In this document: positions 1-64,000 of the stretch, in pieces | Numbering within the stretch: position 1 is the first letter of the stretch | Layout: the number at the start of each line of letters is the position of its first letter | Assembly: GCA_044449065.1 (NCBI GenBank) | Contig: JBIOHP010000003.1 | Coordinates: forward strand, 68,076-132,075 | Direction of reading: 5' to 3' | DNA length: 64,000 nucleotides | Source: Bacteroidota bacterium | GTDB lineage: Bacteria; Bacteroidota; Ignavibacteria; UBA10030; SZUA-254 | The notes under the pieces: generated by a model | Database searches by the model: none | Seen by the model: the letters and a program-made list of their open reading frames with translations, nothing else | What the model was told of the DNA's origin: nothing | Program-made: the position numbers and the translations under genes

Positions 1-319
1 TTACACGGATAGATGCAAGACACATGACAACGCCGCGCGTATCCTTCAGATTGTTGTGGCAATGATTGATTAACGAAGTGACCGATTCGTTTGCATGGGC
101 TTTGAGTGTTTCTATCGCAATTCTTGCGGCGTTCGCTGCCTCATTGCCATGTCCTAACCCGTCAACAACGCCCACCAACACGCCATTGTTACTGGGTTCG
201 ATTATATATTTATCACCGCATTCGGGCTCGCCCGGAAGAGCCCTGCTTATTACTCCGTACTCGATCTGAAGGTCATTCAGCGTTTTTGCAGGTCGAGAAA
301 TTTTTTTAACGGCGGTCAA
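1..319 (-). CDS. rsbX: Partial RsbX-like PP2C (SpoIIE-family) feedback phosphatase. Only the N-terminal part is in the window; it has a putative TTG start overlapping the rsbT stop.
   Basis: Minus-strand translation downstream of rsbT reads ...IEYGVISRALPGEPECGDKYIIEPSNNGVLVGVVDGLGHGNEAANAARIAIETLKAHANE... The DGLGHG..A motif and the layout match the N-terminus of B. subtilis RsbX. It sits immediately 3' of rsbT, as in sigB-type operons. There is no ATG; the start is inferred as TTG at 317-319. Confidence 0.5.
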   Translation of the reverse strand, partial: MTAVKKISRPAKTLNDLQIEYGVISRALPGEPECGDKYIIEPSNNGVLVGVVDGLGHGNEAANAARIAIETLKAHANESVTSLINHCHNNLKDTRGVVMCLASIRV

Positions 320-717
320 TCTTCCCACTTTCGAATGGTAACAATTGTGCCGTTGCCGGGAAACGATGATATTTCAAATTCATCCATGAGTCGCTTTGTC
401 CCCGGTAAGCCCATTCCTAAGCTTCGACGTGAAGAATACCCATCCTGCAACGCAAGGAGAACGTCCGGAATTCCGGGACCACGATCGCTCGCAACAATCT
501 CAATTCCTTTCTTTGTTCCTTTTTGGACAGAACGGATAATGATTTCACCGTTTTGCGCAAAATCAACAATGTTCCGGGCTAATTCAGAGATTGCCGTAGC
601 GATGAGCGTTAAATCACCCTGGCTAAATCCCAGGGCAGTTGCGAATGTGCGCCCCTGCTGCCTTGCTATGACGATATCTCCATCCGAAGTGATCGGAACG
701 TGAATTTCATTTTGCAC
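316..717 (-). CDS. rsbT: Anti-sigma regulatory factor / serine protein kinase (RsbT-like, HATPase_c)
   Basis: 133 aa, the same length as B. subtilis RsbT. It carries GHKL ATPase motifs (ELARNIVDFA, DRGPGIP, GMGLPG). Its start overlaps the STAS gene upstream. Confidence 0.8.
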   Translation of the reverse strand: MQNEIHVPITSDGDIVIARQQGRTFATALGFSQGDLTLIATAISELARNIVDFAQNGEIIIRSVQKGTKKGIEIVASDRGPGIPDVLLALQDGYSSRRSLGMGLPGTKRLMDEFEISSFPGNGTIVTIRKWED

Positions 718-1081
718 TATCGGTTTCCCCTTTTTCGCGTGCTTGAAGGTACGCTAATCCTTCTTCGAGGTCTAATGCGGTTGCAACATCTTCGAGGGTC
801 AATCCTAACTGAACCATCGCAAATGCCACTTCGGGTTGAATGCCCACGATAACTGTTTCGGCTCCCCGTAATTTAATCATATGGGCGATCGATCGCATGG
901 TACGCGTCGCAAATGAATCCATGACGTCAAGGACCGTCACGTCTACAATGACTCCCCGCGACCGGAATTTTCCTACGCGAGCGGCAAGTTCTTCCTGAAG
1001 TTTGAGCAGATCTGCGTCGCTAAGCGCCGATTGGATTGAAGCAATGAGGTAATGCCCTTGCTTGAGTATGGGGACTTCCAT
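707..1081 (-). CDS. rsbS: STAS-domain anti-sigma-factor antagonist (RsbS-like stressosome scaffold)
   Basis: 124 aa consisting of a STAS domain only, with a conserved phosphorylatable Ser/Thr region (VIVDVTVLDVMDS). It is sandwiched between the RsbR-like and RsbT-like genes. Confidence 0.8.
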   Translation of the reverse strand: MEVPILKQGHYLIASIQSALSDADLLKLQEELAARVGKFRSRGVIVDVTVLDVMDSFATRTMRSIAHMIKLRGAETVIVGIQPEVAFAMVQLGLTLEDVATALDLEEGLAYLQAREKGETDSAK

Positions 1082-1117
1082 AAAAATTCCTTATCAAAGT
1101 TCTGCGGCTGAATGCCT

Positions 1118-2014
1118 TTAAACACCTTCCGTTGTCGTTATGACTTTATATCCGAGCAGCCGTTCGGCTTCTTCGATGCCGCCCTGTAAATCTCCGACGG
1201 TTTTCATTTTTCCGAGATCCACGCCGATGGTTACGAGCGTTTGAGCGATTTCGGATGATAAACCGGTAACGATCACTGTTGAGCCCATGAGCCGGGATGC
1301 TTCCACAGTCTGGACAAGGTGATTTGCCACGTTCGAATCGATCGTCGGCACGCCGGTGATATCGATAACCACTACTTTCGCTCTGTTCGCGCGAATGCCG
1401 CGCAATAATTGTTCGGTTAGTTGGCGGGCGCGTTGGGGATCGATGACGCCGATGATGGGAAGAATGAGCAGCCGTTCCCGAACCTGCAGCACGGGCGTAG
1501 AAAGTTCTCTGATTGCCTCCTGCTGCTGGCGGATGATCCTCTCGCGTTCCTGAACGAAACCGACGGCTACCGTAAGCGCGATCCTGTTTGCGGCGGGCTC
1601 GTAGGCGTCGAGAACGCGGTTGAGAAGATCAAAATTGGACTGATACTTTTTGAAGAGCGACCTCGCAAGAACGTCTCTCAGCAGCAATACGATTCCCACA
1701 ACTTCCTGCGTTTCAACACCGCGGGGGATAATTCGTTCCGAAAGACTTCTCGCATACGCCTGAAGCGCTTCAATGCTTCCTGTCTCAAGCACTTCAACGT
1801 AATTATCAAACACCGAAGTCGCTTCGGCAAAAATCTCGTCTTTTGTCATGGCAGTTAATAACTGCGCCTCGGAAATTCGCCGTATCCACTCTTCGCGCAG
1901 TTGGGCGCGATTTTGTCGCAAGTGCGCGACCAACTCGCTCAATAACGCAGAGGTGACTTCCGGTAATACCTGGGAATTGACAGACATGGGAGTGGTATCT
2001 ATTTTTTTGGACAT
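1118..2014 (-). CDS. rsbR: RsbR-like stressosome sensor (N-terminal sensor domain plus C-terminal STAS)
   Basis: 298 aa. The C-terminal STAS domain (VVVIDITGVPTIDSNVANHLV...VIVTGLSSEIAQTLV) follows a roughly 150-aa N-terminal domain. The gene order R-S-T is the canonical stressosome order. Confidence 0.7.
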   Translation of the reverse strand: MSKKIDTTPMSVNSQVLPEVTSALLSELVAHLRQNRAQLREEWIRRISEAQLLTAMTKDEIFAEATSVFDNYVEVLETGSIEALQAYARSLSERIIPRGVETQEVVGIVLLLRDVLARSLFKKYQSNFDLLNRVLDAYEPAANRIALTVAVGFVQERERIIRQQQEAIRELSTPVLQVRERLLILPIIGVIDPQRARQLTEQLLRGIRANRAKVVVIDITGVPTIDSNVANHLVQTVEASRLMGSTVIVTGLSSEIAQTLVTIGVDLGKMKTVGDLQGGIEEAERLLGYKVITTTEGV

Positions 2015-2446
2015 AGTATATATTTCCTCTATTTAATAATTTTGCGCGTTTTCATATATTGTGTTTTACGTTCCTTCTCAGGTTAACTGTCGAAGTTTTT
2101 ATTGAGATCATTTCTTATATGGATATGAAAAATACCACGATAAACAGCTCGAAAGAGCTTACCACGGCTCTATTATTACCCACATGGGTATTTTAGAAAA
2201 TATAGTCAAATGATGCCTGAATTCCAATATCATTACTATTAATGAAGCTCTTCCCCTCTTATAATCCCGAAATTGCTTGAAATTCCACATAGTGTATGGT
2301 GATGATCATCATAGTGGGAATAACGGTTACCATTGCGCTGAAAATATCAAGAAATAATGGTTATACGCCTGGCAGGCGATGACCAGGTTTGTGTTTTACA
2401 CGATTTGTCAATACTTTGGATAAACTTTCAAAAGGTTACAACACGA

Positions 2447-3166
2447 ATGGAAAATAAACTGTCTATTATACACGTGGTAATGAGCGTTGTGCTGGGAGTC
2501 AGCATTATTATTTCTGCAATCATCTTCAGCAAGGCATTCATCACAGCGCGCAGGGGAGACCGGATCGTAAATGTAAAAGGACTTGCCGAGCGTGAAGTGG
2601 ACGCCGATGTAGCTATATGGCCTATCACGTTCACGGTGACAGGCAACGATTTGGGCGCCCTTCAGAAATCCATCGATGGTAATCGCGATATAATTGCGGG
2701 CTATCTCGCCGGCGCCGGATTTACCGCAAGCGAGATATCTCAATCAATTCCAAAAATCAGGGATAATCAAGCTGAGGTATACGGCAAAGATCAACAAAAC
2801 AAATTCCGGTATATTGCCCTGACGACGGTCTTGCTGAGATCGAATAAGGTAGCGCTGGTGAAACAGGCGATGGAAAATGCGGGCGTGATGGTCAGCAAGG
2901 GAGTCGTGGTTGTGCAGGACTGGCAGAGCAAGAATGAATTTATGTTCACCGGTTTAAATAAAATTAAACCCGAGATGATAGAAGAAGCGACTGTGAATGC
3001 AAGGAACGCAGCGGAAAAATTTGCAAAGGATTCCGGCAGCAAGTTAGGCAGGATTCGTTCGGCAACGCAGGGACTGTTTACGGTGACCGATAGGGATATC
3101 AATACTCCCGAAAAGAAAAACGTCAGGGTGGTTACAACCGTTGAGTATTATCTTGTGGATGAGTAA
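2447..3166 (+). CDS. SIMPL/DUF541-like periplasmic protein (YggE-like)
   Basis: The ORF track begins at 2357, but the MENKLSIIHVV... start at 2447 gives an N-terminal hydrophobic signal or anchor. The sequence pattern resembles the SIMPL/YggE family. The assignment is from memory of the family, not from a search. Confidence 0.5.
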   Translation: MENKLSIIHVVMSVVLGVSIIISAIIFSKAFITARRGDRIVNVKGLAEREVDADVAIWPITFTVTGNDLGALQKSIDGNRDIIAGYLAGAGFTASEISQSIPKIRDNQAEVYGKDQQNKFRYIALTTVLLRSNKVALVKQAMENAGVMVSKGVVVVQDWQSKNEFMFTGLNKIKPEMIEEATVNARNAAEKFAKDSGSKLGRIRSATQGLFTVTDRDINTPEKKNVRVVTTVEYYLVDE

Positions 3167-3191
3167 ACCCTGCTAACCCCGGCATTGTGTG

Positions 3192-3254
3192 TGAAAGGTC
3201 ATCGCGAGTTCCGCAGCAGCGGAACGTCGCGATCTCCTTATATCGATGCAAAAT
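3192..3254 (+). ncRNA. Copy A of a conserved structured intergenic element (nested hairpin followed by TATCGATGCAAA). It could be a terminator-type RNA motif or a small repeat family.
   Basis: tgaaaggtcATCGCGAgTTCCGCagcagGCGGAAcgTCGCGATctccttaTATCGATGCAAAatg. It is paired with copy B at 55053-55116, which shows compensatory changes. Confidence 0.5.
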
Positions 3255-3365
3255 GAAAATCCCCGGATTTCAATTGCATGATGTATCGGACTTTTCACGC
3301 AGTCTGAACTCGGAATGAGAGGGCGACAACTTTCGTTCGAGAGGTTTGAATAAAATTGTGAATTG

Positions 3366-3899
3366 TTACTGGAACATCGGTTTCAGCATAGAAGGAAGAT
3401 CTTCTTCCAGCGATGTTTTTGGCGACTCAATAATTCTCCCGATTTCCATTCCGCGATAAGTTATGATAAAGGTCGGCACTAATGTAATGTCGTGCTGCTG
3501 GGCGATCCCCGGCGGCAACTGTTTACTCCGGTCGAGGGCTATTAAGGAGATTTTATCCGCCGGAAATTTGATCGCATCCATTATCTTAAAGAAATGCGGC
3601 AACTCGCGCCTGCTGTCGCTGCACCATGTGCCGTACACAACGAGAATATCTACGCTATCTTTCATCTTCGATAACTGCTCCAGCTTTTCTTGATTTGGCT
3701 GGTATGCCGTGTATGCCGTATCGAACCAGGCGTACGCCGGAGATTGGAAAATTGTTCGCGGCGTCCAGCCGATCTCAATATGCTCGTTTGGTTTGATGGA
3801 TACGACTTGCTTTGATGAAGAGCATCCCGATAGAGTGAATGCGATGATGAGAACCGGGAGTGCGTACAGAAGAATGGAGGTAAACAATCGGATTTTCAT
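3366..3899 (-). CDS. Thioredoxin-fold (TlpA-like) lipoprotein with a CxxS variant active site
   Basis: There is a lipobox-like signal (LSGCSS). The thioredoxin-type motif is YGTWCSDS, which is WCxxS instead of WCxxC. Confidence 0.6.
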   Translation of the reverse strand: MKIRLFTSILLYALPVLIIAFTLSGCSSSKQVVSIKPNEHIEIGWTPRTIFQSPAYAWFDTAYTAYQPNQEKLEQLSKMKDSVDILVVYGTWCSDSRRELPHFFKIMDAIKFPADKISLIALDRSKQLPPGIAQQHDITLVPTFIITYRGMEIGRIIESPKTSLEEDLPSMLKPMFQ

Positions 3900-4065
3900 A
3901 AATTTTATGATAGTTATTCTTAATCAAAATGAATGAATTCAACCGTCTGTTCTTAATATACACAAAATGCTTGAGATTATTCTTTCCTCAAAACTTGAAA
4001 TAGTTGAGAATATCTCGTAGTTTAACACGATCATAATTTATGGTTATTTACAACTTACAACAGCA

Positions 4066-4983
4066 ATGCAAATGAAACAATCTTTGATTCTCTGGGTAGT
4101 TGCCTTTATCATTACCGTACTCTCGGCGTTGTATCAATTCATGACGGGTCCATCATACCCGGCAAGAGGAAGTTTGCAATTTAACGGGAAACAAATTTCC
4201 TATACGTTGAATAGAAGTCATGCCGGATCGACAAATTGTCCAGTCGTCGTTACCACGAACGACGAGTCGGTTCAGGGCGTTCTTGAGTGGAAACGGTATA
4301 AAAGCGATGATCCCTGGACGAGCCAGAAAATGACCTTTCAAAATAATACTCTTGTTGGCGAACTACCAGCTCAACCTCCGGCGGGCAAGTTGGAGTATCA
4401 TGTCAAACTATCGGATGGAACTGAAAGTCAAAATCTTCCTGAAAACGAGAGTGTGGTAGTGCGTTTTCACGGGGATATCCCGCCGTATATTCTTATTCCA
4501 CATATCCTCGCAATGTTCGGGGGGATGTTCCTTTCCGCCCGCACCGGAATTGAATCGCTGCGGAAAAATCCCAATCTGAAAAAACTCATCATCGTAACGG
4601 TGATGTTATTGCTCGTCGGGGGATTCATCCTCGGACCAATTGTGCAGTGGTTTGCATTCAACGCTTTCTGGACGGGCTGGCCCCTCGGTCACGACCTCAC
4701 CGATAATAAGACTGCTGTTGCCATTGTTGCGTGGATCGTTGCGCTTGCCATGCTTAAGAGATCGAAAAAACCGCACCGCTGGGCTTTGGGCGCAGCCATC
4801 GTTACGCTCGTTGTGTACCTCATTCCCCACAGCGTTTTGGGATCGGAAATCGAGTATAAAAAAGTTGAACAGAATACGACAACTCTTCACACCGTGAACG
4901 AACGGGCGGCAAATTTATGTACCCGGCAATCGAGAATGCATCCTCGTTTGAATTTATATACGGCGAGTGATTTTAACGGATAA
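4066..4983 (+). CDS. Hypothetical integral membrane protein
   Basis: 305-aa ORF. It has an N-terminal TM segment, a roughly 130-aa soluble segment, then four or five hydrophobic helices. No family was recognised. Confidence 0.45.
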   Translation: MQMKQSLILWVVAFIITVLSALYQFMTGPSYPARGSLQFNGKQISYTLNRSHAGSTNCPVVVTTNDESVQGVLEWKRYKSDDPWTSQKMTFQNNTLVGELPAQPPAGKLEYHVKLSDGTESQNLPENESVVVRFHGDIPPYILIPHILAMFGGMFLSARTGIESLRKNPNLKKLIIVTVMLLLVGGFILGPIVQWFAFNAFWTGWPLGHDLTDNKTAVAIVAWIVALAMLKRSKKPHRWALGAAIVTLVVYLIPHSVLGSEIEYKKVEQNTTTLHTVNERAANLCTRQSRMHPRLNLYTASDFNG

Positions 4984-5003
4984 TACACCCAAGGAATTAT
5001 CGT

Positions 5004-6422
5004 ATGGCTAACCCGGATGAAATGATACGGAGGGCGAAGAAAGCCGCCCGCGCATTCAGAGAATTGGATCAGAAACAAACCGACCGTATCGTGCGGAGCG
5101 TATTTCTTGCGGCGATGAAAAACCGCATTCCTCTTGCAAAGATGGCGGCGGAGGAAACAGGTCTCGGCGTCTGGCAGCATAAGGTCATAAAGAATATTAT
5201 CGCAAGCCAATTGGTGTATGAACATATCAGTCCTCATAAAACTGTCGGAATAATCTCGGAAGATCCCCTTTCGGGCGTTATCGAGCTTGCGCAGCCGATC
5301 GGTCCTATTCTGGCGTTAGTGCCGGTGATTAACCCAACCTCGACGGTTATCTTTAAATCGCTCATCACGATGAAGACCCGCAATCCGGTAATCTTCAGCA
5401 CCACTGCGGCGGCTAAAAATTGCGTAGCGGAAACAGCGCAGATTTGCTACGACGCCGCCATTGCAGCCGGCGCACCGGAGCATTGCATCCAGTGGCTGAC
5501 CAAACCGAATCTGCTGACGACGAAGGAACTGATGAGCCATAACGGTTTGGCGCTCATCCTGGCGACAGGAACCGGCGAAATGGTGAAAACGAGCTATAGC
5601 TCCGGAACGCCGACAATCGGAGTCGGTGCAGGGAACGTGCCGGTGTACATCGGCACATCAGCCGATATCCCTTTTGCGGTGCAAAGTATTCTCTCTTCGA
5701 AAACGTTTGATAACGGCTCGATTTGCGCGAGCGAACAGGCGGTGGTGGTGAAGCGAAATTCCGCCGATCAACTGATTGCAGAGTTCAAAAAACAAAACGC
5801 GTATTTCCTCACGCCTCCCGAGATTGAAAAAGTGGGCCGCATCGCCTATGATAAAAATAAAAATGTGATGAGCGCCGCCGTTGTTGGGCAATCGCCCCAT
5901 CGCATCGCGGAAATGGCTGGTATTCAAATTCCCGCTGAAACCCGGGTGCTCATCGCGATACTCGATACGGTTTCGCGCGATTGTCCTCTCTCCGCGGAAA
6001 TCCTCGCTCCAATTCTCGCCTTTTATATAGAAGAAGATTTTGAAAAATCCATCGAACGGTGCAGCGAGATCACGCGATTCGGCGGGTTAGGTCACACAGC
6101 GGTAATCTATTCCAACAACCCGGAGCGGATTGAATACTTCACGCAACACATGGATGTCGCGCGCATCCTGGTGAACACTCCTTCAACCCAGGGAGCGCTG
6201 GGGGGGATGTTCAACACGCTGCCGCCCTCGTTTACGCTGAGCTGCGGAACCGGCGGAAAGAATAGCACAACCGGAAATATTTCCACCCGCCATCTCCTGA
6301 ATGTCCACCGCATCTGTCGCCGGCGCATTAACGAACGGTGGATGAACGTGAATCAGGAAAAATATCTTGATGAATCAATGGGCGCTGAGGAATTGGAAAA
6401 AGAGTATTACAAGAACTCGTAA
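5004..6422 (+). CDS. CoA-acylating aldehyde dehydrogenase (AdhE N-terminal domain-like / EutE-PduP family)
   Basis: 472 aa of ALDH-superfamily sequence. It resembles the acetaldehyde dehydrogenase half of AdhE (ELAQPIGPILALVPVINPTSTVIFK, GTGEMVKTSYSSGTPTIGVGAGN, FDNGSICASEQ with a catalytic Cys). Confidence 0.7.
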   Translation: MANPDEMIRRAKKAARAFRELDQKQTDRIVRSVFLAAMKNRIPLAKMAAEETGLGVWQHKVIKNIIASQLVYEHISPHKTVGIISEDPLSGVIELAQPIGPILALVPVINPTSTVIFKSLITMKTRNPVIFSTTAAAKNCVAETAQICYDAAIAAGAPEHCIQWLTKPNLLTTKELMSHNGLALILATGTGEMVKTSYSSGTPTIGVGAGNVPVYIGTSADIPFAVQSILSSKTFDNGSICASEQAVVVKRNSADQLIAEFKKQNAYFLTPPEIEKVGRIAYDKNKNVMSAAVVGQSPHRIAEMAGIQIPAETRVLIAILDTVSRDCPLSAEILAPILAFYIEEDFEKSIERCSEITRFGGLGHTAVIYSNNPERIEYFTQHMDVARILVNTPSTQGALGGMFNTLPPSFTLSCGTGGKNSTTGNISTRHLLNVHRICRRRINERWMNVNQEKYLDESMGAEELEKEYYKNS

Positions 6423-6760
6423 TTTTGATTTAACTCCAGCTCGGCGGTCATTGTCCACGAGTGTGTCCGAGAACTCGTAGTAGCGCGTCACCAGACCCGC
6501 GCGAATGCCCAATCGGATTCATAATAGCCGCCGATCCGTTGATCGGGTACTACAAAACATGGTTATCGGACAGACTCCCACACCATGACCGAGAAAAAGC
6601 AAAATAATTTTTATCCATTCACCCGCTTTATACGACCACACCTTGCGAGTGGTTGTCGCTCGTGCCTGAGAAACAATTGATACTTTAGCATGTGCCTGGC
6701 AACATATAAAACCATTGAATAGAACAAACGGTATTATTTCAAGTGTACCGGTTCTGCCAG

Positions 6761-6849
6761 TGAAACCCCCTGTCCCCCTTTGACCCGCCAGAATGAACTT
6801 GTCGGGCTGGCGGGTCAAAGGGGGACCGCCGAAGGCGAGGGGGTTTCAT
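6761..6849. repeat. Long imperfect inverted repeat forming a hairpin (31-nt and 42-nt arms, 16-nt loop)
   Basis: Left arm tgaaaccccctgtccccctttgacccgccag; right arm ctggcgggtcaaaggggga[ccgccgaaggcg]agggggtttca. The arms are reverse complements of each other apart from a 12-nt insertion. Confidence 0.6.
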
Positions 6850-7100
6850 ATGGTGAACAATTTATTTTCATATCTGGCGGTCATGGTCCACACCATGACC
6901 GGAATCATGCAAAAAGTGAACGAGACTCAACCTGCTTATTCACCTATCCCATTTGGATTATATATTCATTTCTGAATAATAATTAATCTAATTTGTTTGT
7001 TCTATGCGATTCATACCCATTCAGGAGAGAGACTTATGAAACAAAAAATCCTTAAATTATGTTGATGTTAATACACGTTCATTAAACCAAAGGATTTATT

Positions 7101-9752
7101 TTGAAAAAATTATTTCTGCGGATAAAAATACCCATAAATTCGTTCCCATTCCTCATTTTTTTGTTTGTTAACGGTTCGTTATTCGTTCCTTTGTATGGAC
7201 AAAATTTCCTAACCAATACCCGCAAGCTGCCTATTGTTACGGGGGAGGCAACTATCCACCATTACGAATATGTTCTTCCCGATGGCTGGATTTACCGGTA
7301 CGACATCGATAACGGACATACGCTCATCGATAGCTTCAGCATTCCAACTTCGCAGGGCACGCGGGGCGTTTCGGTCAATCCCCCTACCGGCATGATGTAT
7401 ATCAGCTATCGCGGCGATGGCGGCTTCCGCGGCAATGGCTCCATCCTGCAATTCAATCTCCTCACCAATACTGTCGGATGGAATAAAAGCTACTCGCATG
7501 GGATTGACAGCCATGAAGCATCCCCGGATGGCAAGATAATATATAGTCCCGATGGAGAACTCTCCGGCGATGGAAAATGGTATCTCATCAACGCGTCCGA
7601 TGGCAGTGAAACAGGTGTTACTATTAATACATCGACTCAGGGACCGCATAACACCATCGTCAGTTTGGATGGCACGCGGCTGTATATGGGCGACCGCGAT
7701 CCGTATAATGTCGGCAACGATTATTTCTACGTTGCAAACACAGCGAACGATTCGGTAATTCAAAAGGTCGGTCCGCTTATCAGGGGAATCAGACCATTCA
7801 CGATTAACGGCAAAGGCACAATCGCATATATCACCATCACAGGTTTTCTTGGATTTCAAGTCGGCAGCATCACTACCGGTAATGTTCTCTTTACCGTTGA
7901 TCTGACGAAAATGGGTTTTACCATCAGCCGCTGCTTTACCGATGGTTTCCCCGGCGGAAATTGCCAGACAAGTCACGGCATCTCGCTTTCACCGGATGAG
8001 AAAGAGATTTATGTCATCGATTCGCCGAACAGCTATGTGCATGTGTTTGATGTAAGCGGGGTTGAGAGCGGCACCGCGCCGGTAAAGATCGCCGATATTC
8101 ATTTGAACCACCCCTTCTTAGGTCAGGCGTCGAGCTGCGCGTATGATTGTTTACAGATCGGCTGGCTGCAGCACAGTCTTGACGGCAGGTATGTCTATGT
8201 CGGCGATTGCGGAGATATAATAGAGACGGCGACGCATTCGATCGTCGGCTTTATACCCGCGATGCGCAACACGAGAAAGATAATTGAAATAGATTTCCAA
8301 AACGGCAGCCCCATAGCCACAAGCACCCGGCAGGGAATAGGGTATGTGAGAGGCAATTCCGCGCCTTCGAGTCCGCTATTATCTAATCCTGTTAATGGCG
8401 CCACGGGTGAACCGACGAATATAACATTAAGCTGGAATAAAGCAAACGGCGATTCAATGTACCGTGTGCAGGCGGGAACTGATTCTAATTTTACTTCTAT
8501 CGTTATCGATGATTCGGCATTGGTTGACACATTCAAGCAAATCCCATCCTTATTGAATGCGACCTCATATTTTTGGCGGGTTCGAGCAAAAAATGTAAAC
8601 GGATTAAGCCCCTGGTCGCAGACCTGGAAATTCACAACTACTGCGTCGTCGCTTCCGGCGCCTAGGTTGGTATCGCCGGATAGTTCCTCAACGAACATGC
8701 CTACACTGGAAGTTCTCCACTGGAATAATGTTGCGGCGGCGGATTCATACAGAGTACAACTTGCTGCCGGTTTCGCCTTCGTTTCCCTCGAGAAAGATAC
8801 CGTCATCGCTATCGATTCAGTCATGATTGATAGCTTACTCCCTTCCAGTAAATACTATTGGCGTGTTGCTGCAAAGAACAGCCAGGGATTAGGTCCATGG
8901 TCTGAAACTTGGTGGTTTGCCACCCAGCGGCGTTGGGTTTCAGTGAACGTTTCACTCACGCATGGATGGAATATGGTTTCCGTTCCGGTAATTCCAAGAG
9001 ATTCATTGGCTGCTGCCATATTTCAAAATTCCTATTCAAGCGTTTATGGATACAGGGGCGGGTATGTCTCCGATGACACGCTTATCAATGGCGCCGGTTA
9101 TTGGGTAAAGTATCTGCGGGACACCAGTTTGTCCATAAGCGGATACGATATCGTTTCTGATACATTCAATGTTCTTGAGGGTTGGAATTTAATTGGATCT
9201 ATCAGTTCACCTTTCCCAACAACAAAAGTAACATCGTTGCCCGGAGGGTTGCAAGCATCCGGATTTTTTAGATATTCAACAGGATACCACCAGGTGGATA
9301 CGCTTCAACCGGGAGTTGGTTATTGGGTCAAGATAGATCAAGCAGGACAATTGATTTTCGCATCATCGAACGCAGCATCAGATTTATTTTCACTGAAAAT
9401 TATTCCAACTAACGAACTTCCCCCAAATCCACCCGACGCAATCGATCAGTCAAAAACCGGGATTCCCGAAAAGTTTTCGCTGGAACAGAATTATCCCAAT
9501 CCGTTCAATCCGACCACGGTATTTCAATATGCATTGCCTCTTGAAGCCATAGTCACATTGAAAGTATATAATGTCCTTGGGGAAGAGGTCGCAACATTGG
9601 TGAACGGAACACAACCGGCTGGTTTTAAATCAATAACATGGGATGGGAGTATGTTATCCAGCGGCGTGTATTTTTATAGTCTCGAGGCAGCCAGCGTTTC
9701 CGATCCGGCAAGATCATTCAGGCAAGTTCGGAAGATGCTGCTGTTGAAGTGA
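7101..9752 (+). CDS. Secreted multidomain T9SS cargo protein: N-terminal beta-propeller-like region, Fn3-like repeats, a duplicated 'GWN...GYWVK' module, and a type-A T9SS C-terminal sorting domain
   Basis: There is a signal peptide. Fn3-like repeats are recognisable (YRVQAGTDSNF...YFWRVRAKNVNGLSPWSQTWKFTT, twice). The C-terminal CTD motif is PNPFNPTT...VYNVLGEEVATLVNG...SGVYFYSLEA...KMLLLK. Confidence 0.8.
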   Translation: MKKLFLRIKIPINSFPFLIFLFVNGSLFVPLYGQNFLTNTRKLPIVTGEATIHHYEYVLPDGWIYRYDIDNGHTLIDSFSIPTSQGTRGVSVNPPTGMMYISYRGDGGFRGNGSILQFNLLTNTVGWNKSYSHGIDSHEASPDGKIIYSPDGELSGDGKWYLINASDGSETGVTINTSTQGPHNTIVSLDGTRLYMGDRDPYNVGNDYFYVANTANDSVIQKVGPLIRGIRPFTINGKGTIAYITITGFLGFQVGSITTGNVLFTVDLTKMGFTISRCFTDGFPGGNCQTSHGISLSPDEKEIYVIDSPNSYVHVFDVSGVESGTAPVKIADIHLNHPFLGQASSCAYDCLQIGWLQHSLDGRYVYVGDCGDIIETATHSIVGFIPAMRNTRKIIEIDFQNGSPIATSTRQGIGYVRGNSAPSSPLLSNPVNGATGEPTNITLSWNKANGDSMYRVQAGTDSNFTSIVIDDSALVDTFKQIPSLLNATSYFWRVRAKNVNGLSPWSQTWKFTTTASSLPAPRLVSPDSSSTNMPTLEVLHWNNVAAADSYRVQLAAGFAFVSLEKDTVIAIDSVMIDSLLPSSKYYWRVAAKNSQGLGPWSETWWFATQRRWVSVNVSLTHGWNMVSVPVIPRDSLAAAIFQNSYSSVYGYRGGYVSDDTLINGAGYWVKYLRDTSLSISGYDIVSDTFNVLEGWNLIGSISSPFPTTKVTSLPGGLQASGFFRYSTGYHQVDTLQPGVGYWVKIDQAGQLIFASSNAASDLFSLKIIPTNELPPNPPDAIDQSKTGIPEKFSLEQNYPNPFNPTTVFQYALPLEAIVTLKVYNVLGEEVATLVNGTQPAGFKSITWDGSMLSSGVYFYSLEAASVSDPARSFRQVRKMLLLK

Positions 9753-10078
9753 TTTTCTGCTGGCGTTTCAAGATTGTCTATCCTTGAATTATAATATATA
9801 TCCAATCACCATAACCGATTTTCTGGTATGTGATTATAGAGTAATGGAACCGCAATCTTCATTGACTTCCTCATCAGTTCTAGGTAAATTATAAGTATTA
9901 AATATAGGTTCTCAGAGCGGTTGCAAGTGCGCGTTTCTGTGACCTGATAGAAGAACGAATGTCCGCAATGGTTCATTCATTATTCGCTCCCCTACCGAGC
10001 CACTCCGTGCACGGTTCCCAATATACTAAAATCATCCGGTCTGGAATCAGTTTCAGAAATGCTGATTCGCGCCTATCC

Positions 10079-10098
10079 AATTGACGATATCGTCAATT
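10079..10098. promoter_or_regulatory. 20-bp perfect palindrome AATTGACGATATCGTCAATT; candidate operator
   Basis: Read directly from the sequence. It lies about 35 bp upstream of the small ORF at 10133. Confidence 0.35.
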
Positions 10099-10132
10099 AT
10101 AACGGGATTTCTTGTAGTATTTTATAATTTAT

Positions 10133-10378
10133 ATGAGAAATTTTATTTTATTGCAGGCACGGGATCCATTCCACCTGAACATGACGAACATCGCCCTTGG
10201 ATGTTTTGTGATTGCGCTTGTTGCCTATCTCATTGTCAATATAGTGATCGACTTAAGACAACGGAAAGATAAGAAAAAAATAAAAATGGATTTAAAATCG
10301 ATCCTAACTAAACTTGGAGTAACAATGCAGGATGGCGGGGAGAAATCGAAAAAAGATGATGAGGAACCGGAAGTGTGA
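10133..10378 (+). CDS. Small hypothetical single-TM protein (81 aa) with a Lys/Glu-rich tail
   Basis: ORF with one hydrophobic helix. There is no similarity evidence. Confidence 0.3.
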   Translation: MRNFILLQARDPFHLNMTNIALGCFVIALVAYLIVNIVIDLRQRKDKKKIKMDLKSILTKLGVTMQDGGEKSKKDDEEPEV

Positions 10379-10431
10379 ATAAAGCGAAATGTTTTCTTCT
10401 GGCCGCTCATACCGATAAATCTTTCTAAATG

Positions 10432-11025
10432 TCATTTCTTTTTATACGTCCAGTACTGCGCTTGCGCGCATTTTGGACATATACCGTGAGAGAATGTGAT
10501 ATCGTGATGCGTGGAAAAATACTTTTCTACGCTTTCCCAGTATTGATCGTCATTCCGTATGCTCTTGCAATTTGAGCACATCGGCAACAGGTATCTTAAT
10601 TGATGCAATTCAGTTATATCCTCCATGATCAAAATTGCGTAGGACTCATTATTGTAGGGAAGAGGCGAAGTCGTTACCAATATATCCATTTCTTTTCTTC
10701 CCACACCATCAAGCACCTCAAATCGAGTCCGTTCTCTGTAGACCGTTTTTTGGCGAATGGCAGAGTTGACAGAATTTCTGATGATACAGGAATTGCAGGA
10801 GGTTGAATGACCGCATCCTTCATTCGTTTCGGTTGAATGAAGACAGTGCAGCGCATCTCCCCCCCGTTGTAAATAAACTTTCGATAATTCGGGTCCAAAA
10901 GTGGAAGTTGCCGCGGGATTTATATGATGAATCCGAACGTCCGAATCAACGATGAATAACGGGGAGGGAAGAGAATCAAAAAGTTTGATTAAGAAATCTA
11001 AACTTGAAAATAACAAATTTTGCAT
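10432..11025 (-). CDS. PAS-domain sensor protein with a C-terminal Cys/His-rich putative metal-binding motif
   Basis: The N-terminal region is PAS-like (LFIVDSDVRIHHINPAATSTFG). The C-terminus carries CSNCKSIRNDDQYW...HHDITFSHGICPKCAQ. Confidence 0.55.
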   Translation of the reverse strand: MQNLLFSSLDFLIKLFDSLPSPLFIVDSDVRIHHINPAATSTFGPELSKVYLQRGGDALHCLHSTETNEGCGHSTSCNSCIIRNSVNSAIRQKTVYRERTRFEVLDGVGRKEMDILVTTSPLPYNNESYAILIMEDITELHQLRYLLPMCSNCKSIRNDDQYWESVEKYFSTHHDITFSHGICPKCAQAQYWTYKKK

Positions 11026-11096
11026 CAGGGTTTCAAAAATAAATGAACAAAGTGGATATAGGTAAAGAATATTTGGACATTGCCTCTCATTGCAGA

Positions 11097-12113
11097 TTAT
11101 TTTGTGTCATCGCTAACTATCTCATAGACACGGATCTCCGCATTTAGAACACCGTGTTTAGGAACTGCGAGGTAGTAACGGTTTAATTGTGGGATAAACA
11201 AGGCGGTTCTTGCGCCTTCGGAAGTCGGAACGAGCTCTGCTATTTGATAATGACGAGGGTCCTTTTGTTCTATTACCGCAATGTATCCCTCCCCGCTGGA
11301 AACGAAAATATAATGGTGAACCGGATCAATAAAGATGTCGTCCGCGTCGTGTGGAATTTTTAATAGCGCGATTTCCTTCAGGGAATCAGTATCTAAGATA
11401 AGGAGTCGCGGCGGGGTGCGGTAACCAATGTATAAACGACTACTATTTTCATCGAGCGCCAATGAATAATTATCTCGTAAGTCCTCATGAGTTCTTTTTA
11501 AAATAACTTTGCCTGCTAGGTCGATTATTGCGAGACGATTGATAGTCGGAATATTCACAAAGATTCTATGTCTGATGGATTCAATAGCAAATGCTTCTGG
11601 ATGACCTGTCAGTCCAATATCTGATTCATGAGTCCATGTTAACGGATCGATAATTGCTAGAGAACCGGTTCCAAATCCGAGATACACTTTCCCGGCGTCA
11701 GCGTCATAGCGAAGATTATCGGCGTCATTGTTAAAAGTGAAACGTTTCAACACCGTATATGTGTTGCCGTCAAGAATATTGCATGTTCCATCGCCGCCAT
11801 TCGCAACGACCAGCCGGTTTGAATCTGGTAAAAAGAGAATACCCTGCGGTTCAACGAATCCGCCGATAGATTGAAGCCGTTTTGCCTGCTGAAGATCGAC
11901 AACTTCTACCGAGTTATTTCCCAGCGCCGCGATGAACAATCTCCCTCCCATCGGATCATACGCTATGTGATCAATTCGCCCGGCAACGTCGGGAAGGGGA
12001 ATTGTTTGTACTAATTTTAATCGTGATGAGGATTGCAATTCGAATGGAAGGAATACGCTATAAAAGAGTAACGATGCGATAAACGTTGGTATTCTCATGG
12101 TATTGTGCGGCAC
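11097..12113 (-). CDS. Secreted beta-propeller repeat protein (YVTN/YncE-like)
   Basis: It has a signal peptide and repeated blade-like segments about 40 aa long (e.g. DHIAYDPMGGRLFIAALGNNSVEVVDL; LVVANGGDGTCNILD). Confidence 0.55.
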   Translation of the reverse strand: MPHNTMRIPTFIASLLFYSVFLPFELQSSSRLKLVQTIPLPDVAGRIDHIAYDPMGGRLFIAALGNNSVEVVDLQQAKRLQSIGGFVEPQGILFLPDSNRLVVANGGDGTCNILDGNTYTVLKRFTFNNDADNLRYDADAGKVYLGFGTGSLAIIDPLTWTHESDIGLTGHPEAFAIESIRHRIFVNIPTINRLAIIDLAGKVILKRTHEDLRDNYSLALDENSSRLYIGYRTPPRLLILDTDSLKEIALLKIPHDADDIFIDPVHHYIFVSSGEGYIAVIEQKDPRHYQIAELVPTSEGARTALFIPQLNRYYLAVPKHGVLNAEIRVYEIVSDDTK

Positions 12114-12374
12114 TGTGAATCTGAAAATATATTAGTTCTATTTCATTGAATAAGATTTTTTAGACTACGTATTAGGTTAGATTCCATTTAGAATCCCCGT
12201 TTCTCAAACAATATAAAGAGTATACATGTTACCATTAAATTAAAGAGATGTATTAAAAGAATCAATAGGGTAAGAAATACCGGGAATGTATGGAAAGAGG
12301 CGGATTTGATGAAGTAATTGAAAAAAATAGTAAAAACGGTCCGGGGGAGGTCCAGTGGAGGAGGCAGAGCCGGA

Positions 12375-15122
12375 TTATTTATCCAACGCTTTTCTGACGC
12401 TTCTCAATATTGAAGCAACCTGGTACGGTTTTTGAAGAAAATCTTTTGCGCCGGCACGGGACATCTCCAGCCGCACTTCGGGTTCTATGTACCCGCTTGC
12501 GACAATTAATCTAATTGCGGGATTAATTTCTTTCAACCGGAGGAAGACGTCTCTCCCCGATAATCTGGGCAGACCGAGATCGCTGATGACAAGATCGATG
12601 GTTTTCCTCTGTTCCCGGTAAAGTCCTACCGCGGATTCACCATCCCTGGCGACCAAAATATGATACCCGCTCCCTTCGAGAACGGATTGCATGAATTCAA
12701 CGAGAAATTCTTCGTCCTCGACGATAAGAATTGTTTCTGCGCCGCCCGATATTTCTTCCTGGATTTTGTCCTCCGGTTGATTTGCAATTTCGGAAGCAGG
12801 CGGAACGGGGAAATAAAGATGGAACATCGATCCTTTACCATATTCGCTATCGACGGAGATGAATCCTTTATGGCTCATGACCACGCCGTAAACGACAGCC
12901 AGACCGAGACCCGTTCCTTTCCCTTTATCCTTCGTGGTGAAGAACGGTTCGAAAATCCGGTTCTTCATTTCTTCGCTCATGCCCATGCCCGTATCGGAGA
13001 GCGAAACCTCGACATAACGATCTACCGAAGCGTCATGAAAGCGCATCCTGAGTTTCGAGCCGTCCGCCATTTGAGTTTTAAATTTCATCTTACCCCCGCC
13101 TTGCATTGCATCCCGCGCGTTCACGCATAGGTTCAACAGCACCTGATGAAATTGTGTTTGATCTGCAATAATGAGGGGGAGATTCTCGGTAAGCTCCAGT
13201 TCAATCGTAATGAACCGTGGAAATGTTTCCCCGAGCATTTTAGCGATATCCCTGACGATGGTATTAACGTCGAGCGGAGTCTGCACAACTTCAGTCTGGC
13301 GGGCAAACGTTAAAATTTGTTTAACAAGGGACGCCCCGCGCTGCACGGTGCTATCGATGACTGCGGCGGCTTTGTTGATTACTTCAGGCGATTTCTCTCC
13401 GCCCTGGAGCAACCGGTTGTATCCCATAATGATCCCGAGAATATTATTGAAATCATGGGCAATTCCGCTGGCAAGTGTTCCGATGCTTTCTAATTTTTGC
13501 GCCCGGATTAATTCCTGCTCCAGCCGTTTACGCGGAGTATCATCGAAAATGTATCCTTTAAATTGTATCAATTCTCCTTTATCGTTGAAGACGCCGATTG
13601 CATTTTCGATAATATTAATCAATGTGCCGTCACGGCGGCGCATCGTTCCTTCGTAATATTCAAGTTTCTTCTTCTGCTGAAGAAGCCGCATAAAATCGCC
13701 GCGTTTCTGCGGATTGGTATACAGCGACCGTATATCGGCGTTAAGTGCTTCTTCAACGCTGGCATATCCGAAGATCCGCGCAAAGGCGGGATTGCAATCG
13801 AGCAGGCGTCCTTCGGTTGTTGCGATATAATCGCCCGTGAGATCTTCCTCAAAAAATCTCCGGTACCGTTCTTCGCTTTTTCGCAATTCGCCTTCGATGC
13901 GTTTACGTTCGGTCACATCGCGCAAAATTCCTTCATGATACAGAACATTGCCGTCTTCGTCGTGTACATATTGCCCGTGATCTTCCACCCATATTTCGGA
14001 TCCGTCTTTTTTCCGCATCCGGAATACTTCAATTTTTTCCAAGCCGGTATCGAGGAACAGACTTTCCCGATCTTCCTCCGCAAAATAAAGGTCGTTCTTG
14101 ATGTCGATAGTCAGCATTTCTTCTTTGCTGGCATAACCAAACATTTTCACCATCGCGGGGTTAATATCCACAAAATGACCTTCATGCGTGCTGCGGTATA
14201 TGCCGTCCATCATCCGGTCGAATAATGACCGATAGCGTTCTTCCGATTCCCGCAGCGCTTTCTCGATTCGCATACGCTCGGTTACATCGCGCAGAATGCC
14301 TTCGTGAAATATGACATTGCCGTGTTCATCATGCACGTATTGGCCATGATCTTCCACCCATATCTCGGCGCCGTCCTTCCGCTTCATGCGGAAGATCTCA
14401 ATTTTTTCCTGTCCGGTGTCTAAAAATAAACTTTCCCGGTCTTCCTCTGCAAAATAGCAATCCTTTTTAATGTCGATTGCAAGCATTTCTTCCTTGCATG
14501 CATACCCGAACATCTTCACCATGGCGTCGTTGACCTCGATAAATTTTCCGTTATGGGTGCTTCGATAGATACCATCCATCATACGGTCGAAAAGGGTGCG
14601 GTACCGTTCGTGCGACGCCCGTAATTCTTCTTCCATTTGTTTGCGGTCTGTAATATCCGTGATAAACCCGAGGATGGCTGGATGATTCCGGTAGGTGATT
14701 AATTTTGATGTTATGATCGAGGCGATTTTCGCGCCTGATTTTGTTACTAAGATATATTCGTACGGGATAACTTCTTCGCCATGAACATGTTTTGCATATG
14801 CGTCATCGACAAGTGAGCGGGATTCTATTGCGACCAACGATCGGAAATCGAATGAGGGGTGCATGAGTTCTTTCTTCGAATACCCCATCATCATTTCGCA
14901 TTTTGAATTCGCATACACAATTCTTCCGTTTTGATTGATGAAAATCATGTGGGGGGATTGCTCGGCGAGGATATTAAATTGATCTTCAGCTCCCTCTGGT
15001 ATTACTTCGGGAGATGGCCGTGAAACAGTCTCTGATAATTGTTTTTCGAGCTTCGCTATCCGAGTCCGAAGAGTCTTAAGTTCCTTCAACGGATCAGATT
15101 TTGGACTATGTTCATCTGCCAT
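12375..15122 (-). CDS. Multi-PAS hybrid sensor histidine kinase (PAS x4, HisKA, HATPase_c, C-terminal receiver)
   Basis: HisKA H-box [13 protein letters not shown]; HATPase G-boxes [11 protein letters not shown]; receiver ILIVEDEEF...[10 protein letters not shown]...K. There is an N-terminal coiled coil. Two PAS units are near-identical tandem copies. Confidence 0.85.
13861..14609. repeat. Tandem duplication of about 375 bp (13861-14240 and 14229-14609) encoding two near-identical PAS domains inside the histidine kinase gene
   Basis: The protein repeats are [23 protein letters not shown]...[13 protein letters not shown] and [23 protein letters not shown]...[13 protein letters not shown]. The nucleotide copies are visibly similar, estimated at about 75-80% identity. 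Confidence 0.7.
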
Positions 15123-15582
15123 AGGGGAATTTTACTAAATTAGACAATATCGCGTAATTGTTTTGACTTTAAAAATTAAAGAAAAGATACCCGATTTGCA
15201 AGGGGGTGTGAGATCAACATCACATCCCAAAACGCCTCAATTACTCTTAATATAAGGATATTATGCCTCGTCAGTGTTTTCTAAACGACCTTTATATGAG
15301 GAGTCTGTGTGAAAAATCAATTCGTGTAGTAGCCGATCACCTGATCGGCGCGTTAAATCTCATTAAATCGCCGGTTTGATAACCTGCTACTACATTGACA
15401 TACTATTTATCACACAGACTCTAGGGTGAGGGGATAGAAATAATTTAGATGCTGACCTTTATGAGACACTATAATTTGCTCGAAGGGATGGTCGGTCCAG
15501 CCGTTGTATCTAACATCGGTAAAGATATTGACGAGCACTTGCCGTTGAAGCAAATTGATGCGATGATTACAACCCTGCTGGA

Positions 15583-18570
15583 TTATAAATCTTTTGCGGG
15601 TTTAAGTATAACTCCTTTCTGTTCGTGCCCATTCATTTTCACTATAACGGGGCTGGAAAAATGCAGATGTTTAGTGTATGTCTTTTCTTGCGCGGGTTGT
15701 TGTTCTAAAAGCCATCGCCAATCGAGTTTACCGCGGTCGTTCATTTCATTGACCGTAAAATATCCGATCATGAAAGCTGTCAGATTTTGGAAAAAGTGAG
15801 AACCCTGGGAAGGAGTTACAACGACGTCTTTAAATCCGGTTTCTACGATAACTTTCGCACCCGATATTTGTTCCCACCGGACCGGGATCCCCAGCCACGG
15901 ATCAAACGTGCCCCATCTGCCGAGACCGATGAGAAGGTACGGCTTGTTCTCCGCGGTTAACACGCCATTGAATTGTTCCACTTCCATTGCCACCTGTTCG
16001 CTCATCGCCCGATCGAATTTATTAAAATCAACCATGACAATATCGTAGATATTGTCGATAACTCCGTTGCCCAGCACCTGAGGACTTTCGCAAAGGATGG
16101 TTTCCGGTTCCATTTTATCAAGCCGTAATTCTTCCACTTCTCGGTTGATTACTAACGGGCGCATCTGGAGAAGCCCGAATTCTTTTCGCTCGCCCGGATT
16201 TACAGACATCCTGACGGCAAATTCAATTTCAACAGGCGTTCCCATGCCCGAGCTGCCGATTTCTAAGATCAAATCTAAGATTTCAGGAAGCGGCAGAAGT
16301 TTATTTTTTAATATCGGCGCGAACGTCACCAATCGAGTCCCTATTCGGGATAATCCGTCATGAACGGTGTCGTTTTCCGGAGAGTACGTCGATCCGGCAT
16401 ATCGCAATGTTCCATCCTCCTCGGCGTCATTTAGAACAAAGCGTTTCGTAAGATCGTTGACGCCGGTTTCTGTGGAATTGGAATCGAGCTCTAAATCGAT
16501 TGCGAAGAATTCGCGCTGGTTATTCGCGAGTGTTTCTTCAATGGTTGTAAATTGGTATAGATGTCCGGGATATTTCGGGCAAAATTTTACACACGATCCG
16601 CCATCGACAATCATCTGCCCCAGTCCAAGCGCAACGGATGTTATTCCATCCGAGGAAAGTTGGGGAGGCATCGGATAAAAATTGAACGATTTGGCGACGC
16701 CTGAAAAATCCGGATAGAACCTTTTTCGATGTTTAATCCCGACCACTTTTTGAATAATCACCGCCATTTTTTCTTCTTCGAGTCGATAGAGCGTATGGCG
16801 CGTATACTCTTTTGCCGCGCGGGAATACGTGGAAGCGTAGACTCGTCTGATTGCGTTTAAAAGCTGTGTGAGCCGGAATTCAGGGTCGGGATGATTATTC
16901 GGAATCATGAGCGTGGAGTAAATTCCCGCGAACGGTTGGTATTGCGAATCTTCCTGCAAGCTTGACGATCTGACGGCAAGCGGCTCCGCGACAACTTCCA
17001 GGAATGCCTTCAGATCGCGCAGGACTCTGCGGGGAAATTTTTTTGCGCTTAAAAAACGTGCGGTTGTTTCTTCATCCGAAACTTCACTCAGAATCAGATC
17101 GTGCAGATAATTTTTTTCAACAAAATAGTCAAATACATCAGTGGCGATGACGACGCCTGGTGGGATAAAGATACGAACGTCTTCAAACCGTTCCCGAAGG
17201 TCGTAGGTATTCAGGAGCATATTCAAAAAATTCAACCCGCGCGCTTTGCCCCCCAATGATCCGCCTCCGATACGCGCGAAACTGCTTGATGGATCGAACG
17301 TGTCTTTCGCAAAATCCGTGATCCTGCCGCGCTGTTGTTCTTCCCGGTAACTATGCAGGGAATCGATCAAATCCTGACGCAGCAATTCCAACGATGCGTA
17401 ATCGGAGACGCGCCGGGGACGCAGATGGTACGCAACGCCGAATTCCGTCCGCGCTTTCAGCCAATTCGAGAAATGGTTTCGTTCGGCATGAAATTTAATG
17501 CTTGCCTCGGGAACAAGATGAAGCTGTTCTTCCAGCGATTTGAGGTCTGAAGCTTGCCCAACCTCCTGCCCATCGGGCGTCCGGAATATAAAATCCCCGA
17601 AACTGAAATAATATTTCATAAAGGAACGGACTTCCTGTAGTAACGTGGGCGATCCCTTCAACGCAAACGATGCCCCCACTTCAAATGCTTTTGCGCGGTT
17701 TTCCGGATGGTTTGATTGGAGGAGGATGGGTATATCTTCCTGTGCGGCTTTTACCCGCAGGGCAAACTCGATACCCGCTTCCGGATCGGGTTTGCCGTCT
17801 TTTTGAAAATCCACATCCGAAATGACGCCGGAAATATATTTCTGATATTTCGTAAAGTATAACCACGCTTCCTCGTAGGTCGTAGCAAGAAGAATTTTTG
17901 GTCTCGCACGCATTCGCAGGAACCGGTGAGAAAGGTTCACCCCTTCCGTTATTAATCGTTTGGAATGTTTGAGCACCTCGGTATAGATGCTCGGTAAAAA
18001 TGACGAGTAGAATCTGACGTTATCTTCGATCAACAGAATCGCCTGAACTCCGGCAACCTCTGTATCATGTTGAACATTTTTAAGATCTTCAATATGAGAT
18101 AATATTGCGATGATCAGGTGGTAATCTCCCTGCCATAGAAATATCCGGTCGAATAAGGACGTTTCATGGTGGGTAAGAAGGTCGGCTAATTCTTTTTGAT
18201 CGAGCGCAAGAAGCACAACAGATATATTGAGTTTCAATTCTCGAATTTGTTTGGCGAGCTGAAGCGCATGCATATCCTCTATATGCATCGTTGTAATGAT
18301 CAGGTCGAATTGTTTTCCTTCTTTCGCCAGCGCAATCGCCTCGGCGCCTGTCGAAACACGATGGAGCTCGGGTGCGTGAGAAATATGAAATCCCTCGTAT
18401 TCGCTGCGGATTAATTCGTATAAACGGGCGTCTTCCTCGATCATATACGAATCGTAAAGACTCGAAACAAGAAGCACGTCGCGGATTCGGAATCGCATGA
18501 GATTTTGAAAATCCATGTATTTACGCTGGTAGATGTGATCTACCCAGTGATCATCCCTGGATATCATCAT
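15583..18570 (-). CDS. Fusion protein: receiver-like domains (one degenerate, one canonical) joined to a PEP-synthase/PPDK N-terminal ATP-grasp domain, with no phosphohistidine swivel domain
   Basis: The receiver region is QAILLIEDNVRFYSSFLP...ISDVDFQKDG...ILLQS. The PPDK_N hallmarks are RIGGGSLGGKARGLNFL, and ...VEIEFAV...GLLQMRPLV, which resembles the EFA..QaRP motif of PEP synthase. No GGRTSH-type swivel motif was found. Confidence 0.65.
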   Translation of the reverse strand: MMISRDDHWVDHIYQRKYMDFQNLMRFRIRDVLLVSSLYDSYMIEEDARLYELIRSEYEGFHISHAPELHRVSTGAEAIALAKEGKQFDLIITTMHIEDMHALQLAKQIRELKLNISVVLLALDQKELADLLTHHETSLFDRIFLWQGDYHLIIAILSHIEDLKNVQHDTEVAGVQAILLIEDNVRFYSSFLPSIYTEVLKHSKRLITEGVNLSHRFLRMRARPKILLATTYEEAWLYFTKYQKYISGVISDVDFQKDGKPDPEAGIEFALRVKAAQEDIPILLQSNHPENRAKAFEVGASFALKGSPTLLQEVRSFMKYYFSFGDFIFRTPDGQEVGQASDLKSLEEQLHLVPEASIKFHAERNHFSNWLKARTEFGVAYHLRPRRVSDYASLELLRQDLIDSLHSYREEQQRGRITDFAKDTFDPSSSFARIGGGSLGGKARGLNFLNMLLNTYDLRERFEDVRIFIPPGVVIATDVFDYFVEKNYLHDLILSEVSDEETTARFLSAKKFPRRVLRDLKAFLEVVAEPLAVRSSSLQEDSQYQPFAGIYSTLMIPNNHPDPEFRLTQLLNAIRRVYASTYSRAAKEYTRHTLYRLEEEKMAVIIQKVVGIKHRKRFYPDFSGVAKSFNFYPMPPQLSSDGITSVALGLGQMIVDGGSCVKFCPKYPGHLYQFTTIEETLANNQREFFAIDLELDSNSTETGVNDLTKRFVLNDAEEDGTLRYAGSTYSPENDTVHDGLSRIGTRLVTFAPILKNKLLPLPEILDLILEIGSSGMGTPVEIEFAVRMSVNPGERKEFGLLQMRPLVINREVEELRLDKMEPETILCESPQVLGNGVIDNIYDIVMVDFNKFDRAMSEQVAMEVEQFNGVLTAENKPYLLIGLGRWGTFDPWLGIPVRWEQISGAKVIVETGFKDVVVTPSQGSHFFQNLTAFMIGYFTVNEMNDRGKLDWRWLLEQQPAQEKTYTKHLHFSSPVIVKMNGHEQKGVILKPAKDL

Positions 18571-18695
18571 CGTTTACGGAGAGATTGTTTGTCTAAATAG
18601 ATCATCTGATACACAGGAGTTGTCTCAATGAATTTCGTCTAAGTGAATCATCCATAAATGTAACAAGGAGACATAAGAAAACCAACCGAATGCAT

Positions 18696-18731
18696 ATAAA
18701 AAAACGGAGTGGATAATTCCACTCCGTTTTT
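18696..18731 (-). terminator. Rho-independent terminator for gdhA (aaaaaaACGGAGTGG-ataattC-CACTCCGTtttt), possibly bidirectional
   Basis: A perfect 9-bp GC-containing stem is flanked by an A-run and a T-run, directly 3' of gdhA. Confidence 0.7.
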
Positions 18732-18753
18732 AATGGGCTCGTGTAGAAGATTG

Positions 18754-20115
18754 TTATACTACGCCCTGATCCATCATCGCATCGGCAACTTTTAAGAAGC
18801 CGGCGATATTGGCGCCATTCACATAATTACCAGGCGTGCCGAAACGTTCTGCCGTTTCGTAGCTGGCTTTATGAATGCTCTTCATAATGTTATGGAGACG
18901 GTTATCGACTTCTTCGCGCGTCCATGAGTAGCGCTGGCTGTTCTGCGACATCTCTAAACCAGAGGTCGCAACACCGCCGGCATTCGCCGCTTTGCCCGGA
19001 CCGTAAAGAATTTTTGCGTCGATGAATTGTTTTACGCCGTCGAGCGTGGTAGGCATGTTTGCGCCTTCAGATACCACGTACACGCCATTCTTTAAGAGAT
19101 TGGCTGCGTCTTTGCCGTTGACTTCATTCTGGGTAGCGCTCGGGAACGCGCACTGCGCTTTGTGATTCCAAAGCGGGTTGTACCCTAATTTTGAATCGGT
19201 CGGAGTATACACCGCGCTCTTGAATTTATCGGCATATTCTTTAATTCTGCCGCGGCGAACATTCTTTAAATCCATCACGAATGCCAATTTCTTCGCGTCT
19301 ATTCCGGCTTCATCATAAATGTAACCCGCTGAATCGGACACGGTAACGGCTTTGCCGCCAAGCTGGTTGATTTTTTCAATAGTGTATTGTGCGACATTGC
19401 CGCTTCCGGAAACGAGGCAAATTTTTCCATCAAGCGTTTGTTTCTTCGTTGATAACATTTCTGCCGCAAAGTACACTGCGCCATATCCGGTTGCCTCGGG
19501 ACGAATGAGCGAACCGCCCCAATTTAATCCCTTGCCGGTAAGAACGCCGGTAAATTCGTTGCGGAGTTTTTTGTACCTGCCGAATAAAAATCCTATTTCA
19601 CGGCCTCCAACGCCGATATCGCCCGCCGGGACGTCGGTATCCGGACCGATGTGGCGGAATAACTCATCCATGAACGCCTGGCAAAAACGCATGACTTCCA
19701 TATCGCTCTTGCCTTTTGGATCGAAATCGGATCCGCCCTTACCGCCGCCCATCGGCAGCGTGGTTAAACTGTTTTTGAATACCTGTTCGAATGCAAGGAA
19801 TTTTAAAATTCCAAGATTTACCGATGGATGAAGTCTCAACCCGCCCTTGTACGGACCGATTGCGCTGTTCATTTCGATTCGGAAGCCGCGATTGACATGT
19901 ATTTCACCGCGATCATCTACCCATGGTACGCGAAACATCAGCACGCGTTCCGGTTCCACTATGCGTTCGAGCATTTTTGCCGAACGATATTCCGGATGAC
20001 GTTCAAGCACGATGGAAAGCGATTCTACCACTTCCTGAACTGCCTGATGAAATTCCGGTTCAGCCGGATTTTTTGCTTTGATTGCAGCCATGAGATCGTT
20101 TACATAACCTGACAT
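18754..20115 (-). CDS. gdhA: NADP-specific glutamate dehydrogenase
   Basis: 453 aa with the GDH signature region LPMGGGKGGSDFDPKGKSD and the Rossmann motif GSGNVAQY. Confidence 0.9.
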   Translation of the reverse strand: MSGYVNDLMAAIKAKNPAEPEFHQAVQEVVESLSIVLERHPEYRSAKMLERIVEPERVLMFRVPWVDDRGEIHVNRGFRIEMNSAIGPYKGGLRLHPSVNLGILKFLAFEQVFKNSLTTLPMGGGKGGSDFDPKGKSDMEVMRFCQAFMDELFRHIGPDTDVPAGDIGVGGREIGFLFGRYKKLRNEFTGVLTGKGLNWGGSLIRPEATGYGAVYFAAEMLSTKKQTLDGKICLVSGSGNVAQYTIEKINQLGGKAVTVSDSAGYIYDEAGIDAKKLAFVMDLKNVRRGRIKEYADKFKSAVYTPTDSKLGYNPLWNHKAQCAFPSATQNEVNGKDAANLLKNGVYVVSEGANMPTTLDGVKQFIDAKILYGPGKAANAGGVATSGLEMSQNSQRYSWTREEVDNRLHNIMKSIHKASYETAERFGTPGNYVNGANIAGFLKVADAMMDQGVV

Positions 20116-20594
20116 TGTAATCTCCTTTAAAGTAATTTAATGTGTATTGTTCGTTTCTTGTACGTTGTAATAATTACGGTTGAATCAATTCTTTTCATTC
20201 CCACCGTGAAAAGAATTTGTAAAAAATAAAATTCGTTTATGCGTCGATCGTTTTTACCGCCAGGGGGGATGTAATTATAATGCGAGATATGAAATTGATC
20301 GGATAAGTTACATGGAATACGTAGTGATTACCGGGAGAGGATGATCTTGTTTGGACATTCATTTGGAGGAACCCATGATTTTTTTATCCTCGTACCAATT
20401 CAATTTCTGCATTTAAAACATTCTTATTTTGACGGGAAATTTGTCGATCGATGCATATTACACTTCAATTTCTATGCCAATGAATTGGCGAAAGATAACC
20501 GAAATGCCACCTATAGGAAATAGGCGAAATTGGTTCAATTTCAATAGTGAGAGTAATGCTCAATGACAATTTTCAATATTGATAAAATTTCGGA

Positions 20595-20638
20595 TAATTG
20601 CAATTAAATCTATGGTTTGTCGCTATTTACACTGTAAA
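20595..20638. promoter_or_regulatory. Two perfect palindromes (TAATTGCAATTA at 20595-20606; TTTACAcTGTAAA at 20626-20638) in the 800-bp divergent gdhA/aguB intergenic region; candidate regulator binding sites
   Basis: Read directly from the sequence. They sit between divergently transcribed nitrogen-metabolism genes. Confidence 0.3.
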
Positions 20639-20918
20639 TGAACTCGTTTAAATGGTGCATTCTTAGATTTGTTCAGACGCAGATTACCGAATGATTTCTT
20701 CAGCGCCAGTGCTTGGCGATGCGGAAAACCGGAATCGTATCCCGAAAGATTTCATGAGATAGATTTCACATCGATTTTTTCTCCCTTCGCCCATGATGCC
20801 GTTAATGTTTAGCGAAGATGTTTTCTATGCGGATGATCGCTTTTTATCTCTCGATGTGCTATAATGTTAATTTTTTCATACATTCAATGATTGTTTCACA
20901 AGCCAATAGGATCAATTG

Positions 20919-21815
20919 ATGCGCCAGATGAAAAATTTCACCATCGGTTTAATTCAAATGTCGATGACCCCCAGCCCGAAAGACAACCTGCAGCGGGCGG
21001 TCGATTTTATCGGGCAGGCGGCAAAGAAAAAAGCTCAAATAATTTGTCTCCCCGAATTGTTCAGCTTCCAATACTTTTGCCAGCGCGAAGATATCGCGTT
21101 GTTCGATCTCGCCGAGCCCGTGCCGGGACCGACGACGGAGGCAATTCAGGCGGCCGCGAAGAAACACAATGTTGTTGTTGTTGTACCGCTTTTTGAAAAA
21201 CGCGCGATCGGGTTGTATCATAACACCGCCGCTGTGATCGACGCCGACGGCGTCTTACTCGGTCTCTACCGCAAAATGCATATCCCGGACGATCCTTCTT
21301 TTTTTGAAAAATTTTACTTCACGCCGGGCGACCGCGGGTTTCAGGCATTTCAAACAAAATTCGGAAAAGTCGGAACGCTCATCTGCTGGGATCAGTGGTA
21401 TCCCGAAGGAGCGCGGCTCACCTCGCTCCTCGGCGCCGGGGTTCTTTTTTATCCTACCGCAATCGGGTGGCTGCCTCATGAGAAAAAGCAATACGGAGCT
21501 ACACAGCGGGACGCGTGGGAGACGGTTCAACGGGGACATGCTATCGCTAACGGCGTTTTTGTTGCGGCAGTCAACCGGGTGGGCATTGAAAAGCCCTCGC
21601 CGGATTCCACGGGGCTGGAATTCTGGGGAAGTTCGTTCATCGCCGATCCGCAGGGAGTGATCCTTGCCAAGGGCTCGACCGATAAGGAAGAAATTATTAC
21701 GGCGGAAATCGATCTTGCTCACATGGAAGAGGTCCGGCGCAATTGGCCCTTCCTCCGCGACCGCAGGATCGACGCGTACCAGGGCATTACCGAACGGTTT
21801 TTGGATAAGAAATAA
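20919..21815 (+). CDS. aguB: N-carbamoylputrescine amidase (carbon-nitrogen hydrolase family)
   Basis: Nitrilase-superfamily catalytic triad context (E in LPELF, K in YRKMH, C in LICWDQW). The length is about 298 aa. It is adjacent to agmatine deiminase. The ORF as given begins at TTG 20916, but the ATG at 20919 is the more likely start. Confidence 0.85.
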   Translation: MRQMKNFTIGLIQMSMTPSPKDNLQRAVDFIGQAAKKKAQIICLPELFSFQYFCQREDIALFDLAEPVPGPTTEAIQAAAKKHNVVVVVPLFEKRAIGLYHNTAAVIDADGVLLGLYRKMHIPDDPSFFEKFYFTPGDRGFQAFQTKFGKVGTLICWDQWYPEGARLTSLLGAGVLFYPTAIGWLPHEKKQYGATQRDAWETVQRGHAIANGVFVAAVNRVGIEKPSPDSTGLEFWGSSFIADPQGVILAKGSTDKEEIITAEIDLAHMEEVRRNWPFLRDRRIDAYQGITERFLDKK

Positions 21816-21835
21816 TTATCGCATCCCCTTTTAGC

Positions 21836-22918
21836 ATGATTTCATCTCCAAAAACAATGTCCGGGCGGGTATCGCCTGCCAACATTATGCCGGCTGAATG
21901 GGAACCGCATGAAGCTACCTGGATCGGCTGGCCCCAAAACCTCACAGATTGGCCCGGGAAGTTTACGCCAATACCCTGGGTGTACGCCGAAATAGTACGA
22001 AAACTTACCGAAGGGGAAAAGGTGAGAATACTCGTCGATTCGAAACGCGTGGAACAAAAAGCCAAAGATGTATTGACAAAAGTCGGCGTTAATAATAAAA
22101 TGGTTGAGTTTTTTCAAATTCCAACCAACCGCGGGTGGACGAGGGATATGGGACCGATGTTTATCCGGCAAGGGAAGAAAAAAAATCATCGCACAATTCT
22201 TCGTTTTGGATTCAGCGGCTGGGCGAAATATCCGAACTGGCAAAAGGATGGCACAGTGCCCGAACGGGTTTCAAAAATATTAAAGATTCCTCTATTCGAT
22301 GCGATGGCGGCAGACCGTCGGGTTGTGCTGGAAGGAGGGAGCATCGATGTGAACGGACGCGGCACGCTGATCACGACGGAAGAATGCCTGCTCCATCCAA
22401 AAATCCAGGTGCGTAATCCCGGTTTTTCCCGGAAAGATTATGAAAGTGTGTTCAGCAAATACTTAGGCGCTTCAAATGTGATCTGGCTCGGCAAGGGCAT
22501 AGCGGGGGACGATACCCACGGGCATGTGGACGATCTCTGCCGGTTCGTCAACCTGCGCACGGTTGTGCTCTGCGCTGAGAATAACAAAAACGATGATAAT
22601 TATAAGCCGCTCTGTGAAAACCTGGAACGGCTGCAAACCGCGAGATTAGAAGATGGCTCCAGACCGGAGGTTATTCCCTTGCCTATGCCCGCGCCGCTCT
22701 ATTTTAACGAACAGCGGTTGCCTGCAAGCTACGCTAATTTTTATATCTCGAACGCGGCGGCGCTTGTCCCCACATTTAACGATCCCAACGACCGGCACGC
22801 GCTCGGCATCCTGGGCGAATTAATTACCGACCGCCCGGTTATCGGGATTCACGCCGTCGATCTTGTTTGGGGACTTGGTACGCTGCATTGCCTGACACAA
22901 CAGCAGCCGGGTAGGTGA
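21836..22918 (+). CDS. aguA: Agmatine deiminase (PAD_porph family)
   Basis: N-terminal MPAEWEPHEATWIGWPQN and C-terminal GGIHCxTQQ-type motif (GTLHCLTQQQP). It is adjacent to aguB. Confidence 0.85.
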   Translation: MISSPKTMSGRVSPANIMPAEWEPHEATWIGWPQNLTDWPGKFTPIPWVYAEIVRKLTEGEKVRILVDSKRVEQKAKDVLTKVGVNNKMVEFFQIPTNRGWTRDMGPMFIRQGKKKNHRTILRFGFSGWAKYPNWQKDGTVPERVSKILKIPLFDAMAADRRVVLEGGSIDVNGRGTLITTEECLLHPKIQVRNPGFSRKDYESVFSKYLGASNVIWLGKGIAGDDTHGHVDDLCRFVNLRTVVLCAENNKNDDNYKPLCENLERLQTARLEDGSRPEVIPLPMPAPLYFNEQRLPASYANFYISNAAALVPTFNDPNDRHALGILGELITDRPVIGIHAVDLVWGLGTLHCLTQQQPGR

Positions 22919-23091
22919 AAGAGATAGCAGCGGGATGCTCAACCGTGAAAAATTTTGTTTTTCGCCTCAAATTTAGTATATTATTAAGCTAAAGTCATTA
23001 TTTTCAACACCGCGAGGTGAGTCCCGCTCTGGTTTTGAGCGGGAGTAGCCCGTTGGGCAGATTTTAGCAGTAAAAATTTCAACATGGACAC

Positions 23092-23164
23092 CGCGGGGTG
23101 GAGCAATTGGTAGCTCGTTGGGCTCATAACCCAAAGGCTGTAGGTTCAAGTCCTACCCCCGCTA
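23092..23164 (+). tRNA. Initiator tRNA-fMet (anticodon CAU), with no CCA encoded
   Basis: Manual fold: acceptor CGCGGGG/CCCCGCU with a 1:72 C-U mismatch, which is an initiator hallmark; D-arm GAGC-AATTGGTA-GCTC; anticodon stem TTGGG/CCCAA with the three consecutive G-C pairs typical of initiators; loop CTCATAA; T-arm GTAGG-TTCAAGT-CCTAC. It closely resembles E. coli tRNA-fMet. Confidence 0.85.
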
Positions 23165-23184
23165 CAATAACTACAGAAACCTCA
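23154..23184 (+). repeat. attL-like 31-bp direct repeat (TACCCCCGCTACAATAACTACAGAAACCTCA) overlapping the 3' end of tRNA-fMet
   Basis: It is identical to 29424-29454, giving a perfect 31/31 match as read from the sequence. Confidence 0.8.
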
Positions 23185-23298
23185 ATCGATATAAACCGGT
23201 TGAGGTTTTGTATTTAATACACCTCGATGAGGCCGTTATGCAGGTTGGCATAAAAAAATGAAGGCATTTCAATTAATGTTGATTTCGTCGCTAAATTA

Positions 23299-24102
23299 TT
23301 AAATCAACTTGTCGGCATATTTGAGGGCATCCATTCCACGTTGGACATTTAGCAGTTTTTCATATTGATCCATTGTCGCCGTGTCCCCTAAAGGATTTGT
23401 TTTGAGTATTTTGGGATAGATCACAAGCCAGATAGTGCATATCCAACCAATTGTGTCTTCCGTTAACTCACAAATCCTTTCAAATAGTTGTTCGTCGAAA
23501 TCAGGCGTATCTGCCCCCATATTTATTGAGTTTGTCGGGAGATCGTCATCGTTAGAATAAGGGCGACTATGTGTAAAGTTGCAAAGATATTGGAAATGAC
23601 TATATATTTCATTTACGATATCGCAAGAATCCTGAATATTAAAGTCTTTTATTGGCTGCAATTTATTTATTAAGGTTTTCATTTCACGCCAATTGGGAGT
23701 ATCCCTCTTTCCACATTCCCATTCACTAAAATATTTCTCGTCTCCGTTTTTGGTGAAATCTTCACGGGCCTGAAAATACAGACTAACCGTTGCTATATCG
23801 AGAGCATTTCTTAAAAGAGTAGCCGCTGATTTATAGAATCCCGAACAAAGATTCCATGCAGCAGCATTAATATCATCAGAAACGTCAACAAAGGTCCAGT
23901 TTATTATTTCGTCATCGCCTGCTATCTTGGGATCATTGATTTGAGTGTACCCGTAAACAAATCCTAGCATTTCATCTACTTTTTGTCCCAAGTACTTTAA
24001 TCTGTTGATTCTTGTAGGATCCGAGAGTGTGATAGTATTGGCTTGTTGTGCTAATTCGATTATCCTGCGACTTTTAGCTCCCATACTTGTTGTGGTCTTC
24101 AT
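23299..24102 (-). CDS. Hypothetical protein (267 aa) at the island edge
   Basis: Long ORF with no recognisable motifs. It is acidic and has no TM segments. Confidence 0.45.
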   Translation of the reverse strand: MKTTTSMGAKSRRIIELAQQANTITLSDPTRINRLKYLGQKVDEMLGFVYGYTQINDPKIAGDDEIINWTFVDVSDDINAAAWNLCSGFYKSAATLLRNALDIATVSLYFQAREDFTKNGDEKYFSEWECGKRDTPNWREMKTLINKLQPIKDFNIQDSCDIVNEIYSHFQYLCNFTHSRPYSNDDDLPTNSINMGADTPDFDEQLFERICELTEDTIGWICTIWLVIYPKILKTNPLGDTATMDQYEKLLNVQRGMDALKYADKLI

Positions 24103-24748
24103 ATTACTCTATCCTATATATTGATTTTTGAGAAAGGGAATTGTTATTAAAGTATCCAACGAGGAGTAAATTGCCAGCAGGCTTAGTGGTAATGTCATTT
24201 TTGTTATAAATTTGAATCCTATTACCTGAGGCACCTGGGAGTGTACATATCCAAAGAAATCATCAGCCCGCACCCTTATCGGGCGTCGTTGACTTCAATC
24301 ACAGATACAAAAAAAAATCTCAGATTTTCAGATCAAGATTGTAGACAATGCTACGCATATTTGATTTCAATTAATTATTTTTCTGTTTGTATGATCCATT
24401 ATTTTTTATCACCATTAGTGACAATTTCGAAAATATTCAGTCTTCAAATGAAGGCAATGCTTTATAATATACAGTTATTGATTTAAATAATAAATAGAGT
24501 GTGTGTTTTTTGTTGTCAAAACAATTGAATGATATTCATAGTTTAATTCCATTAGGTAGGGATTTGATCAAAATCTATAACCATATCATGATGGTGTTTA
24601 ATGAGCCCATAATGAAACATCCATTAATATGGAGGAAATTGAGCAGAATTAGGGATAGATCATTGATATCGTTTAATTTAGATCGTTAGCGAGTCCGTTC
24701 GTTAACTTGATTAAAGCATAATAATTATGTATCTTTTTCCCACCACGG

Positions 24749-25414
24749 GTGATAAGAAAATCACCTCGCATTGATGATTTTATAAGAACATATGAAAGGA
24801 GAAGCAGTATGTCAAATGCCATTGTCCCTCGGTTGACTATCGCAGACATATGCTACGGTGTAGTTAGCTACGGTGCAACATTGATTAGATTGGGCATAGC
24901 CGCAGCAGTTGCTGTGATCATTATTGGCGACGTTAATTGGAATAAAGTCGTCGTTAGCTTGGGCATTGTTCTTGTGATGGTGCTCGATTACCTTGATGGA
25001 ATACTTTTTAGTCGATCTGTCATGAACAATGACAAATCTTGGAGAATCCGAAGACGAATAGTTGATTCCGTAATTGATCGAATTGTAATACAGGCCGTCT
25101 GTATTCCGTTAGTTTTGATATACAATTCTTTCCAGCCCTTCTTTCTGATTATCCTTGCTAGGGAAGTGTTCATGTCTACTTTCTTAACAAGAGTTTTTGC
25201 TCGAAATATTCTTATTTATCCTAGCAAGGTTTCTCGTCTATCTATGATCATGATAGGAATTACTGTTATCGCCTATGCTTTAAACTACAGCAATGTTGCT
25301 GTATTGGCAGCCACATTGATGATTGGATTTAGTCTAATATCATTTCAAGAATACAAAAAGAGGTTAAGTAATAACCAAGGCGATTCAATAATCGAGCTAC
25401 GCGAGATTCAATGA
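24749..25414 (+). CDS. Polytopic membrane protein with a degenerate CDP-alcohol phosphatidyltransferase-like motif
   Basis: About five TM helices. The segment DYLDGILFSRS...RIVDSVID resembles D-G-x2-A-R...D-x3-D, but the motif is imperfect. Confidence 0.4.
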   Translation: MIRKSPRIDDFIRTYERRSSMSNAIVPRLTIADICYGVVSYGATLIRLGIAAAVAVIIIGDVNWNKVVVSLGIVLVMVLDYLDGILFSRSVMNNDKSWRIRRRIVDSVIDRIVIQAVCIPLVLIYNSFQPFFLIILAREVFMSTFLTRVFARNILIYPSKVSRLSMIMIGITVIAYALNYSNVAVLAATLMIGFSLISFQEYKKRLSNNQGDSIIELREIQ

Positions 25415-26061
25415 GTCACGACTTTGAGTATTTCAAAAAACGATTTAACCTCATAATAAATTCGGGCGTGGGAATATGTCTGTTTATCGGGTTGGTTCTC
25501 TGTGGCATCGACAGATTGGATGTATTCGTTATAGATAAGAGTCAGTTATTTAACAAGTTCCTTTTTATATTCATACCCTGTGCCATAATAGTGTTAGCAT
25601 CCCAATTCGGCATGCGTACGTTTAAAAACAAAATTCAGGAAAAAACGGCCACGATTTGCCTTTTTTTCTCTGCTGTGTCTTTCATCGTGTTAATGGCGAT
25701 ACCTGTCTACTTCTTCGGGGGTGCTCATAAATCTTGCTTTACTCCCATCTTGATAACTGTTTCAAGTATGAGTGTTATCACAACAAAATCAAGGCAGATC
25801 AAGTTCATATTCTTCGGAGTTTGTTTAGCTCTATTTATTATTCTGTCAATGCCTGGATACTATCAAGAAATTTCAATTAATCCAAACATTGTATGGAAAA
25901 ATTATACAGGTGCTGATCTTTACAGTTTCATGGAGACAGCATCGGTTGTTGCTTGCCTTATAGTGAGTATTGCTTTGACTTGGAACGCAGGTTTGATATT
26001 CAAAGAAGACAATCCTCCCCAAACAAACGATAGCGGCCAACCAATTCAGCAAAGTTCTTAG
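25411..26061 (+). CDS. Hypothetical polytopic membrane protein; its start overlaps the upstream stop (ATGA), so the two genes form an operon
   Basis: 216 aa with 5-6 hydrophobic helices. It is translationally coupled to the upstream gene. Confidence 0.45.
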   Translation: MSHDFEYFKKRFNLIINSGVGICLFIGLVLCGIDRLDVFVIDKSQLFNKFLFIFIPCAIIVLASQFGMRTFKNKIQEKTATICLFFSAVSFIVLMAIPVYFFGGAHKSCFTPILITVSSMSVITTKSRQIKFIFFGVCLALFIILSMPGYYQEISINPNIVWKNYTGADLYSFMETASVVACLIVSIALTWNAGLIFKEDNPPQTNDSGQPIQQSS

Positions 26062-26924
26062 CTAAATCACCCAACTTCAATTTAGAGGCAGCTGAAACAA
26101 ATCTACCAATCTCACTGTAGATCGAAAGATTCTATGTGTGCCAACTCAGGAAAATACTAGGGTGTCCACAAACAAAACAAACCCTTGAAATAATCATCAA
26201 TTGCATGTGCGCGACGTTGAATAATGTTGATGCAATTAAACTTTCTACCTTCTTCTCAAATCAATTTTCTGTCCATAATTGTAGAATAAGGCACAAAAAC
26301 AATCCTGGACAAAGGCATCCCTAGAAGGAAATAATGGTTCTTTGGTTCATATCTTTAACCTTTACTATATTTACATTGAAACTCTATGAATGAATCGACA
26401 ATCTCGAAAATAGAATCAGTCGGAAACCTAATAAGGTTGAATAAATCAAACAATGTTGAAATATAATCATATATCTTCACAAATCTTCACACTCAATGTG
26501 AACGAGGGGGAGATATTTATTTGTCTCAAAATAAACTACTCAAGATAATTGTGAATAACTTATTCAGTTGAAAATTTAATTTGAAAATCTGCTCTGAGAT
26601 TGTTAATAATGTACCATTCCCTATTGTTGAGAGGCTCAGATTAAAAATTATTGGTTTATTGATTTAAGAAACAAAGTTTCTTATCTTCAATTGTCTTAGG
26701 AAATTGTCATAAAATATTAATAAAGTTACCGATACTTGGTTTACATTTCAACCTAAGAACCGTTCTTAATTATCAAACAAATGAAACTCGATCAAAAAGA
26801 ATTTCATTTCTATTACCGTTCACATGATTGAAAGCTTGGTAAATAACACGGATATTTTCAAATGATATGGTAAATGTTTGTTGACTTTAAGAAATCTGTT
26901 AATATAGTTAACTAAAATCATGGA

Positions 26925-26953
26925 TTGACACGTTTTGTATACGATTTTATAAC
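26925..26953 (+). promoter_or_regulatory. Candidate sigma70-type promoter (TTGACA-17 bp-TATAAC) upstream of the radical SAM gene
   Basis: The sequence is ttgacaCGTTTTGTATACGATTTtataac, about 120 bp upstream of the ATG at 27071. A second weaker candidate, TTGACT-16-TATAGT, is at 26881-26908. Confidence 0.35.
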
Positions 26954-27070
26954 ATAATTCATATGGAAAAACAACATAGCTATTTACCAAACCCAAATGA
27001 CTACTTAATTTGTTTTCCAAGCATGGCTTATTCAGGATTGCAGTTAATGACCACGACTGGATGAATCATA

Positions 27071-28507
27071 ATGAAAAAATTTAATCTTGCCTTGATCTCA
27101 CCCGGTAGAGAAGGAAGTGTGGTTTCTGGTCGGTGGAAAGGAATGGTAAATTTCTATCGCCTCACACTTCCATTGCTTGCTGGTCTAACACCGAAGGATC
27201 GTTACACGATTTCTATTTTTGATGAATGCGTTGATACAATTCCTCTGGATAGAGATTTTGATTTGGTGGCCATGAGTGTTATGACTGCTTATGCTCCAAG
27301 AGCATACGAATTGTGCCGTAATTTGCAAAAACGTGGATCTATCGTTGTTTTAGGAGGTCATCACCCTACTCTTCTTCCAACTGAAGCGATGGAATATGCT
27401 GATACAGTTGCCATAGGAGACGCTGAGGCAATCTGGCCACAGATTCTACAAGACTTTGAAAAAGGGATTCTCCAGAAAATATATCATGGTACAGATATTG
27501 GAGCTGATTTCAACCGATCTCTTTATCCCGATAGGTATTCTGTTAAACAAAAATCAATGCTTGTTTTTAATACAGTCGAAACCTCCCGAGGGTGTCCATA
27601 TCTTTGTGATTATTGCACAATTGCTTCATTCTATAAATCTAGTTATAGAAAATATAGCATTGAATCTGTAATGAGGGATATCGAATCTACAAATGGGAAA
27701 TACATTTTTTTTGTCGATGATAATCTCATTGGTGGAAACGCTCAAGACAGGAATCGTACTAAAGAGTTACTACGGGCCTTAATCCCTCTAAATAAACGAT
27801 GGTTTTGTCAGGCGACCGTCAAATTTGCTGATGACGAAGAGCTTCTTTCACTTGCTGCCTTGGCTGGCTGCGTTGGTGTGTATTTAGGTCTGGAATCAAT
27901 ATCGACTGAAAGCCTCAATGAGGTTAGGAAAGGATGGAACAAGCCCGAATCCTATTCGGAACGCATTAAGCGAATTCGTAGTGCAGGTATTGCAATCGAA
28001 GCTGGCTTGATATTCGGATTTGATCACGACAATCGTGATGTTTTCAAGCGTACGGCAGAATTCATTATCCAGACAGGAATCGAGAGTCCAAATGGCCATC
28101 TTCTAACTCCATATCCGGGGACACCTCTATTTGATCGAATGCAATCAGAAAAACGAATTCTTACCTACGATTGGAGCCTTTATAACACTGGTAATGTGGT
28201 CTTTAAACCCCTTAAGATGACTCCCGATGAATTATTTGAAGGATATGTCAACTGGTATCAGAAAATGTTCTCAACCTCGACAATCGTTGAGAGACTCACG
28301 AAGGCAAATTTTCCTTATTATACTGCCCTCATCGGATTAGCCAAGGCTATCGAGGTTAGGAGAAGAGAATTTCACATTCGGAAAACTACGATAGATAGCA
28401 AAACCTGTCCTACGAACCTGATAATTGATTGTGGTGCTATACCTGAGACTTTCAACAGTACCGAACGCCACTCATTTGATACGATTAACGTTCAAACAAC
28501 TCTTTAA
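27071..28507 (+). CDS. B12-binding (class B) radical SAM enzyme
   Basis: The N-terminal cobalamin-binding-like domain reads LVAMSVMTAYAPRAYELCRNLQKRGSIVVLGGHHPTLLP. The radical SAM CxxxCxxC motif is SRGCPYLCDYCTIAS. Confidence 0.8.
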   Translation: MKKFNLALISPGREGSVVSGRWKGMVNFYRLTLPLLAGLTPKDRYTISIFDECVDTIPLDRDFDLVAMSVMTAYAPRAYELCRNLQKRGSIVVLGGHHPTLLPTEAMEYADTVAIGDAEAIWPQILQDFEKGILQKIYHGTDIGADFNRSLYPDRYSVKQKSMLVFNTVETSRGCPYLCDYCTIASFYKSSYRKYSIESVMRDIESTNGKYIFFVDDNLIGGNAQDRNRTKELLRALIPLNKRWFCQATVKFADDEELLSLAALAGCVGVYLGLESISTESLNEVRKGWNKPESYSERIKRIRSAGIAIEAGLIFGFDHDNRDVFKRTAEFIIQTGIESPNGHLLTPYPGTPLFDRMQSEKRILTYDWSLYNTGNVVFKPLKMTPDELFEGYVNWYQKMFSTSTIVERLTKANFPYYTALIGLAKAIEVRRREFHIRKTTIDSKTCPTNLIIDCGAIPETFNSTERHSFDTINVQTTL

Positions 28508-28854
28508 CTAAATTTGAAAGTCGAAATACATTCGACTCTATACTATCTTCATCAATTAAACATGGTTGCTTTGAATTAATTGTTTGAGAAGGTAAAAGTT
28601 ATAGTATCATTCTTCTGTAGTTATTGTTTCGGGCCCCCGCTACCAGAGAAAACCGGTTTCTGAAAAGAGATCGGCTTTTGTTATAATGAGGTACAGACTG
28701 TCAAAGCGGAACCGGTTGAAATGATTGATGTGTTCCGTTTGATTCACGAATGATTTAGCGCCAAACGGATACCTTGCCTCAATATCGATTTCGCTCAAGC
28801 GGGCTTGGTTACTCTAGATATTATTTCATTAATTTTTATCAGAATGGAAAAACG

Positions 28855-29421
28855 ATGAAACTGAAGCTTTTTGATCCACATGAAACCGATCAGATGCAGC
28901 GGTACGCCGGCATTCCTCTTGCCTCGTTTACTTCACGGGGAATTGCATTGTTTATCGACGTCCTCGCGGGCTCTGTCTTCACGTTCTTTATAGTTGTGCT
29001 TATTACCTTAACCCAATACTTTCTTTTCCACGTATCTGAACGACCGGACACGTTTGGCAATGCGCTGCTGAAAGAAATGATTGATACCGGATTAGGTACC
29101 GAAAAACCCGGCGGTGACGTTGTTGTTGCTCTGAATCCTCATTCAAGCGTGTTCACCGCGATCGGCATTGGCATCTATTTTGCCATCATAACATACGTGA
29201 CAAACGGGAGTTCGCTGGGCAAGCGGTTGATGAGGATTCGGGTGATCTCTTTAGTGCACGAAAAGATATCCGTCTGGCAATCGGTTGAACGAGCCCTGGG
29301 ATATTCGGCTTCCCTTGCGGAAGCGGGATTTGGGTTTTTTCAATACTTCATTCATCCAAACCGCCGCACCGTCCATGACAGGATTGCGGAGACGATTGTG
29401 ATTAAGGTGGTGAAGAAGTAA
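28855..29421 (+). CDS. Small polytopic membrane protein (RDD-family-like)
   Basis: The in-frame ATG at 28855 follows a GGAAAAA ribosome-binding site. There are three hydrophobic helices, and the GKRLMRIRV motif resembles the RDD family. The stop codon lies 3 nt before the attR-like repeat. Confidence 0.4.
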   Translation: MKLKLFDPHETDQMQRYAGIPLASFTSRGIALFIDVLAGSVFTFFIVVLITLTQYFLFHVSERPDTFGNALLKEMIDTGLGTEKPGGDVVVALNPHSSVFTAIGIGIYFAIITYVTNGSSLGKRLMRIRVISLVHEKISVWQSVERALGYSASLAEAGFGFFQYFIHPNRRTVHDRIAETIVIKVVKK

Positions 29422-29423
29422 CG

Positions 29424-29454
29424 TACCCCCGCTACAATAACTACAGAAACCTCA
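29424..29454 (+). repeat. attR-like 31-bp direct repeat copy
   Basis: Identical to 23154-23184. Confidence 0.8.
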
Positions 29455-29710
29455 GATCGAAAAAAGGGGTTTTCTGCTTAATATACTGTCATGAACTAAT
29501 AATTCGGGTAAATTTATAAAGTGGAGACAAACCATTTGTCAGCATTGGCTCGAGCATCCTTTCCTAACTGGTAGGTCAATCCTTTTTTTTCCTATCAAGT
29601 GGCAAGAATTGACGAAAGTCCGCGGAATTTGTATATTGGTCAATTCAATACTCATTAAGTTCTCGTTTTTTTGATCGTTACTGGTCAATAATCCATTCTG
29701 AATTTATCAG

Positions 29711-30334
29711 ATGAAAAGAACGTCACTCGATCTTGAACAACATATTTTTCACTCACCTAATTTTCGGAGTGTAATTACAGAGGCAGTAAAATTTTTCCGT
29801 AGTACACCTCCAGTTGATCTTCCGCCTGGAGAGAAATTTATAGGTGGGGGTGTCTATGCATTGTACTACAAAGGGACATTTAAATATTATAAGCCACTCG
29901 CAAAGCAAAATGCGAAGGAATTTGTTCAACCAATATATGTTGGGAAAGCTGTTCCTCCCGGATGGAGGACAGGGAGAATCTCAAACTCTGAAAGTATGGA
30001 TTTATTCCGTAGACTGAGTGAGCATGCTAAGAGCATAATGCAGGCACAAAACCTGAATCTGGTGGATTTTCGATGTCGGTTCGTTATCTTGAACGAAGCA
30101 GAGGGTGATCTGATTGTTCCCCTGGAAGCCGAGTTAATTCGAGTTTATTCTCCGATCTGGAATCAGGTCGTTGATGGATTCGGAAATCACGACCCAGGCT
30201 CAGGGAGGTATGATCAAGCAACATCAGAATGGGATATTTTGCATCCGGGACGAACATGGACAAAAAACCTTCGAGGAGTCGCGCCAGTTCTTAAAAACAT
30301 TGTCGCCAACGTAAAAGCTGCTCTCGTTAAATAA
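29711..30334 (+). CDS. Hypothetical protein with a GIY-YIG-like motif; candidate type II restriction endonuclease (Eco29kI/Cfr42I-like class) partnered with the convergent methyltransferase
   Basis: GGGVYALYY...QPIYVGKA gives a GVY...IYVG motif, followed by conserved R (GWRTGR) and E/N positions (LNEAEGD, IWN). It is about 207 aa, a size typical of GIY-YIG restriction enzymes. It is convergent with and 8 bp from the methyltransferase stop. Confidence 0.4.
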   Translation: MKRTSLDLEQHIFHSPNFRSVITEAVKFFRSTPPVDLPPGEKFIGGGVYALYYKGTFKYYKPLAKQNAKEFVQPIYVGKAVPPGWRTGRISNSESMDLFRRLSEHAKSIMQAQNLNLVDFRCRFVILNEAEGDLIVPLEAELIRVYSPIWNQVVDGFGNHDPGSGRYDQATSEWDILHPGRTWTKNLRGVAPVLKNIVANVKAALVK

Positions 30335-30341
30335 AGAAATA

Positions 30342-31691
30342 TTATTTCTTCTTAACGACTACGACAGCTTCGTAGAGTGAGTGAGAGTTCTTCGCTTTTG
30401 TCACGCGTACCGTTGATTGAATAATGCTATTGCCTATTCGGGTTTTTCGTGGCACGTTAATCTCGATCAACTTAAGACCACAATACTCTGCGATTTCTCC
30501 GAAAAATTCATCCGTTGGAATTTGGATTCCCTGAAGGATACTGTTCCCAATGACAATAAATGCGTAGTGATCACTCTTGAGCGCATGCTTTATTCCCGTT
30601 GCAAGCTTATGGCAGTCGTTAAAATATGAAATTGCATAATTTGCCCAACCCTTGCCGCCATATATCCCTTTTTCCTGATTGCAACCACTCAAATTTTGGA
30701 TCGTCTTAATCAGTTTATCCGATGGAGATGAAAATTCCCATCTTACATTGTCTTTTTCTCTGACGGTCTGCCAGTACTTACCGAAGTTCATCTCTTCAAG
30801 TTTCTGCATATCGTCCGTGCTCAATGCATATCCTAACCAATAGAGTTGAGGTCGAGTGTTCCGGTTGTAATGGTAGTTATTGAGATATGGTGGTGACGTG
30901 ATTACAATGTCTATTGATTCTTTCATCAGGTGCTTCGTCACATTGAAAAAAGAATCGTTAATAACCGTTCCTTTTCCATGGAGAGGGTTGGGCTTAAATT
31001 GAATTTCTTCAACATCCTCAGACATTTCAGATAGCTTCGATTTCATCGTCTCGATCACGGGAAAGTCATCGAACTCGTTCTTGCCGGAACCCTTGCGTGT
31101 TCCTAAACTAGGCTCATACGAATAATTCGAATATCGAACCATCGTCGCACCGAAGGCGAGCATGAATAAATCATTAATCCGTTTATTCTTCAAAGACGAG
31201 ATAAAATCTTGAATCACCAAGACCTTCCTGAGAATCTTTGGATTGTAGAATGCAATTCGAGTCTTGAAGGTCTCGGGGGGCTTGCTGAACGGTGTATAAT
31301 TCGATTTAAGAGTATTAATGCAGAATTCCTCGAATAGGTCGATATTTTTCCTGAGCAATTTGAGGTCAATACTCAAAGATGCCACCTTTACTTTGCTTGC
31401 AAGTGCGGCGTAAGGATTGATTTCAAAACCTATAGCATCATGACCGAGCGTGCATGCCTCAATTAGCGTTGTCCCTACTCCTGCAAATGGATCAAGCACC
31501 GTTCCCTTTTTAGTCATATATCGCTGCAGGACATCCTGAACGAAGAGACTCGAAAATCCAGCTATCCAAGGAACCCATCTGTGAATGGGTAGTGATTTGT
31601 TATTAGCAAATGCCGGATCAACAAAATCTTCACCGTTCTTTCGCAAACGGGAAGCAACATTTAGTTCGAAGAGTTCGGTTTGTAAGTGCAT
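30342..31691 (-). CDS. Site-specific DNA methyltransferase (amino-methyltransferase, N4-C/N6-A type)
   Basis: AdoMet motif I DPFAGVGTTLIEA and catalytic motif IV VITSPPYLNNY. SPPY favours N4-cytosine specificity. Confidence 0.75.
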   Translation of the reverse strand: MHLQTELFELNVASRLRKNGEDFVDPAFANNKSLPIHRWVPWIAGFSSLFVQDVLQRYMTKKGTVLDPFAGVGTTLIEACTLGHDAIGFEINPYAALASKVKVASLSIDLKLLRKNIDLFEEFCINTLKSNYTPFSKPPETFKTRIAFYNPKILRKVLVIQDFISSLKNKRINDLFMLAFGATMVRYSNYSYEPSLGTRKGSGKNEFDDFPVIETMKSKLSEMSEDVEEIQFKPNPLHGKGTVINDSFFNVTKHLMKESIDIVITSPPYLNNYHYNRNTRPQLYWLGYALSTDDMQKLEEMNFGKYWQTVREKDNVRWEFSSPSDKLIKTIQNLSGCNQEKGIYGGKGWANYAISYFNDCHKLATGIKHALKSDHYAFIVIGNSILQGIQIPTDEFFGEIAEYCGLKLIEINVPRKTRIGNSIIQSTVRVTKAKNSHSLYEAVVVVKKK

Positions 31692-31926
31692 TTCATTTAT
31701 TCTTTATTGAAGTTTACGAAAACCCAGCATTAATCTCAAATCCTCATGGTTTTACTTCTTCTATTTGCTTGCCTGCCTTCGGTTTGGTGACTTGTGCCAT
31801 TTTCCATTGACTAAATTCCATTCTTTGTTTATACTTAAAAATTCTTATACTTGGTGTTACATCTATATAAATAGTTGGATAAATCAAGCAAAATTCTTTA
31901 AGTGGCTCTGAAACCCGAATATTGAG

Positions 31927-34900
31927 ATGAAACAATTCAATAAACCTGGACGAATGGTCAAATCACAATACGCCTTGTGGTTTATGGCATTTCTCGGTTT
32001 GTTCATATTGTTTTATTCATCATCCAAATCCCAAAGTCTTGATTTCACAGAGAAATCGCGCTGGGTGCATTTTACTACATACTCAGGCCTGCCCGCGGGT
32101 GAAATTAACGGTATATTTGAATCCTCCGATAGCACGTTGTGGGTATCAACATTGCAGGGGCTTGCATGCTTTGATGGTTATAGATGGAGAAGCGGCGATA
32201 GCTCCGCCGGCTGGCCCACAAATAAAAGCGTAACGATTCGGGGCGAGTATCACGATAGTATATTAATTTTATTTTCCGGAACAGAATTTCTGGGAAATAA
32301 AAATGGATTTCGTAAAATTATAGAGCGTGTACACGATAGTGTTACCATCATTGGAAAATCTTTCCATCCGTCAGATGAATACACGGCTCTTTTCACACTT
32401 TATAGCGATTACTTCCGCAACAAGCCTGATCCGGACTTCGTTAAAACCGTAAAATCGTTTTACCCCGCGAAGAACGGAAGTCTATGGATAACCCGGAACG
32501 ACGGCTTATACCGGTGGGATGGCAATCAGTGGCGATTCAGATTTCAATTATCGAACCCGCGCGCACTGGGGAGTGTAATCTTGCTGTCGGAAAATAACAG
32601 CGGTTCGGGCATCTGCCTCGAACGAATGCCGACTGGTCAAACGGGGATGTGGGAATGGATACATAATGGCCCCTTCATCCAGTGTGAGATGGAGCATCAA
32701 TATCTTTATATGACCAGTGCCGATATTGACGACTCTGATAATGTCGTTTCCGTGAGTCAGGGAGGTGAAATCTATGTGAGGACAGACAACGGATGGAAAA
32801 TTTTGCCCTTCTTTCCCGATAATCCAAAAAATATTACCAAAGTGTTATTCAGAAAAAATGGCGATCTGTGCGTCGGCAGCGATGAAGGAATATCAATCTG
32901 GCGGCGGTCATTCAATACCTGGACTACCCTGCCTCAATCCTCAACGGAATTGAAAAACTGCATCGATGAAATTCTTCTGACGAGGAAAGGCGACCTGTGG
33001 ATTGGATCCGCCAATGGATTCGAAATCAGATATGCGGATGGGAGGGTTGAGGATAAGACAGTCCTCGATAATAAGAGAATTTTGAATATTACCGGTCTAC
33101 AGGAAGACGACGATGGAAATATCTGGATATCGAGCGGCTCCTCTTTCGATGGCGCGTATAAGTGGGATGGAAAATCGTGGACGTATTACCCGATACAACA
33201 ATCTTCCCAGGGAATTTATGTCCACAAAATCCGTAAAGACAAACGTGGACGGCTTTGGTTTCTTGGCCTCGGACAAAATCTTGTTCCACCAATCGATGAT
33301 GAACCGGGTGCTTACGTTCTTGATCACGGCATATTTACAAAATGGGGTTTGAAGGAAGGTTTGCACAGCGCCCGTGTGTACGCGTTTGATGAAGGAGATA
33401 AAGGGACTTTTTATTTTGGCACTCACAAAGGGATATGCAGATTCAGAGACGGAGCGTGGACATATTGGACAACAGGGAATGGGTTGCGTGAGGATCATGT
33501 GTTTTGCCTGGCGGCAGATCATGAGGGTGGAATCTGGTTTGGACATATGAATACTGTCGGATTGGGTTATATCGATGCGCATGATAGCGTTCATTATTTC
33601 ACCACCGACGATGGCATTCCCGATAACCGTGTCTATGATATCAAAGTAGATGCTGGCGGAGTTGTGTGGGTCGCTACTCATGGCGGACTCTGTTGTTATG
33701 ATCATGGGCAATGGTCAATTTTTGATGAGAAGAGCGGATTAATTTCCAATTCCCTCTGGCCCGTGTTACCGCTGGACCACGATGTTTATGTGGGAACGAC
33801 GGGAAAGGGCGTGGCAATTCTCAACCGGGATGCTGGAAGATCATTGTATCCAAAAGTAGAAAATGAGAAGCCGATCGTTGAAAATCAGAATGTCTATATC
33901 AGATGGAAATCTTTCGCGTACTATGGGGAAGTAATGCCTGAAAATTCGCTCACACGATACCGCATCAATAACGACAATTGGTCGCCATGGAACACAACCC
34001 ATGAGATATCGTATCGGGAACTGGCAGCAGGTCAATATACAATTGGTATTCAGGGTAAGGGTTTATACGGTCAGTTTAATCCTGTTCCGGAAAATGCAAC
34101 ATTTATAATCTTACCGCCGCTGTATCTCCGCCCGATCATTTATATTCCAGCAAGCGGCGCAATTCTGGCTATGGCAATGCTGTTAACATTGCTGCAATTA
34201 CGACGGATAAAACATCGCAAAGAACTTACGAAGAGCGAAGAACGGTACCGCCTGATCACGGAATTGATGTCCGATTATGCCTATTTGTATCACATTGAGG
34301 ATGAGGGACGGCTGAACGTACTTTGGATAACCGAATCGTTTACGCGGCTCACCGGTTATTCAATAGAAGAGTTCAAGCAATCAGAATTCTTCGAAAGGTA
34401 TAATCACGCCGAGGATCTGCCGTTTATCCTCAAAATGCATGAAGCCGTTATGAATGGAACGCCGGAGAGTTATGAAGGTAGAGTAAAAACTAAAAATGGC
34501 GATACCCTCTGGATGCATAACCATCTGGCGCCAATCTGGAATAGCGATCATACACGCGTGACGCATATGTATGGAATTGCCAGAGATATCACGCGGCGAA
34601 AACATGATGAAGAGCAAATGCGGATGCTCGCCACGGAACTTTCCACTACCGAAGAGCGGGAACGGCGAAGAATGGCTGAGTTTCTTCATGATACGATAGG
34701 GCAGACACTGGCGTTTTCAAAAATAAAGCTCCGCACAATTGAACGATCCTCAACTGATGAAAAAGTGCATACCCAGATCGAAGAAGTTCGAAAGCTTATC
34801 GAAGAATCGATAAAAAATACGCGTTCGCTTACCTTTGAACTGAGTCCTCCTACGCTGTATGAATTAGGCCTGGTGGAATCTGTCCGATCGTTAGCCGAAC

Positions 34901-35295
34901 AGATGTTCGCACAGCATAATATCCGGTTACAATTTGAAAATGAAGAATTGTCAATTCACACGGGGAATGAATTGAGTATTGCGCTTTACTATGCGGTGCG
35001 TGAAGTTCTCATTAATATCGTCAAACATTCCGGCGCCACCGAAGTATCAATTGTTATTCCTTCTTCTAACGACTTCATCCGGGTAATAATCCGTGATAAC
35101 GGCAGGGGAATTGATCCACTCCCTTCCGGCTCTCCCTCAAAAACTGAAACGTCTTTTGGATTGTTCAATATCCGCGAACGTCTCAAACATCTCGGCGGAA
35201 GCCTTGAAATTAATTCAGCGCCAAACGCAGGAACCACAATTACGTTAACAATTCCCCTTACGTCGGGAGATATCAGAGAAGAGGTAAAATCATGA
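31927..35295 (+). CDS. Sensor histidine kinase with a periplasmic two-component-regulator beta-propeller (Reg_prop) and Y_Y_Y domain, a TM segment, a PAS domain, and a HisKA_3/HATPase_c kinase core
   Basis: Repeated Reg_prop units (GLACFDGYRW, GLYRWDGNQW, GAYKWDGKSWTYY, GICRFRDGAWTYW, GLCCYDHGQWSIF). A TM helix (IIYIPASGAILAMAMLL). A NarL-family H-box (MAEFLHDTIGQTLAF). An ATP-binding region (VIIRDNGRGI...FGLFNIRERLKHLGG). Confidence 0.85.
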   Translation: MKQFNKPGRMVKSQYALWFMAFLGLFILFYSSSKSQSLDFTEKSRWVHFTTYSGLPAGEINGIFESSDSTLWVSTLQGLACFDGYRWRSGDSSAGWPTNKSVTIRGEYHDSILILFSGTEFLGNKNGFRKIIERVHDSVTIIGKSFHPSDEYTALFTLYSDYFRNKPDPDFVKTVKSFYPAKNGSLWITRNDGLYRWDGNQWRFRFQLSNPRALGSVILLSENNSGSGICLERMPTGQTGMWEWIHNGPFIQCEMEHQYLYMTSADIDDSDNVVSVSQGGEIYVRTDNGWKILPFFPDNPKNITKVLFRKNGDLCVGSDEGISIWRRSFNTWTTLPQSSTELKNCIDEILLTRKGDLWIGSANGFEIRYADGRVEDKTVLDNKRILNITGLQEDDDGNIWISSGSSFDGAYKWDGKSWTYYPIQQSSQGIYVHKIRKDKRGRLWFLGLGQNLVPPIDDEPGAYVLDHGIFTKWGLKEGLHSARVYAFDEGDKGTFYFGTHKGICRFRDGAWTYWTTGNGLREDHVFCLAADHEGGIWFGHMNTVGLGYIDAHDSVHYFTTDDGIPDNRVYDIKVDAGGVVWVATHGGLCCYDHGQWSIFDEKSGLISNSLWPVLPLDHDVYVGTTGKGVAILNRDAGRSLYPKVENEKPIVENQNVYIRWKSFAYYGEVMPENSLTRYRINNDNWSPWNTTHEISYRELAAGQYTIGIQGKGLYGQFNPVPENATFIILPPLYLRPIIYIPASGAILAMAMLLTLLQLRRIKHRKELTKSEERYRLITELMSDYAYLYHIEDEGRLNVLWITESFTRLTGYSIEEFKQSEFFERYNHAEDLPFILKMHEAVMNGTPESYEGRVKTKNGDTLWMHNHLAPIWNSDHTRVTHMYGIARDITRRKHDEEQMRMLATELSTTEERERRRMAEFLHDTIGQTLAFSKIKLRTIERSSTDEKVHTQIEEVRKLIEESIKNTRSLTFELSPPTLYELGLVESVRSLAEQMFAQHNIRLQFENEELSIHTGNELSIALYYAVREVLINIVKHSGATEVSIVIPSSNDFIRVIIRDNGRGIDPLPSGSPSKTETSFGLFNIRERLKHLGGSLEINSAPNAGTTITLTIPLTSGDIREEVKS

Positions 35296-35945
35296 AAAAT
35301 ATCAAGGTGCTGCTTGCAGACGATCATAAAATACTTCGCGAGGGGTTGCGGCATATTATAGAAGATGAATTGGAGATGGAAGTGGTAGGTCAGGCGACCA
35401 ACGGCAGGAGTGCAGTCGCTCTTGCGGCGGAACTTCATCCCGACCTTGTCATTATGGATATTTCAATGCCGGAGTTAAACGGCATAGAAGCAACCCGGCA
35501 AATCCTCCAGCAGGCGTCTCACGTAAAAGTGATCGCTCTTTCCATGCATACGAACAGGGAATTCGTATCAAAAATGTTTGGAGCCGGCGCGACGGCATAT
35601 TTATTGAAGGAGTGCGCGGTCGATGAACTTGGAGACGCGATAAAATGCGTCCTCGCAAATAAAATCTATATCAGCCCGGATATTGCCAGTGTTGTGGTTG
35701 AGGATTTTCTCAGGAAATCGGAAGGGAAAGACGCGGTTCCACCCGGCAAGCTGACAGCGAAAGAGCGCGAGGTGCTGCAGCTTATAGCAGAAGGCAAGTC
35801 TACGAAGGAAATTGCCTCTATCTTCAATACCAGCATATCGACGGTAGAAACCCACCGCCAACATGTCATGGAAAAATTAAATATTTACACTGTTGCCGGT
35901 CTTACCAAGTACGCTATCCGGGAAGGTTTAACCTCGCTGGAATAA
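35292..35945 (+). CDS. NarL/FixJ-family response regulator (receiver plus LuxR-type HTH)
   Basis: Receiver motifs (LLADDH, DLVIMDISMP). The LuxR HTH is LTAKEREVLQLIAEGKSTKEIASIFNTSISTVETHR. The start overlaps the kinase stop (ATGA). Confidence 0.9.
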   Translation: MKNIKVLLADDHKILREGLRHIIEDELEMEVVGQATNGRSAVALAAELHPDLVIMDISMPELNGIEATRQILQQASHVKVIALSMHTNREFVSKMFGAGATAYLLKECAVDELGDAIKCVLANKIYISPDIASVVVEDFLRKSEGKDAVPPGKLTAKEREVLQLIAEGKSTKEIASIFNTSISTVETHRQHVMEKLNIYTVAGLTKYAIREGLTSLE

Positions 35946-36140
35946 TCAATTTCTCAGAGCGGGGTCCTCACCTATTGCATTTAACGGACATATAACCCCT
36001 TTTTATCTTATTTCACCCCCCTCCCTCGTGTATTTCATTGGTAAAAATCATGGAATCCACTATTGTCCGCTATAAAACACCTGTCTATATTATTCAGAGT
36101 AAATTATTCTATTTGGAGTATTGGCGACCAGCGACAACCG

Positions 36141-36437
36141 ATGAGCAATGAATTTAAATCACGACAGGTTTTGAACGATGTTAACAAAACGGGATGCATC
36201 ATAGAATTTCAGCTTCCGGAAGAAGCGTCGATTACTCTGAGCATTCTCAATGAGCAGGGAAAAGTCGTTGCTCTAATTATCGAAAAAGGAAAATATCTGC
36301 CGGGTCGGTATGAAATTGCCATAGAAGATAAAAAATACAACGGACAATTCAGTTTTTACCGGCTTTCCATGCAAACGAAGCAAGGAGAAATCGTAGATAC
36401 CAAGAAAATTGTTAGCACTATCCATCCCGCAGGATAG
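36141..36437 (+). pseudogene. CTD-only small ORF: a T9SS C-terminal sorting-domain-like beta-sandwich with no signal peptide or passenger domain. It is either a gene remnant or a stand-alone CTD protein.
   Basis: ...IEFQLPEEASITLSILNEQGKVVALI...GRYEIAIE...GQFSFYRLSMQTKQGEIVDTKKIV follows the same pattern as the CTDs of the three cargo genes in this window. The ORF as drawn (36063, TTG start) has no signal peptide. Confidence 0.35.
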
Positions 36438-36522
36438 TTTCTGTTTTATGAAAATATTTATTCCCATTTTTTACAGAAATTAATTAACTAATTCATCAAG
36501 TCCCATTTCAAAAGGATGTTTT

Positions 36523-39500
36523 ATGAAAAAATTATCTATTATTTGCTGCTTAGTGTTGATGATAGTTGCACTACAGAGCTTGTATTCGCAAACTCTTCCC
36601 AATCCGAAGATTACCTCGTCGTTCAATCCCGATAGCAGCTGTATCAATCGGAATACGTCCGGTACGGGCGGTCCCGGTAAAGGTGAATGTCTTTATGCAT
36701 GCGAGAATCATCTCGCAACATATTGCACAAGTTTATCAGCAACCGATACATACTCCTGGACAGTTGTCGGAGGCACCATAGGGGGCAATAGTACCGTAAC
36801 TGGAATTGGACTTAACTGCGTCACAGTTCTTTGGGGACCAGCCGGCAGCGGCAATATTTCCGTGATTGAAACGGATACCAGCGGAAATACGGGCATCGAT
36901 CATGCTTGTGTTAATATCATCAACGCCCCCAAAGCGATTTTCACGCCGACGAGCATCTCTGCCTGTTCCGGTATCCCGGTTAACTTTACCGACGCCTCGT
37001 TGAATGCTATCAGCTATATTTGGAATTTTGGCGATCTGGCGAGCGGCGGTAACAACACCTCGGCGCTGCAAAATCCGACGCACTTATTTTCCGCGCCGGG
37101 CACATACACCGTCACGCTCGTTGTTTTCAATCATTGCGGTTGCAGCGACACCACACACGGAACTGTGACGATTACCAGTCTTTCTGGCCCGAGAATCGAT
37201 TGTCCGTCAACAGTTTGCGCAGGCACAACAAAATGTTATTCAACGCCGGATGGATGTCTGGGAGCGGTTTATACCTGGACCGTTACCGGTGGAACACGGC
37301 TTGCTCCGTTTGGCAGTGTAAATAATATTTGCGTTCAATGGGGCTCTGGAAATCCACAGGGACAGATTACTCTTACAATTACGGGATGCGGTTCCGTGTG
37401 TCCCGGACCGACAACCGTCGATATCCCAATTGTTCCAACCACGACAACAATTATGGGAGGAAGCGTAGCTTGTTATGGCGCCAATTCAGTCTATTCAGTT
37501 CCGGCCTGGCCCGGAGCATGTTACAATTGGACAGTCCCGGCGGGCGCTGCGACGATTATTGCCGGGGACAGCACAAATCATATTCAGGTTCATTGGAATA
37601 CTGTCGGAACATTCACGATTAATGTTTCCTGGCACGACGACCTGCTTGGCTGTGCCCCCGGCAGCGCCTCCATCCAGGTGACCGTAAAGCCGGATTTCGA
37701 TATCATAGGACCAACCGATCCGATATGCCTTAATTCATCAGCTACTTTCACTGCAATTGGTAATCCATTTACGCCATCGCCTAATTTTACCTGGTCTTGT
37801 CCGGGTGGGACGGTGACTGCGGGGCAGGGTACGCAGAGTGCGACCATTCAATTCACATCGCCGGGTCTCCAAACTGTTACCGCAACCCCGATCGGCTCTC
37901 CGAATCCCTATTGCTCGCCGAGTAAAACATTTACGGTAAATGTTGTCATGGTCAATCCTCCCATAAGCATCACGGGACCTGACACTATTTGCGCAAATGG
38001 AACATACACCTATAGCACTCCACCACCCCCATCGGGGTTGGATATCCAGTGGACAGCAACCGGCGGCGTTATCGTGGGTTCAAGCCACGCAAATCCCGTT
38101 TCGGTTACATGGAATCCCATCGGACCGTATTCAATATCGGTGTCGTATGTAAATACCGTCGCGCCATTCTGCTCGTCGACGCCCTTTACACTGCCTGTCT
38201 ATTTGTTCAACGTTCCCAGCATCACCGGAAGTCAAAATGTTTGCATGGATCAGACGTTTACTTACACCGCCGGTGGTTCCCATCCGGCATTGGATTATCA
38301 ATGGTCGATTGTTACTGCTCCCAGCGGACCGACTTCACCGGATGGCAGTATTGTCACGGGGCAGGGCAGCAATTCAGTTTCAGTGCTCTGGCATGGACCG
38401 GGATCCGTAACTGTATATCTCCAACTAACAGTGTGCAGCACTATCATAACACTGCCGATCACTATTAACCCAAAACCGACGCCGACTATTATGATGAGCG
38501 GACAACTCTGTAATCCGGTCATCCTGACTGCAAGCGCCGGATATATATCCTATTCATGGTCGAACGGAGCTTCCGGCAATCCAATCGTAGTCAATACAGG
38601 AGGCAATTATACCGTAACAGTTACGAATGCCGGAGGATGCACAGGCACTGCAACCATCAACGTGCCGACGCCGCCCGGTCCGGTTGCCAGCATATCGACG
38701 CCCGATCCGACTTCGTATTGTCCGGCTACCGCTCCAATTAGCGTTACTCTTTATGCTCTTCAGGGCGCCGGATATACATACCTATGGTCAAATGGATCGA
38801 TACTAAATCCCATCACGGTTACCACACCCGGAACGTATTATGTAACTGTGACAGACGCAAATAATTGTAAATCAGTTTCGAACTCAATAATTATTACTCG
38901 TGGACCCTGTCCACCGCCGAATCCTTGCGTCACCACTGATACAGTCGGTTTCACGTTCGGTATTCCGTCGTGTAATCCTGTCCCTTTTACAGGGGTGTCT
39001 ACACCCGGCGCTACCAATCTGATATGGAATTTTGGCGACCCACTGAGTGGAACGAGTGATACATCAACCTCAACAAATCCGACGCACTCCTTTACCTCCG
39101 CCGGTTACTACACAGTAACGTATAGCGGTACCGGAGCTCCCAATTGTGCCATTGCGGTATCGCATCCGGTCGCCATAACGATAGCGGCGGATTTTAGTGA
39201 TGTTATTGGATGCGCAGGAAGCCCGACGCAATTTACGGATCACTCCACCTTCTTGCCGCCGTATTCGATTACTTCGTACTCGTGGAACTTTGGCGATTTC
39301 ACTTCATCGACATCGCCGAATCCTTCTCACGTGTATGCCCCAGGGACGTATACCGTCACGTTAACCATAACGAATTCGCAATGCACGGTAATGAAGACTA
39401 AGATTATCACGATCAATCCGCTTCCATCAGCCGCGTTTATTCTTCCGCCGATTTCATGCGTTGGAACAGATATTCCGATGAGCGCTGCGGCGTCCAATTT

Positions 39501-42500
39501 GACTTACGCATGGTCATTTGGCGACGGAGCGACTTCCGCCGTGCAGAACACATCGCATGCGTATACAACTCCGGGACCGTATACCGTAACGCTGACCGTT
39601 ACGGATACCGCAGGCGGGGGATGCACCAACACGGTTTCGCAATCGATAACCATCGTTCCTCCGGCAGGGACATGTTTGATTTCCCCGGCGGGAATAGTGA
39701 CTGTTTGTCCAAATCAACTTCCCTACCCCCTGACCGCCCCGCCAGCGTCGTCATATCAATGGTATCTCAATGGACTCCCGGTCGCCGGTCTTCCGGGCAT
39801 CGCACCAACGCTCAATGTTACTGTCGGCGGTAATTACACTGTAGTCGTAACCGATGCGAACGGTTGCAAGTGTAAAACACCTCCGGTGACTGTCGTTGTG
39901 AATCCATCCCCGTTCGCGAATATCACTGTGACACCGGGGCAGCTTGTTTGTCTCGGTTCGGGTTCGAATGCCGTTACCTTATCTACTCCGCCGGGTCCCG
40001 GTTCGTACAAATTTGCATGGACAGAAAACGGAAGTCCGGTTGGCAGTAATTCGAACACGTTTGGCAAAACGTATTCAATCACCGGATCGTATGTCTATGT
40101 AGTAACGGTTACGGATACCGTCACGGGATGTGTGGACAGCGCGAAAATGACTATTAAAGTCTGCAACACTCCGGCTCCGCCAATCATCACACCGTTCGGC
40201 AGCACCAACTTGTGCCAGGGGGATTCTGTAACGCTCATGAGCTCAATCGGACCGCCGTTTATCCTCTGGAGCACGGGACAAACAACGCAAAGCATTACCG
40301 TCTATGCAGCCGGCACGTACATCGTGACATTCAAGGATCCGGGCTGCGGCTGCAAGAGCTCTGCAAGCATTGTGGTGAAAGTTTTCCCGTACCCGGATTT
40401 CAGCTTATTCCCGGTTGATGACAGCACGTGCTGCGATAAGATTTGCGATACCGCACACATCTGCGCGCCCAGGGGGTATCTCGGCTATCAATGGCAATTG
40501 AACGGCGTAAATATCCCGCCGCCGCTTGGCAACTCGGAAGATTTCACACCGCCGGCAAGCGGAAGCTATACATTAATTCTAACCGGTCCGAACGGGTGTA
40601 AAGATACATCAAAACCATATTGCGTAATACTGGAAAAATGCAGCGGGATGTGTGTAACGCCTCCGAAAGATATGGTTGCATGGTGGCCACTCAACGACCC
40701 GAACGGCGGCACGCTCGACACAGAAATTGTCGGCAATCATTATGGAGTGCCTAAACCCGGCGCCATTCATGATTACCCAACATGGGTGACAGGATATGGT
40801 CCCTCTCCCGCGAGCACAGTCACGCTTATCGGAGGAGGAAAAGTCGGAGACGCTTTGTACTTCTTCGGTCAGAACCCAACCAGAGGTTATGTGGATGTCG
40901 CGCATAGTTCCGCGATAACCTTCGCAACCTCCGATATGTCGATCGACGCATGGGTTTACATCCAATCGGACACCACCGGGATTCATCCTATCGTCGAAAA
41001 AATGGCTTTGAGCCCTGTTGGAACCCCTGTTGGGTATCGTTTCTATCTGAACAATGGCATGCTGACGTTTGACGTCGCTTCCGTCTCGCCGTCCGCAAAT
41101 CCGAGCAGTGTTCAGTTCCCGACGCCGTTATCAATCAATAAATGGCACCATGTTGCGGTGACCATGAAGCGCAATTCAAGTCCGCAGCGTATCGTACTCT
41201 ATGAAGATGGTGTGCCAGTGCAGACGACGCCCATCATCAGTATCGGTAATATGTATGAGACAGCGCATCTTCTCATCGGCGGCTCCCAGCTTGCGATAGA
41301 AACCCCGCTGCTCAATATCGCTATTGACGAATTGGAACTCTTCACGCGCGCTCTCGATTCGACCGAGATCTATTCACTCTGGCATGCCGATAGCAAAGGA
41401 AAATGCCGCGCCTGCGATGAAGCATGCACCGGCGTTATCACCGGAACAAAATGGTATGATCTGAATCGCAACGGAAGATTCGATCAGCCGGCGGAGAAAG
41501 GGATCCCGAACTGGAAAATCTCTCTCGTCGTATGCAATGGAAACAATATGCCATCGAAAGATACGATTGCGACCACAACGACAGACTCACTCGGAAATTA
41601 CAGCTTCACCAATCTCTGTCCGGGCGAGTATTGCGTTATCGAACAACATCTCCCCGGATGGAAACAAACCTGGCCTCATGCAGGATTCTATCATGTTCCT
41701 CTCGCCGATAGTCAGGTGATCGGAAATATTAACTTCGGCAACTGGAAGCCGCGGATAAATATATGGAACGGCACTGGAATCGATTCGGTGCATTTCAATC
41801 CGGATTCCGTGTACTATGGCGGAGGAATCCCGTGGCCCATTGTTATAGCGCAATTGAGTCCATACCAGGTTGTCTTTAACGGCATGGTCGATCCGACAAC
41901 CGATTTCAACCTGCGCGGCGCGGTTGGCGATTACAGCATCCGGCGCAGACGCATCGCTAATTTCTCGTTCTCTGAGATAGCGCTCAATGATAACCTCCTG
42001 CCGAACGGTTCCGCAGATTCGGTGACCGTGACCTTAACGCCTGATACAACAATCGGTGTGACGATTGGATTCTTCGATATTACTACGCCGGATAATACGG
42101 TGAGATTCCGCACGTTTAGCGCGGATCAATTCGCCCGCTTGGATCAGGCGCGGCCGGTAGTAATCAGGAGAACCCAAACTACCTTTGCAGGCAATACGGC
42201 AAATCTTGTTGCCCAGCTCTTCCGCCAGGGTGGAAGACCGGTTGTCGGCAAAGCAGGCCAGTCGACGCCGACCGGCAAAGTCGCACCATATCTGGCGCCG
42301 GGAACGCAAATCGACGTCGCTACAACATTCTATTCCAAAACGTTTACGCACACCGCCCCGGCGCATGGGATAGATTTTGATGCGAAGGAGAACCTCATCT
42401 TCAAACTCCAGAAGAGCTTACCCGCGACCAAGCAAAACAATACACTGGTCGCAGATATGCTGGCTCTGGAACTCAATATCCTCTTCAGCGACAAGGGAAT

Positions 42501-43146
42501 AACCCCGCCGGGCTTTGGCGACCTCGTGGTGCTCGACTCGCTGATCACGACAGATCACCGCAGGATCAAGCCGGGATGCACGGTGCGTGAATTAGCCGAT
42601 TCGATCAACAATATTATGACGAACTGGCGCGGAGTTTCCGCGGATATTTACCTGAACGTCGATAACATCCTCGAACAGATCAATAACGCGTTCATGAAAC
42701 CGCTGCCGTTGACGGCTGCGGATACGACGGCATGGCTGCACGGGACGAATTTCCAGTTAGCCGGTGTTGTGCCGCTGGATAATGTTCCGTTCCTGCTGAA
42801 AATATCGAGCGCGGCGGCGAGCGGCAACGCGTCCAATACGCCGAATCATGTTCCGCTGCCATCGGCATTCGCGCTGCACCAGAACTATCCGAATCCGTTC
42901 AACCCGGTAACGGTTCTGAGTTACGATTTGCCTGTGTCCTCGCATGTAACCCTGACCATCTATAATACGCTCGGTCAGGTTGTGAGCACGCTGGTGAATA
43001 ATGTTCAGGACGCCGGTTTCCGGTCCGTTGAATGGAACGGAAATAACATCGCAAGCGGCGTCTACTTCTACCGTATCGAAGCGGTTGGAGTGAACGATCC
43101 CGCAAAAGCATTCACGCAGGTGAAAAAGATGGTGCTGATCAAATAA
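36523..43146 (+). CDS. Giant (2207 aa) secreted adhesin-like T9SS cargo protein with multiple PKD/Ig-like repeats, a LamG (concanavalin A-like) domain, an SdrD-B/Cna-B-like domain, and a type-A T9SS CTD
   Basis: It has a signal peptide. Repeated PKD-like units read WNFGD...NPTH.F...G.YTVTL. The LamG-like segment is SIDAWVYIQSD...GYRFYLNNGMLTFDVAS...WHHVAVTMKRN...VLYEDGVPV. The SdrD-B-like segment is GVITGTKWYDLNRNGRFD...DSLGNYSFTNLCPGEYCV...PGWKQTWP. The CTD is PNPFNPVTVLSYDLP...TIYNTLGQVVSTLVN...SGVYFYRIEA...KKMVLIK. Confidence 0.85.
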   Translation: MKKLSIICCLVLMIVALQSLYSQTLPNPKITSSFNPDSSCINRNTSGTGGPGKGECLYACENHLATYCTSLSATDTYSWTVVGGTIGGNSTVTGIGLNCVTVLWGPAGSGNISVIETDTSGNTGIDHACVNIINAPKAIFTPTSISACSGIPVNFTDASLNAISYIWNFGDLASGGNNTSALQNPTHLFSAPGTYTVTLVVFNHCGCSDTTHGTVTITSLSGPRIDCPSTVCAGTTKCYSTPDGCLGAVYTWTVTGGTRLAPFGSVNNICVQWGSGNPQGQITLTITGCGSVCPGPTTVDIPIVPTTTTIMGGSVACYGANSVYSVPAWPGACYNWTVPAGAATIIAGDSTNHIQVHWNTVGTFTINVSWHDDLLGCAPGSASIQVTVKPDFDIIGPTDPICLNSSATFTAIGNPFTPSPNFTWSCPGGTVTAGQGTQSATIQFTSPGLQTVTATPIGSPNPYCSPSKTFTVNVVMVNPPISITGPDTICANGTYTYSTPPPPSGLDIQWTATGGVIVGSSHANPVSVTWNPIGPYSISVSYVNTVAPFCSSTPFTLPVYLFNVPSITGSQNVCMDQTFTYTAGGSHPALDYQWSIVTAPSGPTSPDGSIVTGQGSNSVSVLWHGPGSVTVYLQLTVCSTIITLPITINPKPTPTIMMSGQLCNPVILTASAGYISYSWSNGASGNPIVVNTGGNYTVTVTNAGGCTGTATINVPTPPGPVASISTPDPTSYCPATAPISVTLYALQGAGYTYLWSNGSILNPITVTTPGTYYVTVTDANNCKSVSNSIIITRGPCPPPNPCVTTDTVGFTFGIPSCNPVPFTGVSTPGATNLIWNFGDPLSGTSDTSTSTNPTHSFTSAGYYTVTYSGTGAPNCAIAVSHPVAITIAADFSDVIGCAGSPTQFTDHSTFLPPYSITSYSWNFGDFTSSTSPNPSHVYAPGTYTVTLTITNSQCTVMKTKIITINPLPSAAFILPPISCVGTDIPMSAAASNLTYAWSFGDGATSAVQNTSHAYTTPGPYTVTLTVTDTAGGGCTNTVSQSITIVPPAGTCLISPAGIVTVCPNQLPYPLTAPPASSYQWYLNGLPVAGLPGIAPTLNVTVGGNYTVVVTDANGCKCKTPPVTVVVNPSPFANITVTPGQLVCLGSGSNAVTLSTPPGPGSYKFAWTENGSPVGSNSNTFGKTYSITGSYVYVVTVTDTVTGCVDSAKMTIKVCNTPAPPIITPFGSTNLCQGDSVTLMSSIGPPFILWSTGQTTQSITVYAAGTYIVTFKDPGCGCKSSASIVVKVFPYPDFSLFPVDDSTCCDKICDTAHICAPRGYLGYQWQLNGVNIPPPLGNSEDFTPPASGSYTLILTGPNGCKDTSKPYCVILEKCSGMCVTPPKDMVAWWPLNDPNGGTLDTEIVGNHYGVPKPGAIHDYPTWVTGYGPSPASTVTLIGGGKVGDALYFFGQNPTRGYVDVAHSSAITFATSDMSIDAWVYIQSDTTGIHPIVEKMALSPVGTPVGYRFYLNNGMLTFDVASVSPSANPSSVQFPTPLSINKWHHVAVTMKRNSSPQRIVLYEDGVPVQTTPIISIGNMYETAHLLIGGSQLAIETPLLNIAIDELELFTRALDSTEIYSLWHADSKGKCRACDEACTGVITGTKWYDLNRNGRFDQPAEKGIPNWKISLVVCNGNNMPSKDTIATTTTDSLGNYSFTNLCPGEYCVIEQHLPGWKQTWPHAGFYHVPLADSQVIGNINFGNWKPRINIWNGTGIDSVHFNPDSVYYGGGIPWPIVIAQLSPYQVVFNGMVDPTTDFNLRGAVGDYSIRRRRIANFSFSEIALNDNLLPNGSADSVTVTLTPDTTIGVTIGFFDITTPDNTVRFRTFSADQFARLDQARPVVIRRTQTTFAGNTANLVAQLFRQGGRPVVGKAGQSTPTGKVAPYLAPGTQIDVATTFYSKTFTHTAPAHGIDFDAKENLIFKLQKSLPATKQNNTLVADMLALELNILFSDKGITPPGFGDLVVLDSLITTDHRRIKPGCTVRELADSINNIMTNWRGVSADIYLNVDNILEQINNAFMKPLPLTAADTTAWLHGTNFQLAGVVPLDNVPFLLKISSAAASGNASNTPNHVPLPSAFALHQNYPNPFNPVTVLSYDLPVSSHVTLTIYNTLGQVVSTLVNNVQDAGFRSVEWNGNNIASGVYFYRIEAVGVNDPAKAFTQVKKMVLIK

Positions 43147-43168
43147 GGATCATCGGATACATCGAATA

Positions 43169-43210
43169 GCCCCGGCTTTCTCAATTGGAAGTCGGGGCTT
43201 TTTGTTTTTC
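43169..43210 (+). terminator. Rho-independent terminator after the giant adhesin gene
   Basis: aGCCCCGGCTTtctcaattggAAGTCGGGGCTttttgttttt: a GC-rich stem with one mismatch followed by a T-tract. Confidence 0.7.
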
Positions 43211-43592
43211 AGAGACTGAAATGGCGTGAAGATGAATCGTTCGTTGCGCTGGAGAAGTTTGCAAAAATATTTTTAAGAAACCCGTCTTAGCTTGACCACC
43301 CCACGCTCCGCGTCTCCCCTCCTCTCTCGAGGAGGGGAAACCCGCAGGGAGGGGAGGTCGAGATAATTAATTTCACATCAACGCAGGATTTGCTCTCCAT
43401 TTAGTTAGAACAACCAAACCATCCCTTCGAACTGACTATAAAGAGTTTGTCAATCAGACAATATAGTCGGTTGATAAAATCTTGAAATATCAATATCTTA
43501 TCCGGCTTAATTGAGCGATCATTATCCTGCCTGAAAACCGCTGCACTTGATAGAGAATCGCTCAAAACACTCTCATAAATAATACAAACACC

Positions 43593-45752
43593 ATGAAACG
43601 TTTCTATCTTCTTGTATTTATTCTTATCTCGAACGCGGTATTTGCCCAGAATTTCTGGCAGCAAACGAATGGACCAGTCGGCGGTTCTATAAATCCCCTG
43701 GCTATCAATTCACTGGGGCATATTTATGCAGGGACATGGGAGGGCGGTTTGTTCCGCTCAACCGACGATGGGTTAAGCTGGGTATCGATTTATCACGGAG
43801 TCCGATACGTCAGTATTAAATGCGTGGCAGTAGATACCGACGGAACCTTATTTATTGCTCCGTATGATCTCCCTGGTTACTCCGCTGGGTTATGGCGTTC
43901 AGCAGATAACGGCGGCAACTGGGTCCAAATAGGCGGCGGTTGGTATGTCTCGTCTATTGTTTTCAATGCAAACGGAATTCTTTATGTAGGGACGAGTGGA
44001 TCTGGCGTGTTCAGCTCAACCGATAAAGGCGTCCACTGGATGCAAAGGGACTCGGGGTTAACAAATATCAAAGTTCATACCCTTGCTGCAAAGTCCGGCG
44101 GGTATCTCTTTACTGCTACAGACGCCGGAGCATTTAGTTCATCCGATGATGGAAACCACTGGGCGCCTATGACCAACGGATTGACAAACGTTTATGTTTA
44201 CTCGTTCACAGTCAGTCCCAACGGTATAATCTTTGCCGGGTCTGCAGGAGCCGGAATCTTCTCGTCAACAGATAACGGTAATCATTGGGTAAATGCAGGT
44301 CTTACTAACAGGACGGTCATCTCTTTTGCGACGAATTCAGCTGGTTACATCTATGCCGCGTCAGACAGCGGAGTGTTTCTCTCGACCAACAATGGCAACA
44401 CTTGGATTCCGCACGGCAATGGATTGATAAATAGTTCAGTTGTGTCACTTATTATAAATCATAATGGACACATCTTCGGGGGATCGGCTTATCACGGCGT
44501 GTTTCGCTCAACCGATGATGGAAACACGTGGTCGCAAACTTCGTTGCCGGGGAGAGATGTGCCGGTTCTTGCTGTTAATGCAAGCGGACATATTTTTGCG
44601 GGAACAGAAGGCGAGTATACCGGAACCTCGGGCGGGGGCGTATTTCGTTCAACCGATAATGGAAATAGCTGGGTCCAGCTCAGCAATGGGATTAAGAATT
44701 GGAATCTCACTTCGATTGCAATCAATGCGAGAGGACATCTCTTTGCGCAGACGTACGGGGAAATGACCTATGTATATATTTTGTACCATTCAACGGACAA
44801 TGGCGAGAATTGGACCCCGATAAAAATCCGAGTTGATAATCCGCAGTTGAATGGAAAATTCGTCACCGACCATAATGGCAATCTCTTTACCGGTACAGAT
44901 CGCGGAATATTCCGATCAAGTGATGATGGCGATACATGGGTCCAAAGTGGTTTAGGGGGCAATGCCGTAAAAATTTTCTACTTCAATTCGGGGGATACGC
45001 TGTTCGCCGGCGGAGCAGGCGGTGTATATCGTTCAACCAATGATGGAACAAATTGGATTCAATCAGGATTGCAAACCCTTCAGGTTGTTTCAATGGCAGG
45101 GAACCCGGGTGGTTATCTTTTTGCTGCGACTTCCACAGGAGGGATGTATCGATCGACGGACAAAGGCGGCAGCTGGATTGCATTTAATACCGGTTTACCG
45201 GATTTGTCTATCATGGCTCTTGCAATCACCCACAGCGGAATTCTGTACCTATCCACCTCAAACCAGTATGGGTATGGGTGGTATGGAGTTTACAGCTCAA
45301 CGGACAATGGCAGCCATTGGGTACAACGGAATGATGGGTTAACAAGCGGTTTCGTTCGTGCGCTCCTCGTCGATAACCAGGGATATCTTCTTGCAGGTAC
45401 GAATGGATCCGGAGTTTTCAGAAGCATTACTTCAACTGAAGGAGTGAATGAACAAACGTTACCCGGAACAAGCTTTACTTTATCGCAAAACTACCCCAAC
45501 CCCTTCAACCCGGCGACGGTCATTAAGTATCAATTACCGAATGAGTCGCATGTCCGGCTTGTTCTGTATAATGTACTCGGTCAGGAAGTGCGAACGTTAG
45601 TGAATACAACAGAGCAACCGGGGGAGAAATCGGTACAGATTGATGCAAGCGGCTTGCCGAGCGGGATTTATTTTTACCGCCTCGAAGCAACATCTGTAAG
45701 CGATCCCGCAAAATCCTTCACGCAGGTGAAAAAGATGGCGGTGATCAAGTAA
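43593..45752 (+). CDS. Secreted BNR/Asp-box repeat beta-propeller protein (sortilin/Ycf48-like repeats) with a type-A T9SS CTD
   Basis: It has a signal peptide and at least 12 S-x-D-x-G-x-(T/S/H)-W repeats (STDDGLSW, STDKGVHW, SSDDGNHW, STDNGNHW, and so on). The C-terminal CTD is PNPFNPATVIKYQLP...LYNVLGQEVRTLVN...SGIYFYRLEA...KKMAVIK. Confidence 0.8.
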   Translation: MKRFYLLVFILISNAVFAQNFWQQTNGPVGGSINPLAINSLGHIYAGTWEGGLFRSTDDGLSWVSIYHGVRYVSIKCVAVDTDGTLFIAPYDLPGYSAGLWRSADNGGNWVQIGGGWYVSSIVFNANGILYVGTSGSGVFSSTDKGVHWMQRDSGLTNIKVHTLAAKSGGYLFTATDAGAFSSSDDGNHWAPMTNGLTNVYVYSFTVSPNGIIFAGSAGAGIFSSTDNGNHWVNAGLTNRTVISFATNSAGYIYAASDSGVFLSTNNGNTWIPHGNGLINSSVVSLIINHNGHIFGGSAYHGVFRSTDDGNTWSQTSLPGRDVPVLAVNASGHIFAGTEGEYTGTSGGGVFRSTDNGNSWVQLSNGIKNWNLTSIAINARGHLFAQTYGEMTYVYILYHSTDNGENWTPIKIRVDNPQLNGKFVTDHNGNLFTGTDRGIFRSSDDGDTWVQSGLGGNAVKIFYFNSGDTLFAGGAGGVYRSTNDGTNWIQSGLQTLQVVSMAGNPGGYLFAATSTGGMYRSTDKGGSWIAFNTGLPDLSIMALAITHSGILYLSTSNQYGYGWYGVYSSTDNGSHWVQRNDGLTSGFVRALLVDNQGYLLAGTNGSGVFRSITSTEGVNEQTLPGTSFTLSQNYPNPFNPATVIKYQLPNESHVRLVLYNVLGQEVRTLVNTTEQPGEKSVQIDASGLPSGIYFYRLEATSVSDPAKSFTQVKKMAVIK

Positions 45753-45765
45753 TTCGAACAAACAG

Positions 45766-45806
45766 CAACATAAAACCCCCGATTTTCTTAAGTGAAGGTC
45801 GGGGGT
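45766..45806 (+). terminator. Rho-independent terminator after the BNR/CTD gene
   Basis: CCCCCGAttttcttaagtgaaggTCGGGGGtttttgttttt. The hairpin and the downstream TTTTTGTTTTTCAG are nearly identical in form to the terminator at 43169. Confidence 0.7.
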
Positions 45807-45888
45807 TTTTGTTTTTCAGCATCTTTATTCACCTCTACTTTCCTTACTTTCTATTGAGATTCATTCCCTCGTTTAGTATTTTATAAGT

Positions 45889-47238
45889 ATGCAATACACC
45901 GGTCAATTCATAAAATTTGCTGGAATAATCCTGTTTACGGTTGCCCTATTACCTCTTCAAGCATGGGGACAGGATTTTTCAACATCGGTTACGATGGGGC
46001 ACGACCCGAATATCCTGGAAAGCGCTATTTCCATGCCCGATCAATTCTATCAATGGGAATTAAGTCTATCTAAAGATTTGGATTTCAATCAATTCCAGTT
46101 AAGCGCTTCGTACGATGGATCGCTGCAGATGTATCGCGATCAGCAAGGGCGAAATTTTTATCAGCATTCTCTCGTCGTCTCTCCATCATATATTTTTGGG
46201 CATTCCGACGATGATGATGAATCTTCCAATGATCCGCCCGATTCAACTACAAATAATGATGATTCCTCCGGGGTAGTGAATAAAATACCGCCGCCACCTC
46301 CGCCGAAAGTAGTGCCCGATTATCCTCCCGATAGTCTCGACCACGTTTTGTATAGCGCGTTTTTCTATTCTTCGCGAACTGATAAAGATGAATTTGATCA
46401 GTATGATAACGCTCATCCCGGCGGGTGGCTCCTGTACCGCTTTCCAATATCGGCGAAATTCAATCTTAGGCCCTCCGTTGGTATTTCGAGTTGGAACTTT
46501 GAAAACGTCGATGCGCTTTCTAACACGGAAAATTTTGCATCGTTGATGTTAGGCGCCTGGAATTCTTCAATCAACTGGATTGAAGGGGGAGCCACAATCG
46601 GCGAAGTGAATTATCTCTACTCTCGAACATATTATGACAGCGTGAGAATCGGAAACCCGGGACACGGGAAAAAAGGAGCCGGCGGCGGTCAATTGAGAGT
46701 TGATTCGCTCACATTCTCGAACCCATCAGTCGATCAGATTACCTGGAGAATTGCGGTGAATAAAAAATTCTTTAACAGCACGGAACTGAAACTTGGATAC
46801 GCGTATTTCGGACCGCCATCCAGCGAAGCCCGCGTTCTTCCCCCGCAATTCACCAATAGCGTCGGACGCAGCAAAGAATTAGTGTCGCTGACAGGGGTGA
46901 ATGAATTTTACGACGACCATTACGCTTATCAGGGTAGCGCGTTCACCGCCCATTTCGATCAGCCGTTTCTCTTCGATCTTTTGTTGCAGGGGGATTTTGA
47001 AATTCAGCAAAAAGAATTTACCAGTCCGGCGTTGAATCTCGTTGATTCCGTTGTCGCTCCCCGGCGTCTCGATCACCGGTTCTCCGGCTCGTTCACTCTT
47101 TCAAAATCATTTCCGGTTTTCATTAACGGCAAGCTTATTGCCCATCTTGTATACTCATATTTGAGGAATTCCTCCAATGCCGATTATTTCGTATTTGATA
47201 AAAGTGTGATCTCGTTTGGGTTGGAATTAACGTACTGA
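45889..47238 (+). CDS. Putative outer-membrane beta-barrel protein; possibly a T9SS-associated PorP/SprF- or PorV-like porin, but this is unverified
   Basis: It has a signal peptide (AWGQDF cleavage region). There are alternating amphipathic strands, a proline-rich linker (PPPPPPKVVPDYPPD), and a C-terminal ...ISFGLELTY ending in an aromatic residue, which is typical of outer-membrane beta-barrels. It is directly downstream of a T9SS cargo gene. Confidence 0.4.
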   Translation: MQYTGQFIKFAGIILFTVALLPLQAWGQDFSTSVTMGHDPNILESAISMPDQFYQWELSLSKDLDFNQFQLSASYDGSLQMYRDQQGRNFYQHSLVVSPSYIFGHSDDDDESSNDPPDSTTNNDDSSGVVNKIPPPPPPKVVPDYPPDSLDHVLYSAFFYSSRTDKDEFDQYDNAHPGGWLLYRFPISAKFNLRPSVGISSWNFENVDALSNTENFASLMLGAWNSSINWIEGGATIGEVNYLYSRTYYDSVRIGNPGHGKKGAGGGQLRVDSLTFSNPSVDQITWRIAVNKKFFNSTELKLGYAYFGPPSSEARVLPPQFTNSVGRSKELVSLTGVNEFYDDHYAYQGSAFTAHFDQPFLFDLLLQGDFEIQQKEFTSPALNLVDSVVAPRRLDHRFSGSFTLSKSFPVFINGKLIAHLVYSYLRNSSNADYFVFDKSVISFGLELTY

Positions 47239-47337
47239 AAAATATGTATTGTAGAATCTAATCAGGGGACCTGCCCGACTACTCAGACGTGTCAAAAGTT
47301 ACCCCTCTAAGATAATACCCCGCTTTCACGAGGCGAT

Positions 47338-48636
47338 CTAATCCGTTTCATCCTTAACTGTTGTCGGCTTCTGAATTTTAAACCGCACGGTTTTTACCCA
47401 TGTTCGTTTTTCCCGTTTAATCACATCGAGATAAATTGCCTTCCCGACAATATAAATCCAGAATTGGCAATAGGTAAAGTACATCAAGGCGGTCAGGAAG
47501 ATATTCTGCATAGTATCTTCGCGGTCATAGGAAAGCGCCAGAAGGATTTCGAGCATATATAATATTAACGCAACTATCCATACGGTTGTGAAGGGACCCG
47601 GCAATGTTATCAACACGACATTGAACGCACCAAGCAAAAAAAGCGCATCCGAAATAATGATGGCGACAAAAAACACGTAATAGAGCGATAATAAATACAG
47701 CAGCTCGATTCCGAGAAACTTATTCTTAAACGACCGGATTTCATGCAGAAATTTTAATCCGACATAATTATTTCCCCGTACCCATCTCGTCCGCTGCTTG
47801 ATCCAGACCCGCCACGATTCCGGCTCCTGTTCGTATGTTATCGAATAGGGAACAAACTTAATTAAATATCCTTCTTTGTAAATCCGGATGCTTAATTCCG
47901 AATCCTCGGTAATCGCATCCTCATCCCACCCGTTGAGTACATCCAATAATTTACGCCGGATGACAAGATTTGTCCCTGGAAGCGTGGCAACCTTAAACAT
48001 TTTCCATCTTCCGGCTTGCAGGATCGATTGAAAGCTCAGCGTTTCGATGTTGATAAACCGCGTGAGCAAATTTCTGGATTTATTCACCGTCCGAAATTTT
48101 CCGAGGACTGCGCCCAAGGCAGGATCAAGCAAGAGCTGCGCCATCAGATATTTCAGCGCCGATGGCTGGGGAGTATTATCAGCGTCATACACGGCGATAA
48201 ACTCGGCGTCGGTCTGTTTTAATCCAAGATTAAGCGCCCTCGATTTTCCTTTGCCGCCCTCGCTCTCCGGGATATTATAGAGGCGGAGTCGTTTATCATT
48301 TCTGGCGTATTCTTCAACAATCTCGGCGGTTTGATCCGTCGAGCCGTCGTTTATGACGATCACCTCCAACTTCTCCCTCGGATAATCGAGCAGCAGCATC
48401 GATTCGATGGTTTGGGCTATGACAACTTCTTCATTATGGGCGGGGATCAGGATGGAAACTTTCGGATAATCGAACTGCTGGGCGTCAATATGTTTTTTTT
48501 CTTTCAACGAGGACCGGTATTGAAAGAATCCAGCCAGCGTAAGAACGAGCTGGTACGCGATCATAAACCAGATCAGAATTACGGCAAGCAAAAAAACGAT
48601 GCTGAGATCGAGTTGGAGAAGACTTTGTTCGCCCAT
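47338..48636 (-). CDS. Processive family-2 glycosyltransferase (PgaC/IcaA/cellulose-synthase-like polysaccharide synthase)
   Basis: It has an N-terminal TM segment. The GT2 motifs are VINDGSTDQT, YDADN, and the processive Q(R)xRW motif QRTRWVRG. C-terminal TM helices are present. Confidence 0.8.
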   Translation of the reverse strand: MGEQSLLQLDLSIVFLLAVILIWFMIAYQLVLTLAGFFQYRSSLKEKKHIDAQQFDYPKVSILIPAHNEEVVIAQTIESMLLLDYPREKLEVIVINDGSTDQTAEIVEEYARNDKRLRLYNIPESEGGKGKSRALNLGLKQTDAEFIAVYDADNTPQPSALKYLMAQLLLDPALGAVLGKFRTVNKSRNLLTRFINIETLSFQSILQAGRWKMFKVATLPGTNLVIRRKLLDVLNGWDEDAITEDSELSIRIYKEGYLIKFVPYSITYEQEPESWRVWIKQRTRWVRGNNYVGLKFLHEIRSFKNKFLGIELLYLLSLYYVFFVAIIISDALFLLGAFNVVLITLPGPFTTVWIVALILYMLEILLALSYDREDTMQNIFLTALMYFTYCQFWIYIVGKAIYLDVIKREKRTWVKTVRFKIQKPTTVKDETD

Positions 48637-51600
48637 TTACTTTTTCGACGCTGCAGGACGTGAAAAGCGAATTATCATATAAAACAGAAACAACATCGCT
48701 ACAGCAAACACACCAAAAATTACTATAATCCAGGAAGACCAAAAACTTGTGATATCGACTCCGTAGGAAACACCGGTTTCGAGCACGGCGATAACCGAGT
48801 GTTCACCGGATGGCAGCATGACCGTAAATCGCTTATATCCTTCAAGCGATTCCACCGGATAATCGCTCCCATCCACCATCACATTATACGGAGGATGATT
48901 AAACGATGCGAAGCAGCGGGTCGTGCTAACATAGTTGAACTTAATCGATCGGTTCGAAGGAACAACGTCTTTCAAATTGCCTGTGATCGAAAAGAGTTTT
49001 CCCATGATCGGCATTTGAGTGAATGGAGCGCCAGACTGTTGGACGATCTTTACTGAGAATTGTCCGGGTGGGAGATAGAACCTGCCGCTATTGGAAAAAA
49101 GCTGTTTTCCTGTTGAGAGCTCCAACGATGAAATTGTGCTTGGTAATTGCGCGATGAGAGGAAAGGGAGTTGAGATATTCCAGCCATTATCGGTGAGATC
49201 TATCCAGGCAGGCGCCGATGCGGCGTAGCTGAATAAATGGCGATCCTGCGGTCGGACGCCCGATTCCGAATAAATTGTGAACCGGTCCGCCCCAAGCGCG
49301 GCGGATCGTATCATCTGGAAGCTTTCTGTCCCGGTTTGCACCAACGTTGGGAATGGAGTCGGTTTATTCTCTGTCCGAAATGGATAGATGTTCAAATCCA
49401 GCATCAGTCCGCCGGAATCCGGCACCAAGGCGCGATACGTTTCGGCGATTTTTTTATATCGCAACGGATCGGTCGACCACTGCGTTTGCGGGTCTTCTAT
49501 CTGCACGGTAAAATTGTGCCGTTTCCGTAAAGAGATGATCTCGCGCGTATCCACCCCAAGGTATGTCCGCAGATTTGGATTATTAAGATCATCCATGATC
49601 GTTACGATGATATCAAGGTATGGTTTTTTGGTCTTTACTTCATCGAAGAGAGAAAGAAATTCATCATGAAGCCGGGTTAATGTCTGTATCCGGTACCCTT
49701 CGTATTTTTTCAATGCCGCGGGATTTTTCCGCCAATAATTCATCGATGTGGAATCCAGAAGTTGCACGGGATCGAATCCGTATTTATAGTGAAATTCATC
49801 CCGCGCCGAAACATGCATCGGATTAAATGTTGCCGGGTCTAAAACGCCGGAGGGGGATTCGAAATAAAGTTCGGCAAGATTGACGCCATCCCAATCATAG
49901 GATTGCAGCATGTCGCGGTAGAAAGTTTTTACAGCGGCAAGACACTGTGAATTGGTCAGCGCGGCAAGATAGCGCCATGCGGGAGGAATTTGCTGACCTT
50001 TATAGTTTACCTCCCGCCATTCGGGATGGTCGTCCCAGAATTTTTTTGTCACCATCGGCGGTTCAAGCCATACGTACACCAGGATGCCGTTCGCGTGGCA
50101 AAGTTTAATCAGGTGATCGTAGGCATAAGTGTAATTCGCATAAAAGTCCCAACCGGTCACATGAATGCGCCTTACTCCATCCTCCACCCAGCGTTTGACG
50201 AGATCTTCTTCGCTGACATTTTTGCGGTAGCCGGGATCGAAATACATTTCAAGATTTTCTCTGCGGAAAACCGGGCGGAGATGGAGATAACGTTCGATGT
50301 ATTCGATAACATAGGGAAATCGGCTGTATCCTTCGGAGCTCTGGGGATCGAACCGTATGCCGATATAAATAAATTTTCCATTTCCCCGCTGCCGTCCAAT
50401 CACTACGGGCGCGTCGGTTCTTTCATCGACGCAGAGAATGTCGTCATCGCGTTCTGCATCGAACCGGTTCATGATTTCCGGCTCGCGCATCCATAAAAGA
50501 TCTTCCGGATAGAGCAAATCACGCATGCGTTCGATTCGCAGCGATGAATTCGCAAATTTAATTCCCAGTTCCTGGGCAAGCTCGTTCTTCCCGTCGGTAA
50601 TGACGTTTCCGCCCTTTTCTACATACTGCAGCAATCGGTCGTAATCGGTGTTTTTCAATTGCTCGACCGTATTGTACGGAATCACGATAAGATTGTAGTC
50701 GTTCATCGCTTCCAGCGAGTCATTAACGAGCGTATCAACCGGAATATTCAACGCCTGGAACATCGAGACAAAACTCGCTTGATTATTAAAAGCGCTTCCC
50801 TGGGCCTTCGGATCAATGAGAACTGCGGCGCGCACTTCGTTAAACGATTCCTCGCGCTTGGCGAGGTTTTCCCAGGTCGTCTTGATCTGATTCGATATTT
50901 TTTCAAAAAATGATAATTCTGCCTGATGATATTCAGAGGGTTCGGCAAGGTAGACCATCCCCGCAGGAACTTGAACAGCCCGTTTAAACAAACCATTAAT
51001 GCGCTCTGCAGAAATAGTCTGATGGTCAATTTCACCTCTGTTAAGCCAAATCTCACGAAGATACTGGTCTTCGAGTGTTAATTCATAATTTTGGGCGCCT
51101 GTGAGGATGATCCGATCCTTCAACCGGACTTGAAGTGATTCCTCTTTAACGTCCATAAACGTGTATCCAAGCGCCTCGACAGAATCGACATACTCAGCCA
51201 TATATTTCGTGTCGATCACAGGGTGGATAAACGCGGAAGCGAATCCATCACGGACGCCAAGCTCGGCTCTTGCCCCGTCGACCAGCAATTGTAATGATTG
51301 TTGTTCGGCGCCCGAAGAATCGTTATCGGGAATATACCCCAGAGTTTCCGGAATAAGCCGCTGTCCGTGAAGATCGTGATTAATGATATAGGGGTAGTAC
51401 TGGCTGTAGTCCGGATTATCTATCACCATCCGCTGTTCCATTGCTGTATTAAAGAATTCACTGAACACGGAATAATCTAATTGTGTCGCTGTATAATGGG
51501 GTGTTTCCCAGATGAGCGGGTAAAGATTGTTTTTCCAGAATTCGTCCAATCCCATTCGCATCTTTTTTTCAACGTATTCTTTTGAGTCGTTATGAATCGG

Positions 51601-52641
51601 CTTGTTGAGCGTCCCATCCCAAAATTCAAAATCCACAGCCGTCGCACCCTGATATTGATGTGTAACGCCGTGCATGACAATTGTCGCACCATGAGCAACC
51701 ATATAATGAAGAGCGTCGACAAAATCAGGTTTCTCAGACATGCTGATGCGGATCTCTTGCTGCGGATCGACATAGAACGGGATCACTCCGACCAGAAACG
51801 GAATATTTTTCGAGGAGAGAAGATCGGCGATTGCGCGAAGTCGTCCGGGATTTTCGAATGCGTTTACATCTTCTATTCGCAGCAAGGCGCGATGGTTTTC
51901 AGAATGCGGTTGACCCAGAATATCGTGCAGCAGATCGGCAAAGTATAAATAGCGATCAGTGCCATCTGCAGAAGCGAACGGAGAATCTGCAACGTACATA
52001 AAATTTCCGCTTTGGACAATGTATTTCTCCTCGCGTTTACGCGTGGGAGAATACGCAGTGCCCAGAACTTCCACTTTCGATGGTGTATTGATAGTAATAA
52101 TATTGAGGTTTGGTTCACCTTTGGTATAAACCCTGCCGCCTGCGTGCACAATGGAGAAATTCGATACTGTATCAAAATCAGAAAATTTGAATCCGTATTT
52201 TCCCACGATATCAAATTTCTGACAGTATCGGTCGAAACCCGTGTTGAGCCAGATTACATCTGTCGATGTCGAGAAAAGGTCTCGCATCATCCGATCTGGC
52301 GGGTCAAATTTTTTGCTGAAACCGATAATAAAAATTCTATCGAAATTATTTACATCGCCCGATTTGTACGATTGTATCGGTTCAAGTCGGTAATCAACGG
52401 TAAAATGGCCCAGTAATTGTGCAAGTTCACGAGCATCGCCGCGAGCATAATTTGTGGCAATATCGGCGCCTTCGTACAGAATCAACACATGTTTCGCAGG
52501 GCTTTGATAAGCGAGTGAAAGATCCTTCCATCCGGGGATTAAAAGAAGTAATAGTAAGAGGGAGCTGGAGATCCTTCTCATATAGACAATAAACGTGTAT
52601 ACATCTCGCATAAAATGAATAGATCCATACCTATCTAACAT
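48637..52641 (-). CDS. Large (about 1314-1334 aa) exopolysaccharide-associated protein with a DUF2334/polysaccharide-deacetylase-like domain, a GHL10-like TIM-barrel domain, and a C-terminal TM anchor. It is translationally coupled to the GT2 synthase.
   Basis: The signal peptide is likely to start at the second Met (MRRISSSLLLLLLLIPGW, 52581). The DUF2334-like region reads LRIEDVNAF...IPFLVGVIPFY...MHGVTHQY. The GH-like region reads IHVTGWDFYANYTYAYDHL...VYVWLEPPMV...DWDGVNLAELYFE. A C-terminal hydrophobic helix follows (IIVIFGVFAVAMLFLFYMII). Its stop abuts the GT2 start codon. The domain names come from memory of B. subtilis YdaL-type loci, not from a search. Confidence 0.55.
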   Translation of the reverse strand: MLDRYGSIHFMRDVYTFIVYMRRISSSLLLLLLLIPGWKDLSLAYQSPAKHVLILYEGADIATNYARGDARELAQLLGHFTVDYRLEPIQSYKSGDVNNFDRIFIIGFSKKFDPPDRMMRDLFSTSTDVIWLNTGFDRYCQKFDIVGKYGFKFSDFDTVSNFSIVHAGGRVYTKGEPNLNIITINTPSKVEVLGTAYSPTRKREEKYIVQSGNFMYVADSPFASADGTDRYLYFADLLHDILGQPHSENHRALLRIEDVNAFENPGRLRAIADLLSSKNIPFLVGVIPFYVDPQQEIRISMSEKPDFVDALHYMVAHGATIVMHGVTHQYQGATAVDFEFWDGTLNKPIHNDSKEYVEKKMRMGLDEFWKNNLYPLIWETPHYTATQLDYSVFSEFFNTAMEQRMVIDNPDYSQYYPYIINHDLHGQRLIPETLGYIPDNDSSGAEQQSLQLLVDGARAELGVRDGFASAFIHPVIDTKYMAEYVDSVEALGYTFMDVKEESLQVRLKDRIILTGAQNYELTLEDQYLREIWLNRGEIDHQTISAERINGLFKRAVQVPAGMVYLAEPSEYHQAELSFFEKISNQIKTTWENLAKREESFNEVRAAVLIDPKAQGSAFNNQASFVSMFQALNIPVDTLVNDSLEAMNDYNLIVIPYNTVEQLKNTDYDRLLQYVEKGGNVITDGKNELAQELGIKFANSSLRIERMRDLLYPEDLLWMREPEIMNRFDAERDDDILCVDERTDAPVVIGRQRGNGKFIYIGIRFDPQSSEGYSRFPYVIEYIERYLHLRPVFRRENLEMYFDPGYRKNVSEEDLVKRWVEDGVRRIHVTGWDFYANYTYAYDHLIKLCHANGILVYVWLEPPMVTKKFWDDHPEWREVNYKGQQIPPAWRYLAALTNSQCLAAVKTFYRDMLQSYDWDGVNLAELYFESPSGVLDPATFNPMHVSARDEFHYKYGFDPVQLLDSTSMNYWRKNPAALKKYEGYRIQTLTRLHDEFLSLFDEVKTKKPYLDIIVTIMDDLNNPNLRTYLGVDTREIISLRKRHNFTVQIEDPQTQWSTDPLRYKKIAETYRALVPDSGGLMLDLNIYPFRTENKPTPFPTLVQTGTESFQMIRSAALGADRFTIYSESGVRPQDRHLFSYAASAPAWIDLTDNGWNISTPFPLIAQLPSTISSLELSTGKQLFSNSGRFYLPPGQFSVKIVQQSGAPFTQMPIMGKLFSITGNLKDVVPSNRSIKFNYVSTTRCFASFNHPPYNVMVDGSDYPVESLEGYKRFTVMLPSGEHSVIAVLETGVSYGVDITSFWSSWIIVIFGVFAVAMLFLFYMIIRFSRPAASKK

Positions 52642-52784
52642 ACCTTATTGTACTAAATTTAACAAACCAAATTTGCAATCAATTCTGAAATGCTAATTTT
52701 ATCCGTGTAATGGCAAATATTTTTTTGTATTTTATAAATATAATCGATTTTGTATGTCTATAATTATTCAGGTATTAGAATTCC

Positions 52785-55019
52785 ATGAAGCCGTTTGCCT
52801 TAATTATTATACTCGGATTAATTATTTTTAATTCATCCATTCTTTTTACCCAATGGGAATGGCAAAACCCTTACCCGCAGGGTAATACATTAAATATGGT
52901 TCGTTTTATAGACGCCTCGAATGGATGGGCCGTTGGGAACTTCGGTACTATCATCCATACTGCCGATGGAGGCGCGCATTGGGATGTTCAATGGTATGGA
53001 TCCACCGATAATGTACAATCAATTTCTATGGTATCTTCCACCGAAGGTTACGCAGTAGGCGATAACGGAATAGTTGAACATACGACCGATGCAGGCGACG
53101 ACTGGCTTGATTTGACTCCGCCTGTTTTATCGGGTTTAAACGCCGTTCATTTTATCAACTCAACAACCGGCTGGGTTGGCGGCGATCTGATGACGATCTT
53201 GAAAACCACAAATGGCGGTTCATCATGGCAAACGGAAAATGTTGGAAGCGGAAGTATCAACGCATTGTATTTCTTTAATGCCAGCGATGGATGGGCTGTC
53301 GGCACAAGCAACACGATTCTTCACACTACGAACGGCGGCGCGCATTGGACGTCCGTTTCCAGCAGCGCTTCACCAGCTTCATTTCTGAGTATTACATTCT
53401 ATAATTCGCTGATCGGGATTATTACCGGAACGGGCGGTACAGTCTGCCATACAACCGATGGTGGATCAACATGGACTTTAATTCCAACTCCGGTAATTTC
53501 CGATCTTAACGGGACTCTAACGTTGAACGCTGCCGAGTGGTTAGTGGGCGGAGCATCGGGAGTGATACTGCATACTACGAATAGCGGCGTTTCATGGTCT
53601 CTCAATAATATATCGGATGGCCGGGATATACAGACCCTCGCTATGGCAGGATCGAACAGTATCGTCGCCGGTGAATTGGGTGAAATATATAGTTCCTCCA
53701 ACGGGGGTGGATCATGGAACCAATTAGACCAGGGACAACACTTGAGCGTGAATTGGATTGATTTCGCGCCGGGAAGTTTATCGGGGGGAGCAGTTGGGCA
53801 AACAGGTTTGATTGTTACCAGTACCGATGGTGGAACGACGTGGAAAGAAGCAGCGTCTCCCGCTCCGTTGATCTCATGCTACGGTTTAAAATATATCGAT
53901 AGTACCCACGCCTGTGCCGTTGGCGACGCTGGAACAATTCTTCGCACGACAGATGGAACCATCTGGTCAACTGTTTCAAGCCCAACTGCGCAATCTCTGC
54001 TGGGGATTGATTTCAGTGATTTGACAAATGGATGGATCGTAGGCGCTGATTTCAATAGTTTTACCGGTTCGATTCTTCATAGCACTGACGGTGGCGCCTC
54101 CTGGAATATTCAAGTCGCGACAACTACGAATATCCTCTACGGGGTGTCATTTCTCAATGCTACAACCGGTTGGGTGTGCGGCGAGGGCGGCACAATCCTT
54201 CACACCACAGACGGTGGGGGTTCATGGAATCCCCAAACAAGCGGAGTCACGATCGCTCTTTTCTGGATTCACATGAGCGACTTCGTAAATGGTTGGGCAG
54301 TTGGGGAATCAGGAACGGTACTGCATACGACGAACGGGGGAGCCGCGTGGACTTCCGTTCAACATTTAACCACTACAACCCTGTATGGTGTTGCAGCCGC
54401 CTCACCGGACGAAGCTGTCGTCGTGGGAGATAGCGGCATCGTCTTGCACACTTTTGATGGCGGAAGCTCCTGGCAAATGGAATATAGCAGAACTCTTAAT
54501 GGATTGTTTGGCGCAAGCAATAACACTGAAGGTTTTGTCATTTCTGGGGACTACGGCGCGATATTACAGGAATTGAACCCTAATACTAATCCGACGATGG
54601 TAATGGCATCTGGCTGGAATATGATTTCGTTTCCTTTTATACCGCAGGATCCGCGGGTTACAACAATTTTTCCGGATGCGGCTTCGAGCGCATTCATTTA
54701 CAATTCCACGGGATACCACGCCCAGGATTCACTGAAAAGCGGAATGGGATTCTGGCTCAAATTTAATTCAGCCGATTCGGTATTGGTGAGAGGTTCCCTT
54801 GTGTTGAAGGATTCCGTAATTGTTCGCCGCGGTTGGAATCTCATCGGCTCTGTTGGCTCAACGATTCCCCTTTCTGCAATTAGCACGAATCCTTTGGGCA
54901 TTATCGTATCGCCATTTTACGGTTATTCTTCGGGATATGTTCAATCGGATTCACTCTATTTTTCAAAAGCATACTGGGTAAAAACGTCTGCCGCTGGCAC
55001 AGTGTATCTCGGGCATTGA
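52785..55019 (+). CDS. Secreted Ycf48-like/BNR-repeat beta-propeller protein ending in a duplicated 'GWN...GYWVK' module, with no T9SS CTD
   Basis: It has a signal peptide and at least 13 T-x-D/N-G-G-x-x-W repeats (TADGGAHW, TTDAGDDW, TTNGGSSW, TTDGGSTW, and so on). The C-terminal roughly 140 aa resemble aa about 610-750 of the 883-aa cargo protein (GWNMISFP...GFWLKF / GWNLIGSV...AYWVKT). Confidence 0.7.
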   Translation: MKPFALIIILGLIIFNSSILFTQWEWQNPYPQGNTLNMVRFIDASNGWAVGNFGTIIHTADGGAHWDVQWYGSTDNVQSISMVSSTEGYAVGDNGIVEHTTDAGDDWLDLTPPVLSGLNAVHFINSTTGWVGGDLMTILKTTNGGSSWQTENVGSGSINALYFFNASDGWAVGTSNTILHTTNGGAHWTSVSSSASPASFLSITFYNSLIGIITGTGGTVCHTTDGGSTWTLIPTPVISDLNGTLTLNAAEWLVGGASGVILHTTNSGVSWSLNNISDGRDIQTLAMAGSNSIVAGELGEIYSSSNGGGSWNQLDQGQHLSVNWIDFAPGSLSGGAVGQTGLIVTSTDGGTTWKEAASPAPLISCYGLKYIDSTHACAVGDAGTILRTTDGTIWSTVSSPTAQSLLGIDFSDLTNGWIVGADFNSFTGSILHSTDGGASWNIQVATTTNILYGVSFLNATTGWVCGEGGTILHTTDGGGSWNPQTSGVTIALFWIHMSDFVNGWAVGESGTVLHTTNGGAAWTSVQHLTTTTLYGVAAASPDEAVVVGDSGIVLHTFDGGSSWQMEYSRTLNGLFGASNNTEGFVISGDYGAILQELNPNTNPTMVMASGWNMISFPFIPQDPRVTTIFPDAASSAFIYNSTGYHAQDSLKSGMGFWLKFNSADSVLVRGSLVLKDSVIVRRGWNLIGSVGSTIPLSAISTNPLGIIVSPFYGYSSGYVQSDSLYFSKAYWVKTSAAGTVYLGH

Positions 55020-55052
55020 GAGAATAATAATCGAACAGACACGAAGTTTGTA

Positions 55053-55116
55053 TGAAGAGTCATCGCGATCCCGACAGTAGTCGGGAGTCGCGATTTCCTA
55101 CTATCGATGCAAATCG
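55053..55116 (+). ncRNA. Copy B of the same structured intergenic element
   Basis: tgaagagtcATCGCGAtCCCGACagtagGTCGGGagTCGCGATttcctacTATCGATGCAAAtcg. The outer stem is identical to copy A. The inner stem differs at every base but keeps its complementarity (TTCCGC/GCGGAA versus CCCGAC/GTCGGG). Confidence 0.5.
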
Positions 55117-55585
55117 CAAAAGAATGAATCTCAATTAAAACATCAACATAGTTTTCGCGCAATCTGGCAGCGTTGAAAACGTCTCCCCCTCACCATTGAA
55201 ATATTCTACAGTTCTTGGAAGAAAGTTGATTCGTTGTCATTAATAGTTTTATCTATAATATAGGGATCCGTCTTGCCCCTTTCTTTTCTTTATTTTCCCT
55301 AAAAAATGAAATAGATTTTCAAATGTAATTTTATCATTTGTGAAATCATATTTTCGCACTCTTGATAATTATCCTCACCAAATTACCTCTAAATTTTATC
55401 CTTTTAAAAATAATTAGCTAAAACGCGCAATAAACGAACAAAACTGTTTCTCGTAAACATATTTCGTATACAAAGTAATGGCATATTTATTGTTGACATT
55501 TTATACAATCTTAAAATACTACCCATATTTTAGTGAAATTATGATGGGTAAATTTCAATGTTGATTAAGAAAGCGAATTGTAAAC

Positions 55586-56701
55586 ATGGCTGCTCAAAAA
55601 AAGCGAAAAGTTGCAATTATCCCCGGCGATGGCATCGGCGTAGATGTCACACGGGAAGCTGTAAAAGTTCTTGAGATCGTCATTCAAAAATATTCACTCG
55701 ATCTTGATCTAATCCATTTTGATTACGGCGCAGAAAAATTCCTTGCAACAAAAATATCCATGCCGAAGGATCAACTGGAGGATTACCGGCAAAATTATGC
55801 GGCAATTTTTCTCGGTGCGCTCGGCGACCCCCGCATTCCCGATATGTCGCATGCAAGGGATATTCTCTTCGGTATGCGGTTCGGACTCGACCAGTTTATT
55901 AACCTCCGCCCAATAAAATTATTCCATCCGAAGCTCTGTCCGTTAAAAGATAAAACCGTTGAGGATATCAACTTTGTGGTGTTCCGTGAAAACACGGAGG
56001 GAATGTATGTCGGTGCCGGAGGATTTTTTAAGAAAGGAACGAAAGACGAGGTTGCCGTTCAGGAGAGCATTAATACGTACAAAGGAGTTGAGCGGATTAT
56101 ACGACACGCTTTTGAATATGCCCGGTCCCATGGCAATACCAAGGTGACCATGAGCGATAAAAACAATGCGCTCCGGTACGAGGGCGATCTCTGGCAGCGG
56201 GTGTTTGAAGAGGTCTCGATCGATTTTCCCGAAATCCAAAAAGAACATTTCTTTGTCGATGCGCTTACGATGCAGATGATCAAACGACCCGAACAATTTC
56301 AAGTAATTGTTACAAACAATCTGTTCGGCGATATCATCACCGACCTCGGCGCTCAATTGCAGGGTGGTTTGGGTATGGCAGCTTCGGGAAATATCAATCC
56401 ATACGGTGTCAGTATGTTTGAACCGGTTCATGGCTCTGCGCCGAAATATGCCGGCAAAAATATCGCAAATCCGTTCGGCGCGATTCTCACCGTCGGGCTT
56501 ATGCTCCAGCATCTTGGATACGAAAAAGCAGGCAACCTGGTCGAACGGGCAGTTCGATTGGCAGTCGCGGAAAACCAAACGCCTCAGGACCTCGGAGGAA
56601 CGCTCGGAACCCGCGAAGCAGGCAAGGCAATCTGCGACTTCTTGCAAAACGGAAAAGCCGAACACGAATCTCATTTGAAAGATAACCACGTATGGGCATG
56701 A
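55586..56701 (+). CDS. leuB: 3-isopropylmalate dehydrogenase (isocitrate/isopropylmalate dehydrogenase family)
   Basis: N-terminal IAIIPGDGIGVDV and the signature NLFGDIITDLGAQLQGGLGMAASGNI. It is adjacent to and overlaps leuC. Confidence 0.8.
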   Translation: MAAQKKRKVAIIPGDGIGVDVTREAVKVLEIVIQKYSLDLDLIHFDYGAEKFLATKISMPKDQLEDYRQNYAAIFLGALGDPRIPDMSHARDILFGMRFGLDQFINLRPIKLFHPKLCPLKDKTVEDINFVVFRENTEGMYVGAGGFFKKGTKDEVAVQESINTYKGVERIIRHAFEYARSHGNTKVTMSDKNNALRYEGDLWQRVFEEVSIDFPEIQKEHFFVDALTMQMIKRPEQFQVIVTNNLFGDIITDLGAQLQGGLGMAASGNINPYGVSMFEPVHGSAPKYAGKNIANPFGAILTVGLMLQHLGYEKAGNLVERAVRLAVAENQTPQDLGGTLGTREAGKAICDFLQNGKAEHESHLKDNHVWA

Positions 56702-57951
56702 CAATATCCGAAAAAATTTTTGCAGCGCACAGCGGACGAAAATCTGTTAGCGCGGGCGAGCTGGTGTACGCCAAACTCGATCTCGTTATGGGGACGGATG
56801 TTACTGTTCCCCTCGCCGTGGAAGTTTTTAATCAAATAGGGGCAACGAAGGTTTTTGATAACGAAAAAATCGCGCTGGTCAACGATCATTTTGTGCCCGC
56901 AAAAGATATCCAGGCGGCGGGTTTATCCAAGACTATGCGGGAGTTTGCGCAAAAATACAACATAAAGAATTATTTCGAGGTTGGGCGTTCCGGTATTTGT
57001 CATTGCATCGTTCCCGATAAGGGGCTCATCGTTCCCGGCGATCTTATCGTCGGAGCGGATTCGCATACCTGCACCTACGGCGCTCTTGGCGCATTTGCAA
57101 CGGGAGTAGGAAGCACCGATATGGCAACCTCCTGGGCGCTCGGTGAAAATTGGTTTAAAGTTCCTCCCACCATAAAAATTATCTACACCGGCAAACTTCC
57201 CCCGTTCGTCGGCGGCAAGGATATTATTCTCCATACGATAGGAATGCTGGGCGTGGAAGGCGCGTTATATTGCGCCCTCGAATTCAGCGGTCCGGTGATC
57301 GATAACCTTCCGCTTGCAGATCGTCTGACAATATGTAACATGGCAATTGAGGCAGGCGCTAAAGCCGGCTTAATCGCCGCGGATGAAAAAGTGTTTTCGC
57401 ACCTTCGGGGAAAAACGAAAAGAATTCCGATCGTCCATAAACCCGATCCCGACGCCCGTTACGAAAAAATTATTGAGATCGACGTTTCAAATCTCGAACC
57501 GCAAATTGCATTCCCATACCTCCCGAGCAACGTAAAGCCAATTTCTAAAATCGATTCGATTAAGATCGATCAAGTGGTTATCGGTTCGTGCACCAACGGG
57601 AGAATTGAAGATTTCCGCGCAGCCGAAGCCGTTCTTCGGGGTAAAAATATTGCTCCCTACGTCCGCCTTCTCGCCATTCCTGCAACACAGGAAATTTATC
57701 TGCAAATGATCGATGAAGGACTTATTACATCATTCATAAACTCCGGCGCAGTCATCAGTCCGCCTACCTGCGGACCCTGTATTGGAGGGCATATGGGAAT
57801 TCTTGCAGAGAACGAAGTCGGTTTATACACCACCAACCGGAACTTCAAAGGTAGAAACGGACACACCTCCAGTAAAGTCTATCTTTGCAGTCCTGTAGTG
57901 GCGGCAGCTTCTGCTATCGCGGGAGTAATCGCAGATCCGAGGAGTGTGTAA
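56692..57951 (+). CDS. leuC: 3-isopropylmalate dehydratase large subunit, short (type 2, archaeal-like) form
   Basis: 419-aa aconitase-family catalytic domain: VGADSHTCTYGALGAFATGVG, VVIGSCTNGR, and Cys ligands in PPTCGPCIGGH. Confidence 0.8.
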   Translation: MGMTISEKIFAAHSGRKSVSAGELVYAKLDLVMGTDVTVPLAVEVFNQIGATKVFDNEKIALVNDHFVPAKDIQAAGLSKTMREFAQKYNIKNYFEVGRSGICHCIVPDKGLIVPGDLIVGADSHTCTYGALGAFATGVGSTDMATSWALGENWFKVPPTIKIIYTGKLPPFVGGKDIILHTIGMLGVEGALYCALEFSGPVIDNLPLADRLTICNMAIEAGAKAGLIAADEKVFSHLRGKTKRIPIVHKPDPDARYEKIIEIDVSNLEPQIAFPYLPSNVKPISKIDSIKIDQVVIGSCTNGRIEDFRAAEAVLRGKNIAPYVRLLAIPATQEIYLQMIDEGLITSFINSGAVISPPTCGPCIGGHMGILAENEVGLYTTNRNFKGRNGHTSSKVYLCSPVVAAASAIAGVIADPRSV

Positions 57952-57954
57952 GTT

Positions 57955-58395
57955 ATGATGAAAGATGTTATGTGGACTCTCGACCAAAGTTTGGGATATC
58001 TCATGGTTCGCACCGCCCGTGGAATGAAACGTGCGCTCGAATCAAAACTCGAAGAACACAACCTCACCGCTACTCAATATATACTCCTTGCGCGGTTATG
58101 GGAACAGGACGGTATCTCGCTCTCCGAGTTAGGGGAACGCCTTTTCCTCGATAATCCGACGCTCACCGGAATCGTCGATAGGATGGAGCGCGACGGCCTG
58201 GTTGAACGAAAAAGAAATGACGGCGACCGGAGAGTTGTGAGGGTTTACCTTACTCCCAAGGGAGAATCGCTCAAAGAAACCATCGGAACACTGGCGGCTG
58301 AAGTTGATGATGAAGCGAACGATCATTTTACCGAAACTCAGCGTCAGGATTTGTTGAACAGCTTGAATATCATCTGGAATAAATTCAATGACTGA
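57955..58395 (+). CDS. MarR-family transcriptional regulator
   Basis: 146 aa with a winged HTH (LTATQYILLARLWEQDGISLSELGERLFLDNPTLTGIVDRMERDGLVERKRNDGDRRVV). Confidence 0.8.
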   Translation: MMKDVMWTLDQSLGYLMVRTARGMKRALESKLEEHNLTATQYILLARLWEQDGISLSELGERLFLDNPTLTGIVDRMERDGLVERKRNDGDRRVVRVYLTPKGESLKETIGTLAAEVDDEANDHFTETQRQDLLNSLNIIWNKFND

Positions 58396-59644
58396 AAAAG
58401 ATAAAAAAGAAATCTACCGTACCCACGAAAAATGCGATTTTGCTTTCTCGGGAATTCTTAAAGACAAAAATAAAAAAATTGTTTTCCTCTCCGGAACCCG
58501 GACGCCTTTTGGAAAAGTCGGCGGGTCGTTGAAAGATTTTTCACCGATCGATCTCGGCGCTCTCGCCGCGCGGGCGGCAATCGAGCAGGCAGGGTTGGCG
58601 GGAAGAGAAGATGTGATCGACGCGGCGATCTTTGGCAACGGGATGCACGCCAGCATCGATTCGCATTACGGCGCCAGGCACGTCGGATTAAAAGCGGGTC
58701 TTTCAAATTTTTCCACCGCGCTTACGGTTAACAGGATATGCTGGTCCGGCGGCGAGGCAATTGTGCAGGGCGCAAAAGAAATCATCAGCGGTGAAGCCGG
58801 CGTTGTTCTCGTCGGCGGGTATGAAAGCACATCGCAATCTCCCCTTCTATTATATGGCGCGTCTTTCGGTTTTACCTACATGTTGGGACCGAAGGCATTG
58901 TTCCTTTTTAAGGACGGTTTGAACGACACCTTCATCAATAACGATATGATGGGTACTGCCGAAAACCTTGTCCGGTACTATAATATTACACGTGAAGAGA
59001 TTGATGAATTCGCGTTATCCTCCCAGATAAAAGCGAAAGCAGCCCAGGAGAAATGCATGCTTTCGAAAGAGATCACCCCGGTGAAGGTAATGGAGGGCCG
59101 CAAGGAAAAAATTCTATCATCCGATGAAAATCCCCGCCATGATACCACCTTAACAGGATTATCACGTCTCCCTGCGGTGAAACCCGGAGGCGTTCACACG
59201 GGCGGTAATTCTTCCGGAATCGTGGATGGAGCGGCAGCGCTTGTGATGACCACGTTTGGAAAAGCAAAAGAGCTTGGTCTCGAACCGATTGGCGAGTTGC
59301 TTTCATGGGGAGTTGCCGGAGTCGATCCGCATTACATGGGTATCGGACCGGTTCCTGCTTCGGAAATTGCATTGAAGCGCGCAGGATTATCGTTAAAGCA
59401 GCTCAACCACATCGAAATTAATGAAGCGTTCGGCGGTCAGTATCTTGCGGTTGAGCGGAAGCTCAATCTCAATCGAGCAAAAGTGAACGTGAACGGCGGT
59501 GCGATTGCTCTCGGACATCCGCTTGGCGCAACCGGCTCGCGCATGACGATCTCTCTATTAAAACTCGGGGGACTCGGTCTTGCCTCCGCGTGTATCGGTG
59601 GTGGACAGGGCGGCGCGTTAATTGTTGAAGGGTACAACGAATAG
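58388..59644 (+). CDS. Acetyl-CoA C-acyltransferase (thiolase)
   Basis: Thiolase signatures NRICWSGGEAI (active-site Cys region) and the C-terminal NVNGGAIALGHPLGATGSRM...CIGGGQG. Confidence 0.85.
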   Translation: MTEKDKKEIYRTHEKCDFAFSGILKDKNKKIVFLSGTRTPFGKVGGSLKDFSPIDLGALAARAAIEQAGLAGREDVIDAAIFGNGMHASIDSHYGARHVGLKAGLSNFSTALTVNRICWSGGEAIVQGAKEIISGEAGVVLVGGYESTSQSPLLLYGASFGFTYMLGPKALFLFKDGLNDTFINNDMMGTAENLVRYYNITREEIDEFALSSQIKAKAAQEKCMLSKEITPVKVMEGRKEKILSSDENPRHDTTLTGLSRLPAVKPGGVHTGGNSSGIVDGAAALVMTTFGKAKELGLEPIGELLSWGVAGVDPHYMGIGPVPASEIALKRAGLSLKQLNHIEINEAFGGQYLAVERKLNLNRAKVNVNGGAIALGHPLGATGSRMTISLLKLGGLGLASACIGGGQGGALIVEGYNE

Positions 59645-59656
59645 AGAATATTAAAT

Positions 59657-61966
59657 ATGAAAACTACTTGGAATGATATTGAAGTATTAGTCGTTGGCGC
59701 CGGAACTATGGGCGCCAGTTTAGCTCAGAATTATGCGCAAAACGGTTTTTGTGTCGGTTTGCTCGATGTCTCCGATGAAATACTGAACCGGGGCTTCTCT
59801 ATAATAGAGCAGGAACTCAACGGAGCGAAAGGCAGAATATTCTCACCTGCGGAAGTCGCCGCTATCCGGGAACGCATCATTGGCACGACCGATTATAACG
59901 TAGCGTGCAAGAGTAAATCGCTGAATCTCGTCGTTGAAGCGGCGACGGAACGCCTCGATATTAAAAAAGAAATTTTTAAATGCCTCGATTCACTCACAGC
60001 TCCTCATGTTGTGCTTGCGACGAATTCTTCCTCGCTTGATTCCAATGTCCTCGCCAAAGTTACGAAGCGCCCGGATAAAGTCGTCTGGATGCATTATTTT
60101 TATCTCCCGCATAAGAACCGGGCAGCAGAATATGCCGGAACGGATACTGCCAGCGAACAGAGCAAAAATGTTGCCCGGAAATATTTAAAACTTGGCGGAA
60201 AAATCGCCACCCACGTCATGGGTAGCCGCAAGGGCGGAGTCGCTGATATAATTTTTGTGGCACTTCTCCTTGAAGCGACCCGGATGCTGGAAGAAGGATA
60301 TGCTATCGCCGACATCGAAGCCGCCGGAAAAAAAGCGTACAATATCCCGATAGGTTTTCTCGAATTAATGGACGCGACCGGTCTCGCTATCGGTTTGTTC
60401 TCCATGTATTCTTTTTCCGATGGCTCCAATCCCAACGATCCGTTGTTCAAAGTTTACGGCAATTTTTTCAAACCCCGGCAAAACTATATTAATCTTGTCG
60501 AGCTCTCTAATAAATCGCAGGATAAATCGGCTGTTCGTTGGATACGGGATGGCGCATTGCAATCGCATCAACCCGATGCTAAAGTTGTCAATGCGTTAAG
60601 CGACCGGTTCCTTGCAATTGGAATTCTCTCCTCGACCGAGTGCGTCGACGCCGGTTTAATCACGAAAGAGGATTTAGACCTTCTCACGCAGAATGCTTTC
60701 CTCTGGCGTAAAGGACCTTTCCAGATTATGTCTGAATTAGGCGGAAAGCGGATCGAAGAGATCATTAACAAACGAACTGGGATCGCCGAGAAGCAGAGAC
60801 AGGATTTCCCGGTTTCAGCGCTTCTCAAGAAGATGATGAAGGAAAAGAAATTTCCTGCTCCTGCCATCCGTTCGGTATACACCGAAAGCGAACGCGAGGG
60901 TGCCGTCCGACGGATTGTACTTTCCAATCCCCGCGCGTCAAATGCGATGAATAATGACGTATTCGAAGCGTTAAACCGTCAATTTTCCGAAGCAAATAAT
61001 GATAAGCGCTGCAAGGTCATCATATTCGATACGGCTCCAATTAAATCGTTTATCGCCGGGGCGGATGTGCGATTATTTATTGAACGGGTAAAGGCAAAGA
61101 ATTTCACCGCTATAAAAGATGATACCGCCGAGTGGCAGCGTGTTATTTTTAAAGTTATGACCGGCACAACAAAACCAAAGATTGCCATAGTCGACGGGCA
61201 GGCGTTTGGCGGCGGCGTGGAAGTTGCAACTGCGTTTGCGTTGGATCCTCATTCAATTGTTTTGATAACGAATCGCACATCGTTTGCCTTGCCGGAAACA
61301 CGGCTTGGCATTTATCCCGGTTTGCGGGGCACATTAAATCTCGCCCAATTAATCTATAATCACACCCACGATCTGGAAACTGCCGCCGGTCTTGCGCGGT
61401 ATTTCATTCTTGGCGGAGGTCTTGCGACGTCCTCGCCGCAGATGATTTACAATCTTGGTTGCGCCGATGCAATTATCCCCCAGCATCGCAGAGATGAAAT
61501 AGCAGGTCTTATTGCGAAAGCTATAATAGACAACAGCGGGAAAATCTTAACAGCAACTCAGTTGAATAACCTTAAATTTGAACGGTTAAATACGGCTCTC
61601 TCATTCGTTGAAAAAACCCAGACTCAAATTGTCCGCGATTTGTTCAATCAATCCGACCTAGTGCCGACGCTATATGCACAGGGACGGAGCCATTTGCCCG
61701 TTCAATATACCGGCGAAATGAAAACATTCGCCGATCGGGCAGTCAGGCGTGTTGCTGCCAACTCGCCAAATGCCGTGATGCTCTCAAATTTCCTGATCTC
61801 CCGCGGGTTGGAAGGATTCATGAACGGAATTGATAACCATACTCTCGCAGAATTTGAGCTTGAACATCATCTCCAGCAGGTCTTTGAACATCCCGATGCG
61901 TTGATTGGATTGGAAGCAATGGTAAACGGAAAATTCCCGGATTTCAAACGGAAATATCCATTATAA
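59657..61966 (+). CDS. Bifunctional 3-hydroxyacyl-CoA dehydrogenase (N-terminal) / enoyl-CoA hydratase (C-terminal). The domain order is reversed relative to E. coli FadB.
   Basis: The N-terminal Rossmann fold is [15 protein letters not shown], with the 3HCDH core following. The C-terminal crotonase fold spans [23 protein letters not shown] to FIAGADV...[11 protein letters not shown]. Confidence 0.85.
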
Positions 61967-61991
61967 GCATAACAGGTACGAAAGAATTTCG

Positions 61992-62489
61992 ATGATAAAA
62001 GGAACCACACACAAGTACGGCGATAACGTTGATACCGACGTTATTATCCCGGCGCGGTATTGCACCGCTTTCACAGAAAAAGAACTGGCGCCTCATTGCC
62101 TTGAAGACCTCGATGTGAATTTTGTAAAGAAGGTACAGAGGGGCGATCTCATCGTAGCCGGAAGGAATTTCGGCTGTGGCAGCTCCCGCGAGAATGCCCC
62201 CATCGCCATAAAAGGCGCTGGCGTATCGTGCGTTATCGCGAAATCATTCGCCAGGATATTTTACCGGAACTCGATCAATATCGGTCTGCCGATTCTTGAA
62301 TCCGATGCCGCTGTTGATGATTCTCAGAACGGCGATGTGATCGAAGTGGATTTATCAACCGGGACGATTAAAAATCTTACGAAGAAAAAAGAATACCGCA
62401 CCACGCCCTTTCCGGAAATTATCCAGAATATTATCGGAGCGGGCGGGATGGTCAACTTTGCAAAACAACGGCTCGCGGCAGCGAAATGA
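61992..62489 (+). CDS. leuD: 3-isopropylmalate dehydratase small subunit, type 2 (165 aa)
   Basis: Aconitase swivel-domain small subunit ([27 protein letters not shown]). The size matches the archaeal-type LeuD that partners a roughly 420-aa LeuC. Confidence 0.8.
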
Positions 62490-62536
62490 CTCTAATTCTC
62501 TTTAAATTTTTTAAAAGATAAACTCAGGAGTTCGTT

Positions 62537-63784
62537 ATGATTCCTAAACAAAAAGATTTAATCTACGACTGGAACAAGGGCGGTATCGTCGATCTCAAAG
62601 GAGTTGTTCACGTTGAATTCGACGATGAAACGCTTCGCGACGGCTTGCAATCGCCTTCAATTACCGATCCCACCATCGAGCAAAAGATAAAAATTTTACA
62701 TCTCATGGAGGAGATCGGCATTCATTCGGCGAATATCGGATTACCAGGCGCCGGTCCGCGCGCCTATAACGATACGCTGGAGCTTGCAAGGGAAATCGCC
62801 CGCTGCAAAATGAAGATTTTTCCAAATTGCGCCGCCCGTACGGTAATCGCCGATATCGATCCCGTGATTGATATCTCGCAGAAGACGGGCATTCCCATCG
62901 AGGTTGCGACCTTTATCGGTTCAAGCCCCATCCGGCAATACGTCGAAGGATGGACAATTGATAATGTTTTAACGCTCACCGAAAAAGCCGTGAGCTATGT
63001 TGTAGAACATAACCTGCCGAGTATGTACGTCACCGAAGATACAACGCGTTCCCACCCGGAAGATATAGAACGGCTATACACGTTAGCGATCGATTGCGGC
63101 GCCCGACGTGTTGTGGTCGCAGATACCGTTGGTCATACTACACGAACCGGCGCTACCAACATCGTGCGGTTTGTGAAAGATATTATAGAAAATACGGGTC
63201 AGGATGTAAAAATAGACTGGCATGGCCATAACGATCGCGGGTTTGCCCTTGCATCCACCATTGCCGCTATCCGCGCGGGAGCAGACCGGGTTCATGGTAC
63301 CGCGTTAGGTATCGGTGAACGTTGTGGAAACGCACCGATGGATATTTTACTCGTAAATTTAAAACTGTGGGGTCTTGTCGGCAATGACCTTTGCAAATTG
63401 CATGAGTACTGCCAGTTGGTTTCCGAAGCGACGCACACCCAAATTCCCTTCAACTACCCCATGCTTGGTCCCGATGCATTCCGTACCGCAACAGGAGTGC
63501 ATGCCGCGGCGGTTATTAAAGCGCTGAACACCGGCGATGATTGGCTTGCCGATATGGTGTACTCGGCGGTTCCAGCGCATATGGTGGGACGAAAACAGCG
63601 TATTGAAATCGGTCCCTTCAGCGGCGAATCGAATGTCATCTACTGGCTGAAGGATCATGGATACGAAATGCGCGATGGCGTTGTGAAAAAGATTTTCGAT
63701 TACGCAAAACATTCCAACCGGCTTCTTACCGATGATGAAATCGAAACATTTATAGAAACAGAATATGCGGAGGGTGACCGATGA
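62537..63784 (+). CDS. 2-isopropylmalate/homocitrate/citramalate synthase-family (HMGL-like, LeuA-related) protein
   Basis: DRE-TIM barrel motifs: VEFDDETLRDGLQSP at the N-terminus and the HxH metal site DWHGHNDRGFALASTIAAIRAGA. At 415 aa it lacks the long LeuA regulatory domain. Confidence 0.65.
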   Translation: MIPKQKDLIYDWNKGGIVDLKGVVHVEFDDETLRDGLQSPSITDPTIEQKIKILHLMEEIGIHSANIGLPGAGPRAYNDTLELAREIARCKMKIFPNCAARTVIADIDPVIDISQKTGIPIEVATFIGSSPIRQYVEGWTIDNVLTLTEKAVSYVVEHNLPSMYVTEDTTRSHPEDIERLYTLAIDCGARRVVVADTVGHTTRTGATNIVRFVKDIIENTGQDVKIDWHGHNDRGFALASTIAAIRAGADRVHGTALGIGERCGNAPMDILLVNLKLWGLVGNDLCKLHEYCQLVSEATHTQIPFNYPMLGPDAFRTATGVHAAAVIKALNTGDDWLADMVYSAVPAHMVGRKQRIEIGPFSGESNVIYWLKDHGYEMRDGVVKKIFDYAKHSNRLLTDDEIETFIETEYAEGDR

Positions 63785-64000
63785 GTCTCGACTGGCTTCC
63801 ACGGGATTGCGAATTGAAAAACCATGATCTATGGGGTGATGAATTTTTTGGCGCCGAGCCGCCCTGCACCCAATATGAGCTACGTCCTATCCTTGATGGC
63901 AAGGGAAACGAGGTGAAAGGGTTATGCACCGCATGGATTACGTTAAATAATCCCGCTCAATATAATTCCTATACGACTAAGATGGTCAAAGGGGTCATTG
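63781..64000 (+). CDS. Partial crotonase-superfamily (enoyl-CoA hydratase/isomerase-like) protein. Only the N-terminal part is in the window; the start overlaps the upstream stop.
   Basis: ...GLCTAWITLNNPAQYNSYTTKMVKGVI matches the start of the crotonase fold (the I-T-L-N-R-P-type motif). Confidence 0.45.
   Translation, partial: MSLDWLPRDCELKNHDLWGDEFFGAEPPCTQYELRPILDGKGNEVKGLCTAWITLNNPAQYNSYTTKMVKGVI

Follow-up and report, generated by a model that had tools for sequence, protein, structure and literature searches.

A mobile gene cassette joining a CDP-alcohol phosphotransferase-like membrane protein to a class-B radical SAM enzyme, with a possible role in lipid modification

A CDP-alcohol transferase and a membrane protein combined with a B12-binding radical SAM (rSAM) enzyme form a set that recurs in other microbes, where it adjoins anti-phage genes, and whose function is undescribed in the literature. 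In the window, by which we mean the whole 64,000-nucleotide stretch of Bacteroidota DNA that was analysed, the enzyme cargo is part of a horizontally acquired island at a tRNA gene, and two genes upstream of the rSAM gene, from other families, fill the same roles as its canonical partners. Our leading explanation, held tentatively and drawn from sequence comparison, is that this is a mobile cassette making a radical-modified phospholipid-like molecule. The features on which the argument turns are as follows.

23092..23165, + strand: tRNA-Met (CAT), the integration target of the island (ARAGORN; Rfam tRNA, 66.4 bits)
23154..23184, no strand: attL, left 31-nt direct repeat TACCCCCGCTACAATAACTACAGAAACCTCA, 100% identity (repeat search, alignment)
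23299..24102, - strand: w267, 267-aa soluble protein, island cargo (open reading frame; GC3 0.36)
24749..25414, + strand: w221, divergent CDP-alcohol phosphotransferase-superfamily membrane enzyme (PF01066, family profile)
25411..26061, + strand: w216, predicted six-helix membrane protein, overlapping w221 by ATGA (overlap, family, AF2 model)
26062..27070, no strand: AT-rich spacer from w216 to the rSAM gene, 1,009 bp, GC 0.31 (sequence)
27071..28507, + strand: class-B (cobalamin-binding) rSAM enzyme, 478 aa, intact (Pfam domains, clade alignment)
28613..28645, no strand: inverted att-like remnant, then direct CCCCCGCTAC, between the rSAM and RDD genes (inverted-repeat search, sequence)
28653..28674, + strand: terminator-like hairpin then T-run, 3' of the rSAM gene (promoter/terminator scan, in which terminator-like sites overall were not above shuffles)
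28774..29421, + strand: RDD-family membrane protein (PF06271, 65.3 bits)
29424..29454, no strand: attR, right 31-nt perfect direct repeat, the end of the element (repeat search, alignment)
29711..30334, + strand: Eco29kI-type restriction endonuclease (PF09517, 210 bits; PADLOC REase_II, E=7e-71)
30342..31691, - strand: Eco29kI methyltransferase (PADLOC MTase_II, E=1.9e-41)

The island stands out in composition, with a GC content of 0.31-0.40 against ~0.46-0.53 in the flanks and a GC3 of 0.33-0.41 for its cargo genes against 0.52-0.62, the RDD gene (0.545) excepted. Repeat search and alignment delimit an element of 6.27 kb between perfect 31-nt direct repeats at tRNA-Met, with the final 12 nt of the tRNA lying within attL, and both lines of evidence bear out the horizontal acquisition proposed in the earlier note. 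There is no integrase gene between the direct repeats, and the inverted att-like remnant matches the repeat core at 19 of 21 nt. The w267 protein had no match in Pfam, NCBIfam, PADLOC, PHROGs or PDB and no relatives in any fetched locus. All four open reading frames that the earlier note described (w221, w216, rSAM and RDD) are present where it placed them, and its recognition of an RDD-like protein was correct. Its inclusion of the RDD gene in the cassette was not supported, since the gene has a host-like GC3, though inside the direct repeats, and is absent from every related locus, and it is therefore probably outside the module. This gene, whose start is probably ATG 28855, is separated from the rSAM gene by the inverted remnant and the terminator-like hairpin. 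The Eco29kI-type pair (29711..31691) sits directly outside the repeats, and both it and the RDD gene are taken to be units separate from the cassette.

Assignment of w221 to a divergent clade of the CDP-alcohol phosphotransferase superfamily is supported by profile comparisons. The protein scored 21.4 bits against PF01066, just under the cut-off of 22, over profile positions 8-149 of 152 (Pfam); PF01066 was matched by all 67 of the 67 family members (best E=2.8e-12), and the family profile aligned collinearly with PgsA 7DRJ over ~145 residues (E=8e-7), in agreement with the phosphatidyltransferase-like identity suggested earlier. The degenerate D-G...D-x3-D motif that had been noticed is real and is conserved across the family, whose ~90 cluster representatives point to a real gene, as the signature D-x2-D-G-x2-F-x-[R/K]...R-R-x2-D-S-x2-D-R, in which D80, G84 and D110 are invariant and D83 and D106 reach 90% conservation or more. 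All four catalytic Asp are kept in w221, but the Ala, Arg and Gly that are canonical at other signature positions are missing and five residues are inserted, and therefore the donor and acceptor are not fixed by sequence. The pgsA equivalog model scored 18.9 bits against a cut-off of 109 (NCBIfam). Like PgsA and PssA (PF01066; S. aureus PgsA, 7DRJ), w221 measures ~200 aa, has a membrane core of several helices and retains the signature's four Asp and its Gly, whereas its family has Phe for Ala, Arg for Gly and five extra residues, and w221 is paired with a dedicated six-helix partner, which the housekeeping enzymes lack. The true start is most likely ATG 24809, giving a product of 201 aa, because M21 is the conserved family start and is preceded by an SD-like AAGGAG. 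The closest w221 homologue sits after nuoCDE.

Of the translationally coupled pair of polytopic membrane proteins first proposed, the ATGA overlap of w221 and w216 at 25411-25414 was confirmed, as was the polytopic nature of both, by hydropathy, by aligning the w221 family with PgsA and by the six-helix AF2 model of w216 (pLDDT 89.3, pTM 0.80). The w216 family has ~21 cluster representatives, again indicating a real gene and a conserved family, and shares the motif P-x2-F-[WF]-G-G-x3-S-x-F. It founds a new six-helix membrane family: structure search of its modelled fold returned no PDB match (best E=0.47), and the membrane domain in a phage 'AdrA' model resembles it weakly (TM-score 0.60, E=0.28).

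The class-B assignment of the rSAM enzyme was likewise sound: its B12-binding, Radical_SAM and DUF4070 domains scored 41.6, 60.6 and 26.5 bits, each exceeding its Pfam cut-off, and it has a C175-x3-C179-x2-C182 motif. The protein is full length and keeps every clade-invariant residue, including these three cysteines. No NCBIfam model reached its cut-off, and identity with BchE, HpnR, HpnJ, PhpK, AprD4 or another named family was rejected on scores of 79.5 bits for HpnR (cut-off 650), 78.9 for HpnJ (577.6) and 85.8 for the PhpK subfamily model (600), with ApyD at 84, far under its cut-off, and TIGR04072 at 56 (360). For the cassette as a whole, PADLOC, NCBIfam, PHROGs, PDB and the literature yielded no characterised counterpart, as the earlier note had anticipated.

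Orthologues of the window rSAM (56-89% identity overall, 56-76% in the comparison behind its clade assignment) place it in a conserved architecture. In six of the eight orthologous-rSAM loci, a CDP-OH_P_transf gene (183-193 aa, with the full DGx2ARx8Gx3Dx3D motif) is followed by a gene for a 635-728-aa membrane protein and then by the rSAM gene, as in L003 at 5291-9395; the remaining two keep the membrane and rSAM genes, L001 having these without the CDP-OH gene. In L003, L004 and L101, neighbouring genes overlap by 8 nt at the closest and lie ~110 nt apart at the widest; in L102 and L104, ~0.9-1.4 kb lies between the membrane and rSAM genes. Conservation of gene neighbourhood thus held for the transferase, membrane protein and rSAM operon, whereas the exact set of w221, w216, rSAM and RDD was not found together elsewhere. 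At the DNA level, the rSAM gene alone is similar between the window and the related loci. BLAST, HMM and hhalign comparisons (E=0.16-0.27) detected no homology of w221 or w216 to the canonical partners, and the two sets are linked only by the two CDP-OH clades, which align weakly at superfamily level (E=0.0039).

The proposal of a lipid-modifying function gains some support from the next-closest relatives of the rSAM (32-42% identity), which sit in fatty-acid-type operons. The Bacteroidales operons run enoyl-CoA hydratase, KASIII-like, rSAM, 3-hydroxyacyl-CoA dehydrogenase; elsewhere GH3 adjoins tandem rSAMs, and one cluster of this kind, on a Citrobacter plasmid, encodes PAP2 and a fatty-acid desaturase as well. 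An rSAM from that plasmid and the window enzyme share 39% identity. Such clusters have soluble fatty-acid partners and, unlike the canonical operon, neither a CDP-alcohol transferase nor a 700-aa membrane protein. The TIGR04072-type 'lipid biosynthesis B12-binding/radical SAM' proteins belong to the same broad rSAM family as the window enzyme. Known B12-rSAM lipid modifiers are the GDGT ring synthases GrsA/GrsB, the GMGT methylase Gmm and the hopanoid methylases HpnP/HpnR, and the review describing them has no mention of CDP or phosphatidyltransferase (PMC13459092). These enzymes share with the window rSAM an N-terminal B12-binding Rossmann domain, a CX3CX2C core, a C-terminal extension and a presumed action on unactivated membrane-lipid carbons; unlike for the clade of this cassette, no report places any of them in an operon with a CDP-alcohol phosphotransferase gene, and none is known from defence islands.

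The cargo of the integrase-less island would, on our favoured explanation, assemble the conserved operon architecture from parts of differing ancestry, and we infer each step of its working. The four-Asp metal site of w221 would take a group linked through phosphate from a CDP-activated donor, for which CDP-diacylglycerol is the most plausible candidate, and transfer it to an alcohol with release of CMP; the phospholipid-like product would lie in the membrane. The membrane partner, w216 in the window and the 635-728-aa protein in the canonical operon, may bind, orient or move this lipid, and the cytoplasmic class-B rSAM could then use radical chemistry to methylate an unactivated lipid carbon or to form a C-C bond at it.

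A defence role, which the earlier note merely did not exclude, is a possible and serious alternative given the neighbourhoods of the orthologue cassettes, though a rather unlikely one. The neighbours of every orthologue cassette examined are defence or mobile genes of the restriction-modification, Abi, toxin-antitoxin or IS kinds: type I HsdR with Ppl-like and AbiU/AIPR genes (L001); an IS-dense region (L002); AbiEi, a type I R-M system and a methylase of the Dcm type (L003); PDC-S01, PIN/MazE and UPF0175/DUF3368 (L004); NotI R-M, IS3 and BrnT/CopG (L101); RelB-like and AbiEi/AbiEii genes (L102 and L104); and AbiEi (the P0012 contig). The window cassette itself adjoins the Eco29kI R-M system. 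Moreover, the canonical membrane protein is hypervariable, most of all in its C-terminal third, including a ~110-aa non-membrane stretch. Between L101 and L104, the rSAM DNA is 89.7% identical and the CDP-OH gene ~75%, whereas the middle gene has no DNA similarity and 38% protein identity. It is thus either exchanged or evolving much more quickly than the genes on both sides, a pattern seen in specificity or sensor components. Such a protein might sense or block phage at the membrane while the two enzymes make an effector lipid or molecule, giving anti-phage defence or envelope-based exclusion; this differs from the lipid reading in purpose, not in chemistry. However, no PADLOC model fits beyond a weak PDC-M51A match to the rSAM core (35-47 bits), no literature on such a system was found, R-M- and toxin-antitoxin-rich islands also gather unrelated cargo, and the pattern comes from ~9 loci, of which L101, L102 and L104 are mutually related. 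Prokaryotic viperins are also radical SAM enzymes encoded among defence genes, but they lack a B12 domain, use nucleotides as substrates and work without membrane partners, and no PADLOC viperin model matched.

It is unlikely, too, that the island is a patchwork without functional link, in which the rSAM gene is a stranded survivor of the canonical operon beside an independent w221/w216 module and the AT-rich spacer is the scar of two lost upstream genes. The 1,009-bp non-coding spacer suits this account and makes co-transcription of w216 and the rSAM gene doubtful. The near-consensus promoter that the earlier note gave the rSAM gene exists as sequence (TTGACT-16-TATAGT, 26881-26908), but the region has no excess of sigma-70-like matches over chance (31 observed versus 28.8 +/- 5.1 in shuffles), and the spacer has no Bacteroidota-type TAnnTTTG motif. 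A w221-like and w216-like pair in the same order, adjoining a DedA/VTT gene, also occurs in L106 and L107, on a mobile contig. This recurrence counts for the lipid cassette; the lack of an rSAM there counts against it, as do the site of the closest w221 homologue after nuoCDE and the missing CDP-OH gene of L001. The missing homology to the canonical partners, the restriction of DNA-level similarity to the rSAM gene, the signs of rearrangement (inverted att remnant, no integrase, host-like RDD gene) and the IS elements that interrupt the operon in L002 and L104 point the same way. Yet the rSAM is full length with all clade-invariant residues, w221, w216 and rSAM share a low GC3 (0.33-0.41), and the spacer contains no recognisable gene, RNA (Rfam) or remnant of lost genes and no similarity to partner-gene HMMs or related loci. 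The upstream neighbour and the first gene of the canonical operon also belong to one enzyme superfamily, an unlikely coincidence; assuming a few CDP-OH-family genes per genome, one would fall two genes upstream of this rSAM in roughly 0.2% of cases.

Very improbable is a non-lipid substrate, whether a small molecule carrying a cytidylyl group or a peptide that undergoes RiPP-type C-methylation, with the CDP-alcohol transferase then attaching the modified group to some acceptor: class-B rSAMs with DUF4070 occur often in RiPP clusters, Fom3 and PhpK are class-B rSAM methyltransferases of phosphonate pathways with cytidylyl-activated intermediates (the Fom3 substrate is CMP-linked), and RiPP/phosphonate models (ApyD 84, PhpK 86) score comparably to lipid models (HpnR 80, TIGR04072 56), but the window enzyme is not a PhpK member, neither the window nor the canonical operons have a precursor-peptide gene, PEP mutase or cytidylyltransferase, the genes of L003, L004 and L101 are packed too closely to accommodate a conserved small ORF easily, both partners are integral membrane proteins and the nearest rSAM relatives sit in fatty-acid-type operons.

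Taken together, the genes, domains and island that the earlier note reported were confirmed, the promoter and RDD membership were not, and its interpretation is partly supported, in that the lipid idea draws on the fatty-acid-type operons while w221 and w216 are not detectable orthologues of the usual partners. If the lipid-modifying cassette is the true explanation, an unusual envelope lipid would be encoded on mobile DNA.

The B12-binding radical SAM enzyme of the window (rSAM) and its membrane-protein neighbors lie in an island for which exact boundaries can be given. A tRNA-Met gene forms one end, and a perfect 31-nt direct repeat, TACCCCCGCTACAATAACTACAGAAACCTCA, occurs at both ends and thereby delimits a mobile unit of 6.27 kb, with weaker similarity running on for ~40 nt beyond each copy. 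The unit contains w267, w221, and w216 (named by length), rSAM, and an RDD-family membrane gene (RDD), and the four plus-strand open reading frames are present as the earlier note had described them.

Features of the island and its right flank (window coordinates)
23092-23165: tRNA-Met, one end of the island
23154-23184: left copy of TACCCCCGCTACAATAACTACAGAAACCTCA, overlapping the last 12 nt of tRNA-Met
23299-24102, minus strand: w267, soluble protein of 267 aa
24749-25414, plus strand: w221, membrane protein
25411-26061, plus strand: w216, membrane protein
26062-27070: spacer between w216 and rSAM, 1,009 bp, 31% GC
27071-28507, plus strand: rSAM, 478 aa
28613-28633: inverted copy of the repeat core (19/21 nt), between rSAM and RDD, followed by a direct CCCCCGCTAC (together 28613-28645)
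28653-28674: terminator-like hairpin after the inverted copy
28774-29421, plus strand: RDD, 215 aa
29424-29454: right copy of TACCCCCGCTACAATAACTACAGAAACCTCA, starting 3 nt past the RDD stop codon
29711-31691, convergent genes whose 3' ends adjoin: Eco29kI-type (GIY-YIG) restriction endonuclease and 449-aa methyltransferase, just outside the right repeat

The region at 24-28 kb is compositionally foreign, with a GC content of 0.31-0.40 compared to ~0.46-0.53 in the flanks, and GC3 is 0.33-0.41 in w267, w221, w216, and rSAM compared to 0.52-0.62 in the housekeeping genes to the left. Of the features of a tRNA-integrated island, the unit has foreign composition and, at its far boundary, a second copy of the 3' end of the tRNA, while an ORF and Pfam scan found no integrase-like ORF between the two repeats. 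Searches with w267 matched nothing in Pfam, NCBIfam, PADLOC, PHROGs, or PDB, and none of the fetched loci has a relative of it. The Eco29kI-type genes also have a low GC3 (0.35-0.45), so this restriction-modification (R-M) pair may be a second, older insertion. The product of the RDD gene matches PF06271 over the whole profile (65.3 bits vs. a cut-off of 24.1). Because its GC3 is host-like (0.545) and a counterpart is absent from all related loci examined, we treat RDD as a separate piece and no longer as the member of the module that it had been taken for. The inverted repeat core and the direct CCCCCGCTAC that precede it suggest that the segment was once inverted or that RDD arrived with a second, small insertion.

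By its predicted domains, rSAM is a class-B (cobalamin-binding) enzyme, as had been proposed, and belongs to an unnamed clade. The B12-binding (PF02310, 41.6 bits vs. 32.1), Radical_SAM (PF04055, 60.6 vs. 29.5), and DUF4070 (26.5 vs. 22) profiles are all matched above their Pfam cut-offs, the cysteines of the CX3CX2C motif (C175, C179, and C182) are invariant across the clade, and the window protein retains every clade-invariant residue. It is identical to P0001, a protein annotated in a Bacteroidota MAG, and has 15 relatives (P0002-P0016) at 54-76% identity. Placement in a characterized family such as BchE, which had been named as grounds for abandoning the reading as a modification cassette, is not borne out, with all NCBIfam scores far below their cut-offs. 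The best match, TIGR04013, reaches 99.5 bits vs. 251, and identity as BchE (88.2 vs. 481), PhpK (85.8 vs. 600), HpnR (79.5 vs. 650), or a TIGR04072 member (56 vs. 360) was rejected; the curated cut-offs for HpnJ, AprD4, and ApyD are likewise not reached. The closest solved structure is AprD4 (6FD2, E=1.2e-13), which aligns with the core only; AprD4 reportedly shows that this fold by itself is no proof of cobalamin chemistry. Among the relatives at ~40% identity, P0033, P0045, P0049, P0077, P0093, P0096, and P0097 (572-589 aa) carry a STAS (PF01740) fusion.

Orthologous rSAMs, defined here as those with at least about 55% identity to the window enzyme, are encoded, at six of the eight loci inspected, in a conserved operon, itself defined within this analysis, in which a CDP-OH transferase is followed by a membrane protein of 635-728 aa (~700 aa, the middle gene) and then by rSAM. 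The window enzyme is 57-76% identical to those of the loci inspected (n=8).

Loci around orthologous rSAMs: genes of the operon; defense or mobile neighbors
L001: membrane protein and rSAM only; type I HsdR, Ppl-like gene, AbiU/AIPR gene
L002: rSAM, with the membrane gene split in two by IS elements; IS-dense region
L003 (operon 5291-9395): CDP-OH 189 aa, membrane protein 703 aa, rSAM; type I R-M, Dcm-type methylase, AbiEi
L004: CDP-OH 193 aa, membrane protein 644 aa, rSAM; PDC-S01, UPF0175/DUF3368, PIN/MazE
L101: CDP-OH 187 aa, membrane protein 635 aa (4671-6578), rSAM; NotI R-M, IS3, BrnT/CopG
L102: CDP-OH 183 aa, membrane protein 704 aa (729-2843), rSAM; RelB-like and AbiEi/AbiEii
L104: CDP-OH 184 aa, membrane protein 711 aa (9001-11136), rSAM; RelB-like and AbiEi/AbiEii
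P0012 contig: CDP-OH 184 aa, membrane protein 728 aa, rSAM; AbiEi

The first gene of the operon encodes a CDP-OH_P_transf protein in which the DGx2ARx8Gx3Dx3D signature is complete. Gene spacing ranges from an 8-nt overlap to ~110 nt in L003, L004, and L101, and a gap of ~0.9-1.4 kb, containing a transposase fragment in L104, separates the membrane gene from rSAM in L102 and L104. The partner genes are absent beside P0017, a more distant rSAM (50% identity), and when genomes and metagenomes were scanned for close relatives of rSAM, only proteins of ≤42% identity were recovered, all lacking partner genes.

The middle gene of this operon is hypervariable. Across loci, identity is 56-89% for the rSAMs and 45-70% for the transferases, compared to 25-44% for the membrane proteins, and between L101 and L104, the rSAM DNA is 89.7% identical and that of the transferase ~75%, whereas DNA similarity in the middle gene is undetectable and its protein identity is 38%; L102 and L104 follow the same pattern. 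Such divergence has the appearance of allele replacement, or of diversifying selection, acting on a single component whose flanks are conserved. The mosaicism is sharp, with no DNA similarity in the middle gene between loci whose rSAM genes are 86-90% identical. Within the protein, the conserved blocks and almost all invariant residues (among others E112, E281, R286, E287, E342, R345, Y346, Y350, and R357) fall in the first 360 residues, and residues 480-680, which include a ~110-aa stretch without membrane helices, are the most variable (16-25% identity). The middle gene has no Pfam, NCBIfam, PADLOC, PHROGs, or PDB match, and a profile homologue search placed at least 3 proteins in the 700-aa family among the matches listed. 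An AF2 fold computed from 3 sequences had a pLDDT of 46.6, and the model was unusable.

All of the orthologue loci (8/8) are rich in defense or mobile genes, and the window fits this pattern because of its Eco29kI system. Given the defense-island setting of the orthologue cassettes and the hypervariable middle gene, a phage-defense or exclusion role, which the earlier note had kept in view, is a serious possibility; searches of system models and of the literature gave it no support. In PADLOC v2, w221, w216, and the 700-aa proteins have no matches, and rSAM matches PDC-M51A only (34.6-47.4 bits), with no significant match to a system model; literature searches on combinations of CDP-alcohol transferases or B12-rSAMs with defense, on the Pfam names, and on PDC-M51 found nothing relevant. 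We regard as unlikely the further-reaching proposal that the operon and its window variant are mobile anti-phage systems of a new, envelope-based class, which would act by making a phospholipid altered by radical chemistry and in which the fast-evolving membrane protein would determine specificity. A phage or plasmid origin was considered and rejected, as INPHARED, PLSDB, and IMG/VR contain no relatives of w221, w216, or the 700-aa protein, and PHROGs gave no matches; the rSAM relatives in the first three databases are distant plasmid ones only, with none in phages. A tRNA-flanked island at L104 was also rejected; there is a tRNA-Ala 2.5 kb upstream of the cassette, but the locus contains no att repeat.

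In the window, the place of the canonical partners is taken by w221 and w216, which overlap by ATGA (...CAA TGA at the end of w221 and ATG AGT at the start of w216), in agreement with the translational coupling suggested earlier. By word-indexed search, w221 is an orphan. When w221 and w216 were joined into one query and 1.84 billion representatives were scanned exhaustively with HMMER, two families emerged. The w221 family comprises ~90 representatives of ~200 aa. PF01066 matches w221 alone at 21.4 bits (gathering cut-off of 22; E=3.6e-4; profile positions 8-149 of 152) and 67 of 67 aligned family members at E<=0.01 (best E=2.8e-12), and the family profile matches Staphylococcus aureus PgsA (7DRJ; E=8.1e-7; profile 45-187, chain residues 65-208). 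On the matches at family level, w221 very probably belongs to the CDP-alcohol phosphotransferase superfamily, in line with the earlier description of a CDP-alcohol-phosphatidyltransferase-like protein. In the family, D80, G84, and D110 are invariant, and D83, D106, R102, R103, and R111 are ≥90% conserved, giving the signature D-x2-D-G-x2-F-x-[R/K]...R-R-x2-D-S-x2-D-R. This departs from the canonical D-G-x2-A-R-x8-G-x3-D-x3-D in having Phe for Ala, Arg for Gly, the Arg displaced by one position, and 5 additional residues; the four metal-binding Asp and the signature Gly position, G84, are retained. The protein is probably 201 aa long, as the conserved first Met of the family is M21, which in w221 is encoded by the ATG at 24809 with AAGGAG ahead of it. 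A length of 201 aa is also what the source MAG's public annotation gives, in agreement with the family alignment. An identity as SLATT_1 was discarded (17.9 bits vs. a cut-off of 41). The closest homologue is 44% identical and lies after nuoCDE on a contig that is short.

The w216 family has ~21 representatives with the motif P-x2-F-[WF]-G-G-x3-S-x-F, of which four carry a C-terminal DUF5674, and it supports a start giving 216 aa, not the 149 aa of the source MAG's public annotation. A confident AF2 model of w216 is a six-helix bundle (pLDDT 89.3, pTM 0.80) with no significant PDB neighbor; the only structural lead comes from a model of a phage-encoded 'AdrA', whose membrane domain it resembles (TM-score 0.60, E=0.28). 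The pair recurs at two further loci, L106 and L107, where a w221-like gene (35% identity) lies directly before a w216-like gene (32%) in the same orientation, and a DedA/VTT gene beside them is transcribed divergently. Nearby genes for a TraD/HerA-like ATPase and a DnaG-type primase indicate a mobile element around this pair, and rSAM is absent from both loci. DUF87/TrwB-type ATPases were found both beside a 50%-identity rSAM (L005, 9400-12183) and beside the w221/w216-like pair (L106, 5260-8277, minus strand); they share 30% identity over 326 aa and are probably generic mobile-element ATPases.

The window pair has no detectable relatedness to the canonical partners. No homologue of the 635-728-aa protein was found directly upstream of rSAM, in w216, w221, or the spacer, by BLAST, HMM, tblastx, or hhalign, and w221, the gene in first position, lacks the full signature of the canonical CDP-OH subfamily; w221 fails the subfamily HMM and aligns with the canonical first gene only at the superfamily-level profile (E=0.0039). 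A decayed middle gene spanning w216 and the spacer was rejected, as family HMMs found nothing in 24100-27100 translated in six frames, nor did tblastn, tblastx, or hhalign give a match, and no remnant of the partners is detectable in the spacer. Of the expectation that the gene set would co-occur in other genomes, the part concerning a CDP-OH/membrane/rSAM operon holds, but w221 and w216 are not detectably related to those partners, and RDD occurs nowhere in the related loci. The spacer contains no ORF family, has no similarity to any fetched sequence, and yields no structured RNA, Rfam matching only tRNA. The dedicated near-consensus rSAM promoter claimed there was rejected, as sigma-70-type matches are at chance level and the Bacteroidota -7 motif is absent from the spacer. 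A comparable gap of ~900 bp also precedes rSAM in L102.

We infer from these comparisons that, in the window, an rSAM of the operon clade is combined with a transferase/membrane-protein pair that is analogous in function to the canonical partners without being related to them. Because CDP-OH-family genes are rare per genome and the rSAM orthologues are nearly always preceded by one, the placement of such a gene two genes upstream of this rSAM seems unlikely to be due to chance (0.2% by a rough estimate), and for this reason, we favor w221, w216, and rSAM as a candidate working module. The alternative that the pair and rSAM are a patchwork with no functional link is kept alive by the 1-kb spacer, by the lack of a supported promoter, and by the occurrence of the pair elsewhere without rSAM.

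If w221, w216, and rSAM do form a module, its function can be proposed in outline: the transferase would use a CDP-activated donor to make a lipid with a phosphodiester linkage, handling of this lipid would fall to the membrane partner, and rSAM would modify the lipid's hydrocarbon part. Distant rSAM relatives (32-42% identity), none of which reaches a named family either, occur in fatty-acid-type operons, with the order enoyl-CoA hydratase, KASIII-like, rSAM, 3-hydroxyacyl-CoA dehydrogenase, and haem-binding protein in many Bacteroidales. This operon, seen in L017, L020, L024, L026, L033, L034, L049, and others (~6000-11100 in each, rSAM ~516 aa), appears to be uncharacterized. Elsewhere, GH3 acyl-adenylate-type enzymes lie beside tandem B12-rSAMs, and a mobilizable IncF plasmid of Citrobacter portucalensis (NZ_CP134684, cluster 51417-63512) encodes GH3, five B12-type rSAMs, an N-acetyltransferase, a PAP2 phosphatase, and a fatty-acid desaturase. 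Known B12-rSAM lipid modifiers include GrsA/B, Gmm, and HpnP/R, and a CDP-alcohol transferase partner is never mentioned in a review of these enzymes (PMC13459092).

Overall, the observations of the earlier note were largely correct and its cautious interpretation holds in part, the membership of RDD and the promoter being what did not stand. To these are added the exact island boundaries, the exclusion of those two claims, the placement of w221 in its superfamily on family-level matches, two new membrane-protein families, and a conserved, defense-island-associated three-gene operon of which the window carries a variant. If a new lipid is made, this would be a transferable membrane chemistry coupling head-group transfer to cobalamin-dependent radical modification, a combination absent from current surveys of lipid-modifying rSAMs (PMC13459092). 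If the cassette is also phage protective, it would be the first defense system built on B12-radical lipid chemistry, and the hypervariable membrane component would offer a concrete way to study the evolution of specificity at the envelope. Either way, three uncharacterized protein families are defined, the w221 clade, the w216 family, and the 635-728-aa family, and testable operons, such as L003 5291-9395, are supplied.
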